This document shows, piece after piece, positions 1 to 64,000 of a stretch of 64,000 nucleotides of DNA. Each line of letters opens with the position of its first letter. Position 1 is the stretch's first letter. Source of the stretch: a virus (Duplodnaviria > Caudoviricetes). Below the pieces are notes generated by a model. It was not told the origin of the DNA, made no database searches, and was given only the letters and a program-made list of their open reading frames with translations. The stretch is taken from the IMG/VR virus record IMGVR_UViG_3300032092_000009, positions 32,001 through 96,000 of that record; one strand, written 5' to 3'. Position numbers and translations under genes: made by a program.

Positions 1-2
1 AC

Positions 3-107
3 CAGAAACTAGGATTCCTAAAGTACGAAGGACAGTCAGCTAAAGGAACCTTCTTAGAAGACGGTTATATTTTAAACGAAGAAGGTCAATACATAGTATA
101 CGAATAA
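3..107 (+). CDS. 3' end of a truncated gene, probably a virion structural protein
   Basis: Frame 3 is open from the window edge to TAA at 105-107 (QKLGFLKYEGQSAKGTFLEDGYILNEEGQYIVYE). The YILNEEGQYI end resembles acidic C-terminal motifs of phage tail proteins. Confidence 0.6.
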   Translation, partial: QKLGFLKYEGQSAKGTFLEDGYILNEEGQYIVYE

Positions 108-119
108 ACAAAATTAGTT

Positions 120-728
120 ATGAATTATAAAGTTTCCCAACTACAACCCCTAACAGGACCTGAGATTGCGGGAGAAGACCTCTTATTATTAATAGATGTC
201 AATCCTACAACTGGAAACGTGCGTTCTAGGAAAGTTAAAGTAGAGGATTTGGTAGACTTTCGTCTTCTTAATTCTAGTTTAACAAATTTTGTGCTTCTGT
301 CAGGAGCATATGCTGATCCTTCTTTTATTACTTCGTTAGATTGGGCTAAAATAATAAACACTCCCGACACTCTAGACGGATACGGTATCACAGACGCCTA
401 CACTAAGACTGAAGTAGACGACCTTATCGACACCGTAACAGGTAACGAAGTGGTCTCTATGTCTATCACAGGAGCTGAAACTAAGACGTTAAATCTTCAC
501 CAAGCTGATGGAGATACTGTAAGTGTTTCATATACAGACACTTACACTTTTACTCAACCTACTCCTTCTGATACTTGGGTAGTAACCCACAACATGAACA
601 AATTTCCTTCTGTAAGTATCGTAGACTCAGCAGGAAACATCGTAGAAGGAGATACTATCTATAACACGTTAAACTCCTGTACTTTAACTTTTCAGGGATC
701 GTTCAGTGGTAAAGCTTACTTTAACTAA
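120..728 (+). CDS. Tail fibre-associated structural protein, 202 aa
   Basis: N-terminal KVSQL..DLLLLID..SRKVKV docking-type motif, tail fibre repeat PDTLDGYGITDAYTKTEVD, C-terminal WVVTHNMNKFPSVSIVD beta domain. Confidence 0.75.
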   Translation: MNYKVSQLQPLTGPEIAGEDLLLLIDVNPTTGNVRSRKVKVEDLVDFRLLNSSLTNFVLLSGAYADPSFITSLDWAKIINTPDTLDGYGITDAYTKTEVDDLIDTVTGNEVVSMSITGAETKTLNLHQADGDTVSVSYTDTYTFTQPTPSDTWVVTHNMNKFPSVSIVDSAGNIVEGDTIYNTLNSCTLTFQGSFSGKAYFN

Positions 729-766
729 AAACAAAATAAAATAAAAATAAATTAAACTAAATAGCT

Positions 767-2200
767 ATGGCAAAAAAATTCTTAACAGCGATAGACCTCA
801 ACAAATGCGAACTGCAGAATGCGGTCATCCAAAACTTAGGTACTGCACCTGGATCTCCCAATGCAGGTCAAATTTACTTCAACTCTACCACTGGAGACAA
901 ATCTATCTACTTCTATGACGGAACTGCGTGGGTAGACGTAGGGGGTGATTTAAGGTCGATTGTTGCAGGTAATGCTATCTCAGTATCTGGAACAAGAGAT
1001 ATTACCGTAAACGTCCTCTATGACAACTCTTCTATTGGATTAAACGGATCTAACCAACTTATTATTAAGGCAGGTGGTGTAACTAACACAATGTTGGTTA
1101 ACTCTTCTCTCTCAGTAGTTGCTGGTGCAGGTCTTACTGATGGAGGTTCTGTTGCTCTTGGAAGTTCTGTAACTCTTAACATTGGAGCAGGCACAGGTAT
1201 TACTGTAAATGCTGACAGCGTTCAGTTGGACACCAGTTCTACTCGTAACACTGATCACTCTGCAGTTACATTGACAGCAGGTGCAGGTTTGACAGGTGGT
1301 GGAGATATTACAGCTTCTCGTACTTTTGCAGTAGGTGCAGGAACAGGTATCACAGTTAACGCAGATGACATTGCGATTACTGGTGCTGGTGCATTGACTA
1401 ACAACTACTTAACTAAGTGGAACGGAACTGGCTTTGCTAACTCTACTATTACAGATGACGGAACTACTGTAACTATTGGAGGTAACTTAACAGTTAACGG
1501 TAACATTACTTACGTTAACTCTAACACAGTTGAAATCGGTGACTCTATTATTCTTCTTAACAGAGATGAAACTGCTGCTCCTTCACAGAACGGTGGTATT
1601 GAAATCGAACGTGGAACAGCAACTAACGTTTCTTTCATCTGGAACGAAACTAATGACTACTGGTCTACTGTAACTGAGCCTTTCCATATTGGTTCTATTG
1701 CTGACGCTACCTCTGCTTACACAGGTAACAAATACTTGGTAAGTGACGGAGGTGTAGTTAAATACTTGAGTGCTGCTGACTTGGCAGGCGATGTAGTAAC
1801 AGGTATTACAGTTACAGGCTCTAACGGAGTTTCTGTTTCTGGTTCTGGAACTACCACTATTGCTATCTCTGGTACTAACGCTACTACAAGTGCAGTCGGA
1901 GTTGTTGAATTGGCTACTACAGCCGAAGCTTTGGCTATGGCAAGTTCTACTTTGGTAGTTACTCCTGCAGGTTTGGCCGCTTTGCGTTATGCAGTAACTG
2001 GTCCAGCTACTTTAGCTTCTTCTTTGGTAGTGACTCACAACTTGGGTACTAGTGATGTTATCGTACAAGTTTACGAAGTAGCTACAGGAGCTGATGTAGA
2101 GTGTGATGTAGTACGTACAACTACTAACGTAGTTACTCTAGGATTCTGTACTCCTCAAGCAATCAATAGCTTGAGAGTATTGGTAATCAAGATTGCTTAA
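767..2200 (+). CDS. Tail/head fibre protein, 477 aa
   Basis: Gly/Thr/Val-rich. Repeats AGAGLT.GG and GAGTGITVNAD, GQIYFNS..FYDGTAW motif, C-terminal VTHNLGTSDVIVQVY domain similar to the previous gene. Strong codon bias. Confidence 0.8.
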   Translation: MAKKFLTAIDLNKCELQNAVIQNLGTAPGSPNAGQIYFNSTTGDKSIYFYDGTAWVDVGGDLRSIVAGNAISVSGTRDITVNVLYDNSSIGLNGSNQLIIKAGGVTNTMLVNSSLSVVAGAGLTDGGSVALGSSVTLNIGAGTGITVNADSVQLDTSSTRNTDHSAVTLTAGAGLTGGGDITASRTFAVGAGTGITVNADDIAITGAGALTNNYLTKWNGTGFANSTITDDGTTVTIGGNLTVNGNITYVNSNTVEIGDSIILLNRDETAAPSQNGGIEIERGTATNVSFIWNETNDYWSTVTEPFHIGSIADATSAYTGNKYLVSDGGVVKYLSAADLAGDVVTGITVTGSNGVSVSGSGTTTIAISGTNATTSAVGVVELATTAEALAMASSTLVVTPAGLAALRYAVTGPATLASSLVVTHNLGTSDVIVQVYEVATGADVECDVVRTTTNVVTLGFCTPQAINSLRVLVIKIA

Positions 2201-2222
2201 TTTAATTAATATCTTATCTTTG
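2193..2222 (+). promoter_or_regulatory. Bacteroidota-type primary sigma promoter (-33/-7)
   Basis: TTG 2193-2195, 19 nt spacer, TATCTTTG 2215-2222; matches TTG-N19-TAnnTTTG. Confidence 0.65.
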
Positions 2223-2252
2223 CTAGGGGCCTAAAAACCCCTAGCTTTTTTT
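2222..2252 (+). terminator. Intrinsic terminator
   Basis: Stem GCTAGGGG/CCCCTAGC (8 bp), 8 nt loop, then T7. Confidence 0.85.
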
Positions 2253-2268
2253 GATTCTAAACAAACAC

Positions 2269-5200
2269 ATGAAGTCACTCAGCAGCAAAACCTACCAATG
2301 TGGAGTAACCATACAAGGTTTAACTACTCTTGCAGGAACTACTTATCTTACAGGAATAACCAATACAACTAGTTGGGAACACGTCATTGTAGGCACAACA
2401 GCCCAAGGACAGATTTACACTAGAACTTACGCTCAGTTTATGACTGACGTAGCTACAGGAATAGGTTTGAGTGGCTATGTTCCTACTTCTAGAACTCTGT
2501 CTATTAACGGAACTACTTACGATCTTACAGCTAATAGAAGCTGGACAATTGATACAGTTGCCTACACTTCTAGATTGCAACACCAAGTTAAAGCTGGTGT
2601 AGCAATTAATAAGGGTCAAGCAGTTTATGTAACAAGTGCAGATGGAACCAATATGATTGTTGGTTTGGCTTCTAATGCTTCTGAGGCTACTTCTAGTAAG
2701 ACTATGGGTCTTTTAGATGCCACAGTTGTTATTAACGGTTTTGCTAACGTAGTTACAGAAGGTCTTTTAGCAGGATTAGATACCTCAACAGCAGGTTCTG
2801 AGGGTGATCCTGTATGGCTAGGAACAGGTGGTAACTTGATTTATGGCCTAATTAATAAACCTTACGCTCCTGCTCACTTAGTTTTTATTGGTATTGTAAC
2901 CCGTAAAAACATCAATAACGGAGAGATTTTTGTAAAAGTTCAGAATGGATTCGAACTAAATGAAATTCATGACGTAGATTTAAAGACCACAGTGCCAGTA
3001 AACGGGCATATTCTTGGTTTTGATGGAACTCTTTGGGTAAATAAAACAATTGCAGGTTGGTTAGGATACACTCCAGCTAACGCAAGTGGTACTACTAACT
3101 ATCTTTCTAAGTTCACAGGAGCTAATACTCTAGGAAATTCTAAGATTGTAGATAACGGTAGTAACATTCAGTTCTTAGTAAACTCCCAGAATGCAAACTC
3201 TAAGTTTTATATGTCTCCTGTACACTCAGATGGACGTATTAATCTTAATGCAGTAGCTGGAACTAATGACTACACTATCTTAAGAACTTGGCATACAGGA
3301 AACACTGTAGGTCTAGGAAATGGTTCTACTTTTGGGTCTGCTTTGAGTACGTATTATGATTCTGTTCTTATAGGAACTAGTGGTGCTCTTTACTTTATGA
3401 ATGGTACTTTTGGACCATTAAACGTACCCTATCGTTTAGGAATTACTACAAGTTCTACAATTACTTACTTTAGTACTGGTGTTGAGAACAATACAACTAA
3501 CTTAGAGTCTAATGCTTTTCAATTTACAGCTAAAGCTCATACTTTTTATACAGGAACTACTACTGGTAATCAATCTAGCCCTAATCAGTATACTCCTCTT
3601 TTCCTTTCTACTGCAGGTAACGTAGTAGTAGGAAGTACAACAGATTCAGGTTATAAGTTGGATGTAGCGGGAACTGGAAGGTTTACAGGTAACCTTACCG
3701 TAAGTACAGGTGGATCAGGAACAAATACATTTAATGGAAACGTAAACTATTTATTTGCTAACCAAAATAATGTTTATGGATTAGTAGATCTGCAAAACGC
3801 AGCAGGTCAAAGCGTATTTTTTAAAGTAACAGGTACTCCAACCGCAGGAACTGGCTTTGATTATTTTTGGATATCAGGAACAACCACATCTAGTACCGTA
3901 GGAACTGTTAGGAATATATTCAATGTATCTCCTACCTATAACTTAACAGGAGCATTTACTGGAATAATGAGGGGATTTTATTACAATCCTACATTAACTT
4001 CTATGACTGGTGCGACTCACAGAGGAGTAGAAATTGCTTCAGGAGATTTTGTTTGGGGTAACGGGTACTCTTCAATTTATGGAGACAGTATTGAAGGATT
4101 TGTACAGTTTCAATCTTCAGGTAATAGTACTAAGATCTGGATAAGACCCTCAAGTAACCAAGGAGGATTTAATGGTAATTACTGGGGTTATCTAGAAAAC
4201 TCAGGATATACTACTACTCTTAAGTCAGGCGGATATCAAGATTTAAGTCTAGCTGGTGAATCTATTCGATTCAAGAATCAACACCTAGTTGAGCATGCAA
4301 GATTTGCCTCAAGCACTAATAACTTTTTAATTGGAACAGCTACTGATAGTGGATATAAACTAGACGTTAACGGAACAGCAAGAATAAACTCAAGTTTATA
4401 TGTAACTGATCCTGCTTATACAGGTGCTGGACGTTTTTACCAAGCTGCAAATGCTACTACGATTATTAGTGGTGGTCCTGCTGGTGAAAACATTACATTT
4501 GGTCCTTCTAACAGAGTCTTTATTAACGCTGGACAAAGTCGTTTTCCAGGGGGGTCTGTACAGATAGCAGCGTCACTTACTTTGGGTAGCTTAAATGCCA
4601 CTGGTACTAATATGCTTCTAATGCAAGGAAGCGTTACTGCTGGATCTGCTCTTGGAAGAGGTATAGGTATGGAGACTAGTTTGATAGCGGCTGCTAATAA
4701 TGACGTATTAGTAGGTTTAGATGTCAATCCTACATTTACTAACGGAGCTTTTACAGGAGTAACAAACTATGGAGCAAGAATTACTTCAAGTATTGGAAGC
4801 GATGGAACAAATCTTTACAGTGGATTTGTAACAAGAATACAGAACACTAAAGACTACGATAACGTAAATGGTGTTCTTCTTTTGGTTAATCAGAATGGAG
4901 GTGTACCAGGATATTTCATAAGAGCCGTAAATGCACAAGGAGGAGGTCAAACTAGATTCTATGTTGATGGAACTGGTGGACTTTATAGCATTGGAAATGG
5001 AACTTTTGGAGGAGATGTAGTAACTACTAAAGTACGTTGGAATACTGATGGAGATGGTTGGATTGGTGATGGAGGATTAGATGGTACGTTCATGGTTGTT
5101 ACTAATGGAACAGAACGTTACAGAGTAACTCCTAATGGAAATCTTCTTATTGGAACGACTACAGACTCTGGATATAAGTTAGACGTAGAGGGTAATGTTA

Positions 5201-8200
5201 GACTTGGTGTAGGATATCAATTATACTTTAATAACTCAAACGTAGGAATTTATAGGGACTCGAATACTTTACGACTTGGAGGATTTGGCGGAGTTGAGAT
5301 TCTTTCGTCTGCTACTAACATTTCCTCACAGTCAATACGAATGAAAGTATTTGATACTGGAAACGTTGCGATAGGTACAACTATAGATTCAGGTTATAAA
5401 TTTGATGTTAATGGAAGTGCTAGAGTAAAAGGCAGTAGTTTAACTATATCTGCTTCAGGAGTTTCTTCTCCCCCTCCAGCAAACTATGTAGCTCTTAATT
5501 TTGATGATTCTCCTAATCACCATGAAAACTGGTTTGCTATCAATAGTAAAAAGGATATACCTGGATTTGGTACAAACTATGATAGGATTATTTTCCCTAC
5601 CATGGGTAATGATAGTTCTACTTGGCAATTTAACGCCTTAGGTACTTATAGTAGAATTCAAATTTCAGCAAGAAATAGTACTTCAGGAAACTATCTAGAC
5701 CTAACTAATTCATCAATTTCTTTTTGTGCACCATGGACTGTTGCTAGTATAGATCGTACTAATCGTAAACTTGTTTTTGGTAACATGTCTACTGACGTGC
5801 ACCACTTACCTGTGTATGACCTTGTTATTAAGGGTGCACAGCCTTTTGAGTCAAATTACGGATATTCTAATGGTGGTAACGTAGTTATCTATGGAGGAAC
5901 ACCTTCTACTACACCTGTAGGAAACTATGGTAATGTAATACTTGCTCACGATGGAACAGCTGCAAGAGGATATGTAGGAATAGGTACTACTTCACCTACT
6001 CAACTGTTACACGTAGCAGGAAACTTAAGACTTACAGGAGCTTTCTATGACTCTAATAACTCTGCAGGTACAGCAGGACAGATTCTTAAATCTACAGCAA
6101 CTGGTACAGACTGGGTAAGTCTAAGCGAAATTACAGGAGTAGATGGGACAGGTACAGCCAACTATTTGGCTAAGTGGAGTGATGCAGATACTATTACTAC
6201 GTCTTTAATTTATGATAACGGTACAAATATAACTGTAGGAACCTCTACAGGTACTGTATATCTAAATTCAAATATTGGATCTGGAGCTGCTGTTGATATT
6301 AATGGTCAATACAAATTCTACTATGCACAGTTACAGGGTAATGGTTCTGCCTACTTTACAACTTACGTAACTGTAGGTGCTACTGGCAACTTAGGTGCAA
6401 CTTTAAACGTTAAAGGAGCAGGTGCTACCTCTAGTACTAAATCTCTTTATATTGCTAACAGTGATAACACTAGGACTTTATCTTATACAGACGATGGAAA
6501 GTTAACTTTATCTAATGGAACCTATACTACTAAGTGGTACACAGGAAGTGGTTACAGTCCTACATTAGAGTTCTCTGCACAAGGAAATATTACTTGGGGT
6601 AATGGAGCGATTTTTAAATTTTATGGTACAGGCGATACTACCGAGTATAGACTAGAAAATGGAACTTTTCACACTACTAACTCTCAAGCAAGATTCTATG
6701 CAGGTGGTTCAGGTTATCTTGGATTTGAAACAATAGGAGCTACTACTGCTTATGATGCAATTGGTGCAGTATTTACAGACAATAATACTGTAAGTCTAAG
6801 ATTCTTCTACAAGAACACTGCCTCTGATATAGAGGGAATGAGACTTACTTCTAATGGAAACTTCTTAGTAGGAACTACAACTGACTCTGGATACAAGTTA
6901 GATGTCAATGGTACTGCGAGAATTCAAGGAAACTTGACAGTAAGTTCTGGAAATCAATTGCGTCTAAATGATTCAACAAATGCTAATACTGCTACTATTT
7001 CTTACTCATCAACAGGTCAACAAGGACCTGGGGTAGTAAGTGCATGGGGAGGAAATGGTGTATTTGGTTGGAATAACTCAGTGTTTAACTTACTTCATGC
7101 AGGAACAGGCAATGATGTTATTCTCTTAAACAGAAGTGTACTATCTGCAGGCACTACTTCTGGAAATGCTTTGTGGCTTACAGGATATGGTTCATTTGCT
7201 CCTACTACAGGAACAAACTCCTTCAATGCAGTAAATATAGGCACTACCTATAATGCAACAGGAGGTACAAGTACTATTAGAGGAATCTACTACAATCCTG
7301 TACTAACATCAATGACTGGTGTTACTCATAGAGCTATTGAGACAGTAACAGGTGACGTACTGTTTGCTACTACAAGTGGTAGTGTAGGCATAGGAACAAC
7401 TAGTCCTGCTGGTTCTCTGCATATACAAAAAAATAATAGCAATTTCTCAACAGAAGCTATTAAGATAACAGGTACTCCTTTATCTAATGTTACCGATGGA
7501 ACAAGTGCTACTGAAGGTTATGGACTTTATTTGTCTTATAATGTATCAGGTAATAGACAATTTGTTTTTGCAGACACTGTTTCTGGTGCAGGTGTTAGGT
7601 ATATTGGTAACAATCTTGATGGTTTTAATAAAATTACACAATCAAGAGCTGACATAACTATTGGTACAGAAACTAATGGAGCTCACATTGGTATACCAGT
7701 AAGTAATACTCAATTCTCTGCTTCTAATCTTAGTGGAACTGCATCTAAGATTGTAACAGAAATAAAAGGAGCAGCTTCTCAATCTGGAAATTACTTAAAT
7801 GTTTCTAGCTCAAGTGGAACTGGTGACATTCTCTCAATACTAAGTACAGGAAATGTTGGTATTGGTACAACTAGTCCAGCATACAAATTACATGTTAAAA
7901 GTGACACTGACGTAGTTCAAGTAATAGAAAGTACAACTGATGTAACCTATACACAGTATTATAACTTAAGTTCAGGTACTGGTGGATCAGGAAACGGCTT
8001 AACAATAGGATTAAATACAACAAGTGCTTTAGTTTGGTATAGAGAAGCAGGGGATCTATTATTAGGTACTAACAATACTGAACGTGTACGCATACTTGCA
8101 GGTGGCAATGTAGGTATTGGTGTCACTACTCCACTAGATAGTCTCCAAGTTAAAGACGTTATTTCTATTGGATCAGTAGGAAATGCTGGTATTCTTTATC

Positions 8201-9450
8201 TAAGAAGACCTTCGGATGGAGCTGTATTGGGTAAGTTTTATAACTCAGGAAACTATACAATACTCCAAGAAAGCCAAGGTGCAGGTGGTATACTACAGAC
8301 TGGATATGGAACGACTTCTTTAAAGTGGTCTGGAATTAGTGGAAATCCAAGAGTAGGTATTGGTTTTGATGGAACTTTACTAGCTACTGCACATATTCAA
8401 GGGGCTGGATCAAGTTCTTCTACTACTTCTTTGTTAGTTCAGAATAGTAGTGGAGCATCAATGCTTCAAGTGCGTGATGATAACTTTACAGTAATTGGAC
8501 CTAATGGATTAGCAATAGATAACTTTAACTGTGTTTTATATAGAACAAGTTTTAATAGTCAGTCTATTTCTTTTCACGGCTCTCGTTTAAGTTTTGCGGA
8601 TGCAACAGGATTTGTATTTAGTAACGATTATATTTCAACTCCTGCAGCAAGTGCTATTTTTGATATACAGTCTACTACAAAAGGTTTCTTACAGCCAAGA
8701 CTCACAACTACTCAGAAAAATGCTATCTCTACTCCTGCTACGGGTCTTCAAGTTTACGACTCTACTTTAAATAAAAATGCTTTATATAACGGAAGTGTTT
8801 GGCAAAGTATAGCAACTGAAACTTGGGTTACTTCTCAGGCTTATGTTCCTCAAGCAAGAACGCTTACTATTAATGGAACAACCTATGATCTAAGTGCAAA
8901 CAGAAGTTGGACCATAGCAACTACAACTCCAGGAGGATCTGATACACAATTCCAGTACAATAGTTCTGGAACATTGGCAGGAGCTTCTGCGCTTACTTAC
9001 AACTCTGCCACTAACAGAGTAGGTATTAACCAAGCATCCCCAGGATATGACTTAGACGTAAATGGTCAAGTAAGAGTACAAGATAAACTAAGAGTAGGTA
9101 ATGTTAACTCTGGTAACGGAGTAGTACACATGTCTTCTACTACTACTATTAATCCTAGTGCTACTACTATTGTTTGGTCTCAGAACGTAAGCGTAGGTAT
9201 GTGTGCGTTTATCGAATATTATATTTTGAATAACAACACAACTACAGATCAAAGAGCAGGTACAATCATGGTTACTTGGAATCAGTCAGGAACGCCTACA
9301 ATTGCTCACACTGAAACAACTACACCTGACATAGGGTCAACTACCCCTGTGGTCTTTACAAGTTCTCTAGTGGGCTCAGATGCACGAATTAACGCAGTTA
9401 ATGCTAGTTCTGCTCCTTACACCATAGTAATGAACTACAGATATTTCTAA
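2269..9450 (+). CDS. Giant mosaic tail fibre protein, ~2393 aa
   Basis: ATG 2269 after an A-rich leader is preferred over TTG 2251, which lies in the terminator. Five T.DSGYK(L/F)DV.G repeats, several G(N/S/Y)VGIGTTSP repeats, duplicated RTL.INGTTYDL.ANRSWTI; Gly/Thr/Ser/Asn-rich. Confidence 0.85.
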   Translation: MKSLSSKTYQCGVTIQGLTTLAGTTYLTGITNTTSWEHVIVGTTAQGQIYTRTYAQFMTDVATGIGLSGYVPTSRTLSINGTTYDLTANRSWTIDTVAYTSRLQHQVKAGVAINKGQAVYVTSADGTNMIVGLASNASEATSSKTMGLLDATVVINGFANVVTEGLLAGLDTSTAGSEGDPVWLGTGGNLIYGLINKPYAPAHLVFIGIVTRKNINNGEIFVKVQNGFELNEIHDVDLKTTVPVNGHILGFDGTLWVNKTIAGWLGYTPANASGTTNYLSKFTGANTLGNSKIVDNGSNIQFLVNSQNANSKFYMSPVHSDGRINLNAVAGTNDYTILRTWHTGNTVGLGNGSTFGSALSTYYDSVLIGTSGALYFMNGTFGPLNVPYRLGITTSSTITYFSTGVENNTTNLESNAFQFTAKAHTFYTGTTTGNQSSPNQYTPLFLSTAGNVVVGSTTDSGYKLDVAGTGRFTGNLTVSTGGSGTNTFNGNVNYLFANQNNVYGLVDLQNAAGQSVFFKVTGTPTAGTGFDYFWISGTTTSSTVGTVRNIFNVSPTYNLTGAFTGIMRGFYYNPTLTSMTGATHRGVEIASGDFVWGNGYSSIYGDSIEGFVQFQSSGNSTKIWIRPSSNQGGFNGNYWGYLENSGYTTTLKSGGYQDLSLAGESIRFKNQHLVEHARFASSTNNFLIGTATDSGYKLDVNGTARINSSLYVTDPAYTGAGRFYQAANATTIISGGPAGENITFGPSNRVFINAGQSRFPGGSVQIAASLTLGSLNATGTNMLLMQGSVTAGSALGRGIGMETSLIAAANNDVLVGLDVNPTFTNGAFTGVTNYGARITSSIGSDGTNLYSGFVTRIQNTKDYDNVNGVLLLVNQNGGVPGYFIRAVNAQGGGQTRFYVDGTGGLYSIGNGTFGGDVVTTKVRWNTDGDGWIGDGGLDGTFMVVTNGTERYRVTPNGNLLIGTTTDSGYKLDVEGNVRLGVGYQLYFNNSNVGIYRDSNTLRLGGFGGVEILSSATNISSQSIRMKVFDTGNVAIGTTIDSGYKFDVNGSARVKGSSLTISASGVSSPPPANYVALNFDDSPNHHENWFAINSKKDIPGFGTNYDRIIFPTMGNDSSTWQFNALGTYSRIQISARNSTSGNYLDLTNSSISFCAPWTVASIDRTNRKLVFGNMSTDVHHLPVYDLVIKGAQPFESNYGYSNGGNVVIYGGTPSTTPVGNYGNVILAHDGTAARGYVGIGTTSPTQLLHVAGNLRLTGAFYDSNNSAGTAGQILKSTATGTDWVSLSEITGVDGTGTANYLAKWSDADTITTSLIYDNGTNITVGTSTGTVYLNSNIGSGAAVDINGQYKFYYAQLQGNGSAYFTTYVTVGATGNLGATLNVKGAGATSSTKSLYIANSDNTRTLSYTDDGKLTLSNGTYTTKWYTGSGYSPTLEFSAQGNITWGNGAIFKFYGTGDTTEYRLENGTFHTTNSQARFYAGGSGYLGFETIGATTAYDAIGAVFTDNNTVSLRFFYKNTASDIEGMRLTSNGNFLVGTTTDSGYKLDVNGTARIQGNLTVSSGNQLRLNDSTNANTATISYSSTGQQGPGVVSAWGGNGVFGWNNSVFNLLHAGTGNDVILLNRSVLSAGTTSGNALWLTGYGSFAPTTGTNSFNAVNIGTTYNATGGTSTIRGIYYNPVLTSMTGVTHRAIETVTGDVLFATTSGSVGIGTTSPAGSLHIQKNNSNFSTEAIKITGTPLSNVTDGTSATEGYGLYLSYNVSGNRQFVFADTVSGAGVRYIGNNLDGFNKITQSRADITIGTETNGAHIGIPVSNTQFSASNLSGTASKIVTEIKGAASQSGNYLNVSSSSGTGDILSILSTGNVGIGTTSPAYKLHVKSDTDVVQVIESTTDVTYTQYYNLSSGTGGSGNGLTIGLNTTSALVWYREAGDLLLGTNNTERVRILAGGNVGIGVTTPLDSLQVKDVISIGSVGNAGILYLRRPSDGAVLGKFYNSGNYTILQESQGAGGILQTGYGTTSLKWSGISGNPRVGIGFDGTLLATAHIQGAGSSSSTTSLLVQNSSGASMLQVRDDNFTVIGPNGLAIDNFNCVLYRTSFNSQSISFHGSRLSFADATGFVFSNDYISTPAASAIFDIQSTTKGFLQPRLTTTQKNAISTPATGLQVYDSTLNKNALYNGSVWQSIATETWVTSQAYVPQARTLTINGTTYDLSANRSWTIATTTPGGSDTQFQYNSSGTLAGASALTYNSATNRVGINQASPGYDLDVNGQVRVQDKLRVGNVNSGNGVVHMSSTTTINPSATTIVWSQNVSVGMCAFIEYYILNNNTTTDQRAGTIMVTWNQSGTPTIAHTETTTPDIGSTTPVVFTSSLVGSDARINAVNASSAPYTIVMNYRYF

Positions 9451-9493
9451 AATACAGATTATACACATTGTTGGATAGTGAAAACAATAAAAA

Positions 9494-12400
9494 ATGGCAA
9501 ACGAATTTAAAGTCAAAAACGGTCTTATAGTAGTAGGTGACCTAACCACATCGGGAACTATTACTATTAATGGAGCTCTTGCAGCTACACAATCTTGGGT
9601 TTCATCTCAAAGTTATTTAACATCTGCTAACTTAAGCTCATATGCTACTCAGTCTTATGTGACTAGTGCAATAGCTTCTCTAGTAAACTCAGCTCCTGCA
9701 GCGTTAGATACGCTTAATGAACTAGCAGCGGCTTTAGGCAATGATGCTAGTTTCTCGACAACTGTTACAAACAGTATAGCTTCTAAGCTTTCGCTTTCTG
9801 GGGGTACAATGACAGGTCAGATACTATTTCAAACAGCCTCTCTAACTAACGGATTTAGATGGAATGTAAATAGTGATGCTGCAGGTATTACATTTAAAAA
9901 TACGGGAGACGGAGATAACAACTCTTACTTTAACTTCTTTACAGAAGATAACGGTAATGAGTACTTTAAGTTTAGTCATAATACTTGGAACATTGGATCA
10001 TTTGACTTTATGGACGTTAAGAACGGTGTTGTTCGTACTAACGGGGACATCTATGTTAACGCTTCTCAAAGTGGAACAAGGTCTGCAGGTACTAACGAAC
10101 TAATTAACGGAAGTAGAGTTTGGCATTCTGGAGACTTCTCTTCAACTAATATATCAAACTGGAATACTGCCTATTCATGGGGTAATCATGCAGGACTTTA
10201 TGCGGCTTCCAGTCATACACATTCTGCTACAGATATAACTTCAGGTACTATTTCTTCTGCTAGATTGTCTGGATCATATGCCATAGATATCAGTGGTCTT
10301 TCCTCAAGTTCTAATACTTTAACAAGAGAAGATAACAGAACAATCTCACCCAGTGAGTTAGCAGCAGGACAATTAAAGTTTGGATTTACTTCCTGGACAA
10401 ACGACAATGGTGGACCTTATGCAGACTTCTTGCACTTACGTTCATATACAGATGCTTCTGGTGGGGACGATAACTTAGTTATGTTTAAGAAGTCAGGTAT
10501 TGGTATGCGTATCTGGCAACAAACTTGGGGTAGTACTACTCCTTATTCTTCTTATGCAGATGTATGGACTACAGTAAACTTTACCCAAACAAACGTAAAT
10601 AACTGGAATACCTCATATGGTTGGGGGAATCATGCCTCGGCAGGTTATGTTTCTACCTCAGGTTCTTATGCTAACCCATCTTGGATTACTTCTCTAGCTT
10701 ATTCTAAAATAACAGGAGTTCCAGCATTCTTAACTGCTGAGTCCGATACTTTAAACTCAGTTGCAACTAGAGGAAATACTACTGGTAATGCAATTACAGC
10801 AGGTGGGTTAAATTCTACTGCTGATTACTCTTTACAAGTTGATTCTGGATCTACAAACGTAAGAATGGGTAGATTTAAATTTATCCGTTCCACATATAAT
10901 CCTACAGGAGTATCAGCTTCTATTGACTTTTGGAGAGGCGGAAGTGCTTACGAAGGAATGCTTGCTTTTTCTACTAATGGAGGTACAATAGGTGACACTT
11001 CAGTAGAAAGAATGCGTATTACAGACACAGGTAATGTGGGTATCGGTACGTCAAATCCAAGTGTAAAGTTAGATGTTGCAGGAAATGCAAGTTTTGGAGC
11101 AAGTCAACTTTTTAAAATAACAGATAATGGAAGTGGAAATTTTGTCTTAGGAGGTGCTACTGTTAATACATATATTGACGGTGTTACTTTTAGGGTAAGA
11201 AACTCTACTGGGGATGTAACTGTATATGCTGATGGTACTACTAATAGAGTAGGAATTGGAACTACTAGTCCTTCTCAAAAACTAGAAGTTAATGGAAATA
11301 TTGGAGTACCATATACAGGATATTTAATATCTACAACTGATACAGGAAATTCAATACAACTGCATAATGGAAGTGGTGTAATGAATTTTTATACCAATGG
11401 ATCTATTAGATTAAGTGTAGCATATTCTAGTGGTAACGTTGGTATTGGCACAACAAGTCCAACTGCTCCATTAGATACAAATGGTGTTAGATTAGGTAGA
11501 AACTGGGCAATTGCAAATCGTGCCAACATTAGGTTAGACTCTAATGGCCCAGACTATCCAGCTGATATTCTATTTGGACACACTGCAGCGGCTAATCAAA
11601 CTAGTTGGGATGGTGTTTATTGGTCCATTTCCTCTAGAGCCTCAAGCCTTAGCAATGCATTTACTATTTGGAGAGGAGCGGGTAATCCAGGAGGTGGTAG
11701 TGAAGAGATTTTGTTTACTATTTTACCAAATGGTAATGTAGGTATAGGTACTAGCACTCCTCAGGTTAAATTAGATGTTAATGGTGCTTTAGGTATTGTA
11801 GGAAGTAACTTTATATATTTTGGACACACCACAGGAAATATAGGAGCGTGGACTACAAGACAATATTCTAGTGGATCTACTCATAAGTTTAATGCTCAGA
11901 CTTTTGTATTTAATAATGAAGGTTATGGTTCTTATGAACACATGGCATTAACTGCTAATGGATTAAATTTAAGAGCAAAAAATACAATTGATTCAACCGA
12001 TTCTTGGTTAAGACTTAACCAAAGTGGAGATTATGGTTCTGGTGTATACACTCCAGGATTAATGAGAGCTGATGGAGGTTTCTACGTAAGTGGAAGTACA
12101 GTGTGGCATGCAAGTAATGACGGAAGCGGAAGTGGATTAGATGCTGATTTACTTGATGGTAACCATGCTTCCTATTTTATTAATACTTCAAACATTGGGT
12201 CTCAGAGTGTTAGTTATGCTAGTAGTTCAGGTAGTGCAACTAACTCAACTAACACATACAGAGCTTTTATAGAAGATACTCGTGCAGCTGAAAGAACTCC
12301 TAGTGACTACGATGACTATAAAGTAAGTTGGGAATTTACTAACCAGATTCCTGGTTTAAATTATAGTGGTACTTCTTGGTGGTCAGCAATGACTATGCAA

Positions 12401-13354
12401 GGATGGCACAATGGATATTCTGCTTGGCAAATTATAGGGTCAGCCTCTTCTGCAATAGATGATTTCTATTTGCGTGCAGGTAATAATACTACTTGGAATA
12501 CTGCTCGCAGAATTTGGCATAGTGGTGATTTTACTTCAACCAATGTAAGTAATTGGAACACAGCCTTTGGGTGGGGAAATCACGCTTCTGCTGGGTATGC
12601 TACTACATCTTATGTAACAACTCAAATCAACAACTTAATTGCAGGAGCACCAGGAGTACTAGATACACTAGATGAATTGGCTGCTGCATTAGGAGATGAT
12701 TCAAACTTTGCTACTACAGTAACTAATAGTATTGCAGGAAAAGTAAGTAAGAGTGGAGATACCATTACAGGTAACTTAAACGTAGTTGGGAACATTTACT
12801 CTACTACATCTTTAGGTGTAATCTTAAACTCTGCGGATGCTCCTCTTATTACTAGGGGATGGGATTCATTTACTTCTGGAGCCTATAATGGAGTTGGTAG
12901 ATGGGGATTATTTATGGAACCTTCTACCTTAGTACTAGGTACTCCTAACATTGCAGGAAACGGACAAGTTGCTTTTAGGCGATTTAATGCAGATGGTACA
13001 AGTGTCACTACTTTACTGGTAAATAGTGTAGGAACTACAATCTATGGAAATCTAACTGTAGGTGGAACTATTACAGAAAACTCTTCTATTAAATTAAAAG
13101 AAAACGTAGAAACAAGTGAGGGAAATTTGGAAAAGGTAGTAAATTTGAGACCAGTCACTTACAATAAGATAGGATCTGAAACTACAGAACTAGGACTTAT
13201 TGCAGAAGAAGTTGCTCAAGTATATCCAGAGTTTGTACAGTACGATGAGAATGGAGAGCCTATAGGGGTTCACTACTCACGCTTAACGGCTGCCCTTATT
13301 GGTGCAGTTAAACAATTAACAAAACGAATCGAAACATTAGAAAACAATGGCTAA
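9494..13354 (+). CDS. Tail fibre/spike with C-terminal intramolecular chaperone (peptidase S74 type), 1286 aa
   Basis: Two AP..LDTL.ELAAALG.D..F.TTV fibre repeats, DGSGSGLDADLLDG motif, VGIGT.P repeats, C-terminal SSIKLKENV..LRPVTY..LGLIAEEV..YPEFV..YSRLTAALIGAVKQL. Confidence 0.9.
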   Translation: MANEFKVKNGLIVVGDLTTSGTITINGALAATQSWVSSQSYLTSANLSSYATQSYVTSAIASLVNSAPAALDTLNELAAALGNDASFSTTVTNSIASKLSLSGGTMTGQILFQTASLTNGFRWNVNSDAAGITFKNTGDGDNNSYFNFFTEDNGNEYFKFSHNTWNIGSFDFMDVKNGVVRTNGDIYVNASQSGTRSAGTNELINGSRVWHSGDFSSTNISNWNTAYSWGNHAGLYAASSHTHSATDITSGTISSARLSGSYAIDISGLSSSSNTLTREDNRTISPSELAAGQLKFGFTSWTNDNGGPYADFLHLRSYTDASGGDDNLVMFKKSGIGMRIWQQTWGSTTPYSSYADVWTTVNFTQTNVNNWNTSYGWGNHASAGYVSTSGSYANPSWITSLAYSKITGVPAFLTAESDTLNSVATRGNTTGNAITAGGLNSTADYSLQVDSGSTNVRMGRFKFIRSTYNPTGVSASIDFWRGGSAYEGMLAFSTNGGTIGDTSVERMRITDTGNVGIGTSNPSVKLDVAGNASFGASQLFKITDNGSGNFVLGGATVNTYIDGVTFRVRNSTGDVTVYADGTTNRVGIGTTSPSQKLEVNGNIGVPYTGYLISTTDTGNSIQLHNGSGVMNFYTNGSIRLSVAYSSGNVGIGTTSPTAPLDTNGVRLGRNWAIANRANIRLDSNGPDYPADILFGHTAAANQTSWDGVYWSISSRASSLSNAFTIWRGAGNPGGGSEEILFTILPNGNVGIGTSTPQVKLDVNGALGIVGSNFIYFGHTTGNIGAWTTRQYSSGSTHKFNAQTFVFNNEGYGSYEHMALTANGLNLRAKNTIDSTDSWLRLNQSGDYGSGVYTPGLMRADGGFYVSGSTVWHASNDGSGSGLDADLLDGNHASYFINTSNIGSQSVSYASSSGSATNSTNTYRAFIEDTRAAERTPSDYDDYKVSWEFTNQIPGLNYSGTSWWSAMTMQGWHNGYSAWQIIGSASSAIDDFYLRAGNNTTWNTARRIWHSGDFTSTNVSNWNTAFGWGNHASAGYATTSYVTTQINNLIAGAPGVLDTLDELAAALGDDSNFATTVTNSIAGKVSKSGDTITGNLNVVGNIYSTTSLGVILNSADAPLITRGWDSFTSGAYNGVGRWGLFMEPSTLVLGTPNIAGNGQVAFRRFNADGTSVTTLLVNSVGTTIYGNLTVGGTITENSSIKLKENVETSEGNLEKVVNLRPVTYNKIGSETTELGLIAEEVAQVYPEFVQYDENGEPIGVHYSRLTAALIGAVKQLTKRIETLENNG

Positions 13355-16300
13355 TTTATTATCCAGTACCACAGTAGGCGGAAGTGCCGTAATCACAACA
13401 AGTAATATTGGGAGTTATGCAATTACCTCATTAAGCGGTTATGCAACCCAATCATGGGTTCAATCTCAGGGATATCTTACTTCTGTACCAGCTCAATCTT
13501 GGGCTAGCATTACAAGTAAACCATTTCTTCTTACACTTAACTATGACCAAGGTTCTCCGTGGGCAGGTAACACAGGAGGAAGTGGAAGGAACTTAGTTGC
13601 TTCTTTTCATGGTGCATCTGGAAACAGTGTTATCACTTTTGGTAGTGGTAACGGAGATCTTAACCTTTCTGTAGACGGTAATGTTTATGTTAACGAAGGT
13701 CAAGATATTCTAGCTTCTAGGACTTGGGTTAGTACTTCTGGAAACGCTGCTACAGCAACTACATTTTCTTCTAATAGAACTAACTATAAAAATAATACAG
13801 ACAATGCAGTAGCAGGTCAGTTAATGTGGAAAGCTTATGGTAATAACCACACTATATTTGATGCTTCTGCAAGTACAGCTCCTGATGGAACATCTGTAAA
13901 TAACACAAACTCAGCAGTAGCATGGACAGGTACCTATCCAACCTTAATGGGTTGGAATGGCAGTACTACTTATGGAGTTCGTGTAGATAGTGCAAGAGTG
14001 GCTGACACCGTAACAACTGCTCCTACTGTATATTGGAATAGTATAGTAGGAAAACCTACTGGAAATACAGGATTAGTTCAGTTTGGAGACTATATCAACC
14101 AACCGACTTTTGCTGGAAAGACTCTTACCATGCATCCTTCCACAATTAAGACCTTATTATGGGGAGGAAATGGAAGTAGGTATACCGTAACAACTTCGAC
14201 TACAGGTACTTATCCTCAAGCAGGAAGTACTTATATAGTTACTTATGAATTAATAGACGGAAGCAATTCTGTTTACTCTTCTGGAAATATCTATTGTGGG
14301 TTCTGGAATAACTGTCCTCCAACAAATATTACAGTAAGAGTACAGAATACTAGTGGAACATGGTATGGTCCATATCAAGGGTCTAATATAGGAGTAGGAT
14401 ATTTTGAGTATTGGAAAATACCTTGTGGAGGTCCTAACTTTATTAAGGCTTGGGAAATTACTTTTACTCCTACTGCTGGATGCAATGTTGCTTTAATGAC
14501 TGTTGATATTGTTATCGACAACAGTGAAGGTATTGACCAAGATCCATTTGTAAGTAGAGGAGGTTCTTCTATGCTTGGAAACTTAACTCTTTCAGGGGGA
14601 GCTACCTTAAACTTAACAGGATCTGCAAACAAAGTAATTGCTATAAATCCAGGTAACGGTTATGATGCTATGATTCGCTATAATGGAGGAAGTGGCACTA
14701 ACTGGTACGTAGGTAAGCGTAATACAAATCAACTTGTAGATAGTGCATCTTTTCATTTTTATTCCGATGCAGCAGGTCAAACTGTAGCAGGTATTGATAC
14801 ATCAGGAAACTCTTTTGCTATAGGTTCATTTAGGGCGCCTGTGTTCTATGATTCAAATGACACTAATTACTACGGTAACTTTAATGGCACTTCAGTAGTA
14901 AATTCTATTCGTTTTGGTACCTCAACAAATAACTCGACTTTTTCTGGAGACGGTGCTTGGGGAATTAAATTGTATAATGATAATGGATATATACAATTTG
15001 GTCCTGCAAATACTAGTCATGCGCATATCTATACAGACAGAGCCAACTTCTATTTTAACAAAGACATTCTAATAAATGGTAACTCAGTAATTACTACATC
15101 AACTATTGGTTCACAAACTGCAGGTTCAGTTACAGGATTGACTTTAACTAGTTCTGCAAATAATCTTAACCCAGATAACGTAACTCAGAATCAAATTGGA
15201 TATAATACATCTGTAAGTCTATTTGGACAAACGGATGGGGGTCTTTATTCTTCTGCATATAGTTCTAGTTGGATTCATCAGATTTATGGTGATTTTAGAA
15301 GTGGACAAATTGCAGTAAGGGGAAAAAATAATGGAACATGGCAATCTTGGAGAACCATCCTAGATAGCGGTAACTACACAAGTTACTCTCCCTCCCTTAC
15401 AGGCAGTGGGGCTAGTGGTACCTGGGGAATCAGCATTACTGGTAACTCTGCTTATGCTACAAATAGCACTAGGTTGTATGCTTCCGACTCTCCATATACT
15501 TATGGTGGAGCAGCACCTTACTATATGTATATGAACTACGATGGAGGTAGTTACTGGGAACTCAAAGTTTCTCCTGCTACTCCAGGTGCTGTAAGAGTTG
15601 CTTACTCAAACAATTCTGGAGCTGTAGGTAATATTGATGTATCTCGAATTGTTTATGGAGATGGAGCAAGAGGTAGATCTACAAGTAAGATAGGCGGAAA
15701 TGCTAATACTTCTGATTCTTCAAATTCTTCTGGATTTTATTTTGGAAACGCTGTTGCAGGTATGCCTAGTACAGACTGGTGGAATTGGTTAACTGTAGCA
15801 GGAAATTCTTGGTCAGGAGGAGACGGTTATGCTTATCAAATGGCTGGTTCTTTCTGGGGTGACGACTTCAGATTAAGACGTATGACTAGTGGGACTTGGA
15901 ATTCTTGGTTAACAATTATTCATTCTGGAAATATAGGTTCTCAATCCGTAAACTATGCAACTACTGCAGGGGCACTTAGTTCGATGAACATTTCCCAGTT
16001 CAGTAATAATTCAGGCTATTTAACAGGAATAACGTCAGGACAAGTAACAGGAGCTTTAGGATATACTCCGTATAACTCTAGTAACCCTAATGGATATATA
16101 ACCTCATCAGGAAGTATTAGTGGTAATGCAGCTACGGCTACAACTGCAAATGCTTTAACCAGTATGAACATTTCTCAGTTTACTAATAACTCTGGATACC
16201 TTACTTCCCTTCCTTCACATAATCATGATGATAGATACTACACAGAATCAGAGATTGATTCTCAGATAAGTGGAAGACTATATCAAGCTTCTGTTAATAC

Positions 16301-18041
16301 TTTTGACTTTAATGCTTTTAACGGAACTGGTTTATATAGAGGCTCAACAGGTAGTTGGAGTAATAGACCACCTTCAGGACATAATGGAGGAGCTGTCTTA
16401 CAGATAGACACCCATCCTGGAAACTACCACTCTCAATTGTATTTTGACACAGGGGCAGAGAGACTCTACTTCCGAAATGCTAATGCAGGAACTTGGGGAA
16501 ACTGGTTGACTGTACTTCATAGTAGTAACTTTAACTTATACTCTCCTAGCCTAACGGGAAGTAATGCTAGTGGAACATGGAATATCAATGTAACTGGAAG
16601 TGCAGGATCAGTAGCATGGACTAACGTAAGTTCTCGCCCTACTGCTTTATCTCAATTTACCAACGATCTAGGCAACCTATCTTCAACAGGTGGTACAATA
16701 ACTGGTGACTTAAACCTACAGTATAGTTATCCTCGTATTAATTTTTATGATACAGACAATGACTCTGATTACTCTTTAATTAATAATAATGGTAACTTTA
16801 GTCTTTACGACATTAATAACAACGTTCATCGTTTTGTAGTCTTAGCTGGGGGAAATGTAGGAATCAATACTACTAGTCCTGCTAACTTACTTACCGTTAA
16901 CGGCAGTACAAGAATTGTTACTCATGCCCAGCAAGGTCTATTTGGCTATGATGATCCTACAGGAGGATCTTTTATCTGGTCGATAACTAGATATACAGAC
17001 GGAGATGGTAACGATTTAAATATTAATGCTTTAGCAGGTTTTGCAGTAAAAACAGGAGCTAGTTCTCTTACCAATAGTGGACACCAGTTTTATATAAACT
17101 CAAGTGGAAACGTAGGTATAGGAACCAGACTACCTGTAGGTCAATTAAATGTATTCGGTGGAACAGGTAATAACGCTGCTATCTTAACTCTTCAATCTCA
17201 GTCTGGAGGAAACGGTAACACGGGTATTTATTTTAGGCCTTATCAAAATGAAACTTTTGCTAATAGTGCAGAAGCCCAAGCAGCTATTTTGGCTCAAGAT
17301 GCTAGTTACTCTGCACATATTAAATTCCTAACCAAGGTTCCTGGCTCAGGTACAAACTCTTTAACAGAGAGAATGCGTCTTACTAGTACAGGTAATCTTC
17401 TGATAGGTACTACTACAGATAACGGATTTAAGTTAACTGTAAGCGGAACTGCTAACATTACGAACAATGTTAAGGTAGGATCAAATACTTTTGTTGTAGA
17501 TACTGTAAACAATAGAGTTGGTATCGGAGGAAGTGCTACACCATCCTACACTCTTGAGGTATTAGGTAAAGGCTTTTTTAACGAACAAGTTATTATTGCA
17601 AATGGTGAGGGTCTTTCTCTCTTGAATAATAATGTTCAGATTAAACCACCTGTAATAAACTCACTAGGTTTCTATACTGGCACAAGTGGTGCTAATGAAA
17701 GGATGCGTATCACTCCTTCAGGTAATGTAGGAATTAATACAACAAGTCCAACTACTCTTTTAAATATTAAGGGTACCAGTACTACATCAGCTCTTGCTTC
17801 TTTTAAGGTAGAAAATTTTTCAGGAGATCCTGGAATTATTGTAAATGATGCAGGTAACTTGTTAGTAGGAACAGCTTCTGATTCAGGAAATAGATTAGAG
17901 GTAAATGGAACAGTTAATGCAACTGGATATAAACTTAATGGAGTAACAGGTTATACAGGAATGGTTACTATACAACAAGCACCTCCGATGCCTCCTATAA
18001 CTTTTGATATTCAGAATGGTATAATCATGAGCGTCACCTAA
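13347..18041 (+). CDS. Tail fibre protein, 1564 aa
   Basis: Overlaps the upstream stop. HNHDDRYYTESE motif, three knob-like modules ending G(T)W..W..I(L/I/H).S.N, two YSPSLTGS.ASGTW.I..TG repeats, GNVGI(N/G)T repeats. Confidence 0.85.
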   Translation: MANLLSSTTVGGSAVITTSNIGSYAITSLSGYATQSWVQSQGYLTSVPAQSWASITSKPFLLTLNYDQGSPWAGNTGGSGRNLVASFHGASGNSVITFGSGNGDLNLSVDGNVYVNEGQDILASRTWVSTSGNAATATTFSSNRTNYKNNTDNAVAGQLMWKAYGNNHTIFDASASTAPDGTSVNNTNSAVAWTGTYPTLMGWNGSTTYGVRVDSARVADTVTTAPTVYWNSIVGKPTGNTGLVQFGDYINQPTFAGKTLTMHPSTIKTLLWGGNGSRYTVTTSTTGTYPQAGSTYIVTYELIDGSNSVYSSGNIYCGFWNNCPPTNITVRVQNTSGTWYGPYQGSNIGVGYFEYWKIPCGGPNFIKAWEITFTPTAGCNVALMTVDIVIDNSEGIDQDPFVSRGGSSMLGNLTLSGGATLNLTGSANKVIAINPGNGYDAMIRYNGGSGTNWYVGKRNTNQLVDSASFHFYSDAAGQTVAGIDTSGNSFAIGSFRAPVFYDSNDTNYYGNFNGTSVVNSIRFGTSTNNSTFSGDGAWGIKLYNDNGYIQFGPANTSHAHIYTDRANFYFNKDILINGNSVITTSTIGSQTAGSVTGLTLTSSANNLNPDNVTQNQIGYNTSVSLFGQTDGGLYSSAYSSSWIHQIYGDFRSGQIAVRGKNNGTWQSWRTILDSGNYTSYSPSLTGSGASGTWGISITGNSAYATNSTRLYASDSPYTYGGAAPYYMYMNYDGGSYWELKVSPATPGAVRVAYSNNSGAVGNIDVSRIVYGDGARGRSTSKIGGNANTSDSSNSSGFYFGNAVAGMPSTDWWNWLTVAGNSWSGGDGYAYQMAGSFWGDDFRLRRMTSGTWNSWLTIIHSGNIGSQSVNYATTAGALSSMNISQFSNNSGYLTGITSGQVTGALGYTPYNSSNPNGYITSSGSISGNAATATTANALTSMNISQFTNNSGYLTSLPSHNHDDRYYTESEIDSQISGRLYQASVNTFDFNAFNGTGLYRGSTGSWSNRPPSGHNGGAVLQIDTHPGNYHSQLYFDTGAERLYFRNANAGTWGNWLTVLHSSNFNLYSPSLTGSNASGTWNINVTGSAGSVAWTNVSSRPTALSQFTNDLGNLSSTGGTITGDLNLQYSYPRINFYDTDNDSDYSLINNNGNFSLYDINNNVHRFVVLAGGNVGINTTSPANLLTVNGSTRIVTHAQQGLFGYDDPTGGSFIWSITRYTDGDGNDLNINALAGFAVKTGASSLTNSGHQFYINSSGNVGIGTRLPVGQLNVFGGTGNNAAILTLQSQSGGNGNTGIYFRPYQNETFANSAEAQAAILAQDASYSAHIKFLTKVPGSGTNSLTERMRLTSTGNLLIGTTTDNGFKLTVSGTANITNNVKVGSNTFVVDTVNNRVGIGGSATPSYTLEVLGKGFFNEQVIIANGEGLSLLNNNVQIKPPVINSLGFYTGTSGANERMRITPSGNVGINTTSPTTLLNIKGTSTTSALASFKVENFSGDPGIIVNDAGNLLVGTASDSGNRLEVNGTVNATGYKLNGVTGYTGMVTIQQAPPMPPITFDIQNGIIMSVT

Positions 18042-18049
18042 GCTACTAC

Positions 18050-18079
18050 TTGACAAAATAACTAATAACATTATATTTG
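18050..18079 (+). promoter_or_regulatory. Bacteroidota-type promoter
   Basis: TTG 18050-18052, N19, TATATTTG 18072-18079. Confidence 0.75.
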
Positions 18080-18115
18080 TAATGTATACAAAACTAAAAT
18101 TATAATTTTACAACA

Positions 18116-18619
18116 ATGGCACTTAAAATCACAAAAAGCATTGGTACCGATAAAGGTATTACCAATGAGGCATACATCCGTATTGCCGACTACCAAATTT
18201 CTAAAACTGGTAACGCTAACTTCCGTATCCAGATTTACTTGAACGAAGCAGACGCTACTCCTAACGTTTCTATGGGTCCTTCAGGTGTTGAGCAAGCACG
18301 TAACCAACAAATTGGTGAGTACTTGTCTGTATCCTTGACTAAGCAAGTAGAAGAAGTTAAGACTCGTACTATGATGCGTCCAGTTGAAGTAGATGTAGTT
18401 AAGACTCGCACTATCACCAACGAAGAGGGTGAAGAAGTAACCGAAGAATACACTGTAAAAGAATACGTGACTGAAGAAGTTACTGAAGAGTACACTGTTA
18501 CAAACACAGTTCCTGATCTATCTTCCGCAGAAGGTGTTGACATTTTTGCATTTGGCTATAGCCACTTGAAAGCCAAACTTGTCAGTTTGTTTACTGCTGG
18601 TAAGGTAGAAGACTGTTAA
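18116..18619 (+). CDS. Probable tail fibre assembly/chaperone protein, 167 aa
   Basis: Follows the fibre genes; AY.RI N-terminus, Y.HLK C-terminus, acidic EEVTEEYTV repeat insert. Function inferred from position. Confidence 0.5.
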   Translation: MALKITKSIGTDKGITNEAYIRIADYQISKTGNANFRIQIYLNEADATPNVSMGPSGVEQARNQQIGEYLSVSLTKQVEEVKTRTMMRPVEVDVVKTRTITNEEGEEVTEEYTVKEYVTEEVTEEYTVTNTVPDLSSAEGVDIFAFGYSHLKAKLVSLFTAGKVEDC

Positions 18620-18652
18620 TTTGGCAGGATTTATAAAAAAGCATTATATTTG
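18620..18652 (+). promoter_or_regulatory. Bacteroidota-type promoter
   Basis: TTTG 18620-18623, N21, TATATTTG 18645-18652. Confidence 0.65.
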
Positions 18653-18677
18653 CATAAACCAACTAAACATATAAATC

Positions 18678-18977
18678 ATGGCTACTAAATTAACTGAACA
18701 AGAAATCGAAGCAATCAAAGGCTTCCAGCAAAAGACTCAAAACGTAATTATGGATTTGGGTAAGATCGAACTTCAAATGAATGACTTGCTTTCTGTAAAA
18801 GAGAAGGTAAAAGAAGCAATGGCAGAAGTAGTAAAAGAACAGAATGAGTTCTTCCAGACTATCGAAGCTAGCTACGGTAAAGGTCAAATCAATTTGGATT
18901 CATTTGAATTTATTCCTGCTGAAGCACCTGTTGATGAAACTCCTGTAGTTCCTTTTACTCAGGCAGAAGTATTGTAA
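18678..18977 (+). CDS. Small acidic coiled-coil protein, 99 aa (possible fibre chaperone)
   Basis: Heptad-like Q/E/K/L pattern, YGKGQINLDS end, own promoter and terminator. Confidence 0.6.
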   Translation: MATKLTEQEIEAIKGFQQKTQNVIMDLGKIELQMNDLLSVKEKVKEAMAEVVKEQNEFFQTIEASYGKGQINLDSFEFIPAEAPVDETPVVPFTQAEVL

Positions 18978-18996
18978 TTTAACTTTATTTCATAAA

Positions 18997-19028
18997 GACC
19001 CTCAGAGAAATCTGGGGGTTTTTTGTTT
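18997..19028 (+). terminator. Intrinsic terminator
   Basis: GACCCTCAGA-GAAA-TCTGGGGGTT hairpin followed by a T tract. Confidence 0.85.
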
Positions 19029-19041
19029 TATAGCCAACTAG

Positions 19042-19071
19042 TTGACTTATTTTTTTAAAGTTTTATCTTTG
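19042..19071 (+). promoter_or_regulatory. Bacteroidota-type promoter for the lysis/exported-protein operon
   Basis: TTG 19042-19044, N19, TATCTTTG 19064-19071. Confidence 0.7.
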
Positions 19072-19125
19072 CCCATAACCAACCTTTTCTCACTTAAGTA
19101 CCGTTTATGAAAGTCCGAAGTTGCT

Positions 19126-19242
19126 TTGAACATCCTTTCAGATATCACTGTGCTAGTGAGTTTAACTGTTTTTCTCACTGTCCTGCTTTCTAAGTGGGCC
19201 ATAGAAGACATTATTAAATTTTTAAGAAATAAAAAAAGGTAA
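19126..19242 (+). CDS. Possible 38 aa single-TM peptide (not in ORF track)
   Basis: TTG start; (M)NILSDITVLVSLTVFLTVLLSKWAIEDIIKFLRNKKR; stop 4 nt before the next ATG. Confidence 0.4.
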   Translation: MNILSDITVLVSLTVFLTVLLSKWAIEDIIKFLRNKKR

Positions 19243-19246
19243 CTAT

Positions 19247-19495
19247 ATGAAACTATTAAACTTTATTGGCGGACTCTTCAAAGATGAGAAGGGTGTTGTC
19301 TCCATGAAACGCTTGTGCGGATTAGTATGCACAGCTACACTATGCGCTACATTGTACGCTAACTCTTTTACTGAAGCTCACTTTGCTCCTTCTGTTCCTT
19401 TGGTGGATGCGGTTGCTTTGTTGGCTTTTGGTTGTCTAGGTTTGACTTCTGTTGAGAAAATCATGAAGAAGCCAGAAGCACCTAGCGAAGACTAA
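19247..19495 (+). CDS. Putative holin, 82 aa
   Basis: Two hydrophobic helices, S.KR motif, charged C-terminus, directly upstream of the endolysin-like gene. Confidence 0.6.
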   Translation: MKLLNFIGGLFKDEKGVVSMKRLCGLVCTATLCATLYANSFTEAHFAPSVPLVDAVALLAFGCLGLTSVEKIMKKPEAPSED

Positions 19496-19500
19496 TTTAC

Positions 19501-19521
19501 TATAAACTATAAACTATAAAC
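19501..19521 (+). repeat. Tandem repeat (TATAAAC)x3
   Basis: Three exact 7-mers just upstream of ATG 19526. Confidence 0.8.
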
Positions 19522-19525
19522 AACT

Positions 19526-20113
19526 ATGAGCTACACAAGAGAACAAATCGAAGCGGCTATGAAAGCCAAAGGTTATAAGTACTTTGAGAATGGAGATTTT
19601 AACGTAAACATTATTGGTGTACGTAACTCTTCTACTGGTACTAAAGTAACTAACGTATTTGACGATCACTTAACTCTTTCTTACAAAGAAGGTGGTGAGT
19701 GGAAATTTAAAATCTGGCCTGCTACTACAGATCCAGGAACTAAGGGTGTTAAAGAATTCCATAACGCTGCAGGTGTTGCACGTTTGGTACCTGGTCAATA
19801 CTCAGGTTCACACCATGTAGGATTGCACCAAGGTAAGTACGAAGCCCTTAAGCAAAAGGCTAACGTTAAAGTTTACCGTGATGCTAACAAAGACATGAAC
19901 TATGACGAGTCCAAGATACAAGAAGGCATCTTCGGTATTAATATTCATAAAGCTGGTGCAGACTCTACCTACGTTGAAAACTGGAGCGAAGGTTGCCAAG
20001 TGTTCAAGAAGTCTGCTGACTTTGATGCATTCATGGTTATCTGTAAGAAGGCTGCGGCATTGGGTGGTAACTCTTTCACTTATACTCTTATTGAATCTAA
20101 AGATATCAAGTAA
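19526..20113 (+). CDS. Putative endolysin, L,D-transpeptidase (YkuD)-like His/Cys peptidase, 195 aa
   Basis: NIIGVRN..FDD..TTDPG..PGQY..GINIHKAG..NWSEGCQV; H-x(n)-S-x-G-C catalytic signature; adjacent to a holin-like gene. Confidence 0.7.
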   Translation: MSYTREQIEAAMKAKGYKYFENGDFNVNIIGVRNSSTGTKVTNVFDDHLTLSYKEGGEWKFKIWPATTDPGTKGVKEFHNAAGVARLVPGQYSGSHHVGLHQGKYEALKQKANVKVYRDANKDMNYDESKIQEGIFGINIHKAGADSTYVENWSEGCQVFKKSADFDAFMVICKKAAALGGNSFTYTLIESKDIK

Positions 20114-20584
20114 ATGAAAGGACTTCTAGTAAGTCTTTTCCTAATTCTTTCTATCCCCTGTTCTTCTCAAATCAATGTGATGAAGGCAGGGGATGGTTGG
20201 GATTTAAAGGTAGACTCGGCCTTAGCATTAATTGCTCAAACTGATGTCAACGCTTATACTAGAGTAATAGATGTCTGCCAAGTAATAGACTTCTGGATTA
20301 GCCCCTATTCCTCTAATACAATCTCCCAAGATGGTGGAACTATATTTATCGCTACAGGAGACATAAAAACGAATTCACTCAATAACCTAGCTTGTGTTAT
20401 TGTACATGAAAGTCTTCACTTATACTACTTGTTACATCCAGTAGAACAGTCACAGGACGAAGAAGAACTTAAGTGTTATATCTACGAGTTAGACTTTATA
20501 AAAAAACTACCAACCCCAGAGCCTTGGTTACAGGCAAATGCAATTGAACAATTACATAAATTAACTAAAACAAAAACAAAATGA
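20114..20584 (+). CDS. Exported zinc metallopeptidase-like protein, 156 aa
   Basis: Signal peptide; VIVHESLH (HExxH) with a downstream EELKCY Glu as possible third ligand. Confidence 0.7.
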   Translation: MKGLLVSLFLILSIPCSSQINVMKAGDGWDLKVDSALALIAQTDVNAYTRVIDVCQVIDFWISPYSSNTISQDGGTIFIATGDIKTNSLNNLACVIVHESLHLYYLLHPVEQSQDEEELKCYIYELDFIKKLPTPEPWLQANAIEQLHKLTKTKTK

Positions 20585-22479
20585 ATAAACTATTTAAAGT
20601 AATCATCGGGGTGTTGACATTGTTGGTTGGCAATGTATCAGCACAAAGTTCTGCTACCTCTCCAGGTACAGGTCATTGGGTTGTAATCGACTCAGGTTAT
20701 CAAGTAGCTACAAACACTGTAGGACAGACTGTAGCTCCTCTACACTTCTACAATACCTCTACTTCTGAAAAGATCACAGGTATGCAGTTCCGTGTATTCT
20801 ACGATAAGACAGCTTTCACAGCAGTTGTTCCTTCTCTTAAGATTTCTTCTACTGATCAATACTTGCAGTATGTAGATAGTAACACACAAGGTTTCTTAAC
20901 TGTTACATTGGCTTACACTGGATCTAGCTCAACATTTAACTACTCTAATGGAGCTACATTTGATCTTACCTTCACACACGCAAGCGCAGCTGTATGGAAC
21001 ACATTGGATTCTATTAAGACTCTTAAGGTATCAGGTGTTAAATCATTCGCTAACAAAGCCGCTACTAACTGGGGTAACGATACTACTTTAGTAGTTTACT
21101 CTTATGGTGGTCGCTTCAACCAGAAAGTATTAAGATTTGCTGCTAAGTTTAAAAACGTAACAGGTTCTGACGCTAAGAACTTGTGGGTGTCTTTGGAAAA
21201 GAAAGCTCCTTCAGGATCTTGGACTCAAGTAGAAGCTAAAGCAACTAACTCTAGTGGTGTTGTTGTATTCCGTAAATTCTTGGATACTACTTACTGGGAT
21301 GTACGTATGGTTGTTAAGGGAGATACTATGACCCCTGGTAACGTATTCTCTACTGCAGATGCACAGAAAATTAACCAGTCTATTCTAGGTCAATATGTTG
21401 CTTCAGGATTTGACTACTACACTATGGACGTAAACGGAACTGATGGAACTATTTCTATTGCTGATGTTTACTCTGTATACGGACGTTTGGCAGGTAGATT
21501 CTCTGCATGGCCTAATTCTAAGAAGGATGTAATGTTCTTTACAGTTGCTGAGTACAACTCAATTAATGGATCTGCTACTAACTTAACTTCTACTTACTCT
21601 ACTATTAATAACTTTAACTACACAATTGACGGTAGAGATTCTATCACTTACTACGTAGCTGTTAAAGGTGATGCTAACTCTACAGGATTTAAGATGGCTC
21701 GTTTAACACCTATTAAGATTGTTAACCCAGCTAATGCTAAGCGTTACATCATTGACGAGACTGTAGAATACGACTTCCCTGCAGAAACTATTGAGATCAA
21801 CATGCCTAAAGTAACTGTAGACGAAGGTAACTTGGTTAACGTACCAGTTAAAGTACTGACTAACGGAAAGAACTTAGGTGCACTACAATTAGACTTGCGT
21901 TATGACACTGCTTACTTAGAGTTTAAGAAAGTAGAAAACACTGAGAAGATGATGAAGTGGACTTCTTACTTGAACCCTTCTAATGGAATCATTTCTTGGG
22001 GAGCTGCTGACTTGACTAACGAGAACATGCTTAATGACGGAGAGCAAGTATTCACTCTTCAATTTATCGCTAAGAAGCCACAAGACTCTTGGGCTACTGC
22101 AGCTTTGTGGACAGGTGCTAAATACGTAGGAGACAAAAACTCTAAAGACATGAACATTACCCCTGCTATGGGAGTAATTGAAGTACGTAGAATTAACAAG
22201 GGAGTTGTTTCACTTAATGACTTGAACTCTATTATTACTTTTCCTAACCCTACAGAAGGTCCAGTACAAATACAATTCAAGATCAAAGAAGACAGCGAAG
22301 TAGACGTAGCTATCTCTGATGAGGTGGGAAGACGTGTACAAACGATTTTAAGAGAAAGAATGCCTGCAGGTAAGTACAAGTATAATACAAACCTAGATCG
22401 TCTCCCTAATGGCTTCTATGTACTTTCTGTAACAACTCAAAAAGAAATCTTACACTCCAAAATAATCGTACAAAAATGA
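20581..22479 (+). CDS. Exported cohesin / dockerin / cohesin protein with T9SS type A C-terminal sorting domain, 632 aa
   Basis: Signal peptide VSA|Q; cohesin-like ITGMQFRVFYD and VNVPVKV..LGALQLDLRYD..DGEQVFTLQF; dockerin/EF-hand-like MDVNGTDGTISIADV; CTD FPNPT..G..V..LPNGFYVLSV..SKIIVQK. Confidence 0.75.
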   Translation: MNKLFKVIIGVLTLLVGNVSAQSSATSPGTGHWVVIDSGYQVATNTVGQTVAPLHFYNTSTSEKITGMQFRVFYDKTAFTAVVPSLKISSTDQYLQYVDSNTQGFLTVTLAYTGSSSTFNYSNGATFDLTFTHASAAVWNTLDSIKTLKVSGVKSFANKAATNWGNDTTLVVYSYGGRFNQKVLRFAAKFKNVTGSDAKNLWVSLEKKAPSGSWTQVEAKATNSSGVVVFRKFLDTTYWDVRMVVKGDTMTPGNVFSTADAQKINQSILGQYVASGFDYYTMDVNGTDGTISIADVYSVYGRLAGRFSAWPNSKKDVMFFTVAEYNSINGSATNLTSTYSTINNFNYTIDGRDSITYYVAVKGDANSTGFKMARLTPIKIVNPANAKRYIIDETVEYDFPAETIEINMPKVTVDEGNLVNVPVKVLTNGKNLGALQLDLRYDTAYLEFKKVENTEKMMKWTSYLNPSNGIISWGAADLTNENMLNDGEQVFTLQFIAKKPQDSWATAALWTGAKYVGDKNSKDMNITPAMGVIEVRRINKGVVSLNDLNSIITFPNPTEGPVQIQFKIKEDSEVDVAISDEVGRRVQTILRERMPAGKYKYNTNLDRLPNGFYVLSVTTQKEILHSKIIVQK

Positions 22480-22823
22480 ACATTAAAAAAGCACTTGGTT
22501 TTAGCCAAGCAGAACCAGTAGTAGTAGATCCTAAGAATAGGTTCTATTATATGCTACAACAAATGCAAGCCAATCGTTGGAAGATCACTGCTATCGTATT
22601 AGGTTTGTTCTTCTTTATTATCCTTGGTATTAACTCAGCTGTATTCTTCGGAGTAGAGATTGCGGAGAACTGGAAAGAAATGTTGCTTATTCTTTTTGGA
22701 GCATTCGTAGGTAATTTGAACAAAGTAGTAGACTACTGGTTTAATTCTGAAGATCGAGATAAGATGCTAATACAGAAGGTGGATGAGGAAGATGGTGAAT
22801 CATTGTCAAATAATAATCCATAA
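22476..22823 (+). CDS. Two-TM membrane protein (holin-like), 115 aa
   Basis: Two hydrophobic helices, LFGAFVG..VVDYWFNS, acidic tail; ATGA overlap with the upstream gene. Confidence 0.6.
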   Translation: MNIKKALGFSQAEPVVVDPKNRFYYMLQQMQANRWKITAIVLGLFFFIILGINSAVFFGVEIAENWKEMLLILFGAFVGNLNKVVDYWFNSEDRDKMLIQKVDEEDGESLSNNNP

Positions 22824-22827
22824 TAAT

Positions 22828-23151
22828 ATGTCAGAAGAACAAGAAGAAAGCGTAATGTCAGCTACTAAGAAAGCTATCATTGGCGCAGTCACCACTGCTG
22901 TAACTGCAGGAGGTGCATGGTTTGCCACTCACTTTGGTGGCGGTGAAGAACCTAAAGAAGAAGCTAAAACAGAACAAGCACCCGCTGCTGCTCCTGTGAT
23001 TAACTTGAATCTAGAGAACAACAACACTAACCAGCAGAAACAATCTTCAGGTGGAACTACTACTATCATCAAAGAAAGAACAGTAGAAAAACCTGCAGCT
23101 CAATCTGCTCCTGCAACCAAACCACAAGCTGATGAGGAAGATCCTTGGTAA
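22828..23151 (+). CDS. Small membrane-anchored low-complexity protein, 107 aa
   Basis: ATG 22828 after an A-rich leader; AIIGAVTTAVTAGGAWF hydrophobic segment, APVINLNLENNN, ends EEDPW. Confidence 0.7.
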   Translation: MSEEQEESVMSATKKAIIGAVTTAVTAGGAWFATHFGGGEEPKEEAKTEQAPAAAPVINLNLENNNTNQQKQSSGGTTTIIKERTVEKPAAQSAPATKPQADEEDPW

Positions 23152-23839
23152 ATGGTTTAACAAGTTCATGACTCTTGTAGTCTTGACCTTAGCAGGTTGT
23201 GGTTCTATGAAGACTACTACCGAAGAAGATAAAGTGGAGGTTAAAGACATCTCCACTGTATCTAATTATAGTGATTCTATTAAAAAAACAGTACAAGTGG
23301 TAAGCGTAGATATGACCAAGGTACTTGCTCTTTATCCTGCTCTTCAGGAAAAGAACGTAGGTCTTGGATTTGCAGAATCTGTTTTGGATTATTTGGATGA
23401 AACAAACAGATTTATATTTACGGAAGAAAAATCAGAGATCAAAGAAAGAATGGTCACTCAATTCAAAGCATCAAAGAAAGGCGTATTCGATGAGCCTATT
23501 GATGGCAAAGGTAAGATTAAGCCTGCTCACTACTTTGTGTATGTTACTGTGGCTGATTTTGCTGTTGATGAAGACGAGCAAGTTGATGGCCTTAAGTCAA
23601 AAGTTGTTGTCACTACCTTCATTCGTTTACAAGTTCGCTTTGTGGACGCTAAAACAGGTCAGATCTATATTGGATCTGGCGAAGGAGAGTCGACTAAGAC
23701 TGGTGAATCATTCTTAAAATCTTTAGATGATATGAAGTTCTCTCAAAGCACAGTAGGTAAAGCTACTCGTAAATCTTTGGAGACAGCTTGTACTAATGTG
23801 ATTCAAAATCTCATTAAGTCAGGTGTATTTAAAAACTAA
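23132..23839 (+). CDS. CsgG-like (curli assembly / FlgO / TolB-N fold) lipoprotein, 235 aa
   Basis: Lipobox LAG|C; GLGFAESVLDYLDETNRF, GKIKPAHYFVYVTVADF, LQVRFVDAKTGQI..GSGEG pattern typical of the CsgG superfamily. Confidence 0.7.
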   Translation: MRKILGKWFNKFMTLVVLTLAGCGSMKTTTEEDKVEVKDISTVSNYSDSIKKTVQVVSVDMTKVLALYPALQEKNVGLGFAESVLDYLDETNRFIFTEEKSEIKERMVTQFKASKKGVFDEPIDGKGKIKPAHYFVYVTVADFAVDEDEQVDGLKSKVVVTTFIRLQVRFVDAKTGQIYIGSGEGESTKTGESFLKSLDDMKFSQSTVGKATRKSLETACTNVIQNLIKSGVFKN

Positions 23840-25298
23840 AATACTAATACTATTTATGATAGCTCTGTCTCTTCGGGGGCAGAGCTTTATTTATTCGTAT
23901 ACAGATCCGTGTACACAGGAGTTAAAGTTTATTAACGCAGACATGTCTAGTCCTATAGTGATTGCTTACTACGGACAGGTTAAAACTTTCTCCTACACAG
24001 AGTTACAAGATGGTACGTTTGATAATTGGATAAATAGTGTATATTTGAAGTATCAAAGTACATCACCCTGTCAAGGAGTTGGAGTAACAACTACTACAAC
24101 TACCACAACAAATACTACCCTAAACATTGTAAGCAATGTTATGAACCTAGGGGCTATTTCAAATGTTGGTAGTGTAAACGTAGACGTAGGCTCAAGTACC
24201 TCTTCAGGAACAAACATAGGAACAACAAAAACCAATAATAACAATGACAATCGAACTAGTTCTCGGAATCGTACTAGCAGTAGCTCTAGTCGTTCTAATT
24301 CTTCTGGCAGCTCGTCAGGAGAAAATGGAAAATCAAATGATGGAGGAAACTCATCAGAAAATCAAAGTGGGTCTTCATCCAACTCCAACTCCAGTGGAGA
24401 AGGCAGCGGAGAAGGTAATGGAGGAAGCAGTAGCTCCAGCTCCAGTTCCAGTAGTAGTGGAGGAAACTCCAGTGGTAGTGGAACTAGTGGAAGTAGTAGT
24501 GGAAGCTCCCAAGGTGGAGGCGGAAGTGGTGGTAAAACCGAAGAAAAAACGGAAGTACAAACCGAGGAACCCACAGAACAAAAAGTAGAAGAAACTAAAA
24601 CTGAGACTCAAAAATCTCAGTCTACTGGTACTGCAAAAGCTGCAGGAAAAGCTAAAGCCGAAGTTGCTAAGCCTGCAATCTTAGTAACTGGTGATTTAGT
24701 TGGTATTCAGACTAAGTCTGATGGAGCACAAGATGCAAGAGGTACTGCCTCTTTTACTAGAGTAAAGGGAGACGGTACTTCTTCTCTTGGGTTTTCAGCT
24801 GACTACATGGTTAACGCTAGAATAGGAAATATCTCTTGCGTACGTTCCTGGATAGGAGCAAACAAAAAAGGACACAAACATATCAGTGTTGTATCTGATG
24901 GACTTAGCATAATGCCTAAGTCAATGTCAAACACTCTTCTATTTGTAAGAGTTAATTCAGTTAAAAACTTTACAGCGCTCTACGGAGCAGCGGGAACCTA
25001 CGGTAAACTATTTGGAGAAGAAATGATTTCTACCATTGCCATAGGAGGTTTTATGTACAAAGGTAAACTTACTAAGAGTATAGACGCTACAGTTATTATG
25101 GCTGGTATCTATTCTCCTTATTCTAAGTATTACACAGAGTCTATATTTGAAGCTAAGCCTATTGTTATTCCTTTCTTCAACTTTACATATAGAATGACCA
25201 AGACTTTTGGTTTAGGTATTACTGGAGGAGGAACATACGTAGCAGGACAGGATATATTGAACTTTCAATTATTAATGGGAGCTAAGTTATTAATATGA
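23823..25298 (+). CDS. Exported protein: N-terminal Cys-pair domain, Ser/Gly linker, probable C-terminal outer-membrane beta-barrel, 491 aa
   Basis: Signal peptide LRG|Q, YTDPC..SPC, long Ser/Gly tract, alternating amphipathic strands ending LNFQLLMGAKLLI. Confidence 0.6.
   Translation: MYLKTKILILFMIALSLRGQSFIYSYTDPCTQELKFINADMSSPIVIAYYGQVKTFSYTELQDGTFDNWINSVYLKYQSTSPCQGVGVTTTTTTTTNTTLNIVSNVMNLGAISNVGSVNVDVGSSTSSGTNIGTTKTNNNNDNRTSSRNRTSSSSSRSNSSGSSSGENGKSNDGGNSSENQSGSSSNSNSSGEGSGEGNGGSSSSSSSSSSSGGNSSGSGTSGSSSGSSQGGGGSGGKTEEKTEVQTEEPTEQKVEETKTETQKSQSTGTAKAAGKAKAEVAKPAILVTGDLVGIQTKSDGAQDARGTASFTRVKGDGTSSLGFSADYMVNARIGNISCVRSWIGANKKGHKHISVVSDGLSIMPKSMSNTLLFVRVNSVKNFTALYGAAGTYGKLFGEEMISTIAIGGFMYKGKLTKSIDATVIMAGIYSPYSKYYTESIFEAKPIVIPFFNFTYRMTKTFGLGITGGGTYVAGQDILNFQLLMGAKLLI
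24244..24588 (+). CDS. Nested alternative-frame membrane protein, 114 aa
   Basis: A-rich leader ACCAATAATAACA-ATG, clean N-terminal TM helix, Glu/Val/Pro stalk, basic tail KPKKKRKYKPRNPQNKK. Confidence 0.6.
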   Translation: MTIELVLGIVLAVALVVLILLAARQEKMENQMMEETHQKIKVGLHPTPTPVEKAAEKVMEEAVAPAPVPVVVEETPVVVELVEVVVEAPKVEAEVVVKPKKKRKYKPRNPQNKK

Positions 25299-26278
25299 GG
25301 TGGTTAGTTATTCTATTCTTTATTGTAAGCCCTCTAAGTGCACAATTTACTTATTCTGGATACTTGTATAATGCAAATGGATCTGGGGCCAACAACGTAG
25401 CTATAAAACTGTATAGAAGAACTAACTCAACTATTACAGGCTTTACTAATCAGCAGAACTACAACGGGCACTCTTATTACCGTTCTACAGGAACTGCATT
25501 TTGGACTACAGCCAAGACTAACTGCTCTAATATGGGAGGGCACTTAGTAACTATTACAACTTCAGGAGAGCAAAGTTTTCTATATAATCTCTGGCCTTCT
25601 GGATGGATAGGACTAACAGATGAAGTAACAGAAGGTACTTGGAGATGGGTTACAGGGGAAAGTTATTCTTATTCTAACTGGAACTCTGGAGAACCTAATA
25701 ATGCAGGTAACGAAGATTATGTTCAATTTGTATCTAATGGTAGGTGGAATGACTTACCTAATAACTACGCACTTCCTTATGTACTAGAGTTTGAGTATTT
25801 AGTAACTACTTCTTCTTGGACACTCTACAAGACTATATATACTAACTCTTCGGGTTACTATTCTATTTCTGAGACTTACGATCCTTCTAAGGAATACTAC
25901 ATTGAGATAGATGCTCCTACCAGAATTCAATCTTATACAACTTCAGACATTCAAGGAGTATCTAATATTATTCTCGGAAGGAGTGTAAGGAATGGTTTGT
26001 CTTTTCATATGTTTGATGTTAATGAAGACGGAGTAATTTCTATAGCAGATAAGTATTATGTAGCTGCGAGGAAAGCTGGTTTATTCTCTAGATGGAGAAC
26101 AGCTCCTGATGTAAGGATCTTTACTACTGCTCAATACAATTCAATTAAAGCAGCAACAACAAACGTAAGAGCAACCTATCCTGGAGTTACTACTCATACT
26201 ACAACTACCTTAACCTCAGGGGGAAGTTTAAACTTATATATAATAGCTCCTGGCTATGCTGGAGCAGTAACCTACTAA
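25295..26278 (+). CDS. Exported C-type lectin plus dockerin-like protein, 327 aa
   Basis: Signal peptide LSA|Q; CTLD motifs YNGHSYY, C..MGGHLVTI, WIGLTD, EG.W.W, W..GEPNN, WND; dockerin-like FDVNEDGVISIAD. Confidence 0.85.
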   Translation: MRWLVILFFIVSPLSAQFTYSGYLYNANGSGANNVAIKLYRRTNSTITGFTNQQNYNGHSYYRSTGTAFWTTAKTNCSNMGGHLVTITTSGEQSFLYNLWPSGWIGLTDEVTEGTWRWVTGESYSYSNWNSGEPNNAGNEDYVQFVSNGRWNDLPNNYALPYVLEFEYLVTTSSWTLYKTIYTNSSGYYSISETYDPSKEYYIEIDAPTRIQSYTTSDIQGVSNIILGRSVRNGLSFHMFDVNEDGVISIADKYYVAARKAGLFSRWRTAPDVRIFTTAQYNSIKAATTNVRATYPGVTTHTTTTLTSGGSLNLYIIAPGYAGAVTY

Positions 26279-26280
26279 CT

Positions 26281-26727
26281 ATGAAAAAACTATTTATACT
26301 TTGCTTTCTAGTCACTATGATGACTTCTCTGAGTGCTCAATGCTATAAAGTTGACACTGTAACATCAATTGCTTCTGTAACAGAAATAGGAGGAAGACCT
26401 ATAATCTTTGGAGCACAAACAACTTTAGAAGAGATTGCAGCCTCAAAGTACCAACTATGTAATGAGGGCAGTCCTATTTCAGGAACAATCAAATCCATTG
26501 CTATGCCTGAAGAACTCTTAAATATCGTAGGGTTACAGTTTCTTAAGAGAGACTATATTGTAATCACTGAGATAAATCTAAATGGAGTAACTGTTCTTGG
26601 AGAGGCTAAAAAGACTGTCTATGTTAATGCTATGTTTGTTTCTGTAGAAGGTATTCCTCATAACAGAAAAGCTTATTCTAAGGCATTGGAGAAGTCTTTC
26701 AAGAATGGATTTGAGAATTTGAAATAG
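26281..26727 (+). CDS. Exported protein, 148 aa
   Basis: Signal peptide LSA|QC, Cys pair, C-terminal helix AYSKALEKS reminiscent of the end of the CsgG-like protein. Confidence 0.7.
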   Translation: MKKLFILCFLVTMMTSLSAQCYKVDTVTSIASVTEIGGRPIIFGAQTTLEEIAASKYQLCNEGSPISGTIKSIAMPEELLNIVGLQFLKRDYIVITEINLNGVTVLGEAKKTVYVNAMFVSVEGIPHNRKAYSKALEKSFKNGFENLK

Positions 26728-26736
26728 TTTTTGTTC

Positions 26737-27020
26737 CTTCTCATTCTGAGAAGTAGTCTATTTTGACTTTCTATTCTAACTTATATTGCAGCAGTTTTTA
26801 ACCAAATAGCTCTCGGAGCTAAGTCTCTGTTCTGTCCACTTATTGCCTACGGTCTATTACTTGTAGGTCAGAGCACTGCAAACTTCATTAGAACATTTTG
26901 ACACTATCGGAGAAACCTCTTTTCACCTCTGAGGGCTACTCATACTATCCAACTTCTAGCAGATTACTTTTTAATCCTCGTCTGCGAACATTAAGAAATG
27001 GTGTCGGGGGGTCAAAGATA
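26737..27020. ncRNA. Candidate structured non-coding element
   Basis: Largest ORF-free gap. Helices CTTCTCA/TGAGAAG, AGCTC/GAGCT, GCCTAC/GTAGGT, GCAGT/ACTGC, GCAGA/TCTGC, GACACTAT/ATGGTGTC; minus-strand -7 box at 27013-27020. Confidence 0.35.
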
Positions 27021-27081
27021 AAGCGACTTACGTGTAAGTAGATGTCCGTGTGGAAAATTTGTGAAATAAAAGATAGCTAGA

Positions 27082-27354
27082 TTAGAGTCCAGCTACATTC
27101 TGAGCATGCATATAGTCTGTCTGCTGCATAGGTTGATCATCTCCTAGAATAGATTCTAGAGCATAGTCAATATAATCGAAGAGCATTTCTTCTGTGTACT
27201 TCTTTCTATAGGTAAAATCTTTGAATCCTTGATAAAGGGCATCCTTGAATCCACCTATGTCTCCTGCTATCTTGACCTCTTCATCCTGTAAGGCTAGAAG
27301 GAAGAACTCGAATACTTCTTCTGAGGTCGGCTTTTTAACTTTTTCCATCGACAT
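27082..27354 (-). CDS. Small acidic hypothetical protein, 90 aa; only convincing minus-strand gene
   Basis: ATG at 27354 (MSMEKVKKPTSEEVFEFF..), downstream of a minus-strand TATATTTG at 27373-27380. Confidence 0.7.
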   Translation of the reverse strand: MSMEKVKKPTSEEVFEFFLLALQDEEVKIAGDIGGFKDALYQGFKDFTYRKKYTEEMLFDYIDYALESILGDDQPMQQTDYMHAQNVAGL

Positions 27355-27372
27355 AGCAGTAATTGTTTGATA

Positions 27373-27380
27373 CAAATATA
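27373..27380 (-). promoter_or_regulatory. -7 promoter element
   Basis: CAAATATA reads TATATTTG on the minus strand; the -33 position reads TAG rather than TTG. Confidence 0.55.
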
Positions 27381-27511
27381 GGTTTAAATAAAGTTTTGTC
27401 TATAGTGTTTATCTAATTCCCTGAGACATCTAAAATAATTATCTAGGTTACAAATTGAGTTAACACGTGTAACATTTGATATTAATTACTGGTTTAGACT
27501 TAACATTTAAC

Positions 27512-27541
27512 TTGACTTTTTTTGTTACAATCGTATATTTG
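27512..27541 (+). promoter_or_regulatory. Bacteroidota-type promoter for the packaging operon
   Basis: TTG 27512-27514, N19, TATATTTG 27534-27541. Confidence 0.75.
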
Positions 27542-27565
27542 TTTAGCAAAAAACAAACCAAACCA

Positions 27566-27922
27566 ATGAAAGTAGCACGTAGATATGAAGAAGGAGTTAA
27601 GTTACATCAAGCATATATTGATGTATTGCTCAGACTTGCAGGGTATAGATTATCAGATTTATACACTAGTATATTAGCCCATAGTTCCTACTACGGCACT
27701 TTAGACAAAGAAGTAAAAGAAAGAATCGCTGGTGAGTTTAACACATCAATTCAGGTAATCTCTAATGGAATTACTAGATTAAGAAAGATGGGCATCTTAG
27801 AAAAAAACATAGTCAACCCAAGACTGTGTCCTACTAGCAAGCAAGGTGTTACACTCACATTGGTTCTTTCAACAGGCAATGGAGTAACTGAGAATAAGGC
27901 AGAGAGCGCAATAGCAGTATGA
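27566..27922 (+). CDS. Winged helix-turn-helix-like DNA-binding protein, 118 aa
   Basis: ATG 27566 downstream of the promoter; KERIAGEFNTSIQVISNGITRLRKMGILEK HTH pattern. Confidence 0.6.
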   Translation: MKVARRYEEGVKLHQAYIDVLLRLAGYRLSDLYTSILAHSSYYGTLDKEVKERIAGEFNTSIQVISNGITRLRKMGILEKNIVNPRLCPTSKQGVTLTLVLSTGNGVTENKAESAIAV

Positions 27923-28461
27923 GGAAAGTAAAAGATAGGTATGAAGGTATTGAAATAAAAACTTATGCAGCTTACTCAGAAGTTGCTAAGGAAACTGGAA
28001 TGACTATCGACCAAGTAAGCACTATCTACGAATGGTACTTAAAGAAGACCATAGAAGAGATAAGAGATCTTCCTACTGTGAAAGTAAGAATGTCTGGCTT
28101 AGGAGTACTTGTATTTAATCCTAACAAAGCAATCAAGATCATTGCTACTAAGATTAAGTCTGAGTACTTGATTACCCAGGAATCCAGAGAAGACTGTACA
28201 GCACTTAGAGGATATAACAATTATTATATGCTTAAAGACTGGCTTAGGATTTTCGAAGAAAGGTACGAAAGAGGAAAGAGCAAGAAACTATACACAGACG
28301 TAGTAGTAGATTACATGGACAGAGAATTACTAAGACAAAAACAAAACCACAAAAATTTATATGAATCCTTACAAAGAGTACATGGCCCTGAGCCTGAAGG
28401 GTCTGAAGAATTTGAACAAAGTCTTGGAGGGAGTAGCAACGAAGACAGCGAATCAATTTAA
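27919..28461 (+). CDS. HU/IHF-like protein, 180 aa
   Basis: EVAKETGMT..QV..IY..Y...VRMSGLGVL resembles the HU/IHF N-terminal fold. Confidence 0.55.
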   Translation: MRKVKDRYEGIEIKTYAAYSEVAKETGMTIDQVSTIYEWYLKKTIEEIRDLPTVKVRMSGLGVLVFNPNKAIKIIATKIKSEYLITQESREDCTALRGYNNYYMLKDWLRIFEERYERGKSKKLYTDVVVDYMDRELLRQKQNHKNLYESLQRVHGPEPEGSEEFEQSLGGSSNEDSESI

Positions 28462-28744
28462 ACTATTGAGTAATGAAAAACAGAACGTTATCGCAGAGAG
28501 AATGGATATTTGTATCAAGTGTCCCTACAATTCAACAAACGCAGTCACTTCCCCTGAGTACTTACAACTTACGGGCGAACACTACAGCACCACAAGGACA
28601 GAACTACACTGTTCGTTTTGTGGTTGCATCTGCACCTACAAAACAGCATCCCTATCTTCGGATTGTGGAATAGAAACTTGGAATAACTCCAACCCTAACA
28701 ACCCAGAAAAACACTTAGAACTATTATGGAAAAGAACAGAGTAA
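28361..28744 (+). CDS. Cys-rich, probably zinc-binding, phage protein, 127 aa
   Basis: ERMDICIKCP..CSFCGC..KT.S..SDC..W pattern. Confidence 0.7.
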   Translation: MNPYKEYMALSLKGLKNLNKVLEGVATKTANQFKLLSNEKQNVIAERMDICIKCPYNSTNAVTSPEYLQLTGEHYSTTRTELHCSFCGCICTYKTASLSSDCGIETWNNSNPNNPEKHLELLWKRTE

Positions 28745-28857
28745 AAAAGACCACAATCAAGAATGGTTGTGACAAAAAGCCAGGAAGCAAGTGTGGAGTA
28801 CAAATTTACTTCTTGCCTGCTGACAAACCTCTAACACAGGTTTCTTCTAAAAAATAA
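28726..28857 (+). CDS. Small basic protein, 43 aa (not in ORF track)
   Basis: MEKNRVKKTTIKNGCDKKPGSKCGVQIYFLPADKPLTQVSSKK; fills the gap and stops 4 nt before the next ATG. Confidence 0.45.
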   Translation: MEKNRVKKTTIKNGCDKKPGSKCGVQIYFLPADKPLTQVSSKK

Positions 28858-28861
28858 GATT

Positions 28862-29068
28862 ATGGAAAACCACCAAGCCCCTAGTCCTCAACCTCACGTA
28901 GCCAATACTCTCCAAGATAACTTATTTGAAACATTTAAGATCTTCTGGAAAGCAGGTTACTCTTATGGAAAGACAGGAAGGGATGAAGATTTCTATGCAC
29001 GTGTCCTAGAAGACATTATGAATATGAATCAAATTGACTTCCTAAAAAAGTACAACAATGGCAACTAA
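28862..29068 (+). CDS. Hypothetical protein, 68 aa
   Basis: ATG start, overlaps the next gene's start. Confidence 0.6.
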   Translation: MENHQAPSPQPHVANTLQDNLFETFKIFWKAGYSYGKTGRDEDFYARVLEDIMNMNQIDFLKKYNNGN

Positions 29069-29375
29069 GAAATTATCATACATATCAGCAGAGTTAGAGT
29101 GGGCAGAACAACGCCTAACTGAGTGGAGGGCATACATTGATAACAATCCTATCAACGGACTCAAAGACAGGATTGAATGGAAGCCAACAGCTAAAGGAGG
29201 AACTATGCCTATGGTTATTGCTAGTCAAGAATCTCAAATCAAGTCTTTAAGAGATACTATGAAAGAGTATCTAGCTCTTTTAGAAGTAGTAGATAGATTG
29301 AGAGAGAAAGAAGAGCAAAAAGCAGAAGCTAGAGGTTCTCAAGAGATCAATGGTAAGATGAAACAGTTTAGTTAA
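29058..29375 (+). CDS. Helical protein directly upstream of TerL (terminase small subunit candidate), 105 aa
   Basis: Position and coiled-coil ending ARGSQE; function inferred from position. Confidence 0.45.
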   Translation: MATKKLSYISAELEWAEQRLTEWRAYIDNNPINGLKDRIEWKPTAKGGTMPMVIASQESQIKSLRDTMKEYLALLEVVDRLREKEEQKAEARGSQEINGKMKQFS

Positions 29376-29380
29376 TAGTT

Positions 29381-31390
29381 ATGTATCCAAATCTAGAAAG
29401 TCCTGAATTCCTAATCAACGTACACAATCTCCCTGACGCAGACTCAGAGGAGTATACTGCGTTCTGGGAAAACGAGGACAAAAAGATTACAGAGGGTGTA
29501 ACTATTAACGGATTCTATTTTTCTCCTTTTATTTACTGGCACTTAAACTACTGGTCCATTTATGTGGACACTATGATAGGTAAGCGTCAAGTTCGTAAAT
29601 TAGATAAACCTCAGTTGTGGGACACCTACTTAGCTGTAGATGAAACTATCAACAAAGCTGAGAATCACGAAGACGGAAAGAAAGGAGTTGTTATGGTAGG
29701 ATCAAGACGTATCTCTAAATCAGTTCTTACTTCTTCCTATATGGCTCACAAGGCTGTAACACAGAAGGGATCTGACAACTTGATATCTGCGCTTAATCAA
29801 CCTGACTTAAAAGTAATCACAGACTATGTAGACTTAGGTCTTAGAAACCTTCCTGACTATTTTAGATTTCCTCGTATTGAGGATGACTGGAAGAAGCAGG
29901 TAACTTTAGGTTTTAAAGATAAAAAGACTAACGCTCGTAATGAGTGGTCTAAGTTTCATGTACGTAACTTCGATGAAGGTAACAATACGGAAGCAGCGGC
30001 AGGTCTTACTCTATCTTCGTTTCTTTTGGAAGAAGGAGGAAAAGGAAAGATCCTTAGTTGTTTAGCGGCAACTACTCCGTGTTTTGATAGTCCTTATGGA
30101 TGGCGTTGCTCTCCTTTTGTAATTGGAACTTCTGGAGACATGAGTAAAGCAGCTGACCTAGAAGAACTTTTCAATAACCCAGAAGCTTATAACTTTCTTC
30201 CTGTAGAATCTAACGAATCAGGAAAGTCTTACGGATTGTTTATTCCAGGAACTCGTTCTTTGAAAGTACCAAAAGAAGAAAAGCCTTTAGGACTTTACTT
30301 AGGTAAGGAAGGTCAGTCCGAGTTAGATCTAATTAAGATCTGGGTAGCAGACGAAGAAAAAGGTAAAGACCAGATTCTTAAGTCTAGAGAGCAGATTAAA
30401 AAGTCTAGTGGATTAGAGACTTACTTGAAAGAAGTAATGTATTACCCACTAACTCATGAAGAGTGTTTCCTAGAACTGTCTCAGAATATCTTTCCAGTAG
30501 ATTTGCTTCAGGAACAATTACAGAAACTAACAGCTCAAGAGATTGTAGCTGACAACGTAGAACTGTATACAGGATCTGAAGGAACTATTAGACACAAGTT
30601 TACAGATAAGAAAGCCGTTACAATGTTCCCAGTGAAGCCAACAGATGACATTGAGGGTTGCGTACAGATTTGGGAATATCCTCTCTCAGATGCTCCCTAT
30701 GGGCTTTATACAGCAGGAACGGATCCATACAAACAATCACAGGCTCACTACTCAACTTCTTTAGGGTCTACTTACATCTACAAAAGGGTACATAGTCTTA
30801 ACGGAGAAGGGTGGCAGAATATGGTTGTTGCTTGTTACACAGGTCGTCCTAAGAAGATTGAGACTTGGTACGAGACTACTAAGATGCTTCTTAAGTATTA
30901 CAATGCTAAGACTCTTTGTGAAAACATGGACTACGGTTTTATCCAACACTGTGTAGATAAGAACGAATCTCCCAGAGTACTTGAGAAGACACCTAGATTC
31001 TTAAATGATATTCATCCTAACTCTACAGTTAATCGTGACTATGGTATTCACATGACTAAAGATATTAAAAACTATTTGATGTCCCTCATCATTGAATACA
31101 TTACCGAAGTAGTAGAGATAGAGAGAGACGCAGATGGAAACATAGTAAAAGAACGCTTAGGAGTAACCAGAATATTAGACCCTGTACTGATTAAGGAATT
31201 AATTAAGTTTACACCTAAGTTAAACGTTGACCGAGTTATATCTTTTGGCTTGACATTAGCAATGGCTAAATCATTGAACACTCAGGTAATCATATCTGAT
31301 GCAAGTCAAGACACTAGAATGCAAGCATACTTTAGAGAGAAGAAAGGGAACTCTCTATTCCGTACTACCTCATCTCCCTTCCGTTATTAA
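29381..31390 (+). CDS. terL: Terminase large subunit, 669 aa
   Basis: Walker A-like GSRRISKS, Walker B-like FLLEEGG, VIGTSG coupling motif, RNase H nuclease AGTDPY..CEN..NVDRV; precedes the portal gene. Confidence 0.92.
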   Translation: MYPNLESPEFLINVHNLPDADSEEYTAFWENEDKKITEGVTINGFYFSPFIYWHLNYWSIYVDTMIGKRQVRKLDKPQLWDTYLAVDETINKAENHEDGKKGVVMVGSRRISKSVLTSSYMAHKAVTQKGSDNLISALNQPDLKVITDYVDLGLRNLPDYFRFPRIEDDWKKQVTLGFKDKKTNARNEWSKFHVRNFDEGNNTEAAAGLTLSSFLLEEGGKGKILSCLAATTPCFDSPYGWRCSPFVIGTSGDMSKAADLEELFNNPEAYNFLPVESNESGKSYGLFIPGTRSLKVPKEEKPLGLYLGKEGQSELDLIKIWVADEEKGKDQILKSREQIKKSSGLETYLKEVMYYPLTHEECFLELSQNIFPVDLLQEQLQKLTAQEIVADNVELYTGSEGTIRHKFTDKKAVTMFPVKPTDDIEGCVQIWEYPLSDAPYGLYTAGTDPYKQSQAHYSTSLGSTYIYKRVHSLNGEGWQNMVVACYTGRPKKIETWYETTKMLLKYYNAKTLCENMDYGFIQHCVDKNESPRVLEKTPRFLNDIHPNSTVNRDYGIHMTKDIKNYLMSLIIEYITEVVEIERDADGNIVKERLGVTRILDPVLIKELIKFTPKLNVDRVISFGLTLAMAKSLNTQVIISDASQDTRMQAYFREKKGNSLFRTTSSPFRY

Positions 31391-31415
31391 CTAAAACTAA
31401 AATAAATATACTGAA

Positions 31416-33869
31416 ATGATTATTGAATCTCTCAAAGAGTACACTGATCCACTAAATCACGCCTATTTCTACCCAGAGCAATTTGTAAGCTTATCGGAGA
31501 AACAGAAAGAGCAGTGGATTAAGTCTACTATGGACTACTTTGCAAATATTGCATTTTCGCAGTATAAGCAAAATATCAACTTCAGAAAGAACTACCGTTT
31601 GCTTAACGGTGAATTCAACTTTGCTGACTACACAAACGTCCCTGAGTATCAGGAGATGATAAGCTATTTGAATGATGTTCCAGATCAGGAACCTGAAGTA
31701 CCCCAGCATTTGAAGCACTATCCAATAGTTAATCCTCCTATCAATCAGTTGAAGGGTGAGTTGATTAATCGTCCTCACAAATACAAGGTAAAAGCTGTGG
31801 ATGATGAAGCCATCAACGAGACTATTGACTTTAGAACTGAGTTGATTAAGGAACACTTCCTACAAAAACTGCAAGCACAGATGGAAGGTCAGGAGATAGA
31901 TCCAGAACAAGAGGCTCAGATGCAGCAAGAGATCCAGGATAAAATCTTGGATTACACTTCAGTTGCTGAAGAGTGGGGTAACAAAACTCTTAATGCACTC
32001 AAGTATCATTTTAACTTTAGAGAGAAGTCACAAGGATCTTTCTTAGATTTTTTGGTAACAGGTAAAGAGTTTCACCACTTCTACCCTGATAATTCTCGCT
32101 TAGGTTTTAATTATAAAGTAGAGAATCCATCTAACGTATGGTACCTGGCTAACCGTAATGCTCAGTATACTTCTGATTGTTGGGCACTAGGTCTTATCGA
32201 AGTTCTTTCTATGACTGAGATTGTAGAACGTTACAATCTAACAGGAGAAGAAGTAGAACATCTTAAGAATCGTTCTCTGCAAAACTTAAGAAACAATGAG
32301 TACTCTCCTTTGGCTCCTGCTCTTCCAGATCCTAACGATCCTTTGTGGCAGTTGACTTTTGAAAACGTAGGTGACTTTGCCAACGGAGGTATTGACCATA
32401 ACGTATTCTCATTTAACTCTCAGCACTCTTACACAGTTGTTACTTCTTACTGGCAGTCTAAAAAGAAAATCTTTAAGAGAACTTTCCTAGACGAAGAAGG
32501 ATTTCAACAAGAGATGTTTGTATCTGAAGACTACAAGATGGACAAAACTCTGGGTGATGTTATGCTTGAAGAACTTTGGATTAACGAATGGTGGAGAGGT
32601 ATCAAGATTGGAGCAGACATCTACGTAAACGTAGAACCCTTAGAATTTACTCAACAGGCTCCTATCGTAGGTATCATTAATACTACTCGTAACACTCAAG
32701 GTAAATCTTTGTTAGATCTTCTTAAGCCCTACCAGGTTCTTTACAACATCTGTATGAACCAGTTGTGGGAATTGCTTGAGAAAGAAATTGGGGTTGTGTT
32801 CTTAGGTGACCTTAAAGTTGTTCCTAAGAAAGATTCTCAAGATCCTATTGAGACAATGCTTTGGAATGCCAAGAACAGAGGTACTCTTTTGATTGATACT
32901 TCTATTGAGAATACAGGAGGAGCTGTACAGTTCAACCAATTCTCTCGTATGGATCTTACACGTTCTCAGGAAATTCAAGCACGTATCCAACTAGCTCAAC
33001 AACTTCGTTTAGAGGCTTATGAACTAGTAGGTCTTACTCGTCAACGTTTAGGTAACTCTCAAGCATCAGACACAGCAACTGCTGCTAACAATGCTTTGAT
33101 TCAATCCTTTGCTCAGACAGAGACTTGGTTTGCTTGGCATGATAACATCTTGCAGAAAGTGTATCAGACTATCTTGGACATGGCTCAGTATATTGAGTTG
33201 CAGAAACCTACTTCTACGCTTAACTACTTAAACTCTGAACTAGAGACAGTATTCCTAAGAGTAAGTAAGAATGAACTCCTTCATGAACTATTCGTATTCG
33301 TTTCTTCTTACGCAGAAGATAAAGTAACCCTAGAACAGTTGAAGCAATTGGCTCAGCCTGCTATGCAGAATGGAGCAGAGCTCTCTGAAATGGTAGACTT
33401 GTTTACTGCTAACTCTGAAAGAAATCTACGTAAGACTTTGGGTGATGTTCAGAAACGTAAAGAAGCTATTCGTCAACAAGAGCAAGCTATGAAACAACAA
33501 GAGTTGCAGCAACAGCAAGCACAGTTTGAACAGAAGATGCAGATGGATGCTGCTCAGAAAGCAGAGGATGCACGTAGAGAAGATATGAACAAGCAGCTTG
33601 ATCGTGAGAACAGACTTCAGGTAGTACAACTTCAAGGTATTGCTAACGAAGGTTCTTATAATCCTGAAGTAGACACTACAGGTCTTCTAATTCAACAAAC
33701 TAAAATGGCTCAAGAAATTTCTAAGCAAAGCTTTGATAAAGTAGTTAAAGATAAAGAGCTTAGTTTGAAGGAGAAAGAGCTGTCTCTCAAGGAGAAAGAC
33801 ATCGACAACAAACTAAAAATAGCTCAAACAAATAAAAATAAATACGATTCAGGCTCAAAAAAGAAATAA
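31416..33869 (+). CDS. Portal protein, 817 aa
   Basis: Follows TerL; HYPIV.P.I..L.GE, KPYQ.LYNI, G.TRQR.G motifs and a Gln-rich coiled-coil C-terminus as in crAss-like portals. Confidence 0.88.
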   Translation: MIIESLKEYTDPLNHAYFYPEQFVSLSEKQKEQWIKSTMDYFANIAFSQYKQNINFRKNYRLLNGEFNFADYTNVPEYQEMISYLNDVPDQEPEVPQHLKHYPIVNPPINQLKGELINRPHKYKVKAVDDEAINETIDFRTELIKEHFLQKLQAQMEGQEIDPEQEAQMQQEIQDKILDYTSVAEEWGNKTLNALKYHFNFREKSQGSFLDFLVTGKEFHHFYPDNSRLGFNYKVENPSNVWYLANRNAQYTSDCWALGLIEVLSMTEIVERYNLTGEEVEHLKNRSLQNLRNNEYSPLAPALPDPNDPLWQLTFENVGDFANGGIDHNVFSFNSQHSYTVVTSYWQSKKKIFKRTFLDEEGFQQEMFVSEDYKMDKTLGDVMLEELWINEWWRGIKIGADIYVNVEPLEFTQQAPIVGIINTTRNTQGKSLLDLLKPYQVLYNICMNQLWELLEKEIGVVFLGDLKVVPKKDSQDPIETMLWNAKNRGTLLIDTSIENTGGAVQFNQFSRMDLTRSQEIQARIQLAQQLRLEAYELVGLTRQRLGNSQASDTATAANNALIQSFAQTETWFAWHDNILQKVYQTILDMAQYIELQKPTSTLNYLNSELETVFLRVSKNELLHELFVFVSSYAEDKVTLEQLKQLAQPAMQNGAELSEMVDLFTANSERNLRKTLGDVQKRKEAIRQQEQAMKQQELQQQQAQFEQKMQMDAAQKAEDARREDMNKQLDRENRLQVVQLQGIANEGSYNPEVDTTGLLIQQTKMAQEISKQSFDKVVKDKELSLKEKELSLKEKDIDNKLKIAQTNKNKYDSGSKKK

Positions 33870-33876
33870 AATGAGC

Positions 33877-33918
33877 TTAAAGTAGGGGGTTTTTGAGCCT
33901 GAAAATCCCCTATTTTAA
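33877..33918 (+). terminator. Terminator-like hairpin with a competing alternative stem
   Basis: TTAAAGTAGGGGGTTTTT/GAAAATCCCCTATTTTAA, 18 bp including G-U pairs, loop GAGCCT. Confidence 0.65.
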
Positions 33919-33954
33919 CTTAATGTGTATATCATAACCAAAATTATTAATCTC

Positions 33955-33984
33955 TTGTGTTAATTTTTTAAAATATTACTTTTG
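33955..33984 (+). promoter_or_regulatory. Bacteroidota-type promoter for scaffold/capsid genes
   Basis: TTG 33955-33957, N19, TACTTTTG 33977-33984. Confidence 0.7.
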
Positions 33985-34004
33985 AATTAAACCAAACTAA
34001 CCTT

Positions 34005-35144
34005 ATGACACCTAATAGTTCTTTAGAGAATCTAGAGTTCTTTGACAGTTTTTCCGTAGATGATCCAATTGATTTGGATACCGCTGTTGAAGATCCCAAT
34101 GCAAACATCAAACCCGATATCCTAGGAGGAGAAGAGTTTGATCCTTTGAAAGATGAGGAAGAAGATACTCCCCCAGCACCTCCAACACCTCCTAAGACTC
34201 CTGCTCCTGCTCCTGCAGAAGAGGAAGAAGAGGAAGAAGAGATAGACTTAGACGAAGATAACGAAGAAGGAGAAGAAAACTACTTCGAAGTATTCGGTAA
34301 AGGTCTTGTAAAAGCAGGAATGCTTAACGTAGAAGAGGGAGAAGAGATTGAATGGACTGAACAAACGTTCTTAGCTAAGATGAATGAAACCATTGAAGAC
34401 AGAGCATGGAATCAGTTAGAGGAACTCGCAACCGAGACCTACGGAGAAGCAGGAGTACAGATGATCGAAGATATCTTCATTAACAAAGTACCTGTTCTAG
34501 AATACCTACAAAAGTTTTCAAACGAACAAATTGTAGAGAATGTAGACTTAACTGTAGAAGCAAACCAAGAAAGAGTTTTCCGTTTGTATCTAGCTAAGAC
34601 AGGAATGGACGAAGATGAGATTACAGATCAACTTAACTACGCTAGAGATAATGATCGCTTAGAGGCATATGCTCAGAAGTACCACGGTAAACTGATAGAG
34701 AAGATGCAACAGGAAAGAGCAACACTCGCACAAGAGAGTGAAGCACGAGTACAGGCGATGAGACAAAAAGAAGAGGAAAGAGAACAGCTTTATGCTGACG
34801 TACTTGATAAAGCAATTGCTTCTGGTGCTATCGAAGGATACCCAATCAATGAACAGTCTGCAGGTGATCTTTTTGATTTCGTTCTTTCTAAACCACACGT
34901 TCTTCCAAACGGTCAACGTATTAGTGAGTTTGAATACAAACTAGCTAAGATGCGTCAGGAAGATCCAAGTAAGTTTCTAGCTGTAGCAAAACTTGTTCAG
35001 AGTGATTTGGACTTGACTCCTGTAAAAAGAAAAGCTGTTACCGAAGAAACTAATTCTCTCTTCAATGATTTAAAGACCAAGAGCAAGAAGTCAACTAAGC
35101 CTGCAAAGTCTAATGACGATCTATTCTCACGGTACTTCAAATAA
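34005..35144 (+). CDS. Probable capsid scaffolding protein, 379 aa
   Basis: Between portal and capsid genes; very acidic and Pro-rich N-terminus, coiled coil, basic C-terminus. Confidence 0.7.
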   Translation: MTPNSSLENLEFFDSFSVDDPIDLDTAVEDPNANIKPDILGGEEFDPLKDEEEDTPPAPPTPPKTPAPAPAEEEEEEEEIDLDEDNEEGEENYFEVFGKGLVKAGMLNVEEGEEIEWTEQTFLAKMNETIEDRAWNQLEELATETYGEAGVQMIEDIFINKVPVLEYLQKFSNEQIVENVDLTVEANQERVFRLYLAKTGMDEDEITDQLNYARDNDRLEAYAQKYHGKLIEKMQQERATLAQESEARVQAMRQKEEEREQLYADVLDKAIASGAIEGYPINEQSAGDLFDFVLSKPHVLPNGQRISEFEYKLAKMRQEDPSKFLAVAKLVQSDLDLTPVKRKAVTEETNSLFNDLKTKSKKSTKPAKSNDDLFSRYFK

Positions 35145-35176
35145 AAACACAAAAACAAAAAAAATAAATTACTACT

Positions 35177-36700
35177 ATGCCTAATCAAAGTATTCCACAT
35201 GTTAATGGGAGAGTTATAGCTAACGCTCACATGACAAGCTCATTCTATTCTAAGAATGGTTTGGGTAAATTGACAGACAAGAATTTTGTTGAAACTATGT
35301 TGCGCACTAAGCCTGACCAGTATGACAAAATGATGATCCGTCTTTTCACTGACACTAAATTGTACAAGAACGACCTTTTGGATTTGGTCATGAAGACTGG
35401 TAAGCCTTTCATGGTTAACGATCCTAACGGTGTTTTCACCTACAAAATCAAGAAGCGTGCTGAGTTGCCAAAAATCATCATCGGTACTTCTGCTTCTAAT
35501 CCTGGTAGAGATGGTTCTGTATTCGAATTGGTGTTTGACAAGAACGTATTCGTTGTAAACGATATCGTAACTGCTCACCGCTACGAGCAAGAGACTCAAA
35601 TCCAGATCGTATCTGAAGGAGAGAAATTCCAAAACGGTTTCAAATACAAGTGTACTGCTGTTGGCGCTTCTGCTGCTGATTTCGTAGATGCTCGTTTCTT
35701 GGCTGTAGGAGTTGAGTACTTCAAGATCGGTAACGTATTGGGTGAGTACACCACTTCATTCTCTAGCTTGGGATTGTTCGATGGTAACTTGGAAGTAATG
35801 GCTGACGTATTGCAACAGTATGGTGTTGAACACACTATCACTGACTGGGCTGATGCTACCAAATTGGGTATGCAAACTGATGCAGCTGGTAATCCTATGG
35901 ATATCACCTACTACTCAGTTTCTGATCCTATGGCTGAAGGCGAAAAGACCAAGATTGTTGGTTGGGAGCCTACTGTATCTCGTTTGTTGCGTATGGAAAT
36001 GTTGCGTATGAAGGCTAACACTTTGATGTGGGGTCGTCAAGGTAACGGTAAAGACGAAAAAGGTCGTCCTACTCGTGCCAAGCAAGGTTTGTGGCAGCAA
36101 TTGCACTTGGGTAACGTTATCTATTATGATCGTGGCCAGTTCTCTTTGAACTTGATTCGTACTGCTATCGGTGACTTGTTCTACAACCGTGTGTTGATTA
36201 AAGATCGTAGCGTGAAGATCTACACTAACCGTTCTGGTATGGAGTTGGCTTCTACTGCTATCCGCAAAGACTTCAACGGTCAGAACTTTACTGTATCTGC
36301 TGATAAGTTCTTGGATGGTAAAGATCGTACCAAGCAAGGTTACGCTTTCCAATTCGATCACTTCATGACCACCGAAACTGGTCCTGTAGAATTCGTAGAA
36401 TTGGAACAGTTGAACGAGCATGCTACTTTCTTGGAGTTGGGTCCTAACAAGAAGACTCCTCCAATCTTCATCATCTTGGATGTAAGTGGTCAAGAAGACG
36501 CTGGTATCCGTGAGGTAAAATTGTCTACTCGTCCTAACATGTACTACCAGTACATTGCAGGTTCAGTAGGATTCGGTGCTCAACAGACATCAATCGCTAA
36601 CAAAGATCCTTACAGTACCTACATCATGAAGGACTTCTGTGGTATCTTCTTGGAAGATCCTACCAAGACTGTAATCATTAAAGAATTCCCTCGCATCTAA
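35177..36700 (+). CDS. Major capsid protein, 507 aa
   Basis: Synteny (terL-portal-scaffold-MCP), size, strongest codon bias in the window, LMWGR..G..QGLWQQL motif, followed by a stable hairpin. Confidence 0.88.
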   Translation: MPNQSIPHVNGRVIANAHMTSSFYSKNGLGKLTDKNFVETMLRTKPDQYDKMMIRLFTDTKLYKNDLLDLVMKTGKPFMVNDPNGVFTYKIKKRAELPKIIIGTSASNPGRDGSVFELVFDKNVFVVNDIVTAHRYEQETQIQIVSEGEKFQNGFKYKCTAVGASAADFVDARFLAVGVEYFKIGNVLGEYTTSFSSLGLFDGNLEVMADVLQQYGVEHTITDWADATKLGMQTDAAGNPMDITYYSVSDPMAEGEKTKIVGWEPTVSRLLRMEMLRMKANTLMWGRQGNGKDEKGRPTRAKQGLWQQLHLGNVIYYDRGQFSLNLIRTAIGDLFYNRVLIKDRSVKIYTNRSGMELASTAIRKDFNGQNFTVSADKFLDGKDRTKQGYAFQFDHFMTTETGPVEFVELEQLNEHATFLELGPNKKTPPIFIILDVSGQEDAGIREVKLSTRPNMYYQYIAGSVGFGAQQTSIANKDPYSTYIMKDFCGIFLEDPTKTVIIKEFPRI

Positions 36701-36715
36701 TTGCGAATCTATGAC

Positions 36716-36739
36716 GGAGGGGGTTTAATAGCCCCCTCC
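36716..36739 (+). terminator. GC-rich hairpin after the capsid gene (weak terminator or mRNA stabiliser)
   Basis: GGAGGGGGT/GCCCCCTCC stem with no real U tract. Confidence 0.55.
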
Positions 36740-36779
36740 TGATTAGATAAAGTTAGAACTAAACCAAAAACCAAACCAA

Positions 36780-37718
36780 ATGAGTAAACAAATAGCACAG
36801 GGAGTGCGTATTATTCGTCCCTTCAAACGTCAACCATCTAGCATGCGCACCTTAGAGGGTTCATTGTACCAGAATGGATACAACTTCATTCCAGGAACAG
36901 TAAGAAAATTTTTCCCACGAGTTGATTCACGTGGAGTAATTCGGACAGGATTAGACGAGAACTCTCCAAAGTTCCGTGGAATCTTAGACCTAAAAGTTAG
37001 AGAGCAAGAGATTCAAAGAGTTACACAACTTAGAGAATACTACGAGTCTATCCTAGACGAGTCCTTGTTGCCTAACAGTACGTTCTATGACGAAATCAAA
37101 GAAAATGGCTATACCCTAGAAGACGGTGACAACCTCTTCAATATGGAAAATCCAAGAGACGCAATCAATTTCTATTGGTTAATGGAAACTGATATGGTTG
37201 CTGCTTCTATGGATGATATAGAAAGTGGTAAAGTCGATACATCAATTGTAAAATTCTACGTTTACAATGGTGATGTTGAAACTAAGACAACCTTTGAGCG
37301 TAAGAAAAAGATCAACAGCGCTATTGCATCTCTTGATAAGATGACTGCAAGCAAGCGTAAGAAGGTTCAGAAACTTATCGGCTTAGGTTTGCCTATGGAT
37401 GCTACAGAAGAAGAAGTTTACAATGCAGTAGATGAATTCCTCCGTACACCTGCCTCTGCTCTAGATAGAGACCCTATCGAACAGTTTAACAGAATCATGG
37501 CTTACAGTGATGATTTGTTGGATGTTAAGTCTCTGGTTAGAGATCTAGTAGATAAAAACATAGTTAGAATTAAAGGTTCTATTGTATACGAAGGTGAGCA
37601 TGTGTGGTCTAAGTCAATTGAAGAGTTTGAACTTTTCTTGGCAGATCCTAAGAACACTGAAGAGTACACAGCCTTTAAAGAAAAACTAAAGAACAAAGCA
37701 CGAATTGACGCTCTATAA
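36780..37718 (+). CDS. Conserved crAss-like protein following the capsid gene, 312 aa
   Basis: Synteny; RTGLD motif and FL.DPKN C-terminal motif. Confidence 0.6.
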   Translation: MSKQIAQGVRIIRPFKRQPSSMRTLEGSLYQNGYNFIPGTVRKFFPRVDSRGVIRTGLDENSPKFRGILDLKVREQEIQRVTQLREYYESILDESLLPNSTFYDEIKENGYTLEDGDNLFNMENPRDAINFYWLMETDMVAASMDDIESGKVDTSIVKFYVYNGDVETKTTFERKKKINSAIASLDKMTASKRKKVQKLIGLGLPMDATEEEVYNAVDEFLRTPASALDRDPIEQFNRIMAYSDDLLDVKSLVRDLVDKNIVRIKGSIVYEGEHVWSKSIEEFELFLADPKNTEEYTAFKEKLKNKARIDAL

Positions 37719-37735
37719 TAAACTAAATAACTGAT

Positions 37736-38452
37736 ATGATCCCTGTTGAGGAACTCATCTATGAGTTTAAACTAACTTTAAATAAAATCAATCGTCAGGA
37801 TAACATTGATATCCCGATTGAAGATATTATAGTTTACCTCAACAAGGCTCAGATTAGCTGGGTTAAAACAAAGATTAACCCTAACAATGTTTACAAAGTA
37901 GGGTACGATTCGATAAGGAAACGGATTGATGATCTTCAGGTTCTGAAGGAAAGCAATGTTCCCTTAAAGCCAATAAAAACAAACGATCTCTTTCATGTCG
38001 GATATGATTGTCCTTTGAAAGATGCAGCAAACTATATGTTCTACATTTCGTCTTATGCTATGGCTAAAAACGGCACTTGTGTTGAGCCAATAACTGTAGA
38101 CTTAATTAGACATGGAGAACTTACGACTAAGTATCTAGATGGAAATTACAACCCTTCGTTTGAGTGGAGAACAACTATAGCCACACTGGGGAACGATAAT
38201 TTGACTATATATACTGATAGTAAGTTTCAGATTCAAAAAGTGTTTATGACGTACTTACGTTATCCCCTCAATATAGATGTAGAGGGCTACGTTAAGTTTG
38301 ACGGAACAACATCTAAGAATCAAAACTCAGAACTTCCTGAATATGCTAAGTCAGACCTAGTCGATTTAGCTGTGAAGTTCGCTGCTCAATCTACAGATAA
38401 TCAAGCTCAGGCAGTGTTTGCCGAAGATCGTTTAAACAAAAATACTGAATAA
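37736..38452 (+). CDS. Tail ring / head-tail connector protein, 238 aa
   Basis: LNKAQ, KRIDDLQ.L, YLRYP, SELP..VDLAV motifs; synteny with crAss-like ring proteins. Confidence 0.7.
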   Translation: MIPVEELIYEFKLTLNKINRQDNIDIPIEDIIVYLNKAQISWVKTKINPNNVYKVGYDSIRKRIDDLQVLKESNVPLKPIKTNDLFHVGYDCPLKDAANYMFYISSYAMAKNGTCVEPITVDLIRHGELTTKYLDGNYNPSFEWRTTIATLGNDNLTIYTDSKFQIQKVFMTYLRYPLNIDVEGYVKFDGTTSKNQNSELPEYAKSDLVDLAVKFAAQSTDNQAQAVFAEDRLNKNTE

Positions 38453-38463
38453 TATATAAAACT

Positions 38464-39528
38464 ATGAATCACAAGATCACACAAATCTTTGTACCTAACG
38501 CAGTATCTGCTGCTACTAGTACTTTTGCAATGGCTGAAAAGTCTGTTGCTGCTTTTAATGCAGACTTGACTTCCAACTTGGGAGCAACTCCTGCTGTTCC
38601 TGCATCTTTCCAATTGGTTTTCGGAACAGGTACCAACAACAAATACGGTACTTTCAAAACTGGTGTTATCAAGCAAAGCAACATTTTGTCTGTAACTAAG
38701 ACAAATGCTGACTTGACTGTAACTCAGCAAGTTTCTTACATTGGTTGGGATGAAGCTTCTGCTGCTACTCCTGTTTTCAAATGTGACGAAGAGTATGTTG
38801 TTACTTTGAAAATTGACGAGTACTGGAGCAAAGGCATCTATCAACCAATGATCCAAGAGTCAGTAGTAGTTAAGACTGCTTGCTGCTCTGATTGTGGTGG
38901 TGACTGCGATGCTTTGTCTGCAGCTACTTACATGACTGCTATTGTTACCAAGATCAACGCTTCTCCTTTGTTGAGCAAGTATGTAGTTGCTTCTTTGGTA
39001 TCTAGCGGCTCTAACTACGGTGTTAAATTGGTAGGTAAGGCTTTGGATGAATTCGGAAACGCTTGTGTTCCTGATGCAGTTCCTTACGTATTCAACTTGG
39101 TACGTTTCAAGGCTCACGTACATGCTGGTCCTTACAACACTCAAGACTTTGACATCGAAGATTCTTGCGCTGCTTGGACTATCACTTACGCTACTCCTGT
39201 TAAATACCCAGTAGGTGCTAAAGCAGCTATGGCTGAAATGGAGCGTAACTACTTCACTAACAACTTGCCTGCTGTTGCTGAAGCTCGCTACTACTGGAAT
39301 CCTATCTACAACGAGGATGCTAACAAGTTCATGTATGTTCCTACTTACACTGCCGCTACAGGTTTTGAAATGTATGAAATTACTTTCTTGGAAGATTCTC
39401 CAGTAGGTTTCGAGAAGAAGACTCAAAACACTCACTCAGTTATCTTGTTGAGTGAAGAGGGTGGAGCAGGTGAAGCTGCTATCCGTGCTTTGATTAACGC
39501 TTTGACTGGTCAGTCTTTCGTAGACTAA
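38464..39528 (+). CDS. Abundant structural protein, probable auxiliary capsid protein, 354 aa
   Basis: Codon bias like the capsid gene, own terminator, position as for the crAss auxiliary capsid gene; CCSDCGGDC cluster. Confidence 0.65.
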   Translation: MNHKITQIFVPNAVSAATSTFAMAEKSVAAFNADLTSNLGATPAVPASFQLVFGTGTNNKYGTFKTGVIKQSNILSVTKTNADLTVTQQVSYIGWDEASAATPVFKCDEEYVVTLKIDEYWSKGIYQPMIQESVVVKTACCSDCGGDCDALSAATYMTAIVTKINASPLLSKYVVASLVSSGSNYGVKLVGKALDEFGNACVPDAVPYVFNLVRFKAHVHAGPYNTQDFDIEDSCAAWTITYATPVKYPVGAKAAMAEMERNYFTNNLPAVAEARYYWNPIYNEDANKFMYVPTYTAATGFEMYEITFLEDSPVGFEKKTQNTHSVILLSEEGGAGEAAIRALINALTGQSFVD

Positions 39529-39540
39529 TCTAAAGAATAT

Positions 39541-39567
39541 GTGGGGGATTAAGTTCCCCCACTTTTT
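39541..39567 (+). terminator. Intrinsic terminator
   Basis: GTGGGGGA-TTAAGT-TCCCCCAC-TTTTT. Confidence 0.88.
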
Positions 39568-39590
39568 CTAACCTATTAATTTAAATCGAA

Positions 39591-39887
39591 ATGAAAGATA
39601 TCACTCTAAAACCTGGAACATTCAGTGAACCCTTGGAAAATGCTTCTGGCAAAGGTCCTGGGAAATCACTTGTAAAATTCATCCTGAAGGTTTTGTCTAG
39701 TAGCTCTACTTGCTGCGACAAGACTTTTGCTTACGGAACAGTAAACAACTCTACCGTTACTCTTTTGTCTTACACCACTGCAGAATTGACTGCATTGACT
39801 ACTAAGCCAGAAGGTACCTTGGCATACGATACTACTTTGAACAAAGTACACGTATACACTGGTTCTGCTTGGGTAGCTCTCCACTAA
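39591..39887 (+). CDS. Small fibre/decoration-like protein, 98 aa
   Basis: YTTAELTAL..PEGTLAYDTTLNKVHVYTGSAW beta-repeat, also present in the fibre genes at 767 and 2269. Confidence 0.65.
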   Translation: MKDITLKPGTFSEPLENASGKGPGKSLVKFILKVLSSSSTCCDKTFAYGTVNNSTVTLLSYTTAELTALTTKPEGTLAYDTTLNKVHVYTGSAWVALH

Positions 39888-39896
39888 TCACTAAAT

Positions 39897-39927
39897 AAAA
39901 GGGGGAGGTAATACTCCCCTCTTTTTT
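39897..39927 (+). terminator. Intrinsic terminator
   Basis: AAAA-GGGGGAG-GTAATA-CTCCCCTC-TTTTTT. Confidence 0.85.
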
Positions 39928-39934
39928 AAAAACT

Positions 39935-40441
39935 ATGAACGTACAACTCAACTTAGAAGCACTTAAAGCAAAGGATTGCGCTTACTTGTCAATTCTTGAT
40001 ACATCAGTATATCCATTAGCTCCTGATACAGCAGAGATCTCTATCTCAGTACCAGGGTATGACAATCCATTTACCTTCGATTACACTATCGGAGAAGTTA
40101 ATATCTTTAACTCTTACAACTTTGGATTTACTACTTCAGCTACTACTGGCTTTACTGCTCTACCTGATGGCGTTTATACATTAACTATTACTACTTGTCC
40201 TGATACAGGAGTTAACACTCGTTACCACTTGAGGACTTGTAAGATTGATTGTCGTCTAGGCGTACAGTGGGCTAAGTATGTAGACTGCTGTGAAGATGAG
40301 AAGACACTTTATTACTTAGACAAAATTGAGTTTTTGTTGAAGGGAGCTGAGGCACATGCTGACCTTTGCAACCCTGCAAAAGCTACTGAATTATATAAGA
40401 AAGCCGATGACCTACTCAAACGAATTGAGCTTGACTGTTAA
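39935..40441 (+). CDS. Structural protein, tail hub-like, 168 aa
   Basis: LPDGVYTL Ig-like strand followed by a Cys-rich helical C-terminus; synteny. Confidence 0.55.
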   Translation: MNVQLNLEALKAKDCAYLSILDTSVYPLAPDTAEISISVPGYDNPFTFDYTIGEVNIFNSYNFGFTTSATTGFTALPDGVYTLTITTCPDTGVNTRYHLRTCKIDCRLGVQWAKYVDCCEDEKTLYYLDKIEFLLKGAEAHADLCNPAKATELYKKADDLLKRIELDC

Positions 40442-40595
40442 GAAAAAACTTGCTAATGCTGCTTACAAAGAACTACAGCATATCAAGTACTTAACAAAAC
40501 CCTATTACAAAAAGTCTAGAGCATTAGCACGCTTCCTTAAGTATGCTGATTGTCTAGATTGCGACACACAAGCAACCTTGAAAATTAAACTTTAA
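40407..40595 (+). CDS. Small basic protein with CxxC, ~62 aa
   Basis: In-frame ATG 40407 (exact start uncertain); fills the gap up to 40600. Confidence 0.5.
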   Translation: MTYSNELSLTVKKKLANAAYKELQHIKYLTKPYYKKSRALARFLKYADCLDCDTQATLKIKL

Positions 40596-40599
40596 AACA

Positions 40600-41124
40600 A
40601 TGACTAACTGCTGCCCCAATAACAACTGCGTAGAAATCGTTCCTTCTGGGTGCGTAAAGTATACAGGTACTCCTACTACAGGAGGTCTGATTGATTCCTT
40701 TAATTCTTGTGACCCTTATCTGAATGACTTGCTTAAGTTGTTGGATGATAATGTTACTACACTTGATGCACGAGTAGGTTTAGATAAAACTACTTTTGAT
40801 GCAGCTAATACTGCTTGTGGTACTACTCCAGTAATTTCAATGACAGGAGTAACAGTTAAGGATGACAAATACTACTCTGCTGATGTAGTTATTAAGTTGG
40901 TAGGAGTTATTTGTGAATTGCGTTCTCGTCTTAACTATCTTACTACAGAAGACATTAACTCTAATCTAGGTAATCTTCACTGGGAAGACTTGCCTTTGAG
41001 TCCCTCTTTTAAAGCTTGGTTGACAGACAAATGTCTTGGAGATGATCCATGTGGTACAGGTGCTCCTACTACATTGGGTGGATTATTGAGAGCTATCATT
41101 ACTAAACTTTGTACTTGCTGCTAA
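40600..41124 (+). CDS. Cys-rich structural protein, 174 aa
   Basis: CC..C..GCVKYTG N-terminus, ends KLCTCC. Confidence 0.7.
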   Translation: MTNCCPNNNCVEIVPSGCVKYTGTPTTGGLIDSFNSCDPYLNDLLKLLDDNVTTLDARVGLDKTTFDAANTACGTTPVISMTGVTVKDDKYYSADVVIKLVGVICELRSRLNYLTTEDINSNLGNLHWEDLPLSPSFKAWLTDKCLGDDPCGTGAPTTLGGLLRAIITKLCTCC

Positions 41125-41126
41125 TT

Positions 41127-42803
41127 ATGTCTACTTGTCTTGATTGTTTCGGAACATATACAAACACTCCCTGCGATTCAGTAGGGTGTTTGTCAACTAA
41201 CTACGGTAAGTGTATTACTTACTCTGGTTTGCCCTTAGCCTGTGGAACAGGTGCTATTTCAACTGTTAGCAAAGCAGGTTTAGCATTAAGCCCTACTGTA
41301 ATAACTGAGTATACCGTTTCTCCTACAGGAGGATCAGGTTCAGGAGCTTCTGTAAAAGTTACACGTACTCCTGGCTCTAACGCTTACACAGTAACTCTTC
41401 TTAACGGAGGTTCAGGTTATACAGTAGGTAACTTCCTCACTGTATTGGGAACTTCTTTGGGTGGAGCGACTCCTGCAAATGATTTGACATTGCAAGTAAC
41501 AACTCTTGCAGCTATTATCAATACTGGAGCTAACTTAGACGTTGTAGTATCAAATCTACACCAACGTATCTGTAACCTTACAGCATCAGGTTTAGATTAC
41601 TCTGCATACTCATACAGTTGTTTGAGAGTAGGTGGAGCATTGACAGGTATTGGTACACCCATTACAACTGCTCAACAATTTGTAGAATCTACTGCAAGTG
41701 CTTTGTGTTCTTTGAATACTCGTACTCTTGCTTTAGAGACTCCTACCTTTACAGTTCCTGGTTGTATCTCTTTGACTTCTGGAGTATCTACTCTTAGTCA
41801 GATCTTGACTGCATACGGATCTAAAATCTGTACTATCAATACAAGTGTTGATATGACTGGGGTTTTGGGTAATCCTTGTATTGCTTTTGCATTCTCTACT
41901 AAGCCTACTTCTACTGTAGTTTCTGATTACTTTAACTGGGTAACTAGTAACATGTGCTCAATGTACCAAGATCTTTCAAGTGACTTGGTTACTACAGGCG
42001 CAACTGTAGCTAGTTTGAAAACTTACGTAGCAGGTGTAGGATCTATTCCTGCATCTATTAATACTTCTTGTATCCCTGGTGGTTCTAGCACAAGTACTTT
42101 GAGTGCAGCAGCTATCTTGTTTACTAGTCAGATCTGTGCTATCAACACGGCATTGGCTTCTATTCCAGCTACTAACTACGCTTTGACTTGGGCTACTAAC
42201 TTTGGCTCTACTGCTTACTATGGTTATACTTTTAACTATACTAACACAAGTACTACTCTCCAAACACAATTGGATCGTGTAGTAGCTACTTTGGGTAGAA
42301 TGAAGCTTAAGTTGAATCCTGCTCACTTTACTGCTACTAGTGATTCAGATGGTCTTAATATTTCTCTAGTTAGTACAGGTGGTGGCGCTACCCCAAGTTT
42401 TGTAAACTTGACAGCTGGCACTCTTACTAACGCTGTAGTAGTTTCTTCTGCAAGATTCCCTATTGGTAGTTTGCCTAAACTTCAGAAGTATGGTAACGTT
42501 GTTACTATCATTGGAAGTTTGGCTGTAAATGCTACTGGTTCATTTACTTGGACTCACGGACAATCTTTAACTATTGCAAACATTCCTGCAGGTTATGCTC
42601 CTCTCTATACTCAAGTGTTCGATGTATTGATTCTTAAGTATGCTACAACTTCTGGTACTCCATCTACGGCTGTATACCATGGTGCATGCTATTTGAACGG
42701 TACTGATCTTGTTGTAGAGTTGAATAACCCAGCAGCTTCAGTGACATTATCTGGTACAGAATCCCTCGAAATTTTTGTCGGAGGAAGATCGTACGCAGTT
42801 TAA
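41127..42803 (+). CDS. Cys-containing fibre-like protein, 558 aa
   Basis: ATG 41127; C..C..C..GKCITYSG start, NGGSGYTVG..GG..PANDL module, repeated (I/L)C.(I/L)N coiled segments, C-terminal KYGNVVTI.G..IPAGYAP receptor-binding-like domain. Confidence 0.7.
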   Translation: MSTCLDCFGTYTNTPCDSVGCLSTNYGKCITYSGLPLACGTGAISTVSKAGLALSPTVITEYTVSPTGGSGSGASVKVTRTPGSNAYTVTLLNGGSGYTVGNFLTVLGTSLGGATPANDLTLQVTTLAAIINTGANLDVVVSNLHQRICNLTASGLDYSAYSYSCLRVGGALTGIGTPITTAQQFVESTASALCSLNTRTLALETPTFTVPGCISLTSGVSTLSQILTAYGSKICTINTSVDMTGVLGNPCIAFAFSTKPTSTVVSDYFNWVTSNMCSMYQDLSSDLVTTGATVASLKTYVAGVGSIPASINTSCIPGGSSTSTLSAAAILFTSQICAINTALASIPATNYALTWATNFGSTAYYGYTFNYTNTSTTLQTQLDRVVATLGRMKLKLNPAHFTATSDSDGLNISLVSTGGGATPSFVNLTAGTLTNAVVVSSARFPIGSLPKLQKYGNVVTIIGSLAVNATGSFTWTHGQSLTIANIPAGYAPLYTQVFDVLILKYATTSGTPSTAVYHGACYLNGTDLVVELNNPAASVTLSGTESLEIFVGGRSYAV

Positions 42804-42854
42804 TATAAATCTTGACAGGGTTTTTTTGGTTGGTTTTCCTGTCATCTTGCTAGT

Positions 42855-42888
42855 AGGAGCCTGCGAAAGTGGGCTCTTCTAGTTCTTA
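42855..42888 (+). terminator. Hairpin / terminator
   Basis: AGGAGCCTGC-GAAA-GTGGGCTCTT; a second stem TGACAGG/CCTGTCA lies at 42813-42844. Confidence 0.65.
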
Positions 42889-42896
42889 AATAACAC

Positions 42897-42927
42897 TTGA
42901 CTTAACTTTAAAATTAAATTATATTTG
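42897..42927 (+). promoter_or_regulatory. Bacteroidota-type promoter
   Basis: TTG 42897-42899, N20, TATATTTG 42920-42927. Confidence 0.7.
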
Positions 42928-42963
42928 TATTAGACCTTAAATTGACCCAAACTATATTCTGAC

Positions 42964-43605
42964 ATGTACACGAATTCGGATTTAATTGCCAGAGTCAAAA
43001 GCGCTAACAAGTTTGTTAGTGATGATGACATGATTAGTGATCGTTATATATACGGGTTACTTAAGACTAAAGCTTCTACATTATTGAGAAGAGAGATTAA
43101 CCTAAGAAGGTTGCTTACTTCAGATAATGTTTACCAAGCTTATGAATGCGTACATCTAATCGAAGCTCCTGGTTCAGAGTGTGATTTGAAATGCCCTATA
43201 CGTAGAACTAAAAACAAACTACCTAAAATTGATGAGGGCTTGTATTCTTACTTTATCCAGGGTGTGTTCAACACTTCTAACTCGGAGGAACTTTTTCCTA
43301 CTACTATTAGAGATTTTATTAATCACAGCTCTTTACGTTTTAAGACCCCTAAAAAATACTATACTATCCGCAATGGATACCTTTATGTTTTAGATCCTGA
43401 TGTAGAGTGTGTGAATATGTATGCTTACTTTACAGAGTCTATCGAAGACTTAGACGGTAGTCAGTGTATGAGCATGTACGATAAACAGTTTAAGTTTCCT
43501 GGATACTTAACTGATACATTGATCGAGATGTGCAATCAGTCGCTTATCAACTATCATAAATTACCTTATGAGACAGAGGATAACAACAGAGACGAACCCA
43601 ACTAA
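42964..43605 (+). CDS. Tail ring protein, 213 aa
   Basis: SDD..ISDR.I, RT..KLP, Y..RNGYLYV, D..NN motifs; crAss-like synteny. Confidence 0.65.
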   Translation: MYTNSDLIARVKSANKFVSDDDMISDRYIYGLLKTKASTLLRREINLRRLLTSDNVYQAYECVHLIEAPGSECDLKCPIRRTKNKLPKIDEGLYSYFIQGVFNTSNSEELFPTTIRDFINHSSLRFKTPKKYYTIRNGYLYVLDPDVECVNMYAYFTESIEDLDGSQCMSMYDKQFKFPGYLTDTLIEMCNQSLINYHKLPYETEDNNRDEPN

Positions 43606-43607
43606 TT

Positions 43608-44111
43608 ATGTCGAAAGACTTTATAAAACCAAACAAACAAACCTACGTTAGACTGAAAGAAAGAGACACTAGTTCTGATACTAATTATCTCAGTCTTAAA
43701 GCCTATCATCTGTTCTTAAAAGAAACTAAACGTAAAGACATTACCTATAAGCAGTTTTGTGGTGTTCCTAAAAAGATCCACTTAAAACTTATGGAGAGGT
43801 TGTTACGAGGAAGATACTCTCTGAGGTTCCCAAACTTCGGATCAATTAAAATTGTAAAAACTGAAAATGCACTTAAAGAAGGTAAACATACAATTATTAA
43901 TTGGAAATACTATAAAGAAACAGGTATCAAAGTGCCTTATAGAAACTCACATACCGATGGTGCCATCTATAAGTTTCACTTGTATCCATATTCTAAACGA
44001 GTAGCACAATTTGGTTTCTATGACTTACGAATGTCTAACAGACATAAGAAAGCCTTAGCAGACGCAATTAATAATAACAAGATAAACATTTCACCACCTC
44101 CCCAATACTAA
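43608..44111 (+). CDS. IHF/HU-like protein, 167 aa
   Basis: Basic; LRFPNFGSIKI, INWK, N.HTDG..Y, KKALA..I motifs; position as in crAss-like phages. Confidence 0.7.
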   Translation: MSKDFIKPNKQTYVRLKERDTSSDTNYLSLKAYHLFLKETKRKDITYKQFCGVPKKIHLKLMERLLRGRYSLRFPNFGSIKIVKTENALKEGKHTIINWKYYKETGIKVPYRNSHTDGAIYKFHLYPYSKRVAQFGFYDLRMSNRHKKALADAINNNKINISPPPQY

Positions 44112-44115
44112 AAAA

Positions 44116-44958
44116 ATGAAATACGATAACACTAACTTTATTTCTTCTGAACCTCTAGTTGCTGAAGTTAAGCAGGAGCTTAAGTCGTACTTTGAAGCTG
44201 GTGCTATCAGTGAGGTTTTGATTCCCACTATTATAGATCAGGCACTCCGTAAACTTAGAGTTATGGTACTTAAGCCTGAAGAAGCTGTACTTACATTCTC
44301 TGGATATAAATCTGAATTACCTTGTGACTTTGCTTTACTTGATCATGCTTTGTTGTATGATGCAGATGTAGAGTGGTATGCAGGAGTTAATTCTATGAGA
44401 GGGTACTGGTGGCAAAACCTCGAATGCACAGGAGGTTGTGATGGAGGAGATTGCGTTAAGCAAGAAAACTACTACGAAACTATCAGTGTACCTACTCCTG
44501 GATTTAAACTTACAATGAAGCACCCTAAAATGCTTCGTGTTTACCATGGCTCTAAAGCTTTGTGTACAGAAGGATGTGAGAACTTAAGTGTTTCCTCTCC
44601 TGATGTTTTACAAATTTTCCCGAATAAAAGCATTACTGCTACGTTTGAAACAGGCTGTGTTTACCTTAGATATTACTCACGTCCAATGGACGATGATAAC
44701 TTACCTATGGTGCCAGAAATTCTTGAGGTTGAAGAGTATGTCAAGTCTTATCTTAAGTTTAAATTTTTTGAGCAGCTTTGGCATTCAGTAGTTGACGAAA
44801 GTCAACGTCAAGTAGAAGCCAAGTTTCAATACTACAGACAAGATCAATTGAATAAACTACAAGCTGCTAATGGATTCTTGTTGACGTACACTAAGCAACA
44901 GATGGCAGATAACGTAGCTAGAACCAGAACTCGCTTTAATAAGTTCTACATCTCCTAA
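44116..44958 (+). CDS. Tail tubular / ring protein, 280 aa
   Basis: ELPCDF, FETG.V.L.Y....D...LP.VP motifs; precedes the muzzle gene. Confidence 0.7.
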   Translation: MKYDNTNFISSEPLVAEVKQELKSYFEAGAISEVLIPTIIDQALRKLRVMVLKPEEAVLTFSGYKSELPCDFALLDHALLYDADVEWYAGVNSMRGYWWQNLECTGGCDGGDCVKQENYYETISVPTPGFKLTMKHPKMLRVYHGSKALCTEGCENLSVSSPDVLQIFPNKSITATFETGCVYLRYYSRPMDDDNLPMVPEILEVEEYVKSYLKFKFFEQLWHSVVDESQRQVEAKFQYYRQDQLNKLQAANGFLLTYTKQQMADNVARTRTRFNKFYIS

Positions 44959-44963
44959 TTTTA

Positions 44964-47900
44964 ATGCAAAACAAAATCAATCAGAACACGGCAGGTTTAA
45001 ACCTTGATTCGGTTAATTACCAGATCAAGGAGAACATGATTACGTATGCCTTGAATGCAAACGTGCAGTCTCATGATGGTAACTCAACCACATATACTAA
45101 CGAGCCTTCAAACCAAATCTGTTATGATTTTAGTTTAACTTATCCTGGATTTAAAATACTTAATGTTTTAAGTATTACAGAACAGTCTAAGTTAATTGTT
45201 TTCTTAGCTCATCCAGATGGCAGATCGCTTATTGGAGAGTTAACTAATTTAAATAAAGATTGTACTACACTAACAGAAACAGAAACAGATTGTGGTTGTA
45301 TCTCTGGAACAGTAGTAACTAACGTAGTGAATAGTGCAACAGGTTGTTGCACTTTTACCCCATTAATTGTAGATAACTGTTGTGATTGTACAGATTGCTA
45401 CAGATACTCTGCTCAATCAATAAACAATACTCCTTACTCTATAACTTACGTAAATTGTAACGGAGTAGAAGTAACAGATACTTTTCCTTCAGGTATAGGA
45501 ACATTTACTGCTAGAAAGAACAAATATATTCTTCCTTCAGATGTTGAGATACTTGATAGCAATCTAGAGTCTCAGGGACAGTGTGTTCCTAAAACTTCTG
45601 ACTGCTGTCTAAAATTGTCTACAGATTTTCCTGTGTACTCTGAGTACAGAATTGATAACTGTGAAACAAAGGTTTACTTTATTGCAAGAAATATACAACC
45701 TCGTTACTTCTCTTTAGAAGAACCTTTGGGTCGTGATCAATGTGGAGATGCCCTTGACTGTCTTACAGACGCTTGTGAGCGCTTAAAACTATTCCCTGAC
45801 TTTTGCCAAGCAGATATCTATCCAACAGCAATTGACTCAGGTGGAAGACTTAAGGGAGGTGTATACTCTTTCTCAGTGGCTTATGCAGATGAGAATGGAA
45901 AAGAACTTACAGATTACGTAGACTTCAGTAATCCTATTGCAATCTTTGAGCGAGCTATTACTGAACAAACAGAGTACGAAACCTCTAAGTCTATCAGAGT
46001 ATCAATAGATCACAGTACTACAATCTTTGATTACTTTAATCTAGTTGTAGCAGAAAATATAAATGAAGTAACTACATACCAACTGGTAGGTACTTACAGA
46101 GTAAATCAATCTACTTATAGAGACTCTTTAGTTTACACTGGAGATTACTCTTCTACTTTCTCTTCTATTGTCCCTCTCATCCGCAGTCCTCACTACGAGA
46201 CAGCAGAGATTATTGAGAAACAGAATGACATCTTGATGTTGGCTGATTTGGTAGAGACTCCTAAGTATAACTTTCAATTACTTGCTAATAAGATTAAACT
46301 TCGCTGGGAAACTGTAAAGATGCCAGTTGATAATAAGTTTGATTACTCTAATCCAGAAATCGCTTACTTCTTTAGAACTTATCAGAGGGATGAAGTTTAT
46401 CCTTTTGGTATTAAGTTTAAACTAAAGAACGGTAAGTATACAGATGTATTTCATATTCCAGGTAGAGAAGTATTTCCAAACTCAGATGAGAGATCACTTA
46501 TCTATCATGATAGTAACCCAGATGCATTTGGTACAGTTAACGATTGTATAGTTACAGACAGAGAAGAGAAATGGAAAGTATATAACACAGCTACAACTGG
46601 TATTACTCCTCCTAACAATACCCCTTCTTTACAAGAAGCTCAATACTCTTGTAAGATTACAGTAGAAACTGGTGGGGAATTTGCTTACTGGGAATCTACT
46701 GAAACTTATCCTTGTTATGAAGAAGTGTGGGGAGCCTTAGCAGGTCAACCTATTCGTCACCACAAGTTCCCAGAGAATGCTAAGTCACATATCCACGCAG
46801 ATGGGGATGACTTTATCTATCCTATCGGAGTACGTCTCTGGAGTGAAAGTTTGTTTGCATCTATCCTAGATACAGAAACAGTATACGATCCTTTGAATAC
46901 TTATGGTAATCATCAGATACCTGTTAAAGAGTTGATCTGTGGTTATGAGTTAGTAAGAGGTAATCGTGTAAACAATAAATCAGTAGTAGCTAAAGGACTT
47001 GTTTACGATGTAGGATCTTTCAGAGATGTTAAGTCAGGTAGAGAATTCTATTATCCTAACTATCCTTATAACTCCTTGGAGGATGACGCTTACATCAAAT
47101 CTACTCCAGACTGGTATAACAAAGCTGATAGAGGATTAGAAGAATCTAATGCTGATTTTAGTTCTGGACTACGTCTTCATAAAGGTTTTAATGTTATTGG
47201 TTCTCGCTATACATTTCATTCTCCTGATACACACTTCCAGTATCCTAAGATTGGTACAGAACTTAAGCTAGAGACTGTAGAGTACGGTAAAGTACAGGGT
47301 AAGTTTGTTCCTGTATTAGATCATCCACAGTATAAGTTTTTGACAACTGCAGACTATGCGGTTACTGCAGTATTAGCAGATGCTTTATCTTTAGCTTTTG
47401 AATCAGAACTTACAACTACTCCTACTCCAGGGGCTGCAACTAGGTGGAAAGCAGATGCTCTAGCTATACTTACAAATAACCAGATATTTATAGATCTACT
47501 TGAGAAGTTAATTCCTAATACAAACTTTGCTTATCAGTTTAACTCAGTAGGAGAGTACAAAAGATTCCTTCCTATTACAACTATAGGCAACAGAAGAAGA
47601 TTCTTAGATATTGGTTTATATGCTAACGACAAGATTGTAGAACTGAATGACGACAAGCCTCTTCATAATAGACTAAGAGAAACTTCAGTTTATCTTAAGA
47701 CTAGTGGATCATTCTCTACAGAATATGCTAGTATTGTAGATAATAGTCGTTACACAATAGGACAAAAGAATCTACAAAACAATCCAGAACAGATTGTTGA
47801 GAGCGATACAAGAGCATACTACGCTTCTGTTAAGAGAAACTTTCCTAATCAGTATGGACAGATTGAAAATATTACTTATGTTTCTACTGGCTACTCTTGT

Positions 47901-50027
47901 TCTGTTTACACAGACATTACTAATACGCTAAAGATCAAGGCTAAGTATTATCCTGCATTTGGAGGAGATACGTTCATTAACAAGTTTGCACTTAAACGTA
48001 AGCACTCTTTCTTTACTCGTAACCTTGCTAATCTTCCTGCTAAAGTAGACAACGTTCCTTTTGATTACTGGTTGTATCCTAATCTAGGATACCCTACATA
48101 CTACATCGGAGAGTCTCCTGCTACTATTGATAATGCAGCTTACACAGCATTACTTGCGGGACTATCTGCAGCAATAGCAGCGGCTATAGCAGCATCAGCA
48201 ACTGGGGCTCCTTCTGGAGTTGCAATGAATTCTGCAATCTCAGGAGCACTAGCTACTGCTTATGCTCTGTTTGTTAAAAAGAATAACCTAGATGCAGATC
48301 CTCAATCATTCTTTTACCAGAAAGGGTTCTTCTATACAGCTTCTTATGGTATTCCTGTATTCTATGTAGAGTCTGATATTAACGTAGATCTACGTCATGG
48401 AAGAAATGACCTAGAAGAGAACTTCTATCCTAACGTAGGAGATGGTATTCCAGATGAGTGGTTGCATGAAGTTAACGTACCTATTAAGTTTGACAACTTC
48501 TATAGTTACAATGCTACTTACTCTGCACAAAATCTAAGTCCTAACCTTCCATATAGATTAAAGTATCCTTCACTAGAGTGTTTGTCTATCCATAACAACC
48601 GAGTAATCTACTCAGATCCTGCAAACTCTTCTAACTATCTTTCTGATGCTTGGCGAGTATTCCGTCCAGGAAACTTCTATGACTTTCCTAAGCAAGGTGG
48701 CCGCTTAATTGATTTGAATGCGGGAGAGAACGAAAGAGTGTATGCTAGATTTGAGAATACAACTAAAGTATACAACTCTCGTATCACCCTAAGTACTAAC
48801 TCTCCTTATCAGTTAGAGATTGGTAGTGCAGAGATGTTCAAACAAAAACCTGTAGATCTTGCTAAAACAGATCTAGGTTATATTGGAACTCAACACAAAG
48901 CTTACGTTAAGTGTGAGTATGGAACATTCTGGGTAGATGCTAAACGTGGTCACATCTATCAGATCACAGGAGACGGATTCAACGAGATTAAAACAGAAAG
49001 TAACTTTAACTGGTTTAAACAGAATCTTCCTTTCCAAATCCTAAAAGATATTTCAAATGCAGACATAGACAATCCACCGATTGGCTTAGGTATTGTTATG
49101 GGATGGGACGAAAGGTATGAGAGGGTATTTATTACTAAGTTAGACTACAGAGTTAAACCTGAGTTTAGAGCAGGCAATCCTTCAGTAGTTAAATACATTA
49201 CAGATACTTCGGATACTAATTATAGAAAATATGTACTAGAGGGTGGAAGTACTCAAGTAGAGATTACTTTTGGTGATCCTGCATTCTTTGAGAATAAGTC
49301 TTGGACAGTTGCTTACTCACCAAAACTTAAAAACTTTATTTCTTTCTACTCATTCCTTCCAAACTTCTTTGTTCCTATGTTGGGTAACTTCCAAACAGTT
49401 ATCAATACTTCTGCAGGAGCATCTACTTGGAACCATAATCTTTCTATCTTTACTTACCAGACTTACTACAACAAACTCTATCCTTACATCATAGAGTACA
49501 ATGTAAACTCTTTCCCTCAGGTATCTACAGTTAACTCTATTACTTTGATGCAGGACATCCAAGAATATTACTCTGACTACGAGTACTACTCTTTGTCTAC
49601 TGCAAATAAAAAGAACTTAGCAAACTTTACTAAGGCAATCATCTATAACAAAGAACAGTCCTCTGGTATTATTAAGTTGATTCCTGAAGAGTTCGGTAAC
49701 ACAAGACAGAAGATTACCTATCCTAGAATGACTACAACGGGCATAGAAGCGCTTATCTCTCGTAGAGAACACTTGTATACCTTTAACGGATTTTGGAACG
49801 TTGCAGCGCAAGGAAATGGACAACCACTTTGGTCTACTCAATGGAGTGACTTGATTACTCAGTATCCAATAGACAAGATACCAAACACTAAGAGTGTAAG
49901 ACCTGTATCTGTATCTTACCAGAAGTCTAAGATTAAATCAGACTTTGCTAAAGTAAGATTGATTCAAGATCAGTACTCTAGATTTAAGTTTATCAATACA
50001 ATCCAAATAACTCAAACCAACCCATAA
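44964..50027 (+). CDS. Tail stabilisation / muzzle protein, 1687 aa
   Basis: GLNLD..YALNA start, GG.LK.G.Y...AY, YQRDEVYPFGI, IRHHKFP, FGGDTFI, FWVDAKRG, WT.AYS...FISF.S.LP motifs of a beta-propeller tail protein. Confidence 0.8.
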   Translation: MQNKINQNTAGLNLDSVNYQIKENMITYALNANVQSHDGNSTTYTNEPSNQICYDFSLTYPGFKILNVLSITEQSKLIVFLAHPDGRSLIGELTNLNKDCTTLTETETDCGCISGTVVTNVVNSATGCCTFTPLIVDNCCDCTDCYRYSAQSINNTPYSITYVNCNGVEVTDTFPSGIGTFTARKNKYILPSDVEILDSNLESQGQCVPKTSDCCLKLSTDFPVYSEYRIDNCETKVYFIARNIQPRYFSLEEPLGRDQCGDALDCLTDACERLKLFPDFCQADIYPTAIDSGGRLKGGVYSFSVAYADENGKELTDYVDFSNPIAIFERAITEQTEYETSKSIRVSIDHSTTIFDYFNLVVAENINEVTTYQLVGTYRVNQSTYRDSLVYTGDYSSTFSSIVPLIRSPHYETAEIIEKQNDILMLADLVETPKYNFQLLANKIKLRWETVKMPVDNKFDYSNPEIAYFFRTYQRDEVYPFGIKFKLKNGKYTDVFHIPGREVFPNSDERSLIYHDSNPDAFGTVNDCIVTDREEKWKVYNTATTGITPPNNTPSLQEAQYSCKITVETGGEFAYWESTETYPCYEEVWGALAGQPIRHHKFPENAKSHIHADGDDFIYPIGVRLWSESLFASILDTETVYDPLNTYGNHQIPVKELICGYELVRGNRVNNKSVVAKGLVYDVGSFRDVKSGREFYYPNYPYNSLEDDAYIKSTPDWYNKADRGLEESNADFSSGLRLHKGFNVIGSRYTFHSPDTHFQYPKIGTELKLETVEYGKVQGKFVPVLDHPQYKFLTTADYAVTAVLADALSLAFESELTTTPTPGAATRWKADALAILTNNQIFIDLLEKLIPNTNFAYQFNSVGEYKRFLPITTIGNRRRFLDIGLYANDKIVELNDDKPLHNRLRETSVYLKTSGSFSTEYASIVDNSRYTIGQKNLQNNPEQIVESDTRAYYASVKRNFPNQYGQIENITYVSTGYSCSVYTDITNTLKIKAKYYPAFGGDTFINKFALKRKHSFFTRNLANLPAKVDNVPFDYWLYPNLGYPTYYIGESPATIDNAAYTALLAGLSAAIAAAIAASATGAPSGVAMNSAISGALATAYALFVKKNNLDADPQSFFYQKGFFYTASYGIPVFYVESDINVDLRHGRNDLEENFYPNVGDGIPDEWLHEVNVPIKFDNFYSYNATYSAQNLSPNLPYRLKYPSLECLSIHNNRVIYSDPANSSNYLSDAWRVFRPGNFYDFPKQGGRLIDLNAGENERVYARFENTTKVYNSRITLSTNSPYQLEIGSAEMFKQKPVDLAKTDLGYIGTQHKAYVKCEYGTFWVDAKRGHIYQITGDGFNEIKTESNFNWFKQNLPFQILKDISNADIDNPPIGLGIVMGWDERYERVFITKLDYRVKPEFRAGNPSVVKYITDTSDTNYRKYVLEGGSTQVEITFGDPAFFENKSWTVAYSPKLKNFISFYSFLPNFFVPMLGNFQTVINTSAGASTWNHNLSIFTYQTYYNKLYPYIIEYNVNSFPQVSTVNSITLMQDIQEYYSDYEYYSLSTANKKNLANFTKAIIYNKEQSSGIIKLIPEEFGNTRQKITYPRMTTTGIEALISRREHLYTFNGFWNVAAQGNGQPLWSTQWSDLITQYPIDKIPNTKSVRPVSVSYQKSKIKSDFAKVRLIQDQYSRFKFINTIQITQTNP

Positions 50028-50031
50028 TACC

Positions 50032-50412
50032 ATGAAAGAAAAAGAACTTTTCACTACAGTCAAACCCGAGATAGTAATTGGACAGTTGTTCCAGTCTCGT
50101 GACATCATCCACATTGCACACTTGCAGACAACTTCTTTTAGTGAGCACAAAGCACTAGACGGTTACTATACTGAGATTATTGGTTTAACTGATGATATCG
50201 TAGAGTCTTACTTCGGTACAATAGGTAAAAGACTTAACTTTAAGATTCCTGCATCTGAGTACATGAATGCAAGAACTCACTTGATCTATATGAAAGACTA
50301 TATGATGAAGCATCGTGGAGTATTTGGTATGGAGAATACCCACCTACAGAACTCAATTGATGAGGTAATTAGTTTGATCACTAGTACCTTATATCAACTT
50401 ACCTTAACTTAA
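50032..50412 (+). CDS. Ferritin/Dps-like four-helix protein, 126 aa
   Basis: HIAHLQT.SFSEHKAL..YY..I....D.IVE and LQN.IDE...LI..TLY.L..L pattern. Confidence 0.75.
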   Translation: MKEKELFTTVKPEIVIGQLFQSRDIIHIAHLQTTSFSEHKALDGYYTEIIGLTDDIVESYFGTIGKRLNFKIPASEYMNARTHLIYMKDYMMKHRGVFGMENTHLQNSIDEVISLITSTLYQLTLT

Positions 50413-50427
50413 ACTAAATAAAACTAT

Positions 50428-50670
50428 ATGAATCGCTTAAAGAAAGCTTACTCTTCTTGCATGGAGTGCGGAGGTAAGAAAATGAAATCAGGAGGCAACT
50501 GGATTAAGAAAGCTATTAAGAAGCCAGGTTCTTTTACAGCTCAAGCTAAAAAGGCTGGAATGTCTGTACCTGCTTTTCGTGACAAAGTATTGGCTAACAA
50601 GTCTGCCTACTCTTCTACTACAGTAAAGAGAGCTAACCTAGCTAAGACTCTTTCTAAAATGAAAAAGTAA
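50428..50670 (+). CDS. Small highly basic protein, 80 aa
   Basis: Lys-rich; NWIKKAIKKPGSFTAQAK module; MECGG and MKSGG motifs. Confidence 0.75.
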   Translation: MNRLKKAYSSCMECGGKKMKSGGNWIKKAIKKPGSFTAQAKKAGMSVPAFRDKVLANKSAYSSTTVKRANLAKTLSKMKK

Positions 50671-51323
50671 TGTTTGTACCAGGAGTAAATGGTTCTGTAA
50701 TTCCTAGTGTCTCTTCAGGCTCAAAGCTTAAGGGTGCATATAAGAATTCTAAAAAGCGTAAGATGCCTAATGGAGGTTTAACTTATACTCCATATAGTCC
50801 AGCTCAAAACAGGTACACTGATAGTCCTGTACAAAAACCTATTGTTAAACCTAGAGTCGGAGATACTATTAGTCCTAACTATGAACGTCTTTATACTGAC
50901 CTAGGGGTAGATCTTGGATCTTATATTCCAGGTCCTGTAGGAAGAGGATTTAATGCTGTATCGGTTATCAGGTCTGCTGATAACAATAGTTATAATCAAG
51001 GATTAGATCTTATGCCTGGTAAGAAAGCAAATACTATTAGTGTAGTAAATGATATTTATAATATATCCAATGCTAAGCCTTACAAGTATCAGGGTAGAAA
51101 ACTAAAGGATGGAGGAGAAGTAGAGACAGAAGATGAGGATGAGTCAGAGGACGAATCAGAGGACGATAAAGAGATGGTAGATGGAGTAGCAAGTATCTTA
51201 AGAGGAGTTAAGAGTAAAGCTAATAGGTTGCAGTTAGCAAATAAACTTGCTAAACAATTTAATAGAGAAAAAGTAAATTATGACTTAAAATCATTCTTAA
51301 AGAAATCAAATGTAAAGAAATGA
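50670..51323 (+). CDS. Modular hypothetical protein, 217 aa
   Basis: MPNGG and LKDGG motifs, acidic EDESED repeat, basic end. Confidence 0.7.
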   Translation: MFVPGVNGSVIPSVSSGSKLKGAYKNSKKRKMPNGGLTYTPYSPAQNRYTDSPVQKPIVKPRVGDTISPNYERLYTDLGVDLGSYIPGPVGRGFNAVSVIRSADNNSYNQGLDLMPGKKANTISVVNDIYNISNAKPYKYQGRKLKDGGEVETEDEDESEDESEDDKEMVDGVASILRGVKSKANRLQLANKLAKQFNREKVNYDLKSFLKKSNVKK

Positions 51324-51892
51324 AAAAGATGATAAAACGTAAAGATGGATCTTACTCACAAAGAGGATTGTGGGATAACATCCGTGCTAACAGAGGTTCT
51401 GGAAAGAAACCTACTCCAGAGATGCTTAAGCAAGAACGTAAGATTAAACGTAACATGGCTGAAGGTGGTAAGATGCCTACTAGTGTTGCTAAGGCAAGAT
51501 TCGTAGCAGCTAATAATGGAAATGTATCTGAGGCTAGACAAGATGCTTCTAAGTACGGATACAAGTTTATGGCTGGTGGTAGACTTAAAAAAGCTTACAT
51601 GGCTAAGGGTGGAACTATTGCTAAAACAACTAAAGGCCCAGGAGCTAACTATCGTCCTACTAAGCAAGGTGCTGGTATGACTAAGAAGGGAGTTATGGCT
51701 TATCGTAGAGCTAACCCAGGTTCTAAATTAAGTACTGCTGTTACAGGTAAGGTAAAGCCAGGTAGCAAAGCAGCTAATCGTAGAAAGTCCTACTGTGCTC
51801 GTTCATTAGGTCAGTTGCGTAGATCGAAACAATCTACACAGAATGATCCTAATAGCAGAATCAGACAAGCACGTAGGCGTTGGAAGTGCTAA
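51320..51892 (+). CDS. Highly basic modular protein, 190 aa
   Basis: GLWDNIRA module; MAEGG, MAGG and MAKGG motifs; C-terminal RRKSYCARS..DPNSR....RRRWKC domain. Confidence 0.8.
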   Translation: MKKMIKRKDGSYSQRGLWDNIRANRGSGKKPTPEMLKQERKIKRNMAEGGKMPTSVAKARFVAANNGNVSEARQDASKYGYKFMAGGRLKKAYMAKGGTIAKTTKGPGANYRPTKQGAGMTKKGVMAYRRANPGSKLSTAVTGKVKPGSKAANRRKSYCARSLGQLRRSKQSTQNDPNSRIRQARRRWKC

Positions 51893-51913
51893 ACTAAAAC
51901 TAAAACTAAATAT

Positions 51914-52072
51914 ATGGCAACTAAAGCATCTAAAACTAAATCAACCTCTTCAGCTTCTAAGTTCAAAGTTAAACCTAAGATCAGAAGAAAGGGAGTTGTA
52001 GCGAAGACTAAAGCTTCAAAGTTAAAGTCTAGCAAAAATTATCTTAAGAAAAGCAGAGGACAAGGGAGTTAA
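51914..52072 (+). CDS. Protamine/H1-like peptide, 52 aa (not in ORF track)
   Basis: MATKASKTKSTSSASKFKVKPKIRRKGVVAKTKASKLKSSKNYLKKSRGQGS; A-rich leader; no acidic residue. Confidence 0.7.
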   Translation: MATKASKTKSTSSASKFKVKPKIRRKGVVAKTKASKLKSSKNYLKKSRGQGS

Positions 52073-52091
52073 TTCTCCCTTGCTTTTTTTT
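52061..52091 (+). terminator. Intrinsic terminator
   Basis: CAAGGGAG-TTAATT-CTCCCTTG-C-T8. Confidence 0.85.
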
Positions 52092-52109
52092 ATTAATCTT
52101 GTATATTTG
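52080..52109 (+). promoter_or_regulatory. Bacteroidota-type promoter for cargo genes
   Basis: TTG 52080-52082, N19, TATATTTG 52102-52109. Confidence 0.7.
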
Positions 52110-52172
52110 TATAACTAGCTTATTCTCAAGCAGTTATTAACTTTCTATGTTAATAACATAAATCATTAAAAC

Positions 52173-54539
52173 ATGTTAAGAAGCAATCTTTTTAAGAGAT
52201 TTGGTACTAAAAAATTCCAAGATGCAGGAACAGTTACAAAACCTGAAGAAACAGGTTTGTCTATTCCTACTATAGAGGATATTAAAAAGAACTTTACTAT
52301 TAACAATCCTTTTGTTCTAGATAGTTATACTACCGAAGAACAACCTAAAGGCACTGTTAGTACTGGTACTAGTTCTTTTGCCCCTGGTACATTTAGTGAC
52401 TTAGTTAAGAGTCCTATGTTTACTAGTGGACTTTCTCCTTTAAATCCTTACGATGTTAATCCTAAGACACCTGAGGCAGAACAAGGACCAATGACTAAGG
52501 AACAAAGTGACTACTTTGTGTTAGACCAAACTACTCCTGAGACTCCTGCTACTAAAGAAGACAATACACCTGCTATGGTATCATTAGGTCTACTAGGATT
52601 TGATGCTTTGCTAGGCAAGAATGAAGATCTAAAGAATCAACAAAAATTAAACGAGTCAATACAACAAAGAAACTCTAAGCCTTTATACGATTATAATTAT
52701 ATGTATGGTCGTACAACTAGTGGAGGTACAGAGTATCAACCTATAATAAAAGCAGAAATGGGTGCAAAAATAAACAAGCGTTATGCTAGTGAAGGCATGA
52801 ACGATGTAGAGGTAGAAGGTGGAGAGTATATCCAACTTCCAAACCTAGAAACAGAAATGGCTTCAGGTCCTTCTCACAGTAATGGAGGTGTCCCTACAAA
52901 TCTTCCTGATCAAACTCGTGTATATTCTAATAATCTAAAGCCAGAAGGATCTAAGAAGACCTTTGCTCAGATTGCTAAAAACTACGATACAACTTCTTAT
53001 AAGAAAGTATTAGATAATACCTTTGCAAAACAAGTAGACAAAGACACAGCTACTATTATGATGCAGAGAAACCAAAAGATACTTGATCAATTATTTGCTG
53101 ATCAACAAGCTATGAATGGTAACTCTACAGGAGAAGTGGAAGCAAAGGGTGGAGCAAGTATTAATAACCCAGGATTTAAAGCTCTTCCAGGTTATGTACA
53201 AGCTAAGATTATGGCTAACATGGCTGATGGCGGGGAAACAGACCTTCCTAGAGTCAAAGCAATTGATCCTTTGAATCTGGATGCTAATTCAACGCTTAAT
53301 CAATTAGAGACTCAGCTTGCATTAGAAGCAGCAAACAAAGCTTCTAATATTGCTGCTCGTAGTAAGAATGCTTTATTTGATCCTACTAAGCCAGGTATGC
53401 CTGCTCACACAGTTCCTGAAGGTCAGTTCTTGACAGGTATTGATCCTTCTCTGAACCCTAGTTTGGAAACTGTTCCAGGAGTTCAACCTAGTTTGGGTAC
53501 AGGTGTGTATGGAGAAGAGTCTAATATAGATATCTTTAATAAAAACTATCGTTGGTACCTAGATGACCTACAAGCAAGTGGTGAAACATTTGATCCAAGT
53601 AGGGAAGGAGATGTACGCAGAGCACAGGTTGCTTATACAGAAGAAGCTTACAATAGATTTAAGAAACAAGGTCTAACTGAAGAAGAGGCAAGAAAGAAAG
53701 CGGATGAGATAGGATTTGTAGCAACTAAGTCTTTACAGAACTCTGTAGATGATATGCTTGGTAGATATACAGCTACTCGTATTCTTCCTGAGAACACTCC
53801 TCCTGCTCCCGTTACTCCAGGAGAGAAACCTCCAATGGATTTAATAGATGGATTTACTCCTCAACCTGAGAAAGCAAAATCTACCACTACACAAACTACT
53901 ACAGGAAGAACTTTTACAGGACCAGGTGCTCCTGCTAAAGGAAAATATATCCCAGGACAGTTTCCTTTGTATCAGGCTATTCCTGAAGCAATGGGACTTG
54001 CTCAATCACAACAAATCTATCCTTATGCTATTCCTGAGATAGATGCTCCCTATGTTCGTCCTCAGACTTTAAACATCCAAAGTCAATTACAGGATATAGA
54101 TAGTATGGCTACTGCAGCACAGAGAGCAGGAGGAGATCCTCTTACTACTTACATTGCAGGGTTGGATGCTAAGCAAAAAGCTTTCCAAGCTAAGCAAAAC
54201 TATGACGCAGAAGGTAGATCTAGGGCAGATATGGCGAACGCACAAATGAGAATGTCTGCTGATCAAATTAATGCACAGTACTTTGATCGTGTGTATAACA
54301 ACTTGGTAGGACAAGCAAGAGATGCTCAATCTGCAGAAAAGCAGGCAGCTGTTGCAAGTCTTACAAATAAAAAGGCTAAATTTACACAGGAAGAAACTAA
54401 GAAGTCTGCTTACATAAATGCTCTTATGGAGAACTACGATGTAGATTCTAAAGGAAACTTTACATTAAAGCCAGGTAAGAACCCTGTCTTAAATTCTAAT
54501 CCAGCAAAAACTGCCAAGAAGGGCATGTATAAAAAATAA
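52173..54539 (+). CDS. Virion cargo / ejection protein, 788 aa
   Basis: EVEGGE and GPSH.NGGV motifs, TFA..AK, Gln/Ala-rich helical C-terminus; follows the muzzle as in crAss-like phages. Confidence 0.7.
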   Translation: MLRSNLFKRFGTKKFQDAGTVTKPEETGLSIPTIEDIKKNFTINNPFVLDSYTTEEQPKGTVSTGTSSFAPGTFSDLVKSPMFTSGLSPLNPYDVNPKTPEAEQGPMTKEQSDYFVLDQTTPETPATKEDNTPAMVSLGLLGFDALLGKNEDLKNQQKLNESIQQRNSKPLYDYNYMYGRTTSGGTEYQPIIKAEMGAKINKRYASEGMNDVEVEGGEYIQLPNLETEMASGPSHSNGGVPTNLPDQTRVYSNNLKPEGSKKTFAQIAKNYDTTSYKKVLDNTFAKQVDKDTATIMMQRNQKILDQLFADQQAMNGNSTGEVEAKGGASINNPGFKALPGYVQAKIMANMADGGETDLPRVKAIDPLNLDANSTLNQLETQLALEAANKASNIAARSKNALFDPTKPGMPAHTVPEGQFLTGIDPSLNPSLETVPGVQPSLGTGVYGEESNIDIFNKNYRWYLDDLQASGETFDPSREGDVRRAQVAYTEEAYNRFKKQGLTEEEARKKADEIGFVATKSLQNSVDDMLGRYTATRILPENTPPAPVTPGEKPPMDLIDGFTPQPEKAKSTTTQTTTGRTFTGPGAPAKGKYIPGQFPLYQAIPEAMGLAQSQQIYPYAIPEIDAPYVRPQTLNIQSQLQDIDSMATAAQRAGGDPLTTYIAGLDAKQKAFQAKQNYDAEGRSRADMANAQMRMSADQINAQYFDRVYNNLVGQARDAQSAEKQAAVASLTNKKAKFTQEETKKSAYINALMENYDVDSKGNFTLKPGKNPVLNSNPAKTAKKGMYKK

Positions 54540-54544
54540 AACCT

Positions 54545-56251
54545 ATGCCAATTTCAGCACAACACACTAAGTTTGTTTACCCAGATTATGTATCTGCATT
54601 ACCTGCAGATGATCTGATTAATCTTGCTGTTAAGAAACAGGAGATGTACACTGAAGGACTTGCTAAAGTACAACAGAGTGTAGACGCTTACGGCCAACTA
54701 CGTAATAATATTAAGACAGATGTAGAACGTGAGTACTTTGACAAGACTATGGATAACCTAGTAAAGACTATCAATGATAATGCTGGACTAGACTTCTCTA
54801 TGAAAGGAAACGTACAAGCAGTATTGAACATCGGTAAGCCTATAGAGAAGGATGAGTACATTACTACAGCTATCTCTAATGGTAAAGAAATTACCCGTAG
54901 ACAAGAAACTTTATCTAAACTTAAGTCTGACGAGAGAAGTGCTGCTAACGATGCAGATTACTTTGAGGATGTTCAGGATTATATGAAGAGTGGTAAGCTC
55001 GGATATAAACTTGGTACAAAAGAATACACTCCCTACATTGACATCTCTAAAGAAATCAATGACAGAATGAAGAGTGCCAAAGAGAATGGTACTGTAGATA
55101 TTATCATGGATGGTAAATACATTCGTACAGAGTCTGTAAAAGGTCTTTCTGAGAATGAGGTTGCTTCTAAGATTTCAGCTATGTTAGGTGCAAAAGAAAA
55201 GAATCAACTTCGTATTGATGCTATGTATGACCTTAAGCAAAAAGGTATTCCACAAGCACATGCAGAAGTCGTAGGTTATTATTCTAATCTTAAAGCTTCT
55301 AGTGAAGCTACTCTGTTGGAGGGACAACGTCAATTGCAAGAAGCACAAGCTGCTTATGCTAAGGCTCCTACAGAAAGTGCTAGACAAGCTTTAGAGGCTG
55401 CTAGAGCTCCACTAGAGCAAGCAAGAGTTCAAGCTGAGGTTGCTAACAAAACTTTACAGAAAGTATCTGACATTAATAACTTTAATCCTAATCAATACGT
55501 AGGATTGTTTACTTCTAGCTTTATTGCTAACCAAGCTAATGCTTATGCTTATCGTCAGGTAGAACAAAAGATTCAAGCAGATCCTTATGGAGTACAGGCA
55601 GTAACTGCTGCAAACGCACGTAGTCTTGCCCAGCTAAACAGTTCTTTGCGTAGACAAGAGAATGCTGAGAAGATAAATCTAGCTGCAACTAAGTTACCTG
55701 CTGATGCTCGTGTTATCTCTGGTCAAGATAGATTTAATATTGATTTTCCTACTGCTCCTGCGTTAGATCAAATGTCAGAGAGATACCAGAAAGTAGGTAT
55801 TACTGTTGGAGGAAAAACTAATGCAAGTAACGTAGGTAGAGAAATTCAACAAGCTAAAAACCTTATGGAGAAGGCAGATATTAATACTCCAGAAGGAAGA
55901 AAGGCTTTGCAAGATGGTATTAATAAATTGAAAACATCTTATAACTTGACTGGTAAAAAGGATGAGTACTTAGATGGAGTAGTTAGAAAAGCAGACGCTA
56001 TCCTAAAAGCTTACAACAATTATCAAGATAAAATTAATGCTAAAGATAGTAAGTTCAAAGAAGGCGAGTTCCCTGAAGTAGACTTTGGTTCAGGAACAAT
56101 GCCAGCTGATGAATACTTTAGACAACCATTCTTTGAGTTGATGGAAAGTCCAAGAACCTTGATCTACTCTAGATCAGGAAGAACTACAAGTATGAATGAC
56201 TTCTTGTCTACTGTAGATTTAAGTCAAACTCAAACAACTGCTGAAGATTAA
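54545..56251 (+). CDS. Probable virion cargo protein, 568 aa
   Basis: YVS.LP..KQ..Y..G N-terminus, D(F)S, YTPY.D and ADPYG motifs; helical. Confidence 0.65.
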   Translation: MPISAQHTKFVYPDYVSALPADDLINLAVKKQEMYTEGLAKVQQSVDAYGQLRNNIKTDVEREYFDKTMDNLVKTINDNAGLDFSMKGNVQAVLNIGKPIEKDEYITTAISNGKEITRRQETLSKLKSDERSAANDADYFEDVQDYMKSGKLGYKLGTKEYTPYIDISKEINDRMKSAKENGTVDIIMDGKYIRTESVKGLSENEVASKISAMLGAKEKNQLRIDAMYDLKQKGIPQAHAEVVGYYSNLKASSEATLLEGQRQLQEAQAAYAKAPTESARQALEAARAPLEQARVQAEVANKTLQKVSDINNFNPNQYVGLFTSSFIANQANAYAYRQVEQKIQADPYGVQAVTAANARSLAQLNSSLRRQENAEKINLAATKLPADARVISGQDRFNIDFPTAPALDQMSERYQKVGITVGGKTNASNVGREIQQAKNLMEKADINTPEGRKALQDGINKLKTSYNLTGKKDEYLDGVVRKADAILKAYNNYQDKINAKDSKFKEGEFPEVDFGSGTMPADEYFRQPFFELMESPRTLIYSRSGRTTSMNDFLSTVDLSQTQTTAED

Positions 56252-56265
56252 AAACCAGACTAAGG

Positions 56266-59200
56266 ATGCCTAAAGAACCTTTATACAACTTACCTCCTAA
56301 AAGTGGTATCTTAACTACTCGTACAGTAGAGTTAGGAAATACTGCAGCATCAAGGTCATTAGCTTATAATGAGATTAGTGCTCAGAATACTAGTGCAAGG
56401 ATAGCACAGGAAGCACAGCAGAAAGAAGCTGCTAGGTTAAAAGCAGCTAACGATGCAAAGGTTGATGGAGCATTAGAAGTAGCCGCTAAAATAAACTTAG
56501 AAACTGCAGGTGCTCTTAAACCTGGTACTTTTTTTCCTCCTCCATCTGCTAGAGGTACTATGGGTCCTCAGTTAACTGCTGAGTATCAAATGGTAAACCA
56601 AGAGAAGAATCGGTCTAAGCAAATCATCACCCAGAGTTTTGCTGAGAAAGATCCTATTTCTGAAGAGTTGAATAAAAAAATTGGGCAAGTAGAAGACGAA
56701 CTAGACTCTATTGTTTCTAGTAAACAAAGCGGTTCACTAATGACTACTGGATCTTCTGCAGAAGTAGGTGGAAGTGCAGGTTTATTTTTACAAGACTTTA
56801 TTAAAGAACAGGCACTAGGAAAAGATGTTAGTATAGAAAGAGAAAAGGAGTTAAGAAATACTCTTTCAAATCTTAGTCAAGCTCAAGTAAATATTAATAA
56901 GTTTAAGACAGACATTCAGTTAGCAAAAGCTACTGAAGACTATTTGCTTAATCTTAAAGGAAAAGGACAGAAGCTAGATCAAAATACTATCAAAGGGCTA
57001 GTAGACGTATCTAAAGACATAGTAGCAAAACAGAGAGCAGCTACAAGAGGGGACGAATTATATAATCCTGATACTTACGAAACTTATATGACTCAGATTA
57101 AAGGAAACAATGATTTCTTTGACTGGAGGCATACTGATATTAGTATAGGAAGTACTCTTGAAGCTGTACACAATAAAATTAAAGAAGATCCAAGTAAGGC
57201 AAAGGAATTAATACCTGTCTTAAACGAACTTCAAACTGCCTATAAGCAGCACGAGAAGACTAATAGGGATGCTTATGATAACTATTACGGAGCACAAAAA
57301 AGGTATTTAAAAGAAGGAATGGCAGGTAGCACCTACCTGAAGAGTCAAGTATTAGGTTCTGCAGCTGAGGGTATTTATAACTTTACTTCTCCTTTTATTA
57401 CTACTAGTTTAGATTTATTAGGTCTTCGTAAAACTGCATTTGAAGCAAGACAAGCTAAAGATAAAACTTATTCTGGTGCTGTATTGTATGCTGACCTTAA
57501 TAAGGACCAACAACTTGATGAAAGAGATTGGGACATACACAAAAATTATCAACGAGTAGGACAAGACGTTACTTATATAAAACAAGATGGAAGTAGAGGA
57601 TACCTTGCAGAGTCTGTTTTAGGTGCTTCAGTAAGAACATTAGCAGAAATGGCTCCAACACTTTTTCTTACTCGAGGATTAATGGGGGTTGGGATGGGAG
57701 CACGTGCTGCTACATTTCTTCCTGTTGCTGTCTCTTCTGGAGTAAGATCTTTTGAAGAGAATAAGAAGTGGTATAAAGATAAAACAAATGCTGCAGTAGT
57801 AGGAACTCTTCAAGGAATTATTGAAGGTGCTACTGAATCTATTGTTCCCGATATCAATTACTTTTTGGGTAATAAGAAACTTGCAACTAAGGCATTGGGA
57901 GCAAGTGAGAAGAAGTACTTTATTGCTCAAACTTTAGTTCCTGAATTTACTAATCTCTCTACCGCTGCTAAAAACTTTTTAACAAGTTCTGGTTATGCAG
58001 CAAAGGCTGTTGCCTCTCAGTCTCTACAGGAAGGATTTGAGGAAGAGATCTCTATGTTTGCTAATTACTTTTTAGATAAAGTTTACAAAACCAAAGACGA
58101 TCAGTTTGGAGAAAAGCCTCAAGAACTTGACGACTCTAGCATCTTAGGTTTTGGAAGTTCAATGATTACAACATTTATTAACTCAGCTGCTTCTGGTCTA
58201 CTTATGTCTGGCGCATCTATTGTAGCTTCTCGTAATCAAGATAGGAACTATATGCGATTTAACATTGCAAATAATCCTGAGTTATTTAAACAAGAACTTA
58301 CTAAACAACTTCAAAACAAGCAGATTACTCAAGATCAATATAACAGAGGTATCTTAGAGACTGGTCGCTTAACTCAGTTGAAGGAACAGGCTAATAGTAC
58401 TATGATGAATCTAGTTGATGCAGGTACATTGCTAGAGGACAAAGATCAACAGTATGACTACTTTTCTAGACTATTAACTAGGGATGACTTGTTACAAAAA
58501 GTAGATTACAACTCTCTGTCTGATGAAGACAAAGCAGAGTACGTTAAGCAAGTAGAGAAAGTAGAAAAAGAAATAAACTCTTACGAAAATCTAGCTAAGC
58601 AGTATGCTGAAATGCCTCAAGAAAAGAAAGAGGGGGTATTGGCTAAGATGGTACAGAGACAACTAGACACTATACAGAATACTAATAGTCCTGAAGCCCT
58701 CGCTAAAAACTTGGAAGACATTGATGATGCTATCCAGGTAGGTGAGAAGACGGGTAAAGGCTCTCCTATTATGGTTTCTGGTAGACAGCAAATAAGAGAA
58801 GCTGTAATTGCTCGTATGGAACAATTACAAAAAGTTGAGGATAATGGTAATACTGTATTTGAGAATCAACTACTAGACACTCCAGTAGAGTCTATGGGTG
58901 AGTCTATGCAGGTTAGCAATACTGTGCGTTTAGAGAAACTTTTGTTAGAGAATGATAGGATGGTTAGTCCTGCAGTAAAACAAGAGCTTAGAAGTCGTAT
59001 AGCAAATGCTTCTCGTGTTGCACAAGAAAGACTTAACGAACTCCCTAAGAAAGAGCAAAGAAAAGTAATTGCAAGAGAATTAGCACGTGTAGAACTCTTA
59101 CATCCAGGTACTGCATTTAGTGATGAAAGACTTAAGACATTGTTTGGTATGGAGTTTACTCCAGAAGAAAAGTCTGAAGTGATTAGAGAAACTGCAGTAA

Positions 59201-60954
59201 CTTTATCTAGAGAGAAAGAGAAGATTGAAGATGAGGAAGTACTGCAACCTGCAGAAAAGGATATTGTGATGGATGCTTTGATTAAATCGTTTGAGTCTGA
59301 GCCATTAGAGATACAGGTAGAGAATGAACAAGGCAACCTAGAAAGAGTAAGAAATGAAGAAAGAGTAAACAGAGAGAGGAGAGCAATCTTTGCTATTCCT
59401 AGATCTAAATCTAAAGACCAAGCTAAAGGTAGAATTAAATCTATCTTTAAGGCAATGGGCTATAGTTCTGAGGACATTAACAAGGCTCTAGAAGATATTA
59501 ATAAAGTCTTTGATAATGAGGAAGTTACAGAACCTGGAGATATCTATAGTTCTTACTTAAGATTTCTAGATTCTAATTTGCTTAAAGGTTTACCTGACAA
59601 AGCAGTTACCGAGGAAGTTATAGTAGAAGAAGCTGTTGTAACACCAGAAACTCCTGGAACACCTACTGAAACACCTACAGAAGTAGTTGCTGAAGTAGTT
59701 CCTAGTACTACCGAAGAAGATGAGTTGTTTGGAACTAACGAGGAGATTGATGCTGCAAGAGAAAAGAAATTAGGAATACCTGAAGTAGATCCTGCAGATC
59801 AAGTAGTAGTTGAGACTCCTGTTGTTGTAGAGGATGAGTTCGATGGCTTAGAGGTTGTTCCTGTAAGTACTATCACCTCCCCTGAGTTAGTACATACTAC
59901 TCCTACTGTATTTACTAGTAGTAATTCTGGAGTACAGGGTTCCATCATGAGGACTATGAGCAACTCTATAGAGTCTTATAGTCTTAAGTTGATGGATATG
60001 TTCTCTTTTATTAGAGAGACTTTAGGCGAGTCAGCTATGTCTAGCCTAGAGAACATATATAATAGTGTAACAGAGGCGCTTAAAACGCAAGATAAAGAGG
60101 CTATTGATAAACTTAAAGAAGACTATTTGTCTGTATTTAGTGGAAGTACATTTGCTCCCGAACAATTAGAGTACATTTGGAATGAGCAATACGTTAAAGG
60201 TAAGCCTGATGCTTCTGTTCCGTTTCAAGAAGTAGCTTATGTTACTAACCCTCAGTTTGCATTAGCATACAAAGACGAGGAAGTAAGTGTTGCTGCAGTA
60301 AATAAAAGTACAGGAGAGTTGTTTGTCTACAAAGCAAAAGTAACAGGTAACGTAAATGACTCTAATCAGATTGAAGTTAAGACTGCTAAAGGTGCTTTAG
60401 TTTACGTTAAGAAGAGTAGCATTCAAGCTGGTAAGGTTATACCTATTAATGTAAGAGTTAACTTTAATCAAACTAACTCTGTAATGATGACAGCAGTAGA
60501 TAGGACTAGCGGAGAGATTGCTAAGTTTAATTCTAACGGAGAAAGAGATTCTCAAGGAGATACCCAGTTAAATGTATTTGCTCCTAAAGAAAATGCTACA
60601 ATAAAAGAAGTAAAAAAGAATCTTGCTTCAGGTCAACCTATTGCTCATACTCTTCCTATTCACACAGGTCCTAGAATCAATACTGCTGCCGCTTATAGAA
60701 AAGGAAAGAACTCTGTTTACTTAACTGCATCAGTTGCAGGCATTGATACTAATATTCAGACAGTGACTCCAGTAGAGTTAGAAGTAGTGTCAGAGGTAGC
60801 AGTAGAGCCAGAAGTGACTACTAATTTAAATGCAGATGAATTAGCGATTCTTTCTTTTGATGTTAGTGCACTAGAGAACCTTGAGAGTGCTGCTGAGTCC
60901 TTAGATCAAAATACAGGACAAGAGATTGATAATGCAGGAAGCTGCAAACTTTAA
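56266..60954 (+). CDS. Large virion cargo / ejection protein, 1562 aa
   Basis: Gly/Ala hydrophobic stretches with EGATE and EGFEE..Q-type motifs, coiled coils, acidic linkers. Confidence 0.65.
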   Translation: MPKEPLYNLPPKSGILTTRTVELGNTAASRSLAYNEISAQNTSARIAQEAQQKEAARLKAANDAKVDGALEVAAKINLETAGALKPGTFFPPPSARGTMGPQLTAEYQMVNQEKNRSKQIITQSFAEKDPISEELNKKIGQVEDELDSIVSSKQSGSLMTTGSSAEVGGSAGLFLQDFIKEQALGKDVSIEREKELRNTLSNLSQAQVNINKFKTDIQLAKATEDYLLNLKGKGQKLDQNTIKGLVDVSKDIVAKQRAATRGDELYNPDTYETYMTQIKGNNDFFDWRHTDISIGSTLEAVHNKIKEDPSKAKELIPVLNELQTAYKQHEKTNRDAYDNYYGAQKRYLKEGMAGSTYLKSQVLGSAAEGIYNFTSPFITTSLDLLGLRKTAFEARQAKDKTYSGAVLYADLNKDQQLDERDWDIHKNYQRVGQDVTYIKQDGSRGYLAESVLGASVRTLAEMAPTLFLTRGLMGVGMGARAATFLPVAVSSGVRSFEENKKWYKDKTNAAVVGTLQGIIEGATESIVPDINYFLGNKKLATKALGASEKKYFIAQTLVPEFTNLSTAAKNFLTSSGYAAKAVASQSLQEGFEEEISMFANYFLDKVYKTKDDQFGEKPQELDDSSILGFGSSMITTFINSAASGLLMSGASIVASRNQDRNYMRFNIANNPELFKQELTKQLQNKQITQDQYNRGILETGRLTQLKEQANSTMMNLVDAGTLLEDKDQQYDYFSRLLTRDDLLQKVDYNSLSDEDKAEYVKQVEKVEKEINSYENLAKQYAEMPQEKKEGVLAKMVQRQLDTIQNTNSPEALAKNLEDIDDAIQVGEKTGKGSPIMVSGRQQIREAVIARMEQLQKVEDNGNTVFENQLLDTPVESMGESMQVSNTVRLEKLLLENDRMVSPAVKQELRSRIANASRVAQERLNELPKKEQRKVIARELARVELLHPGTAFSDERLKTLFGMEFTPEEKSEVIRETAVTLSREKEKIEDEEVLQPAEKDIVMDALIKSFESEPLEIQVENEQGNLERVRNEERVNRERRAIFAIPRSKSKDQAKGRIKSIFKAMGYSSEDINKALEDINKVFDNEEVTEPGDIYSSYLRFLDSNLLKGLPDKAVTEEVIVEEAVVTPETPGTPTETPTEVVAEVVPSTTEEDELFGTNEEIDAAREKKLGIPEVDPADQVVVETPVVVEDEFDGLEVVPVSTITSPELVHTTPTVFTSSNSGVQGSIMRTMSNSIESYSLKLMDMFSFIRETLGESAMSSLENIYNSVTEALKTQDKEAIDKLKEDYLSVFSGSTFAPEQLEYIWNEQYVKGKPDASVPFQEVAYVTNPQFALAYKDEEVSVAAVNKSTGELFVYKAKVTGNVNDSNQIEVKTAKGALVYVKKSSIQAGKVIPINVRVNFNQTNSVMMTAVDRTSGEIAKFNSNGERDSQGDTQLNVFAPKENATIKEVKKNLASGQPIAHTLPIHTGPRINTAAAYRKGKNSVYLTASVAGIDTNIQTVTPVELEVVSEVAVEPEVTTNLNADELAILSFDVSALENLESAAESLDQNTGQEIDNAGSCKL

Positions 60955-60984
60955 TTAAAAAAGAGTAAAAGTACTAAACTAAAG

Positions 60985-60992
60985 TATATTTG
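60985..60992 (+). promoter_or_regulatory. -7 promoter element immediately before the giant ORF
   Basis: TATATTTG ends 5 nt before ATG 60998; no TTG at -33. Confidence 0.45.
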
Positions 60993-60997
60993 TAAAG

Positions 60998-63900
60998 ATG
61001 GCAAAAATAATCTGCCCTACCAGGGAAAATAAAGACTTTTCAAACTTAAGCAATGCTCTTGGTAGTGATGCCTTGGCTAGATATGTATGGTATAAGAATA
61101 GCAATCTTCCTTTAAACTTAACTGAGGATGCTGAAGGTAATATTGTTTCTAGTGAGATCTACGATAGAATCTTAAACGAAGTTGCAGATGGTAATGAAAG
61201 TCTTGCTTTAGGGATTACTGCTATCATGCACTATCCTAGCTTCCAAGAGAAGTATGGAGAAGAAGACCCTGCTTTTACTGTAGACTACATTAAGCAAGAA
61301 GCACAAGATAAAGCAGATAAAGCAGCTAAGAGACAAGCACAACTTCTTGAAGAAAAGATTATTCCAGGCACCAAGACTCTTTATATTCAGTCTCCTGAAG
61401 GTGATGTTATCTATACTCAAGAAGAAGGAAAAGAAATTTTTGACAGTCTAGAGTACCTTGCCTCTACTAAGAAGAGTTGGAAAGCAGTATTAGATGCTTT
61501 AGCAGAAAGATTTACAGACATCCAAGCTAAAATTAAGAATAGTGCAGTTGATCCTGAGTCTAATGTTACTCCACAAGAAATTGCCATTGCTAAAAACTTA
61601 GTTAATATTCTTAAGAACTGGCCCCAAGTAAAAGCTTGGTATCTTAGTCAGGATACAAACTTTGGCTTAGAGTTGACTGAAGACGAAGTTAATCCAGATA
61701 CAGGAGGAAACGTCTACAATAAGAATGCACATGATCGTAGTCAGATGGATCTAGCATCTGCTCAAGTTATTAAACTAGTACAGTCTCTTCCCAAATACAA
61801 TAAACTTACTACACAGAATCGTAAGGATGTAAAGTCAGGAAAGAAAAGTATTACTGATTTCCAAGTTATAAGTAACCTTACAGGTTTTCCTATTGTAGGA
61901 AACTTCTCTACTAACTGGAATGTACTTACTTCTAGTTTATCTGGAATTACTAAGTACGATAAGATTCTCGAAGAGTTGACAGTTGTTGCTCAAGAATATC
62001 CTCAGTTTAGAGATTTGGTTAACATGCTTCCAAAGGAAGATGTACAAGATGTTGACTTGAATACAGCAAACTTTGTAGCCTCATTTGTACAAACAGTATC
62101 TCTCCCTGAGATTGCTGCTTACCAATTATCTATAGGTAAAAAGAATGACGGTAAACAAACTAAGGTTGTTACTAAGACCTTTCAATTAGGTACTAGAACA
62201 GTTGACAACCTTATTAAGTATTTTGACGAAGACTACTTTAGGTCTAATCCTAAATATGGAATGCTTAACGATGAGGGAAAGACTGTACTTAACATCCCTA
62301 AGATTCTAGAAGACTTTGCCAATATTAAAGACATTAGGGCATTTTTTGCTAATGAAGGAGATATAAACTCTGCTGAAGGTATAAAATTACTGTACAATAT
62401 CCATAAGTTTTATAATGCTTTAGGAGTTATACCTACTAACGCTCTTTATTTAAAAGACAAAAAAGCACTATATGCCTTCTTGAAGGACAATACTTTTCAT
62501 GTAAGAGAACTTTACGATAAGTTAGAGGCAAGTAAAGATAACAAAACAGTTACTCAACCTCTTCAGTTTTTGTCTCGTCCTCAAGGAAGTGGAAAAGCAT
62601 TAGGTCCTAAGTTTGATATCATTAACTCTATCGTAGGATACTACGGTAAGTTTGAAAGAGAGTTTGCTTCTGGTTCTTACTTTAACCCTGAAGACAAACT
62701 ACAATACAATCGTGTACAATACTTCTATCTAACTCAAGTAACTAATGCACTTAACAATGTAGCAAGTTATAACGAGTTAATTGCTATGCCAGAGTTTGCT
62801 CACCTAGACGTAAGATTGAATCCTAATATATTAGGTTCTGTATGGCTAGAGAGGATGTTTGGTATCAGCATTAAAGGTAAGACACCTGGCCAACTAAAGA
62901 AGGACTTGGATGCGGGTAAGCAGTTTCCTAGACTTAAAACTAAGTTTAGTAAAGAACCATTTAAGATAAACATTGTAAACTACTCAGGTCTGAGTATTGA
63001 TGCAGATGTTAAGGAGGGTATAACTACTACTGAGCTTACCTCAGAAGATAAGATTGTACAAGACTTTTTATCTTTCTTTGGTTCTGGTATAGTTGAGAAC
63101 ATTCGTTTTGGTGATAAAGGAACTTCTTATGCTACAGTTACCTCAGGTAAGGTAGAGGAAAGGATTTACATTCCTCTTAACTCTGACGTACTTGGTATGA
63201 TGGAGAAGCCTAGTTCTGTTATAGAACAGTCTTTGGTAGATCAGTTTAATGCTTATCTTACTTCAGAAGTCTTTCGTGTACTTGCCGTAAACAAAGAAAC
63301 TAAGAAGAATACATACACTAAGAATGGCAGACAGTTATTCTTATTTAAAGATATCATCCCTAAGGAAGACTACGATGCTTTGACAAGTGAAGACAGTAAC
63401 GTAGTAAAAGAAGCTTATGCAAGAGTATCTAGTAATCTTCCAACCTACTTAGGTCAATACTTCACTAAACAGACTCAAGAGTATAAGAAGCGTCTGATGG
63501 ATTCTGTACTTGGAGACAACACTGCTATCAAGACAACTATTACCGAAGAACAGAAAGAAGAACAATTGGTAAACTCTTTATCTGCTTTGGGATTTGTAGA
63601 TCCTGCTTTATTTAAAAAGAATCAACTTACTAAGCAAAACTTAGACTACGTTATTGCAAACTACCTTAAGAATGACTTTATCCATAAAGCAGAGTTCATG
63701 AAGGTATTTGTAGGAGACATTTCTAACTTCCAAGTTAAAGGTGACTTCCGTGAGGTATTCAAACGTATTCCTCTTACATCTTCTCCTGGCTTTATCTTCC
63801 AAGATAATCCAGTAGTGATGTCTCACTTAAACAATAGTAGTGCAACTAACGGACTACATAAAGCGCTTACAGGAGCTGCACAGAAGTTCCGTAAGACTGT

Positions 63901-64000
63901 AAGGACTGTTATCTTTAATGATGTCAACACATTCAGTAAAGAAGACTGGCCTACTTATAGAAATGCTTTAGGTCTTCCTGATACCATGGAGTATCAAGAG
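60998..64000 (+). CDS. Giant ORF truncated by the window end (>1001 aa), probable virion RNA polymerase subunit
   Basis: Absent from the ORF track, consistent with no stop before the window end. Starts MAKIICPTRENK; frame is open wherever checked; FVGD..F..KRIPLTSSPG near 63710-63790; position matches crAss-like vRNAP. The catalytic DxDxD motif was not seen in the window. Confidence 0.6.
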   Translation, partial: MAKIICPTRENKDFSNLSNALGSDALARYVWYKNSNLPLNLTEDAEGNIVSSEIYDRILNEVADGNESLALGITAIMHYPSFQEKYGEEDPAFTVDYIKQEAQDKADKAAKRQAQLLEEKIIPGTKTLYIQSPEGDVIYTQEEGKEIFDSLEYLASTKKSWKAVLDALAERFTDIQAKIKNSAVDPESNVTPQEIAIAKNLVNILKNWPQVKAWYLSQDTNFGLELTEDEVNPDTGGNVYNKNAHDRSQMDLASAQVIKLVQSLPKYNKLTTQNRKDVKSGKKSITDFQVISNLTGFPIVGNFSTNWNVLTSSLSGITKYDKILEELTVVAQEYPQFRDLVNMLPKEDVQDVDLNTANFVASFVQTVSLPEIAAYQLSIGKKNDGKQTKVVTKTFQLGTRTVDNLIKYFDEDYFRSNPKYGMLNDEGKTVLNIPKILEDFANIKDIRAFFANEGDINSAEGIKLLYNIHKFYNALGVIPTNALYLKDKKALYAFLKDNTFHVRELYDKLEASKDNKTVTQPLQFLSRPQGSGKALGPKFDIINSIVGYYGKFEREFASGSYFNPEDKLQYNRVQYFYLTQVTNALNNVASYNELIAMPEFAHLDVRLNPNILGSVWLERMFGISIKGKTPGQLKKDLDAGKQFPRLKTKFSKEPFKINIVNYSGLSIDADVKEGITTTELTSEDKIVQDFLSFFGSGIVENIRFGDKGTSYATVTSGKVEERIYIPLNSDVLGMMEKPSSVIEQSLVDQFNAYLTSEVFRVLAVNKETKKNTYTKNGRQLFLFKDIIPKEDYDALTSEDSNVVKEAYARVSSNLPTYLGQYFTKQTQEYKKRLMDSVLGDNTAIKTTITEEQKEEQLVNSLSALGFVDPALFKKNQLTKQNLDYVIANYLKNDFIHKAEFMKVFVGDISNFQVKGDFREVFKRIPLTSSPGFIFQDNPVVMSHLNNSSATNGLHKALTGAAQKFRKTVRTVIFNDVNTFSKEDWPTYRNALGLPDTMEYQE

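Follow-up and report, generated by a model that had tools for sequence, protein, structure and literature searches.

Why should a phage carry, directly behind its endolysin gene, a set of genes whose products seem destined for the host envelope, and what would they build there? The question is raised by a window of 64,000 nucleotides, the whole stretch of DNA analysed here, from a 110.9-kb genome of a crAss/phi4:1-like phage. Eight plus-strand genes follow one another at positions 20114-26727, directly 3' of a gene matching PHROG endolysin families, and these genes, their parts and their immediate neighbours are the following:

19247-19495: two-TM holin-like ORF, 82 aa, preceding the endolysin gene
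19526..20113, +: putative endolysin (context), abutting the operon and co-directional; phrog_33083 3.2e-13, phrog_3000 1.4e-38
20114..20584, +: w156, small secreted accessory protein, 156 aa; HExxH...E, putative minimal metallopeptidase
20581..22479, +: w632, scaffold, 632 aa; signal peptide, cohesin 1, dockerin-like module, cohesin 2, T9SS CTD
about 20710-21060, +: cohesin 1 of w632 (Pfam Cohesin)
21124-21696, +: beta-sandwich and dockerin-like module of w632 (profile A4), Ca loop 21427-21465
about 21793-22182, +: cohesin 2 of w632 (Pfam Cohesin)
about 22240-22470, +: type-A T9SS C-terminal sorting domain (CTD) of w632 (Por_Secre_tail, TIGR04183)
22476..22823, +: w115, accessory two-TM inner-membrane protein by hydropathy, 115 aa; acidic C-terminal tail
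22828..23151 (alternative start 22783), +: w107/w122, 107 or 122 aa; N-terminal membrane anchor
23132..23839, +: w235, CsgG-family lipoprotein, 235 aa; lipobox LAGC 23189-23200
23823..25298, +: w491, 491 aa, GTG start; signal peptide, N-domain, linker, barrel
about 23883-24053, +: small two-Cys N-domain of w491 (AF2 pLDDT about 70)
24066-24674, +: S/G/T/N-rich linker of w491, about 200 aa, disordered by AF2 and composition
24675-25289, +: C-terminal 12-strand beta-barrel of w491 (AF2), predicted outer-membrane
25295..26278, +: w327, cargo, 327 aa; signal peptide, C-type lectin head, dockerin-like module
about 25460-25789, +: C-type lectin head of w327, inserted in a beta-sandwich; EPN 25691-25699, WND 25745-25753
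25811-26275, +: dockerin-like module of w327 (profile A4), Ca loop 26015-26050
26281..26727, +: w148, small secreted core member, 148 aa; homologues in immuto (27%) and L084 (30%)

In accordance with the initial annotation, ORF coordinates and PHROG matches place the eight genes in one contiguous, overlapping or abutting series after the endolysin gene, which itself revealed neither a Pfam match nor a PDB match by sequence. Five junctions are overlaps (4, 4, 20, 17 and 4 nt), and the remaining ones are gaps of 2-4 nt. A strong terminator-like hairpin (18994-19023) lies upstream of the holin-like ORF, and such a hairpin was found only ahead of the unit formed by this ORF, the endolysin gene and the operon. 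Export signals were read from the sequences and with a hydropathy and motif script; w156, w632, w491, w327 and w148 begin with signal-peptide-like segments, w235 carries a lipobox, and w115 and w122 have hydrophobic segments. Judged by these signals, all operon products are predicted to leave the cytoplasm, as had been claimed. Six of the genes form the core of the operon and two, those of w156 and w115, are accessory.

Two stretches of w632 match Pfam Cohesin (6.6e-16; 46.3 and 24.5 bits, cut-off 24.1), and its C-terminal end exceeds the cut-offs of both Por_Secre_tail (1.7e-9, 38.2 bits) and TIGR04183 (1.6e-8, 34.4 bits). Scans of the phage's own genome, in which this CTD scored 42.6 bits, counted two cohesins, two dockerin modules and a single CTD, and no more. 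A CTD above the curated cut-offs is also found in a 254-kb jumbo-phage contig (44.5 bits). In Flavobacterium phage immuto (vB_FspM_immuto, MW353176) the scaffold is divided into two genes, the break lying exactly after the dockerin module, so that an adaptor gene holds a cohesin and a dockerin without a CTD, and an anchor gene holds its own signal peptide, a cohesin and the CTD.

Scaffold and cargo share a module that profile A4 matches at 2.2e-67 in w632 and 2.0e-70 in w327, and that stays below the Pfam cut-off when the phage proteins are scanned directly. Of 23 module sequences, 6 match Dockerin_1 below threshold, the named Atlas clusters that lie closest are those of Dockerin_1 (score 0.95), and the best PDB profile match is the ScaB dockerin, with both helices aligned at a non-significant E of 0.12. 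Besides the phage contig, A4 found matches in 10 of 400 Bacteroidota genomes (E 5.6e-8 to 9.6e-4), in open frames of 213-2946 aa that exceed 1,000 aa at 13 of 16 places. Dockerin_1 was above its cut-off in seven of the eight matched segments examined, wholly or partly inside the A4 span in six and just downstream of it in one (L112), and CarboxypepD_reg lay upstream at sub-threshold scores (21.6-24.0 bits; cut-off 32.3) in four of the eight, or three of the seven with Dockerin_1. This transitive evidence supports the assignment of the module to the dockerins. Its first calcium loop is degenerate and one loop is intact. The type of the cargo dockerin did not co-vary with the divergence of either cohesin: loci L049 and L050 (dockerin 36% identical) and locus L082 (88%) have cohesins equally similar to those of the window.

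The head of w327 is a C-type lectin domain (Lectin_C 9.9e-17, 62.1 bits; PDB CTLD matches up to 4.4e-25) with a single Cys, so that the disulfide bonds of its animal counterparts are absent. Its sugar-site motif EPN...WND is present in all 27 lectin-type ORFs. In other loci the place of the lectin is taken by PA14, GEVED or an unidentified domain. These heads are flanked by conserved strands on their N-terminal side and by the dockerin module on the other; going by the sequences, heads are exchanged at the lectin position while the dockerin frame stays constant. No T9SS CTD was found on w327, and the immuto adaptor is alike in this respect.

The lipoprotein w235 is the most conserved product of the operon (median identity 86%). 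It is itself below the Pfam CsgG threshold, which its relatives exceed, and its profile A1 matches E. coli CsgG in the PDB at 4.2e-5. The AF2 model (pLDDT 82) has CsgG as the top Foldseek matches (2.6e-7) and a VIA Z of 13.1 to 4uv2 (rmsd 3.2 A over 156 residues), higher than those to PelC (10.1) and LptE (about 9). The pore remains putative, since the hairpin tip of the model is charged, only three long strands stand in place of the two hairpins of CsgG, and the immuto protein is without the lipobox Cys. The overlapping gene encodes w491, in which residues 82-284 are modelled at pLDDT <50 (the 203-residue linker holds S54 G33 T27 N22) and the 12 strands at 65-75. Foldseek and VIA matches of this barrel are exclusively outer-membrane barrels (Z 10-13), among them PelBC and LptDE, with no single winner. 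The arrangement resembles LptE-LptD and PelC-PelB, differing in the closer fit of w235 to CsgG, and sequence comparison did not relate w491 to LptD or PelB. The barrel profile A8 had no match among the 400 Bacteroidota genomes, and the search revealed the family in these phages alone.

Of the smaller proteins, w107/w122 has a single, weak, Gly/Ala/Thr-rich hydrophobic segment at its N-terminus, followed by a predicted periplasmic part of Pro/Ala/Gln-rich low complexity that ends in an acidic stretch and a Trp; homologues are immuto gene 16 (51% over 51 aa) and L084:6246-6605 (43%). For the highly variable w148 (median identity 49%) neither PDB nor profile searches gave a relative, and its closest Atlas clusters are viral hypotheticals. 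The accessory w115 is 82% identical to its counterpart in L084, where neighbouring proteins show 29-50%, and it had no match among 50,697 phage records, immuto included. In w156, likewise highly variable (median identity 51%), H98, E99, H102 and E125 are the same in all 19 homologues; no family scored above threshold, and the counterpart in L084 matches DUF6782 at 1.3e-4 (21.8 bits, under the cut-off of 27). The peptidase of the initial annotation is thereby reduced to an invariant HExxH...E motif. Its other folds were recovered: the cohesins, the T9SS signal and the C-type lectin above cut-off, the dockerin transitively, the CsgG-like fold through profile, model and relatives rather than Pfam on w235 itself, and the beta-barrel by modelling.

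The genes are also co-conserved. All 52 IMG/VR loci with enough flank keep the six core families, that of w107/w122 included, in the same order, and 47 of the 52 have w156 and likewise w115. The six families recur in immuto and in the jumbo-phage contig, in neither of which the window's terminase has a match. Such synteny and recurrence in two further lineages point to a grouping beyond chance, and the recurrence without the window's terminase indicates a horizontally mobile functional unit. Immuto, a cultured phage-host pair, carries the families as genes 13-19, with identities of 50% for the lectin, 43% for the CsgG-like protein, 28% for the barrel, 27% for the small secreted protein, 51% over 51 aa for the anchored protein, and 31% and 25% for the two scaffold genes against w632. 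It differs in being a myovirus, in having the lectin first in gene order, and in lacking w115 and w156. Its GenBank labels are only 'lectin C-type' and 'cohesin domain-containing', and the published work naming this phage deals, judging by titles, with other topics.

Clostridial cellulosomes are built from cohesins and dockerins in a hierarchy of anchor, adaptor and cargo, in which diverse enzymes share a constant docking module and anchoring is by SLH or sortase. The phage set resembles them in its modules and in combining a constant docking module with diverse cargo, and the hierarchy is clearest in the split immuto genes. Unlike in cellulosomes, the cargo is a sugar-binding head, anchoring would be achieved in a diderm through a T9SS CTD, a single calcium loop of the dockerin is intact, and the system is virus-encoded. 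A closer source for the scaffold parts is likely to be found, by domain order, in the T9SS surface proteins of Bacteroidota (G208, G132, G366, G314), which have Dockerin_1, Cohesin and Por_Secre_tail like the end of the phage scaffold, often with a CarboxypepD_reg-like sandwich before the dockerin, as in the phage module. In all five Bacteroidota ORFs examined a T9SS CTD comes after a cohesin, the CTD being above cut-off in three, and two of the five have Dockerin_1 above cut-off upstream. Similarity to the phage module is at the profile level only, and unlike the phage set these are single polypeptides, mostly open frames of about 790-4,400 aa, in unrelated contexts. We found no description of this tri-module in the literature.

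Partial precedents exist in other phages. Pelagimyophages (HTVC008M) and the Methylophilales phage Melnitz have csgGF, with no curli subunit genes according to the available part of the source, which proposes 'sibling capture', uptake or lysis timing as roles (PMC9004378). Our operon shares with them a CsgG-family gene in an aquatic phage; it differs in its Bacteroidota hosts, in a w235 shorter than E. coli CsgG, in the linkage of this gene to the barrel gene and the cohesin-dockerin set, and in that family scans recognised no CsgF-like gene in the operon. The 'Cryophage', also infecting Bacteroidota, carries T9SS type-A cargo including a PA14-domain gene, variable among near-identical genomes, for which superinfection exclusion was suggested; each cargo has its own CTD, and the accessible text reports no cohesin, dockerin, CsgG or barrel (PMC7468147), whereas here a single scaffold bears the CTD and the cargo has none. 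With these two precedents and the immuto labels, the earlier remark that the combination had not been described agrees with our literature searches, which likewise found no earlier description of a viral use of cellulosome-type parts.

The products of the operon probably form a scaffold on the infected cell that bears exchangeable heads for sugar binding. The initial proposal, a surface complex of the cellulosome type on which a lectin is shown, is partly supported and is the most economical reading; it is strengthened by the two cohesins and two dockerins, the split immuto scaffold, the swapped heads and the bacterial dockerin-cohesin-CTD proteins. In its full form, T9SS-anchored cohesin-dockerin display of glycan-binding heads with altered adhesion of the infected cell, we give it slightly less than an even chance. 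The scaffold would be exported by the host's Sec and T9SS during infection and fixed on the outer face of the outer membrane, where calcium-dependent cohesin-dockerin contacts would hang lectin-type heads on it, in the order anchor, adaptor, head in the split immuto version; it may also join surface proteins of the host that themselves carry dockerin, cohesin and CTD. In this way the infected cell would gain strain-specific sugar binding. The likeliest effect would be altered adhesion, either by capture of neighbouring cells or particles or by cis-masking of the phage's own glycan receptor, which we weight about equally; aggregation, superinfection exclusion and spanin substitution, as first put forward, are guesses. 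The proteins w235, w491, the anchored protein and w148 may form an outer-membrane unit serving display, possibly as a route for the parts without a CTD. Against display stands the missing CTD of the cargo and of the immuto adaptor, for whose passage across the outer membrane this reading offers no other account. The sub-threshold score and degenerate loop of the dockerin module, the lack of co-variation between cargo dockerins and cohesins, the departures of w235 from CsgG, the single Cys of the lectin, and four proteins of eight (w156, w115, w122, w148) to which display assigns no definite role count against it as well.

A lysis accessory module seems unlikely to us. In it, w115, anchored w122, w235 and w491 would span the envelope and, once the endolysin has acted, open or weaken the outer membrane as a replacement for spanins, the HExxH protein would cut envelope tethers, and lectin and scaffold would target the complex to envelope glycans. 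The shared unit with the holin-like ORF and endolysin gene would suit such a role, as would an endolysin homologue at most 2.5 kb away in 33 of the 52 loci and, in the unrelated jumbo contig, an adjoining GH19/PG-binding endolysin and small HExxH protein; in immuto, on the contrary, the core six lie among replication genes and by a gene for a secreted nuclease, no endolysin gene adjoins them, and w115 and w156 are missing. The operon thus adjoins lysis genes in two lineages, an observation that counts against display. A membrane-anchored protein with an overlapping lipoprotein gene resembles the Rz/Rz1 arrangement, yet the periplasmic part of w122 is, by eye, low-complexity and not coiled coil, w235 is a folded protein of 235 aa as against short o-spanins, and its immuto homologue has no lipobox. 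Lysis timing has been proposed as a role of phage csgGF (PMC9004378). The paired cohesins and dockerins, the T9SS signal and the exchangeable heads find no explanation in lysis.

Improbable, too, is that the CsgG-like and barrel genes and the cohesin and lectin genes serve two independent functions and merely travel together, for instance a pelagimyophage-like CsgG-type channel next to host-derived surface morons. The physical link between the halves is putative, and each half has a counterpart by itself, csgG without cohesins (PMC9004378) and phage T9SS cargo without csgG (PMC7468147), as far as the available parts of these sources go; against this, all 52 loci contain both halves, as do three phage lineages in which the neighbouring genes differ and gene order is partly changed, the envelope genes are flanked by the scaffold gene upstream and the cargo gene downstream in both the window and L084, and the barrel family was seen in these phages alone.

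Least probable is an envelope-remodelling complex in the periplasm or on the inner leaflet of the outer membrane, with heads binding peptidoglycan or lipopolysaccharide precursors and the CTD as a bacterial relic: only one exported protein has a CTD, the signal of w327 is Sec-type only and bacterial surface proteins look like the origin of the dockerin-cohesin-CTD end, but the CTD exceeds curated cut-offs in the window and the jumbo contig, its place on a separate small cohesin protein in immuto argues for selection on it, and rapid head swapping suits variable surface glycans better than invariant peptidoglycan.

In one metatranscriptome library, short contigs fall on 17 of 30 bins, a weak signal of expression for which DNA carry-over is possible. 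Near-identical DNA occurs in freshwater metagenomes of 12 studies, and the carriers of this conserved operon are abundant freshwater phages of Bacteroidota.

On sequence evidence, the eight plus-strand genes at 20114-26727, named here by protein length in amino acids (w156, w632, w115, w122/w107, w235, w491, w327 and w148), are a new, widespread and mobile phage module composed of known parts, and the function proposed for it is a prediction. The source record has a length of 110,868 bp and an estimated completeness of 94%. Features of the window surrounding this cassette are as follows.

Features around the cassette (window positions)
9494-18041, tail-fibre genes, around the cassette
18994-19023, strong terminator-like hairpin, before the two-TM ORF, the endolysin gene and the eight cassette genes, which all run in one direction
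19247-19495, 82-aa ORF after the hairpin and just 5' of the endolysin gene, containing two hydrophobic stretches and a charged tail
19526-20113, endolysin gene, matching PHROG endolysin families
20114-26727, plus strand, the eight cassette genes
29381-31390, large terminase gene downstream of the cassette, of the crAss / Cellulophaga phi4:1 type

The portal and major head protein genes also lie downstream of the cassette. Among cultured phages, the closest terminase showed 38.5% identity to that of the window, followed at about 28-29% by Cellulophaga phi4:1-type and crAss-like phages; the top match is 'Leptolyngbya phage Lbo-JY46', a surprising host name, as the lineage is linked in other respects to Bacteroidota. 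The 82-aa ORF has no family match and is likely a holin, and the endolysin protein gave no match among PDB sequences. A sigma-70 promoter scan, using a model uninformative for these hosts, revealed no signal above shuffles. The coordinates agree with the initial annotation, which had described eight mostly overlapping or abutting genes directly after the endolysin gene; neighbours overlap by 4-20 nt or abut. Envelope-targeting signals, claimed for all eight products, were likewise found: judged from sequence and a hydropathy script, the export signals comprise five signal-peptide-like starts, one lipobox (LAGC), one pair of hydrophobic segments and one single weak anchor.

First in the parts list is the scaffold w632, in which the proposed cohesins and T9SS signal were all recovered over their cut-offs. 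Cohesin 2 scored 46.3 bits against the Pfam Cohesin (PF00963) cut-off of 24.1, and cohesin 1 was barely over it with 24.5 bits, or borderline with 24.0 bits when residues 1-200 were searched alone. A T9SS type-A C-terminal sorting domain (CTD) occupies the extreme C-terminus (residues 554-630 of 632), matching PF18962 (Por_Secre_tail) with 38.2 bits (cut-off 27) and TIGR04183 of NCBIfam with 34.4 bits (cut-off 23). The scaffold would be exported by the T9SS, a system that the genus Flavobacterium possesses, and anchored at the cell surface. Among viral loci, this CTD (22240-22470) falls into two allele classes, one sharing about 71-93% identity with the window and the other about 36-52%, and the class is independent of the remaining scaffold. 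A module of about 190 aa between the two cohesins also forms the C-terminal half of the cargo protein w327 (30-32% identity). The genome-wide stoichiometry is exactly two cohesins, two such dockerin-like modules and one CTD.

The initial annotation had called this module a dockerin, which stands by homology to bacterial ORFs bearing Dockerin_1 but not by direct family assignment, as w632 and w327 themselves gave no Dockerin_1 (PF00404) match at E <= 0.1; w327 reached only EF-hand_5 at 0.022. Among 23 module homologues, six showed sub-threshold Dockerin_1 matches (best 0.0017), and the top PDB profile match was the ScaB dockerin 4uyp_B, non-significant at E 0.12, with both helices aligned. When 400 sampled Bacteroidota genomes were searched with the module profile (A4), 10 had matches, most of them in ORFs longer than 1,000 aa. 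Seven of eight bacterial segments excised from these matches scored 24.9-44.9 bits with Dockerin_1, six of them wholly or partly inside the matched span and one just downstream. A CarboxypepD_reg-like sandwich, sub-threshold at 21.6-24.0 bits (cut-off 32.3), precedes four of the eight segments (three of the seven with Dockerin_1), and the phage module appears to be preceded likewise, with equally weak matches. Atlas/language-model neighbours of the module segment were Dockerin_1 clusters (score 0.95; 23 of 30 in that set). Two duplicated Ca-binding loop-helix segments are not present: the first segment has no Ca loop and retains a helix of the form T/S-x-D-x-x-x-x-N-x-x-I-L-G. Because the first Ca loop is degenerate and the second, DxNxDGxxxxxD, is intact (D69, N71 and D80 do not vary in the profile), we consider the module dockerin-like and divergent, for which there is a good, indirect case. 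Complex prediction with both cohesins and the w327 module gave scores of 0.19 and 0.12 (mark 0.32), which speak neither way, and among related viral loci the cargo dockerin type was not seen to co-vary with cohesin 1 or cohesin 2. Heads carried on this module would attach to the scaffold by cohesin-dockerin contacts.

The head of w327 is a C-type lectin domain, as had been claimed, with 62.1 bits for Lectin_C (PF00059) and PDB matches to animal C-type lectin domains down to E 4.4e-25. The EPN...WND Ca/sugar-site motif was kept in all 27 lectin-type ORFs; EPN denotes mannose-type specificity. The disulfide cysteines conserved in animal C-type lectin domains are absent, since w327 has a single Cys, C77, and the protein carries no CTD. 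Across related loci, the cargo slot is occupied by four or more types of head, each flanked by an N-terminal stretch that is near-identical and by the dockerin-like module: the C-type lectin (327-328 aa, 31 of the 78 ORFs found), PA14 (383 aa, Pfam 1.4e-5), GEVED (355-359 aa, Pfam 6.4e-12) and a head of 397-400 aa without Pfam match. This modular swapping is seen among phages with a CsgG-like protein 94-95% identical to that of the window (L005-L010 and L016-L019 of the numbered related loci). From these domains, sugar binding at the surface of the infected cell can be predicted, and the exchanged heads (C-type lectin, PA14, GEVED and the unassigned type) would act like a second receptor-binding locus, located on the cell and not on the virion.

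The lipoprotein w235 had been proposed as a CsgG-like pore. Its membership in the CsgG family was supported by profile, fold and relatives, although Pfam CsgG (PF03783) found nothing on w235 itself at E <= 0.1 and NCBIfam gave only a weak LpoB match in the signal-peptide region. A profile of 41 relatives matched E. coli CsgG in the PDB (E 4.2e-5), and with the AF2 model (pLDDT 82) the top ten Foldseek matches were CsgG chains, from 2.6e-7. VIA comparison with CsgG gave Z of 13.1-11.9 and rmsd of 3.2-3.7 A over 156-172 residues, followed by PelC (10.1) and LptE (about 9). Distant relatives and fused forms passed the Pfam CsgG cut-off (10 of 21 scanned proteins), and relatives were detected in 56 of 401 Bacteroidota genomes. 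While each CsgG subunit contributes two transmembrane hairpins to a nonameric 36-strand pore, the long strands of the w235 model comprise one 19-residue hairpin (134-172), charged at its tip, and one more strand (178-192); its TM1 region is six residues shorter than in CsgG. No curli partners CsgE/CsgF or subunits CsgA/CsgB were found among nine proteins scanned. The four Bacteroidota relatives examined all clearly belong to the CsgG family (1e-38 to 1.7e-42), and their surroundings are unrelated: three adjoin ECF sigma/anti-sigma and ABC genes (in L100, ABC from ORF sizes only), and the fourth adjoins CopD-like, redoxin and PIG-L genes. The existence of the cassette in cellular genomes was also considered and rejected, as these four nearest relatives have neither cohesins nor the barrel nearby.

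For w491, a beta-barrel had been claimed, and the model bears this out: a small N-terminal domain with two Cys (pLDDT about 70) and a disordered stretch rich in S/G/T/N (residues 82-284) precede twelve C-terminal strands (pLDDT 65-75), whose fold matches are without exception outer-membrane barrels (Z 10-13), with no single winner. The type Va autotransporter barrels NalP, AIDA-I and EspP are among many tied matches (Z 10.5-11.6). Type Va proteins combine a 12-strand barrel with a lumenal helical linker; the w491 model has 12 strands and no helix beside the barrel, and no Pfam autotransporter family matched. The barrel profile (A8) matched none of 400 Bacteroidota genomes except a phage contig. 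The low-complexity linker (24071-24611) gives rise to long spurious ORFs in other frames or on the opposite strand (24244-24588, plus; 24362-24574, minus; 24375-24611, minus).

Of the small proteins, w122/w107 is membrane-anchored and Pro/Ala-rich, and w115 has two TM segments and no match in phage records. The w115 protein (22476-22823) is 82% identical to its counterpart in L084 (6623-6982), the cassette locus of a 254-kb contig, compared with 29-50% for neighbouring cassette proteins, which indicates either very strong constraint or a recent transfer. The peptidase claimed for w156 is retained as a motif, the HExxH...E residues being invariant, but not as a family: no curated family was over threshold (TIGR04267 at 0.033), and the L084 counterpart reached 21.8 bits for DUF6782 against a cut-off of 27. 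A relationship of w156 to SLM4 was rejected, as the PDB profile matches were at chance level. Relatives of w148 were detected only in these phages; it has no PDB relative, its Atlas neighbours are viral hypotheticals only, and its profile is unrelated to that of w235 (hhalign probability 2.5%).

Co-conservation of the genes was examined by synteny in IMG/VR, where 126 stretches encode a CsgG-like relative and 80 loci were kept. Scaffold, anchor, CsgG-like protein, barrel, cargo and w148 were present in the same order in all 52 loci with enough flank, so that these six families are inherited together; w115 and w156 each occur in 47 of the 52, and an endolysin homologue lies within 2.5 kb in 33. 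Median identities to the window were 86% for w235, 82.5% for w115, 79% for w632, 72% for w491, 68% for w122, 51% for w156 and 49% for w148, and therefore separate a conserved 'machinery' set from a variable set. Eight loci (L007 at 6330-7414, L008, L009, L023-L025, L045 and L046) have four additional ORFs inserted between the w115 and anchor genes; two of these encode DUF2589 proteins (2.5e-30 and 2.9e-13).

In 50,697 phage records, the sole cultured phage type with matches was vB_FspM_immuto (MW353176), whose host is a Flavobacterium. Its cassette (genes 13-19, L001) contains the same six families and adjoins replication genes. Two genes take the place of the single scaffold gene, the break falling directly behind the dockerin module: one encodes an adaptor, and the other an anchor that has a cohesin, a CTD and a signal peptide of its own. 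The w235 homologue has no lipobox Cys. Gene 12 (L001:8259-8837), an EndoG/NUC1-type nuclease adjoining the cassette, has a signal-peptide-like start and may be a further exported phage protein. A profile search of genome contigs with an 8-row alignment returned only two loci, both phage-like. One cassette lies on the 254-kb contig of L084, binned in a Bacteroidetes MAG, which looks like a jumbo phage because it carries genes for a tail collar, a GH19 endolysin and a homologue of the anti-Thoeris protein Tad6 (L084:13006-13665, 1.2e-21); a ribose-phosphate pyrophosphokinase gene is also present. There, the anchor and w115 genes are swapped in order and one extra barrel-like gene occurs (10501-11322), which proved unrelated to the w491 barrel. 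As the window terminase has no match in either immuto or the 254-kb contig, the cassette has probably moved as a unit between unrelated phages. The cassette also occurs on a 16.5-kb contig (L083, RFPL01000028.1; 92% identity in the CsgG-like protein) that was assigned to a Sphingomonadaceae MAG, probably through a binning artefact.

Counterparts of the scaffold were found in the host phylum. Of five Bacteroidota genomes matched by the dockerin-module profile, four showed 4-9 cohesin matches each. In all five ORFs examined, between 787 aa (L120) and 2180 aa, a T9SS CTD follows a cohesin; this CTD is over cut-off in three and at 21.7 and 25.8 bits in the others, and in two ORFs Dockerin_1 over cut-off lies upstream of the cohesin.

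Bacteroidota ORFs ending in (Dockerin_1)-Cohesin-T9SS CTD
L118:1171-3333, minus strand
L121:1177-3348, minus strand
L123:1162-3312, minus strand
L119:3-1343, plus strand
L120:235-2595, minus strand

These ORFs point to a non-cellulosomal cohesin-dockerin network among the T9SS cargo of Bacteroidota, and no account of such a Dockerin_1-Cohesin-CTD surface-protein network was found in the literature. Since they end in cohesin and CTD, the C-terminal half of w632 appears to copy a recurrent end-piece of host-phylum surface proteins, which raises the possibility that phage parts plug into the host dockerin-cohesin network.

Taken together, the surface complex displaying a lectin that had been proposed is backed in its parts and their co-conservation, and as an overall reading only partly. 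The cargo, having no CTD, might cross the outer membrane by hitch-hiking on the scaffold or via the CsgG-like/barrel unit. A bolder reading, which we regard as improbable in its entirety, is a self-contained viral secretion-and-display system. Here, w235 would form a ring of the CsgG family that, together with the 12-strand barrel, constitutes a new kind of outer-membrane translocon exporting CTD-less dockerin proteins, with the Pro/Ala-rich anchor protein linking this unit to the inner membrane. These would plug into the T9SS-anchored viral scaffold and the host dockerin-cohesin-CTD network, giving infected cells a set of exchangeable lectin heads that capture uninfected kin or mask the phage receptor.

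The alternative of a lysis accessory stays alive, given that the cassette stands beside lysis genes in two lineages; as the main function, it is opposed by the replication-gene context in immuto and by the cohesin, dockerin and lectin content. No spanin pair, with an i-spanin coiled coil and a short Pro-rich o-spanin lipoprotein, was found in the cassette. Unlike i-spanins with their periplasmic coiled coil, w122 continues from its anchor into a low-complexity tail (coiled-coil content judged by eye), and, compared with short Pro-rich outer-membrane o-spanins, w235 is a folded CsgG-like protein of 235 aa whose immuto homologue has no lipobox. Arming of virions with heads through cohesin-dockerin contacts was dropped, because cohesins and dockerins are confined to w632 and w327.

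Phage csgGF genes without curli subunits are described for pelagimyophages and Melnitz, with uptake, 'sibling capture' and lysis timing as proposed roles (PMC9004378), and 'Cryophage' is described as encoding variable T9SS cargo, a PA14 gene among it (PMC7468147). The view that this combination had not been described agrees with literature searches outside subscription journals, in which no phage cohesin-dockerin system was found; those journals may contain a description. Publications naming immuto deal, by title, with other topics. If the surface-display reading is true, the cassette would be the first cohesin-dockerin system known from a virus; the phage would be altering the surface of its dying host cell by means of that cell's own T9SS. 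The cassette offers a testable handle on the purpose of phage csgG genes and on the role of dockerin-cohesin-CTD ends in Bacteroidota surface proteins, and the cultured pair of immuto and Flavobacterium sp. LMO8 makes tests feasible. Its modular frame might also be of use for surface display in Bacteroidota.

Near-identical DNA was detected in freshwater metagenomes of 12 studies, three of the samples possibly being the source itself. The cassette seems to be under strong selection, because it takes up 6% of the genome, is kept in all related loci examined, has apparently moved between three phage lineages and recurs in these studies. Short contigs of one metatranscriptome library covered 17 of 30 bins of the stretch, which may reflect DNA carry-over; two other RNA runs (X23, X24) yielded no contig that could be placed on it. 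Among metagenome contigs, the low-complexity linker of w491 produced a depth spike of about 1800 at 24026-24279.

What the first reader, a model, noticed from the sequence alone, without database searches (positions are those of the whole stretch)
24244..24588. Overprinted membrane-protein gene nested in the Ser/Gly linker of the beta-barrel gene
The +1 frame across the Ser/Gly tract encodes a coherent 114 aa protein with its own A-rich leader, an N-terminal TM helix, an acidic E/V/P stalk and a basic tail. The linker's AGT/AGC/TCC/GGA codons could be a by-product of GTA/GCT/CCA/GAA codons in this frame. A nested inner-membrane protein inside an outer-membrane protein gene next to lysis genes recalls embedded spanin pairs (inference).
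Basis: partly seen in the sequence, partly recalled or inferred. Interest (0 to 1): 0.7.

Follow-up and report, generated by a model that had tools for sequence, protein, structure and literature searches.

The report
Real gene hidden inside a linker
A small membrane-protein gene really is encoded in a second reading frame inside the flexible linker of a phage outer-membrane protein gene, and related phages carry the same small gene on its own, which makes it a rare natural system for studying how overlapping genes arise and separate.

Summary
The 114-aa +1 ORF at 24244-24588 exists as described. Its openness, ATG and hydrophobic N-terminus are not remarkable alone: 62% of synonymous recodings of the host linker give an ATG ORF of at least 114 aa, and 94% give a TM-like stretch.

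Comparative data nevertheless show a real gene.
- Related phage contigs carry three distinct free-standing homologues of 95-103 aa. There the host frame has 7-10 stops, and only this frame is open.
- The free-standing copies evolve under purifying selection, with dN/dS 0.12.
- The polybasic tail differs from the window's by 7 bases, all at third codon positions of the nested frame.
- In phages with the nested form, host-synonymous sites are frozen where the free-standing proteins are invariant: 0.097 against 0.212-0.245, baseline 0.246, p 0.00035.
- The nested ATG has the most A-rich leader of 812 ATGs inside the window's genes.
- A conserved Bacteroidota-type promoter motif lies 204 nt upstream.

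The host protein models as an N-domain, a disordered linker and a 12-stranded outer-membrane barrel. The small protein's function is unknown, and the spanin analogy is not supported.

The parts
24244..24588 (+). Nested gene: 114-aa small membrane protein, in the +1 frame of the host gene (stop codon included).
   Evidence: The ORF is listed. An intact nested form with no stop in the host frame is seen in 28 of 53 loci fetched by the tail motif. Free-standing homologues: 5 loci, 3 distinct sequences. It is the only copy in the window's own 110.9-kb record.
24208..24243 (+). A-rich translation-initiation leader of the nested gene. It is coded by host Thr/Lys/Asn codons.
   Evidence: the A fraction at -20..-1 is 0.70, with A at -3. 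The window's gene starts average 0.51 (sd 0.12). None of 811 other internal ATGs reaches 0.65. A at -3 and SD-less initiation in Flavobacterium are from the abstract of PMC6847099.
24256..24312 (+). N-terminal transmembrane segment, residues 5-23. It includes the family-invariant Gly8.
   Evidence: The Kyte-Doolittle 19-residue mean is 3.34. Gly8 is invariant in alignment A1. It is encoded through the host's rarest Arg codon, CGG (1% usage), which is kept in 14 of 14 main-clade sequences. L013 and L015 use the same device.
24313..24375 (+). Juxtamembrane RQEK and the E-x-HQKIKVGL motif, residues 24-44.
   Evidence: Arg24 and Gln38 are invariant in A1. Arg24 is encoded through the rare host Ser codon TCG (2% usage), kept in 14 of 14. 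The QKIKAG motif is also present in free-standing L080 and L110. Observed/expected host-synonymous change is 0.23-0.40 here.
24403..24429 (+). Conserved AAEKVMEEA motif, residues 54-62.
   Evidence: It is kept in nested and free-standing forms. L050 3101-3133 matches window 24403-24435 at 94% nucleotide identity.
24430..24531 (+). Val/Glu/Ala/Pro-rich stalk, residues 63-96. It is a hypervariable spacer in both frames.
   Evidence: The middle region has pairwise diversity 0.258/0.197/0.328 at host codon positions 1/2/3, with no constraint. It is absent or replaced in the free-standing homologues.
24532..24585 (+). Polybasic C-terminal tail VKPKKKRKYKPRNPQNKK, residues 97-114.
   Evidence: K98-K106 and N109 are invariant in A1. 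L050 and the window differ at 7 bases in 19 codons. All 7 are at nested position 3, and 19 of 19 residues are identical. The rare host Thr codons ACC and ACG are kept in 16 of 16. Observed/expected synonymous change is 0.17-0.43.
24018..24047 (+). Candidate internal promoter TTTG-N18-TATATTTG inside the host N-domain coding region, 204 nt upstream of the nested ATG. Its function is inferred.
   Evidence: The pattern matches 7 times in 64 kb against 2.3 expected. It is invariant in 16 of 16 nested-form sequences. It is absent from 9 of 9 host genes that lack an intact nested ORF. It coincides with the deepest synonymous-site dip of the host gene, observed/expected 0.09-0.29. The -7 consensus TAnnTTTG is from a passage of PMC9723704.
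23823..25298 (+). Host gene: 491-aa secreted protein. It has a signal peptide, an N-domain (about residues 20-113), a disordered Thr/Ser/Gly/Asn linker (about 115-280) and a C-terminal 12-stranded beta-barrel (about 285-489).
   Evidence: The ORF is listed. The AF2 model on a 50-sequence alignment has mean pLDDT 64, with the N-domain at 75-90, the linker below 50 and the barrel at 77-91. Foldseek PDB matches: TamA barrel at E 3e-5; NanC and KdgM at TM 0.60-0.69 normalised to the target; autotransporter and intimin beta-domains. No Pfam, PHROG or NCBIfam family matched.

Best explanation
The +1 ORF at 24244-24588 is a genuine protein-coding gene that overlaps the linker-coding part of an autotransporter-like outer-membrane protein gene. 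The phage is an uncultivated freshwater phage of Bacteroidota, probably of Flavobacteriia.

The gene encodes a small single-pass membrane protein. It has an N-terminal TM helix with an invariant glycine, a juxtamembrane RQEK, a QKIKxG motif, an AAEKVMEEA motif, a variable spacer and an invariant polybasic tail (KPKKKRKYK). It belongs to a family that related phages carry either nested like this or as an ordinary free-standing gene downstream of the endolysin-like gene.

Shown: the family is under purifying selection in this frame, and the nested copy constrains the host gene's synonymous sites.

Inferred:
- Ribosomes start at the internal ATG through its exceptionally A-rich, SD-less leader.
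- A dedicated transcript may start from the conserved TTTG-N18-TATATTTG motif 204 nt upstream.
- From the charge distribution, the N-terminus probably faces out, with the acidic spacer and the polybasic tail in the cytoplasm.
- The protein probably acts at the inner membrane in a lysis-linked or envelope-linked step, for example as a holin-like or holin-regulating factor. This last step is a guess; I put it at about 0.3.
For: 1. Free-standing homologues. The tail-motif scan fetched 53 loci. 28 hold the nested form, with no stop in the host frame. 5 loci (3 distinct sequences: L050=L120, L080=L098, L095=L110) hold a 95-103-aa free-standing gene with 7-10 stops in the host frame. 20 are unrelated. 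The ORF listing shows no overlapping same-strand ORF of at least 60 aa in L050 or at least 70 aa in L110.

2. Homology boundaries. L050 is collinear with the window on both sides (81% and 78% nucleotide identity). Its only homology to the host gene runs from 8 nt before the nested ATG to the nested stop.

3. Selection on the free-standing genes. L110 against L080: 101 codons, differences at positions 1/2/3 of 15/10/44, pS 0.588, pN 0.127, dN/dS 0.12.

4. Selection on the tail. L050 against the window: 7 of 7 differences fall at nested third positions, and 19 of 19 residues are identical.

5. Selection while nested. Host-synonymous pairwise diversity among 16 nested-form sequences is 0.097 at residues invariant among the three free-standing proteins. 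It is 0.212 at variable residues and 0.245 at gapped ones, against 0.246 outside the overlap (permutation p 0.00035). A graded version gives 0.271, 0.193, 0.131 and 0.078 for 0, 1, 2 and 3 matches.

6. Rare host codons. CGG, TCG, ACC and ACG are kept where they encode nested Gly8, Arg24, Pro99 and Arg103.

7. Start context. A fraction 0.70, A at -3, and none of 811 other internal ATGs reaches 0.65.

8. Promoter-like motif. It is present in 16 of 16 nested-form genes and absent from 9 of 9 host genes without the intact nested ORF.

9. Copy number. The window's own record has no other copy.
Against: - Most gross features arise automatically from the host residues: 62% of recodings give the ORF and 94% give a TM-like stretch.
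- The nested frame's codon-usage score (-0.14) equals that of non-coding +1 frames (-0.16, sd 0.09). It is far from real genes (0.24, sd 0.08).
- The central 34 or so codons evolve neutrally.
- In more distant host genes the +1 frame is broken by stops: clade B (L018, L030, L031) and clade C (L021, L033-L036) at 55-60% host identity. The immuto phage homologue has no TM-like +1 ORF.
- No free-standing copy was detected in those records, although they are only 18-66% complete.
- Dips in synonymous change also occur outside the overlap.
- The nested-form sequences are related, so counts over them are not independent events.
- There is no direct evidence of translation.
- No known family matches, so the function is open.
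Confidence: 0.85

Rival explanations
1. Shadow ORF. The +1 frame is open, hydrophobic at one end and basic at the other only because of the host's Ser/Gly/Asn and Lys/Glu/Thr codons. It is never translated to any effect.
For: - Recoding simulation: 62% of recodings give an ATG ORF of at least 114 aa, and 94% give a TM-like stretch.
- The codon-usage score matches non-coding frames.
- The stalk evolves neutrally.
- The +1 frame has stops in clades B and C, and immuto has no TM-like ORF.
- TM-like stretches appear at other positions of the +1 frame in those clades.
Against: - Free-standing homologues exist with the host frame destroyed and dN/dS 0.12.
- 7 of 7 tail differences are synonymous in this frame.
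- Host-synonymous sites are frozen in proportion to family conservation, p 0.00035.
- The A-rich start context is unique among the internal ATGs.
- Rare host codons are conserved.
Confidence: 0.07
2. Relic. The small-protein family is real, but the nested copy is no longer expressed. It is kept only because the host frame must stay open, and function resides in the free-standing copies of other phages.
For: - The host frame alone would keep the region free of frameshifts.
- The stalk is unconstrained.
- No expression data exist. RNA-library contigs covering 24233-24383 are too sparse to show transcription, and they cannot show translation.
Against: - The window's record has no other copy.
- Synonymous-site constraint is measured within the nested forms themselves.
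- The ATG, the A-rich leader and the promoter-like motif are kept in 16 of 16 sequences.
- L013 and L015 have a different TM sequence that is still a TM helix with the glycine.
Confidence: 0.06
3. Embedded spanin-like pair. The nested TM protein and the barrel protein would together bridge the inner and outer membranes for the last step of lysis.
For: - One gene is embedded in the +1 frame of another envelope-protein gene, as with Rz/Rz1 (that comparison is recalled, not from a call).
- An endolysin-like gene lies about 4 kb upstream.
- Free-standing copies sit 2-3 genes after the endolysin-like gene, next to small TM/coiled-coil genes.
Against: - There is no lipobox protein in the pair.
- The nested protein's long part is a low-complexity stalk plus a polybasic tail, which by its charges more likely faces the cytoplasm.
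- Free-standing homologues occur where no host gene was found (that record is 69% complete).
- No spanin family hit.
Confidence: 0.02

Closest known systems
Gene E of phage phiX174, embedded in gene D (recalled from general knowledge; not tested here)
   Same: - A small protein of about 90-115 aa is encoded wholly inside another gene, in the +1 frame.
- It has an N-terminal TM helix followed by a charged, basic C-terminal part.
- Its origin is thought to be overprinting.
   Different: - phiX174 is a tiny ssDNA phage, and E is its only lysis protein. Here the phage is over 110 kb and has an endolysin-like gene.
- There is no sequence similarity.
- This family also exists as free-standing genes.
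- The host-frame segment here is a disordered linker rather than a folded scaffold protein.
Rz/Rz1 embedded spanin genes of phage lambda (recalled)
   Same: A gene is fully embedded in the +1 frame of another envelope-protein gene in a phage. Related phages show the pair in different arrangements (embedded, overlapped or separate).
   Different: - In lambda the embedded gene is the outer-membrane lipoprotein, and the host gene is the inner-membrane protein. Here the roles are reversed.
- The outer-membrane partner here is a 12-stranded barrel.
- No lipobox, no coiled-coil periplasmic domain and no family match.
Overprinted (de novo) genes of viruses, as reviewed in PMC8227390 and PMC3744397 (abstracts seen in the listing)
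   Same: A new frame laid on an older one, with unusual composition, atypical codon usage and a narrow taxonomic range.
   Different: Here close relatives hold the same gene both overlapped and free-standing. The older frame at that spot is a low-complexity linker, so the two frames barely conflict outside three short motifs.
Holins with one TM domain and a charged C-terminal tail (recalled)
   Same: Small size, an N-terminal TM helix, a highly charged basic C-terminus, and a position in the endolysin neighbourhood in the free-standing loci.
   Different: No match to any holin family in PHROGs, Pfam or NCBIfam. An 82-aa TM protein directly upstream of the endolysin-like gene (window 19247..19495) is a more conventional holin candidate. 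No functional test was possible.

Membership tests
Functional overlapping (nested) gene | Both frames are open over the overlap in related genomes | tested here: met
   28 of 53 motif-fetched loci have the nested ORF with no stop in the host frame. All 16 unique sequences in the codon alignment keep both frames open. This is not met in the more distant clades B and C or in immuto.
Functional overlapping (nested) gene | Purifying selection on the second frame, seen as reduced synonymous change in the first frame | tested here: met
   Host-synonymous diversity is 0.097 at family-invariant residues, 0.212-0.245 elsewhere in the overlap and 0.246 outside it (p 0.00035). The stalk shows no reduction.
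Functional overlapping (nested) gene | Independent evidence that the second frame encodes a protein | tested here: met
   Three distinct free-standing homologues have the host frame broken by 7-10 stops. Between them dN/dS is 0.12. 7 of 7 tail differences are synonymous in this frame.
Functional overlapping (nested) gene | Evidence of translation (ribosome profiling or peptide) | not testable with these tools
   The only data are identical contigs in an RNA library over 24066-24215 and 24233-24383. These do not show translation and do not firmly show transcription.
Two-component spanin (i-spanin/o-spanin) | An outer-membrane lipoprotein partner with a lipobox | tested here: not met
   The host protein starts with an ordinary signal peptide and ends in a barrel. 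The nested protein has no signal peptide or lipobox. The lipobox-bearing gene 23132..23839 is a separate 235-aa protein.
Two-component spanin (i-spanin/o-spanin) | Match to a spanin family model | tested here: not met
   No PHROG, Pfam or NCBIfam hit for the nested or free-standing proteins.
Two-component spanin (i-spanin/o-spanin) | A periplasmic coiled-coil domain after the TM helix | tested here: inconclusive
   The sequence after the TM is short charged motifs plus a Val/Glu/Ala/Pro low-complexity stalk.
Holin | Small protein with at least one TM helix and a charged C-terminus, encoded near the endolysin | tested here: met
   Sequence. The free-standing copies lie 2-3 genes downstream of the endolysin-like gene. 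In the window the distance is about 4 kb.
Holin | Match to a holin family, or a demonstrated lethal hole-forming activity | tested here: not met
   No family match. Activity cannot be tested here.
Autotransporter-like outer-membrane protein (host gene) | N-terminal passenger, a linker and a C-terminal 12-stranded barrel | tested here: inconclusive
   The model has this layout, and autotransporter beta-domains are among the matches (3qq2, 1uyn, 4mee, 3kvn). The best target-normalised TM-scores go to KdgM and NanC porins at 0.60-0.69. There is no sequence-family match. The first shallow-alignment model was unreliable, with pLDDT 38.

The most novel reading that the evidence does not exclude
The small membrane protein was born de novo by overprinting on the disordered linker and Lys/Glu/Thr segment of the barrel-protein gene. 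That frame is open and hydrophobic/basic almost for free. The gene later escaped, at least once, to become an ordinary free-standing gene when the surrounding host gene was lost. Living relatives would then display both stages of an overprinted gene's life cycle.

Points in favour:
- The host-frame segment under the tail (E-x-P-x-E-Q-x-V-E-E-x-K-x-E-T-Q) is conserved in host genes of clades that lack the nested gene.
- The free-standing L050 type branches inside the nested forms. It is sister to L003/L022/L023 with support 89/92, and none of 200 bootstrap trees makes the free-standing forms one group.
- L050's destroyed host frame still reads like the linker.
Probability: 0.5. Interest if true: 0.8.

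Novelty: new variant of a known kind. Interest (0 to 1): 0.62.

Why it matters
Gene callers do not report genes nested in another frame. Here the ORF was called only on short contigs where the host gene is cut off (contigs of 506-2662 bp, plus the free-standing form). The case shows that low-complexity linkers are places where a second frame is cheap to keep open. It also shows that such ORFs cannot be dismissed as shadows from a single sequence: the single-sequence tests here (recoding, codon usage) pointed the wrong way.

Close relatives carry the same gene nested and free-standing. That allows a direct comparison of how one protein evolves with and without the constraint of a second frame. 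It also makes the birth-and-escape model of overprinted genes testable. Finally, it adds an unannotated, conserved small membrane protein to the endolysin-proximal region of freshwater Bacteroidota phages, whose lysis systems are poorly known.

Tried and rejected
Tests that at first argued for a shadow ORF, none of which decides the matter:
- The whole-overlap codon-position test and the sub-region test showed that the overlap as a whole changes at all three positions (0.22/0.16/0.25). The second half of the script stopped with an index error after printing the first group.
- The sliding synonymous-rate scan showed dips at the TM end and the tail, but also one outside the overlap. That one later proved to coincide with the promoter-like motif.
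- Codon usage gave no support for the nested frame.

Searches that found little or nothing:
- No Pfam, PHROG or NCBIfam family matched the nested protein. The one listed hit, MreC at E 0.0079 and 15 bits against a cutoff of 384, is noise.
- The ESM Atlas gave only scores of 0.76-0.77, below the level at which a hit is a lead.
- The metagenome scan with P0025 found 12 loci. The only free-standing one was the contig already known.
- The search of clade B, clade C and immuto records for the small-protein family found nothing. Those records are 18-66% complete, and the tool itself says an empty answer shows nothing.
- The search of L050's record for the host gene found nothing. That record is 69% complete, so this is weak evidence.

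RNA: run X15 has no contig over 23841-24065 or over 24384-26179. The contigs are read-length and sparse, so nothing follows about transcript ends. Runs X16, X17 and X19 carry only relatives at 90-99% identity and may be DNA.

Not used: complex prediction, because no binding claim is made.

Literature: the listing (Flavobacterium phage, holin, spanin, endolysin) showed nothing on this family. I read no paper from it. I made no search that would establish that the family is absent from print.

Supplementary files were not consulted. The TSS tables of PMC9723704 might refine the promoter consensus and spacing.
Full report
**Setting.** The window is bases 32001-96000 of a 110,868-base virus record estimated to be 94% complete. 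All large ORFs lie on the + strand, and GC is 36-40%.
- The only named relatives are the Flavobacterium phages of the immuto group. Their gene immuto26A_18 matches the host protein at 31.6% identity over 59% of its length.
- A neighbouring gene carries a cohesin domain and a type IX secretion sorting domain.
- The DNA is found in freshwater metagenome runs.
- The host is therefore most likely a freshwater member of the Bacteroidota.

**The observation.** The ORF 24244..24588 (114 aa, ATG) lies in the +1 frame of the 491-aa ORF 23823..25298.

On its own this means little. The host linker has almost no Val/Leu/Ile/Met codons, which are the only codons that can create +1 stops. Host codons ending in T or C give hydrophobic +1 residues. 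In 5000 synonymous recodings of the same host residues:
- 62% had an ATG ORF of at least 114 aa;
- 94% had a TM-like stretch;
- 13% had an ORF of at least 100 aa with the TM-like stretch within its first 15 residues;
- the observed hydrophobicity was reached or exceeded in 2.9%.

The nested frame's synonymous-codon score (-0.14) is that of non-coding +1 frames (-0.16, sd 0.09), not of genes (0.24, sd 0.08). The host frame scores poorly here too, at -0.06.

**Relatives of the host gene.** A scan of viral contigs gave 47 loci.
- In the close clade (host identity 72-95%) the nested ORF is intact, with ATG, TM, AAEKVMEEA and the basic tail. This holds in 18 full-length loci plus the window and in 7 further loci. 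L013 and L015 have a different but still hydrophobic N-terminus.
- In clade B (L018, L030, L031, about 60% identity) and clade C (L021, L033-L036, about 55%) the +1 frame is cut by stops, and other hydrophobic stretches appear elsewhere in it.
- The immuto homologue has an 83-aa +1 ORF without a TM.
- Over the whole overlap, pairwise diversity at host codon positions 1/2/3 is 0.22/0.16/0.25, against 0.07-0.08/0.03-0.05/0.25-0.26 in the folded domains.

At this stage I rated a shadow ORF as the more likely reading.

**The turn.** A protein search with the nested peptide found 25 called proteins. Most sit on contigs of 506-2662 bp, where the host gene is cut off. One divergent group (P0022-P0025, 43-52% identity) includes P0025, which lies on an 81.5-kb contig. 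That contig (L050) matches the window as follows:
- L050 1-1326 matches window 18812-20114 at 81% nucleotide identity.
- L050 3230-6214 matches window 26701-29726 at 78%.
- Between these, the window has its 6.6-kb module of secreted proteins. L050 has two DUF2589 genes, an 86-aa TM/coiled-coil gene and a 95-aa gene at 2930..3217.
- L050's only similarity to the host gene runs from 8 nt before the nested ATG to the nested stop.
- There the host frame has 10 stops and the third frame has more. Only the nested frame is open.

A scan for the back-translated tail motif fetched 53 loci:
- 28 hold the nested form;
- 20 are unrelated;
- 5 are free-standing and represent 3 distinct genes: L050=L120 (95 aa), L080=L098 (103 aa) and L095=L110 (102 aa), each with 7-10 stops in the host frame.

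The free-standing genes lie downstream of homologues of the window's 82-aa TM gene and its endolysin-like gene (69-97% protein identity). They follow two small genes for TM or signal-peptide proteins with coiled-coil-like tails.

**Selection.**
- Between L110 and L080 there are 101 aligned codons. Differences fall 15/10/44 at positions 1/2/3, with pS 0.588, pN 0.127 and dN/dS 0.12.
- Between L050 and the window, the 19 tail codons differ at 7 bases. All 7 are at nested third positions, and all 19 residues are identical.
- Alignment A1, which mixes nested and free-standing members, has these invariant positions: M1, T2, G8, R24, Q38, A54, A55, V58, E61, A62, K98-K106 and N109.
- I then tested whether the nested copies themselves are constrained. 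Nested residues were classed only by whether the three free-standing proteins agree with one another. Host-synonymous pairwise diversity among the 16 unique nested-form sequences was 0.097 at invariant residues (42), 0.212 at variable ones (48) and 0.245 at gapped ones (24). Outside the overlap it was 0.246 (permutation p 0.00035). With 9 representatives the figures are 0.143, 0.294 and 0.347.
- Classing by identity to the window gives a graded series: 0.271, 0.193, 0.131 and 0.078.
- The constraint shows in single codons. The host uses its rarest Arg codon CGG (1%), the rare Ser codon TCG (2%) and the rare Thr codons ACC and ACG (9% and 3%) exactly where these encode nested Gly8, Arg24, Pro99 and Arg103. 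They are unchanged in 14 of 14 or 16 of 16 sequences.
- The Val/Glu/Ala/Pro stalk is unconstrained in both frames. It is missing from the free-standing proteins.

**Expression signals.**
- The 20 nt before the nested ATG are 70% A, with A at -3. The window's gene starts average 51% (sd 12). None of 811 other internal ATGs reaches 65%.
- Bacteroidota start translation without Shine-Dalgarno pairing, and A at -3 favours initiation (abstract of PMC6847099).
- The deepest synonymous dip of the host gene (observed/expected 0.09-0.29) lies outside the overlap. It coincides with TTTG-N18-TATATTTG at 24018-24047.
- That pattern has 7 matches in the window against 2.3 expected.
- It is invariant in 16 of 16 nested-form sequences.
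- It is absent from 9 of 9 host genes of clades B, C and immuto, although they encode nearly the same residues there.
- TAnnTTTG is the sigma-A -7 box of flavobacteria (passage of PMC9723704).
- Free-standing L080 and L110 have TATATTTG 18 and 26 nt before their ATG. L050 has none within 300 nt.
- An internal promoter is therefore plausible but not shown.
- An RNA library holds identical read-length contigs over 24066-24215 and 24233-24383. This does not establish transcription.

**The host protein.** With 50 sequences (A3), gathered partly from a profile search that found 56 representatives at E up to 1e-10, the model has these parts:
- a folded N-domain (residues 20-113, pLDDT 75-90);
- a disordered stretch (115-280, pLDDT below 50);
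- twelve long beta strands (285-489, pLDDT 77-91).

All leading PDB matches are outer-membrane barrels: the TamA barrel at E 3e-5, NanC and KdgM at target-normalised TM 0.60-0.69, PcoB, and autotransporter and intimin beta-domains. The layout resembles an autotransporter. No sequence family matches.

**Direction of evolution.** In a tree of 12 nested and 5 free-standing proteins, the free-standing ones do not form one group in any of 200 bootstrap trees. The L050 type is sister to nested L003/L022/L023 with support 89/92. At least one change from nested to free-standing is thus likely.

The host-frame segment under the tail is conserved in clades that lack the nested gene. This favours birth of the small gene on pre-existing host DNA over capture of a foreign gene. 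Immuto lacks that segment, so an older capture is not excluded.

My odds:
- birth followed by escape: about 0.5;
- capture: about 0.25;
- undecided: about 0.25.

**Function.** Nothing known matches. From the sequence, the protein has a single TM helix with little charge before it. After the helix comes a Lys/Arg-bearing flank. It ends in a tail of nine Lys/Arg in 18 residues. This suggests N-out, C-in, with the tail at the cytoplasmic face. The gene's constant place after the endolysin-like gene in the free-standing loci suggests a role in lysis timing or envelope handling. I hold this at about 0.3.

**Verdict.** The spanin analogy is not supported.

Noticed in passing
window 24018-24047: A Bacteroidota-type promoter motif, TTTG-N18-TATATTTG, sits inside the host gene's N-domain coding region. 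Its synonymous sites are frozen in 16 of 16 close relatives. It is absent from 9 of 9 more distant host genes that encode almost the same residues.
   Followed up: partly
window 20114-26700 versus L050 1327-3229: In a close relative, the whole 6.6-kb block is replaced by a 1.9-kb block. The window's block holds an HExxH protein, a cohesin/T9SS-sorted protein, two small TM proteins, a lipoprotein, the barrel protein, a C-type lectin and a small secreted protein. The relative's block holds two DUF2589 genes, a TM/coiled-coil gene and the free-standing small gene. The region after the endolysin-like gene is therefore an exchangeable cassette.
   Followed up: partly
window 23823-25298: The host protein has an autotransporter-like layout: N-domain, disordered linker and a 12-stranded outer-membrane barrel. 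It has no Pfam, PHROG or NCBIfam family. A profile search found 56 cluster representatives at E up to 1e-10, nearly always with the barrel at the C-terminus of proteins of 400-711 aa.
   Followed up: partly
L015/L016 2357-3004 and L022 3079-3726; L110 574-1251: ORFs of 216-225 aa are inserted next to the module genes in some relatives. One lies just upstream of the host gene in L015, L016 and L022, and one lies after the endolysin-like gene in L095 and L110. Only the L110 ORF was scanned, and it matches homing-endonuclease PHROGs including a GIY-YIG family; the L015/L016/L022 ORF was not scanned or compared with it.
   Followed up: no
window 19247-19495 and 19526-20113: An 82-aa TM protein lies directly upstream of the endolysin-like gene (phrog_3000; phrog_33083 endolysin at E 3e-13). 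It is conserved in the relatives with the free-standing small gene and is the more conventional holin candidate. It matches no family.
   Followed up: no
window 23132-23839: A 235-aa lipoprotein (lipobox LAGC) overlaps the start of the host gene by 17 nt and is conserved next to it, including in phage immuto. It has only a sub-threshold LpoB-like N-terminal match (E 0.0012, 19 bits against a cutoff of 110).
   Followed up: no
window 24071-24250, 24362-24574 and 24375-24611 (minus strand): Three antisense ORFs of 59-78 aa run across the poly-Thr and Ser/Gly tracts. They have very low-complexity products (poly-Val, Leu/Pro repeats) and look like shadows of the same low-complexity DNA. An antisense 91-aa ORF also covers the free-standing gene in L110.
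   Followed up: no
window 25295-26278 versus L004-L012: The C-type lectin gene after the host gene keeps its N- and C-terminal parts. Its middle is swapped between relatives, giving variants of 327, 387 and 402-433 aa.
   Followed up: no
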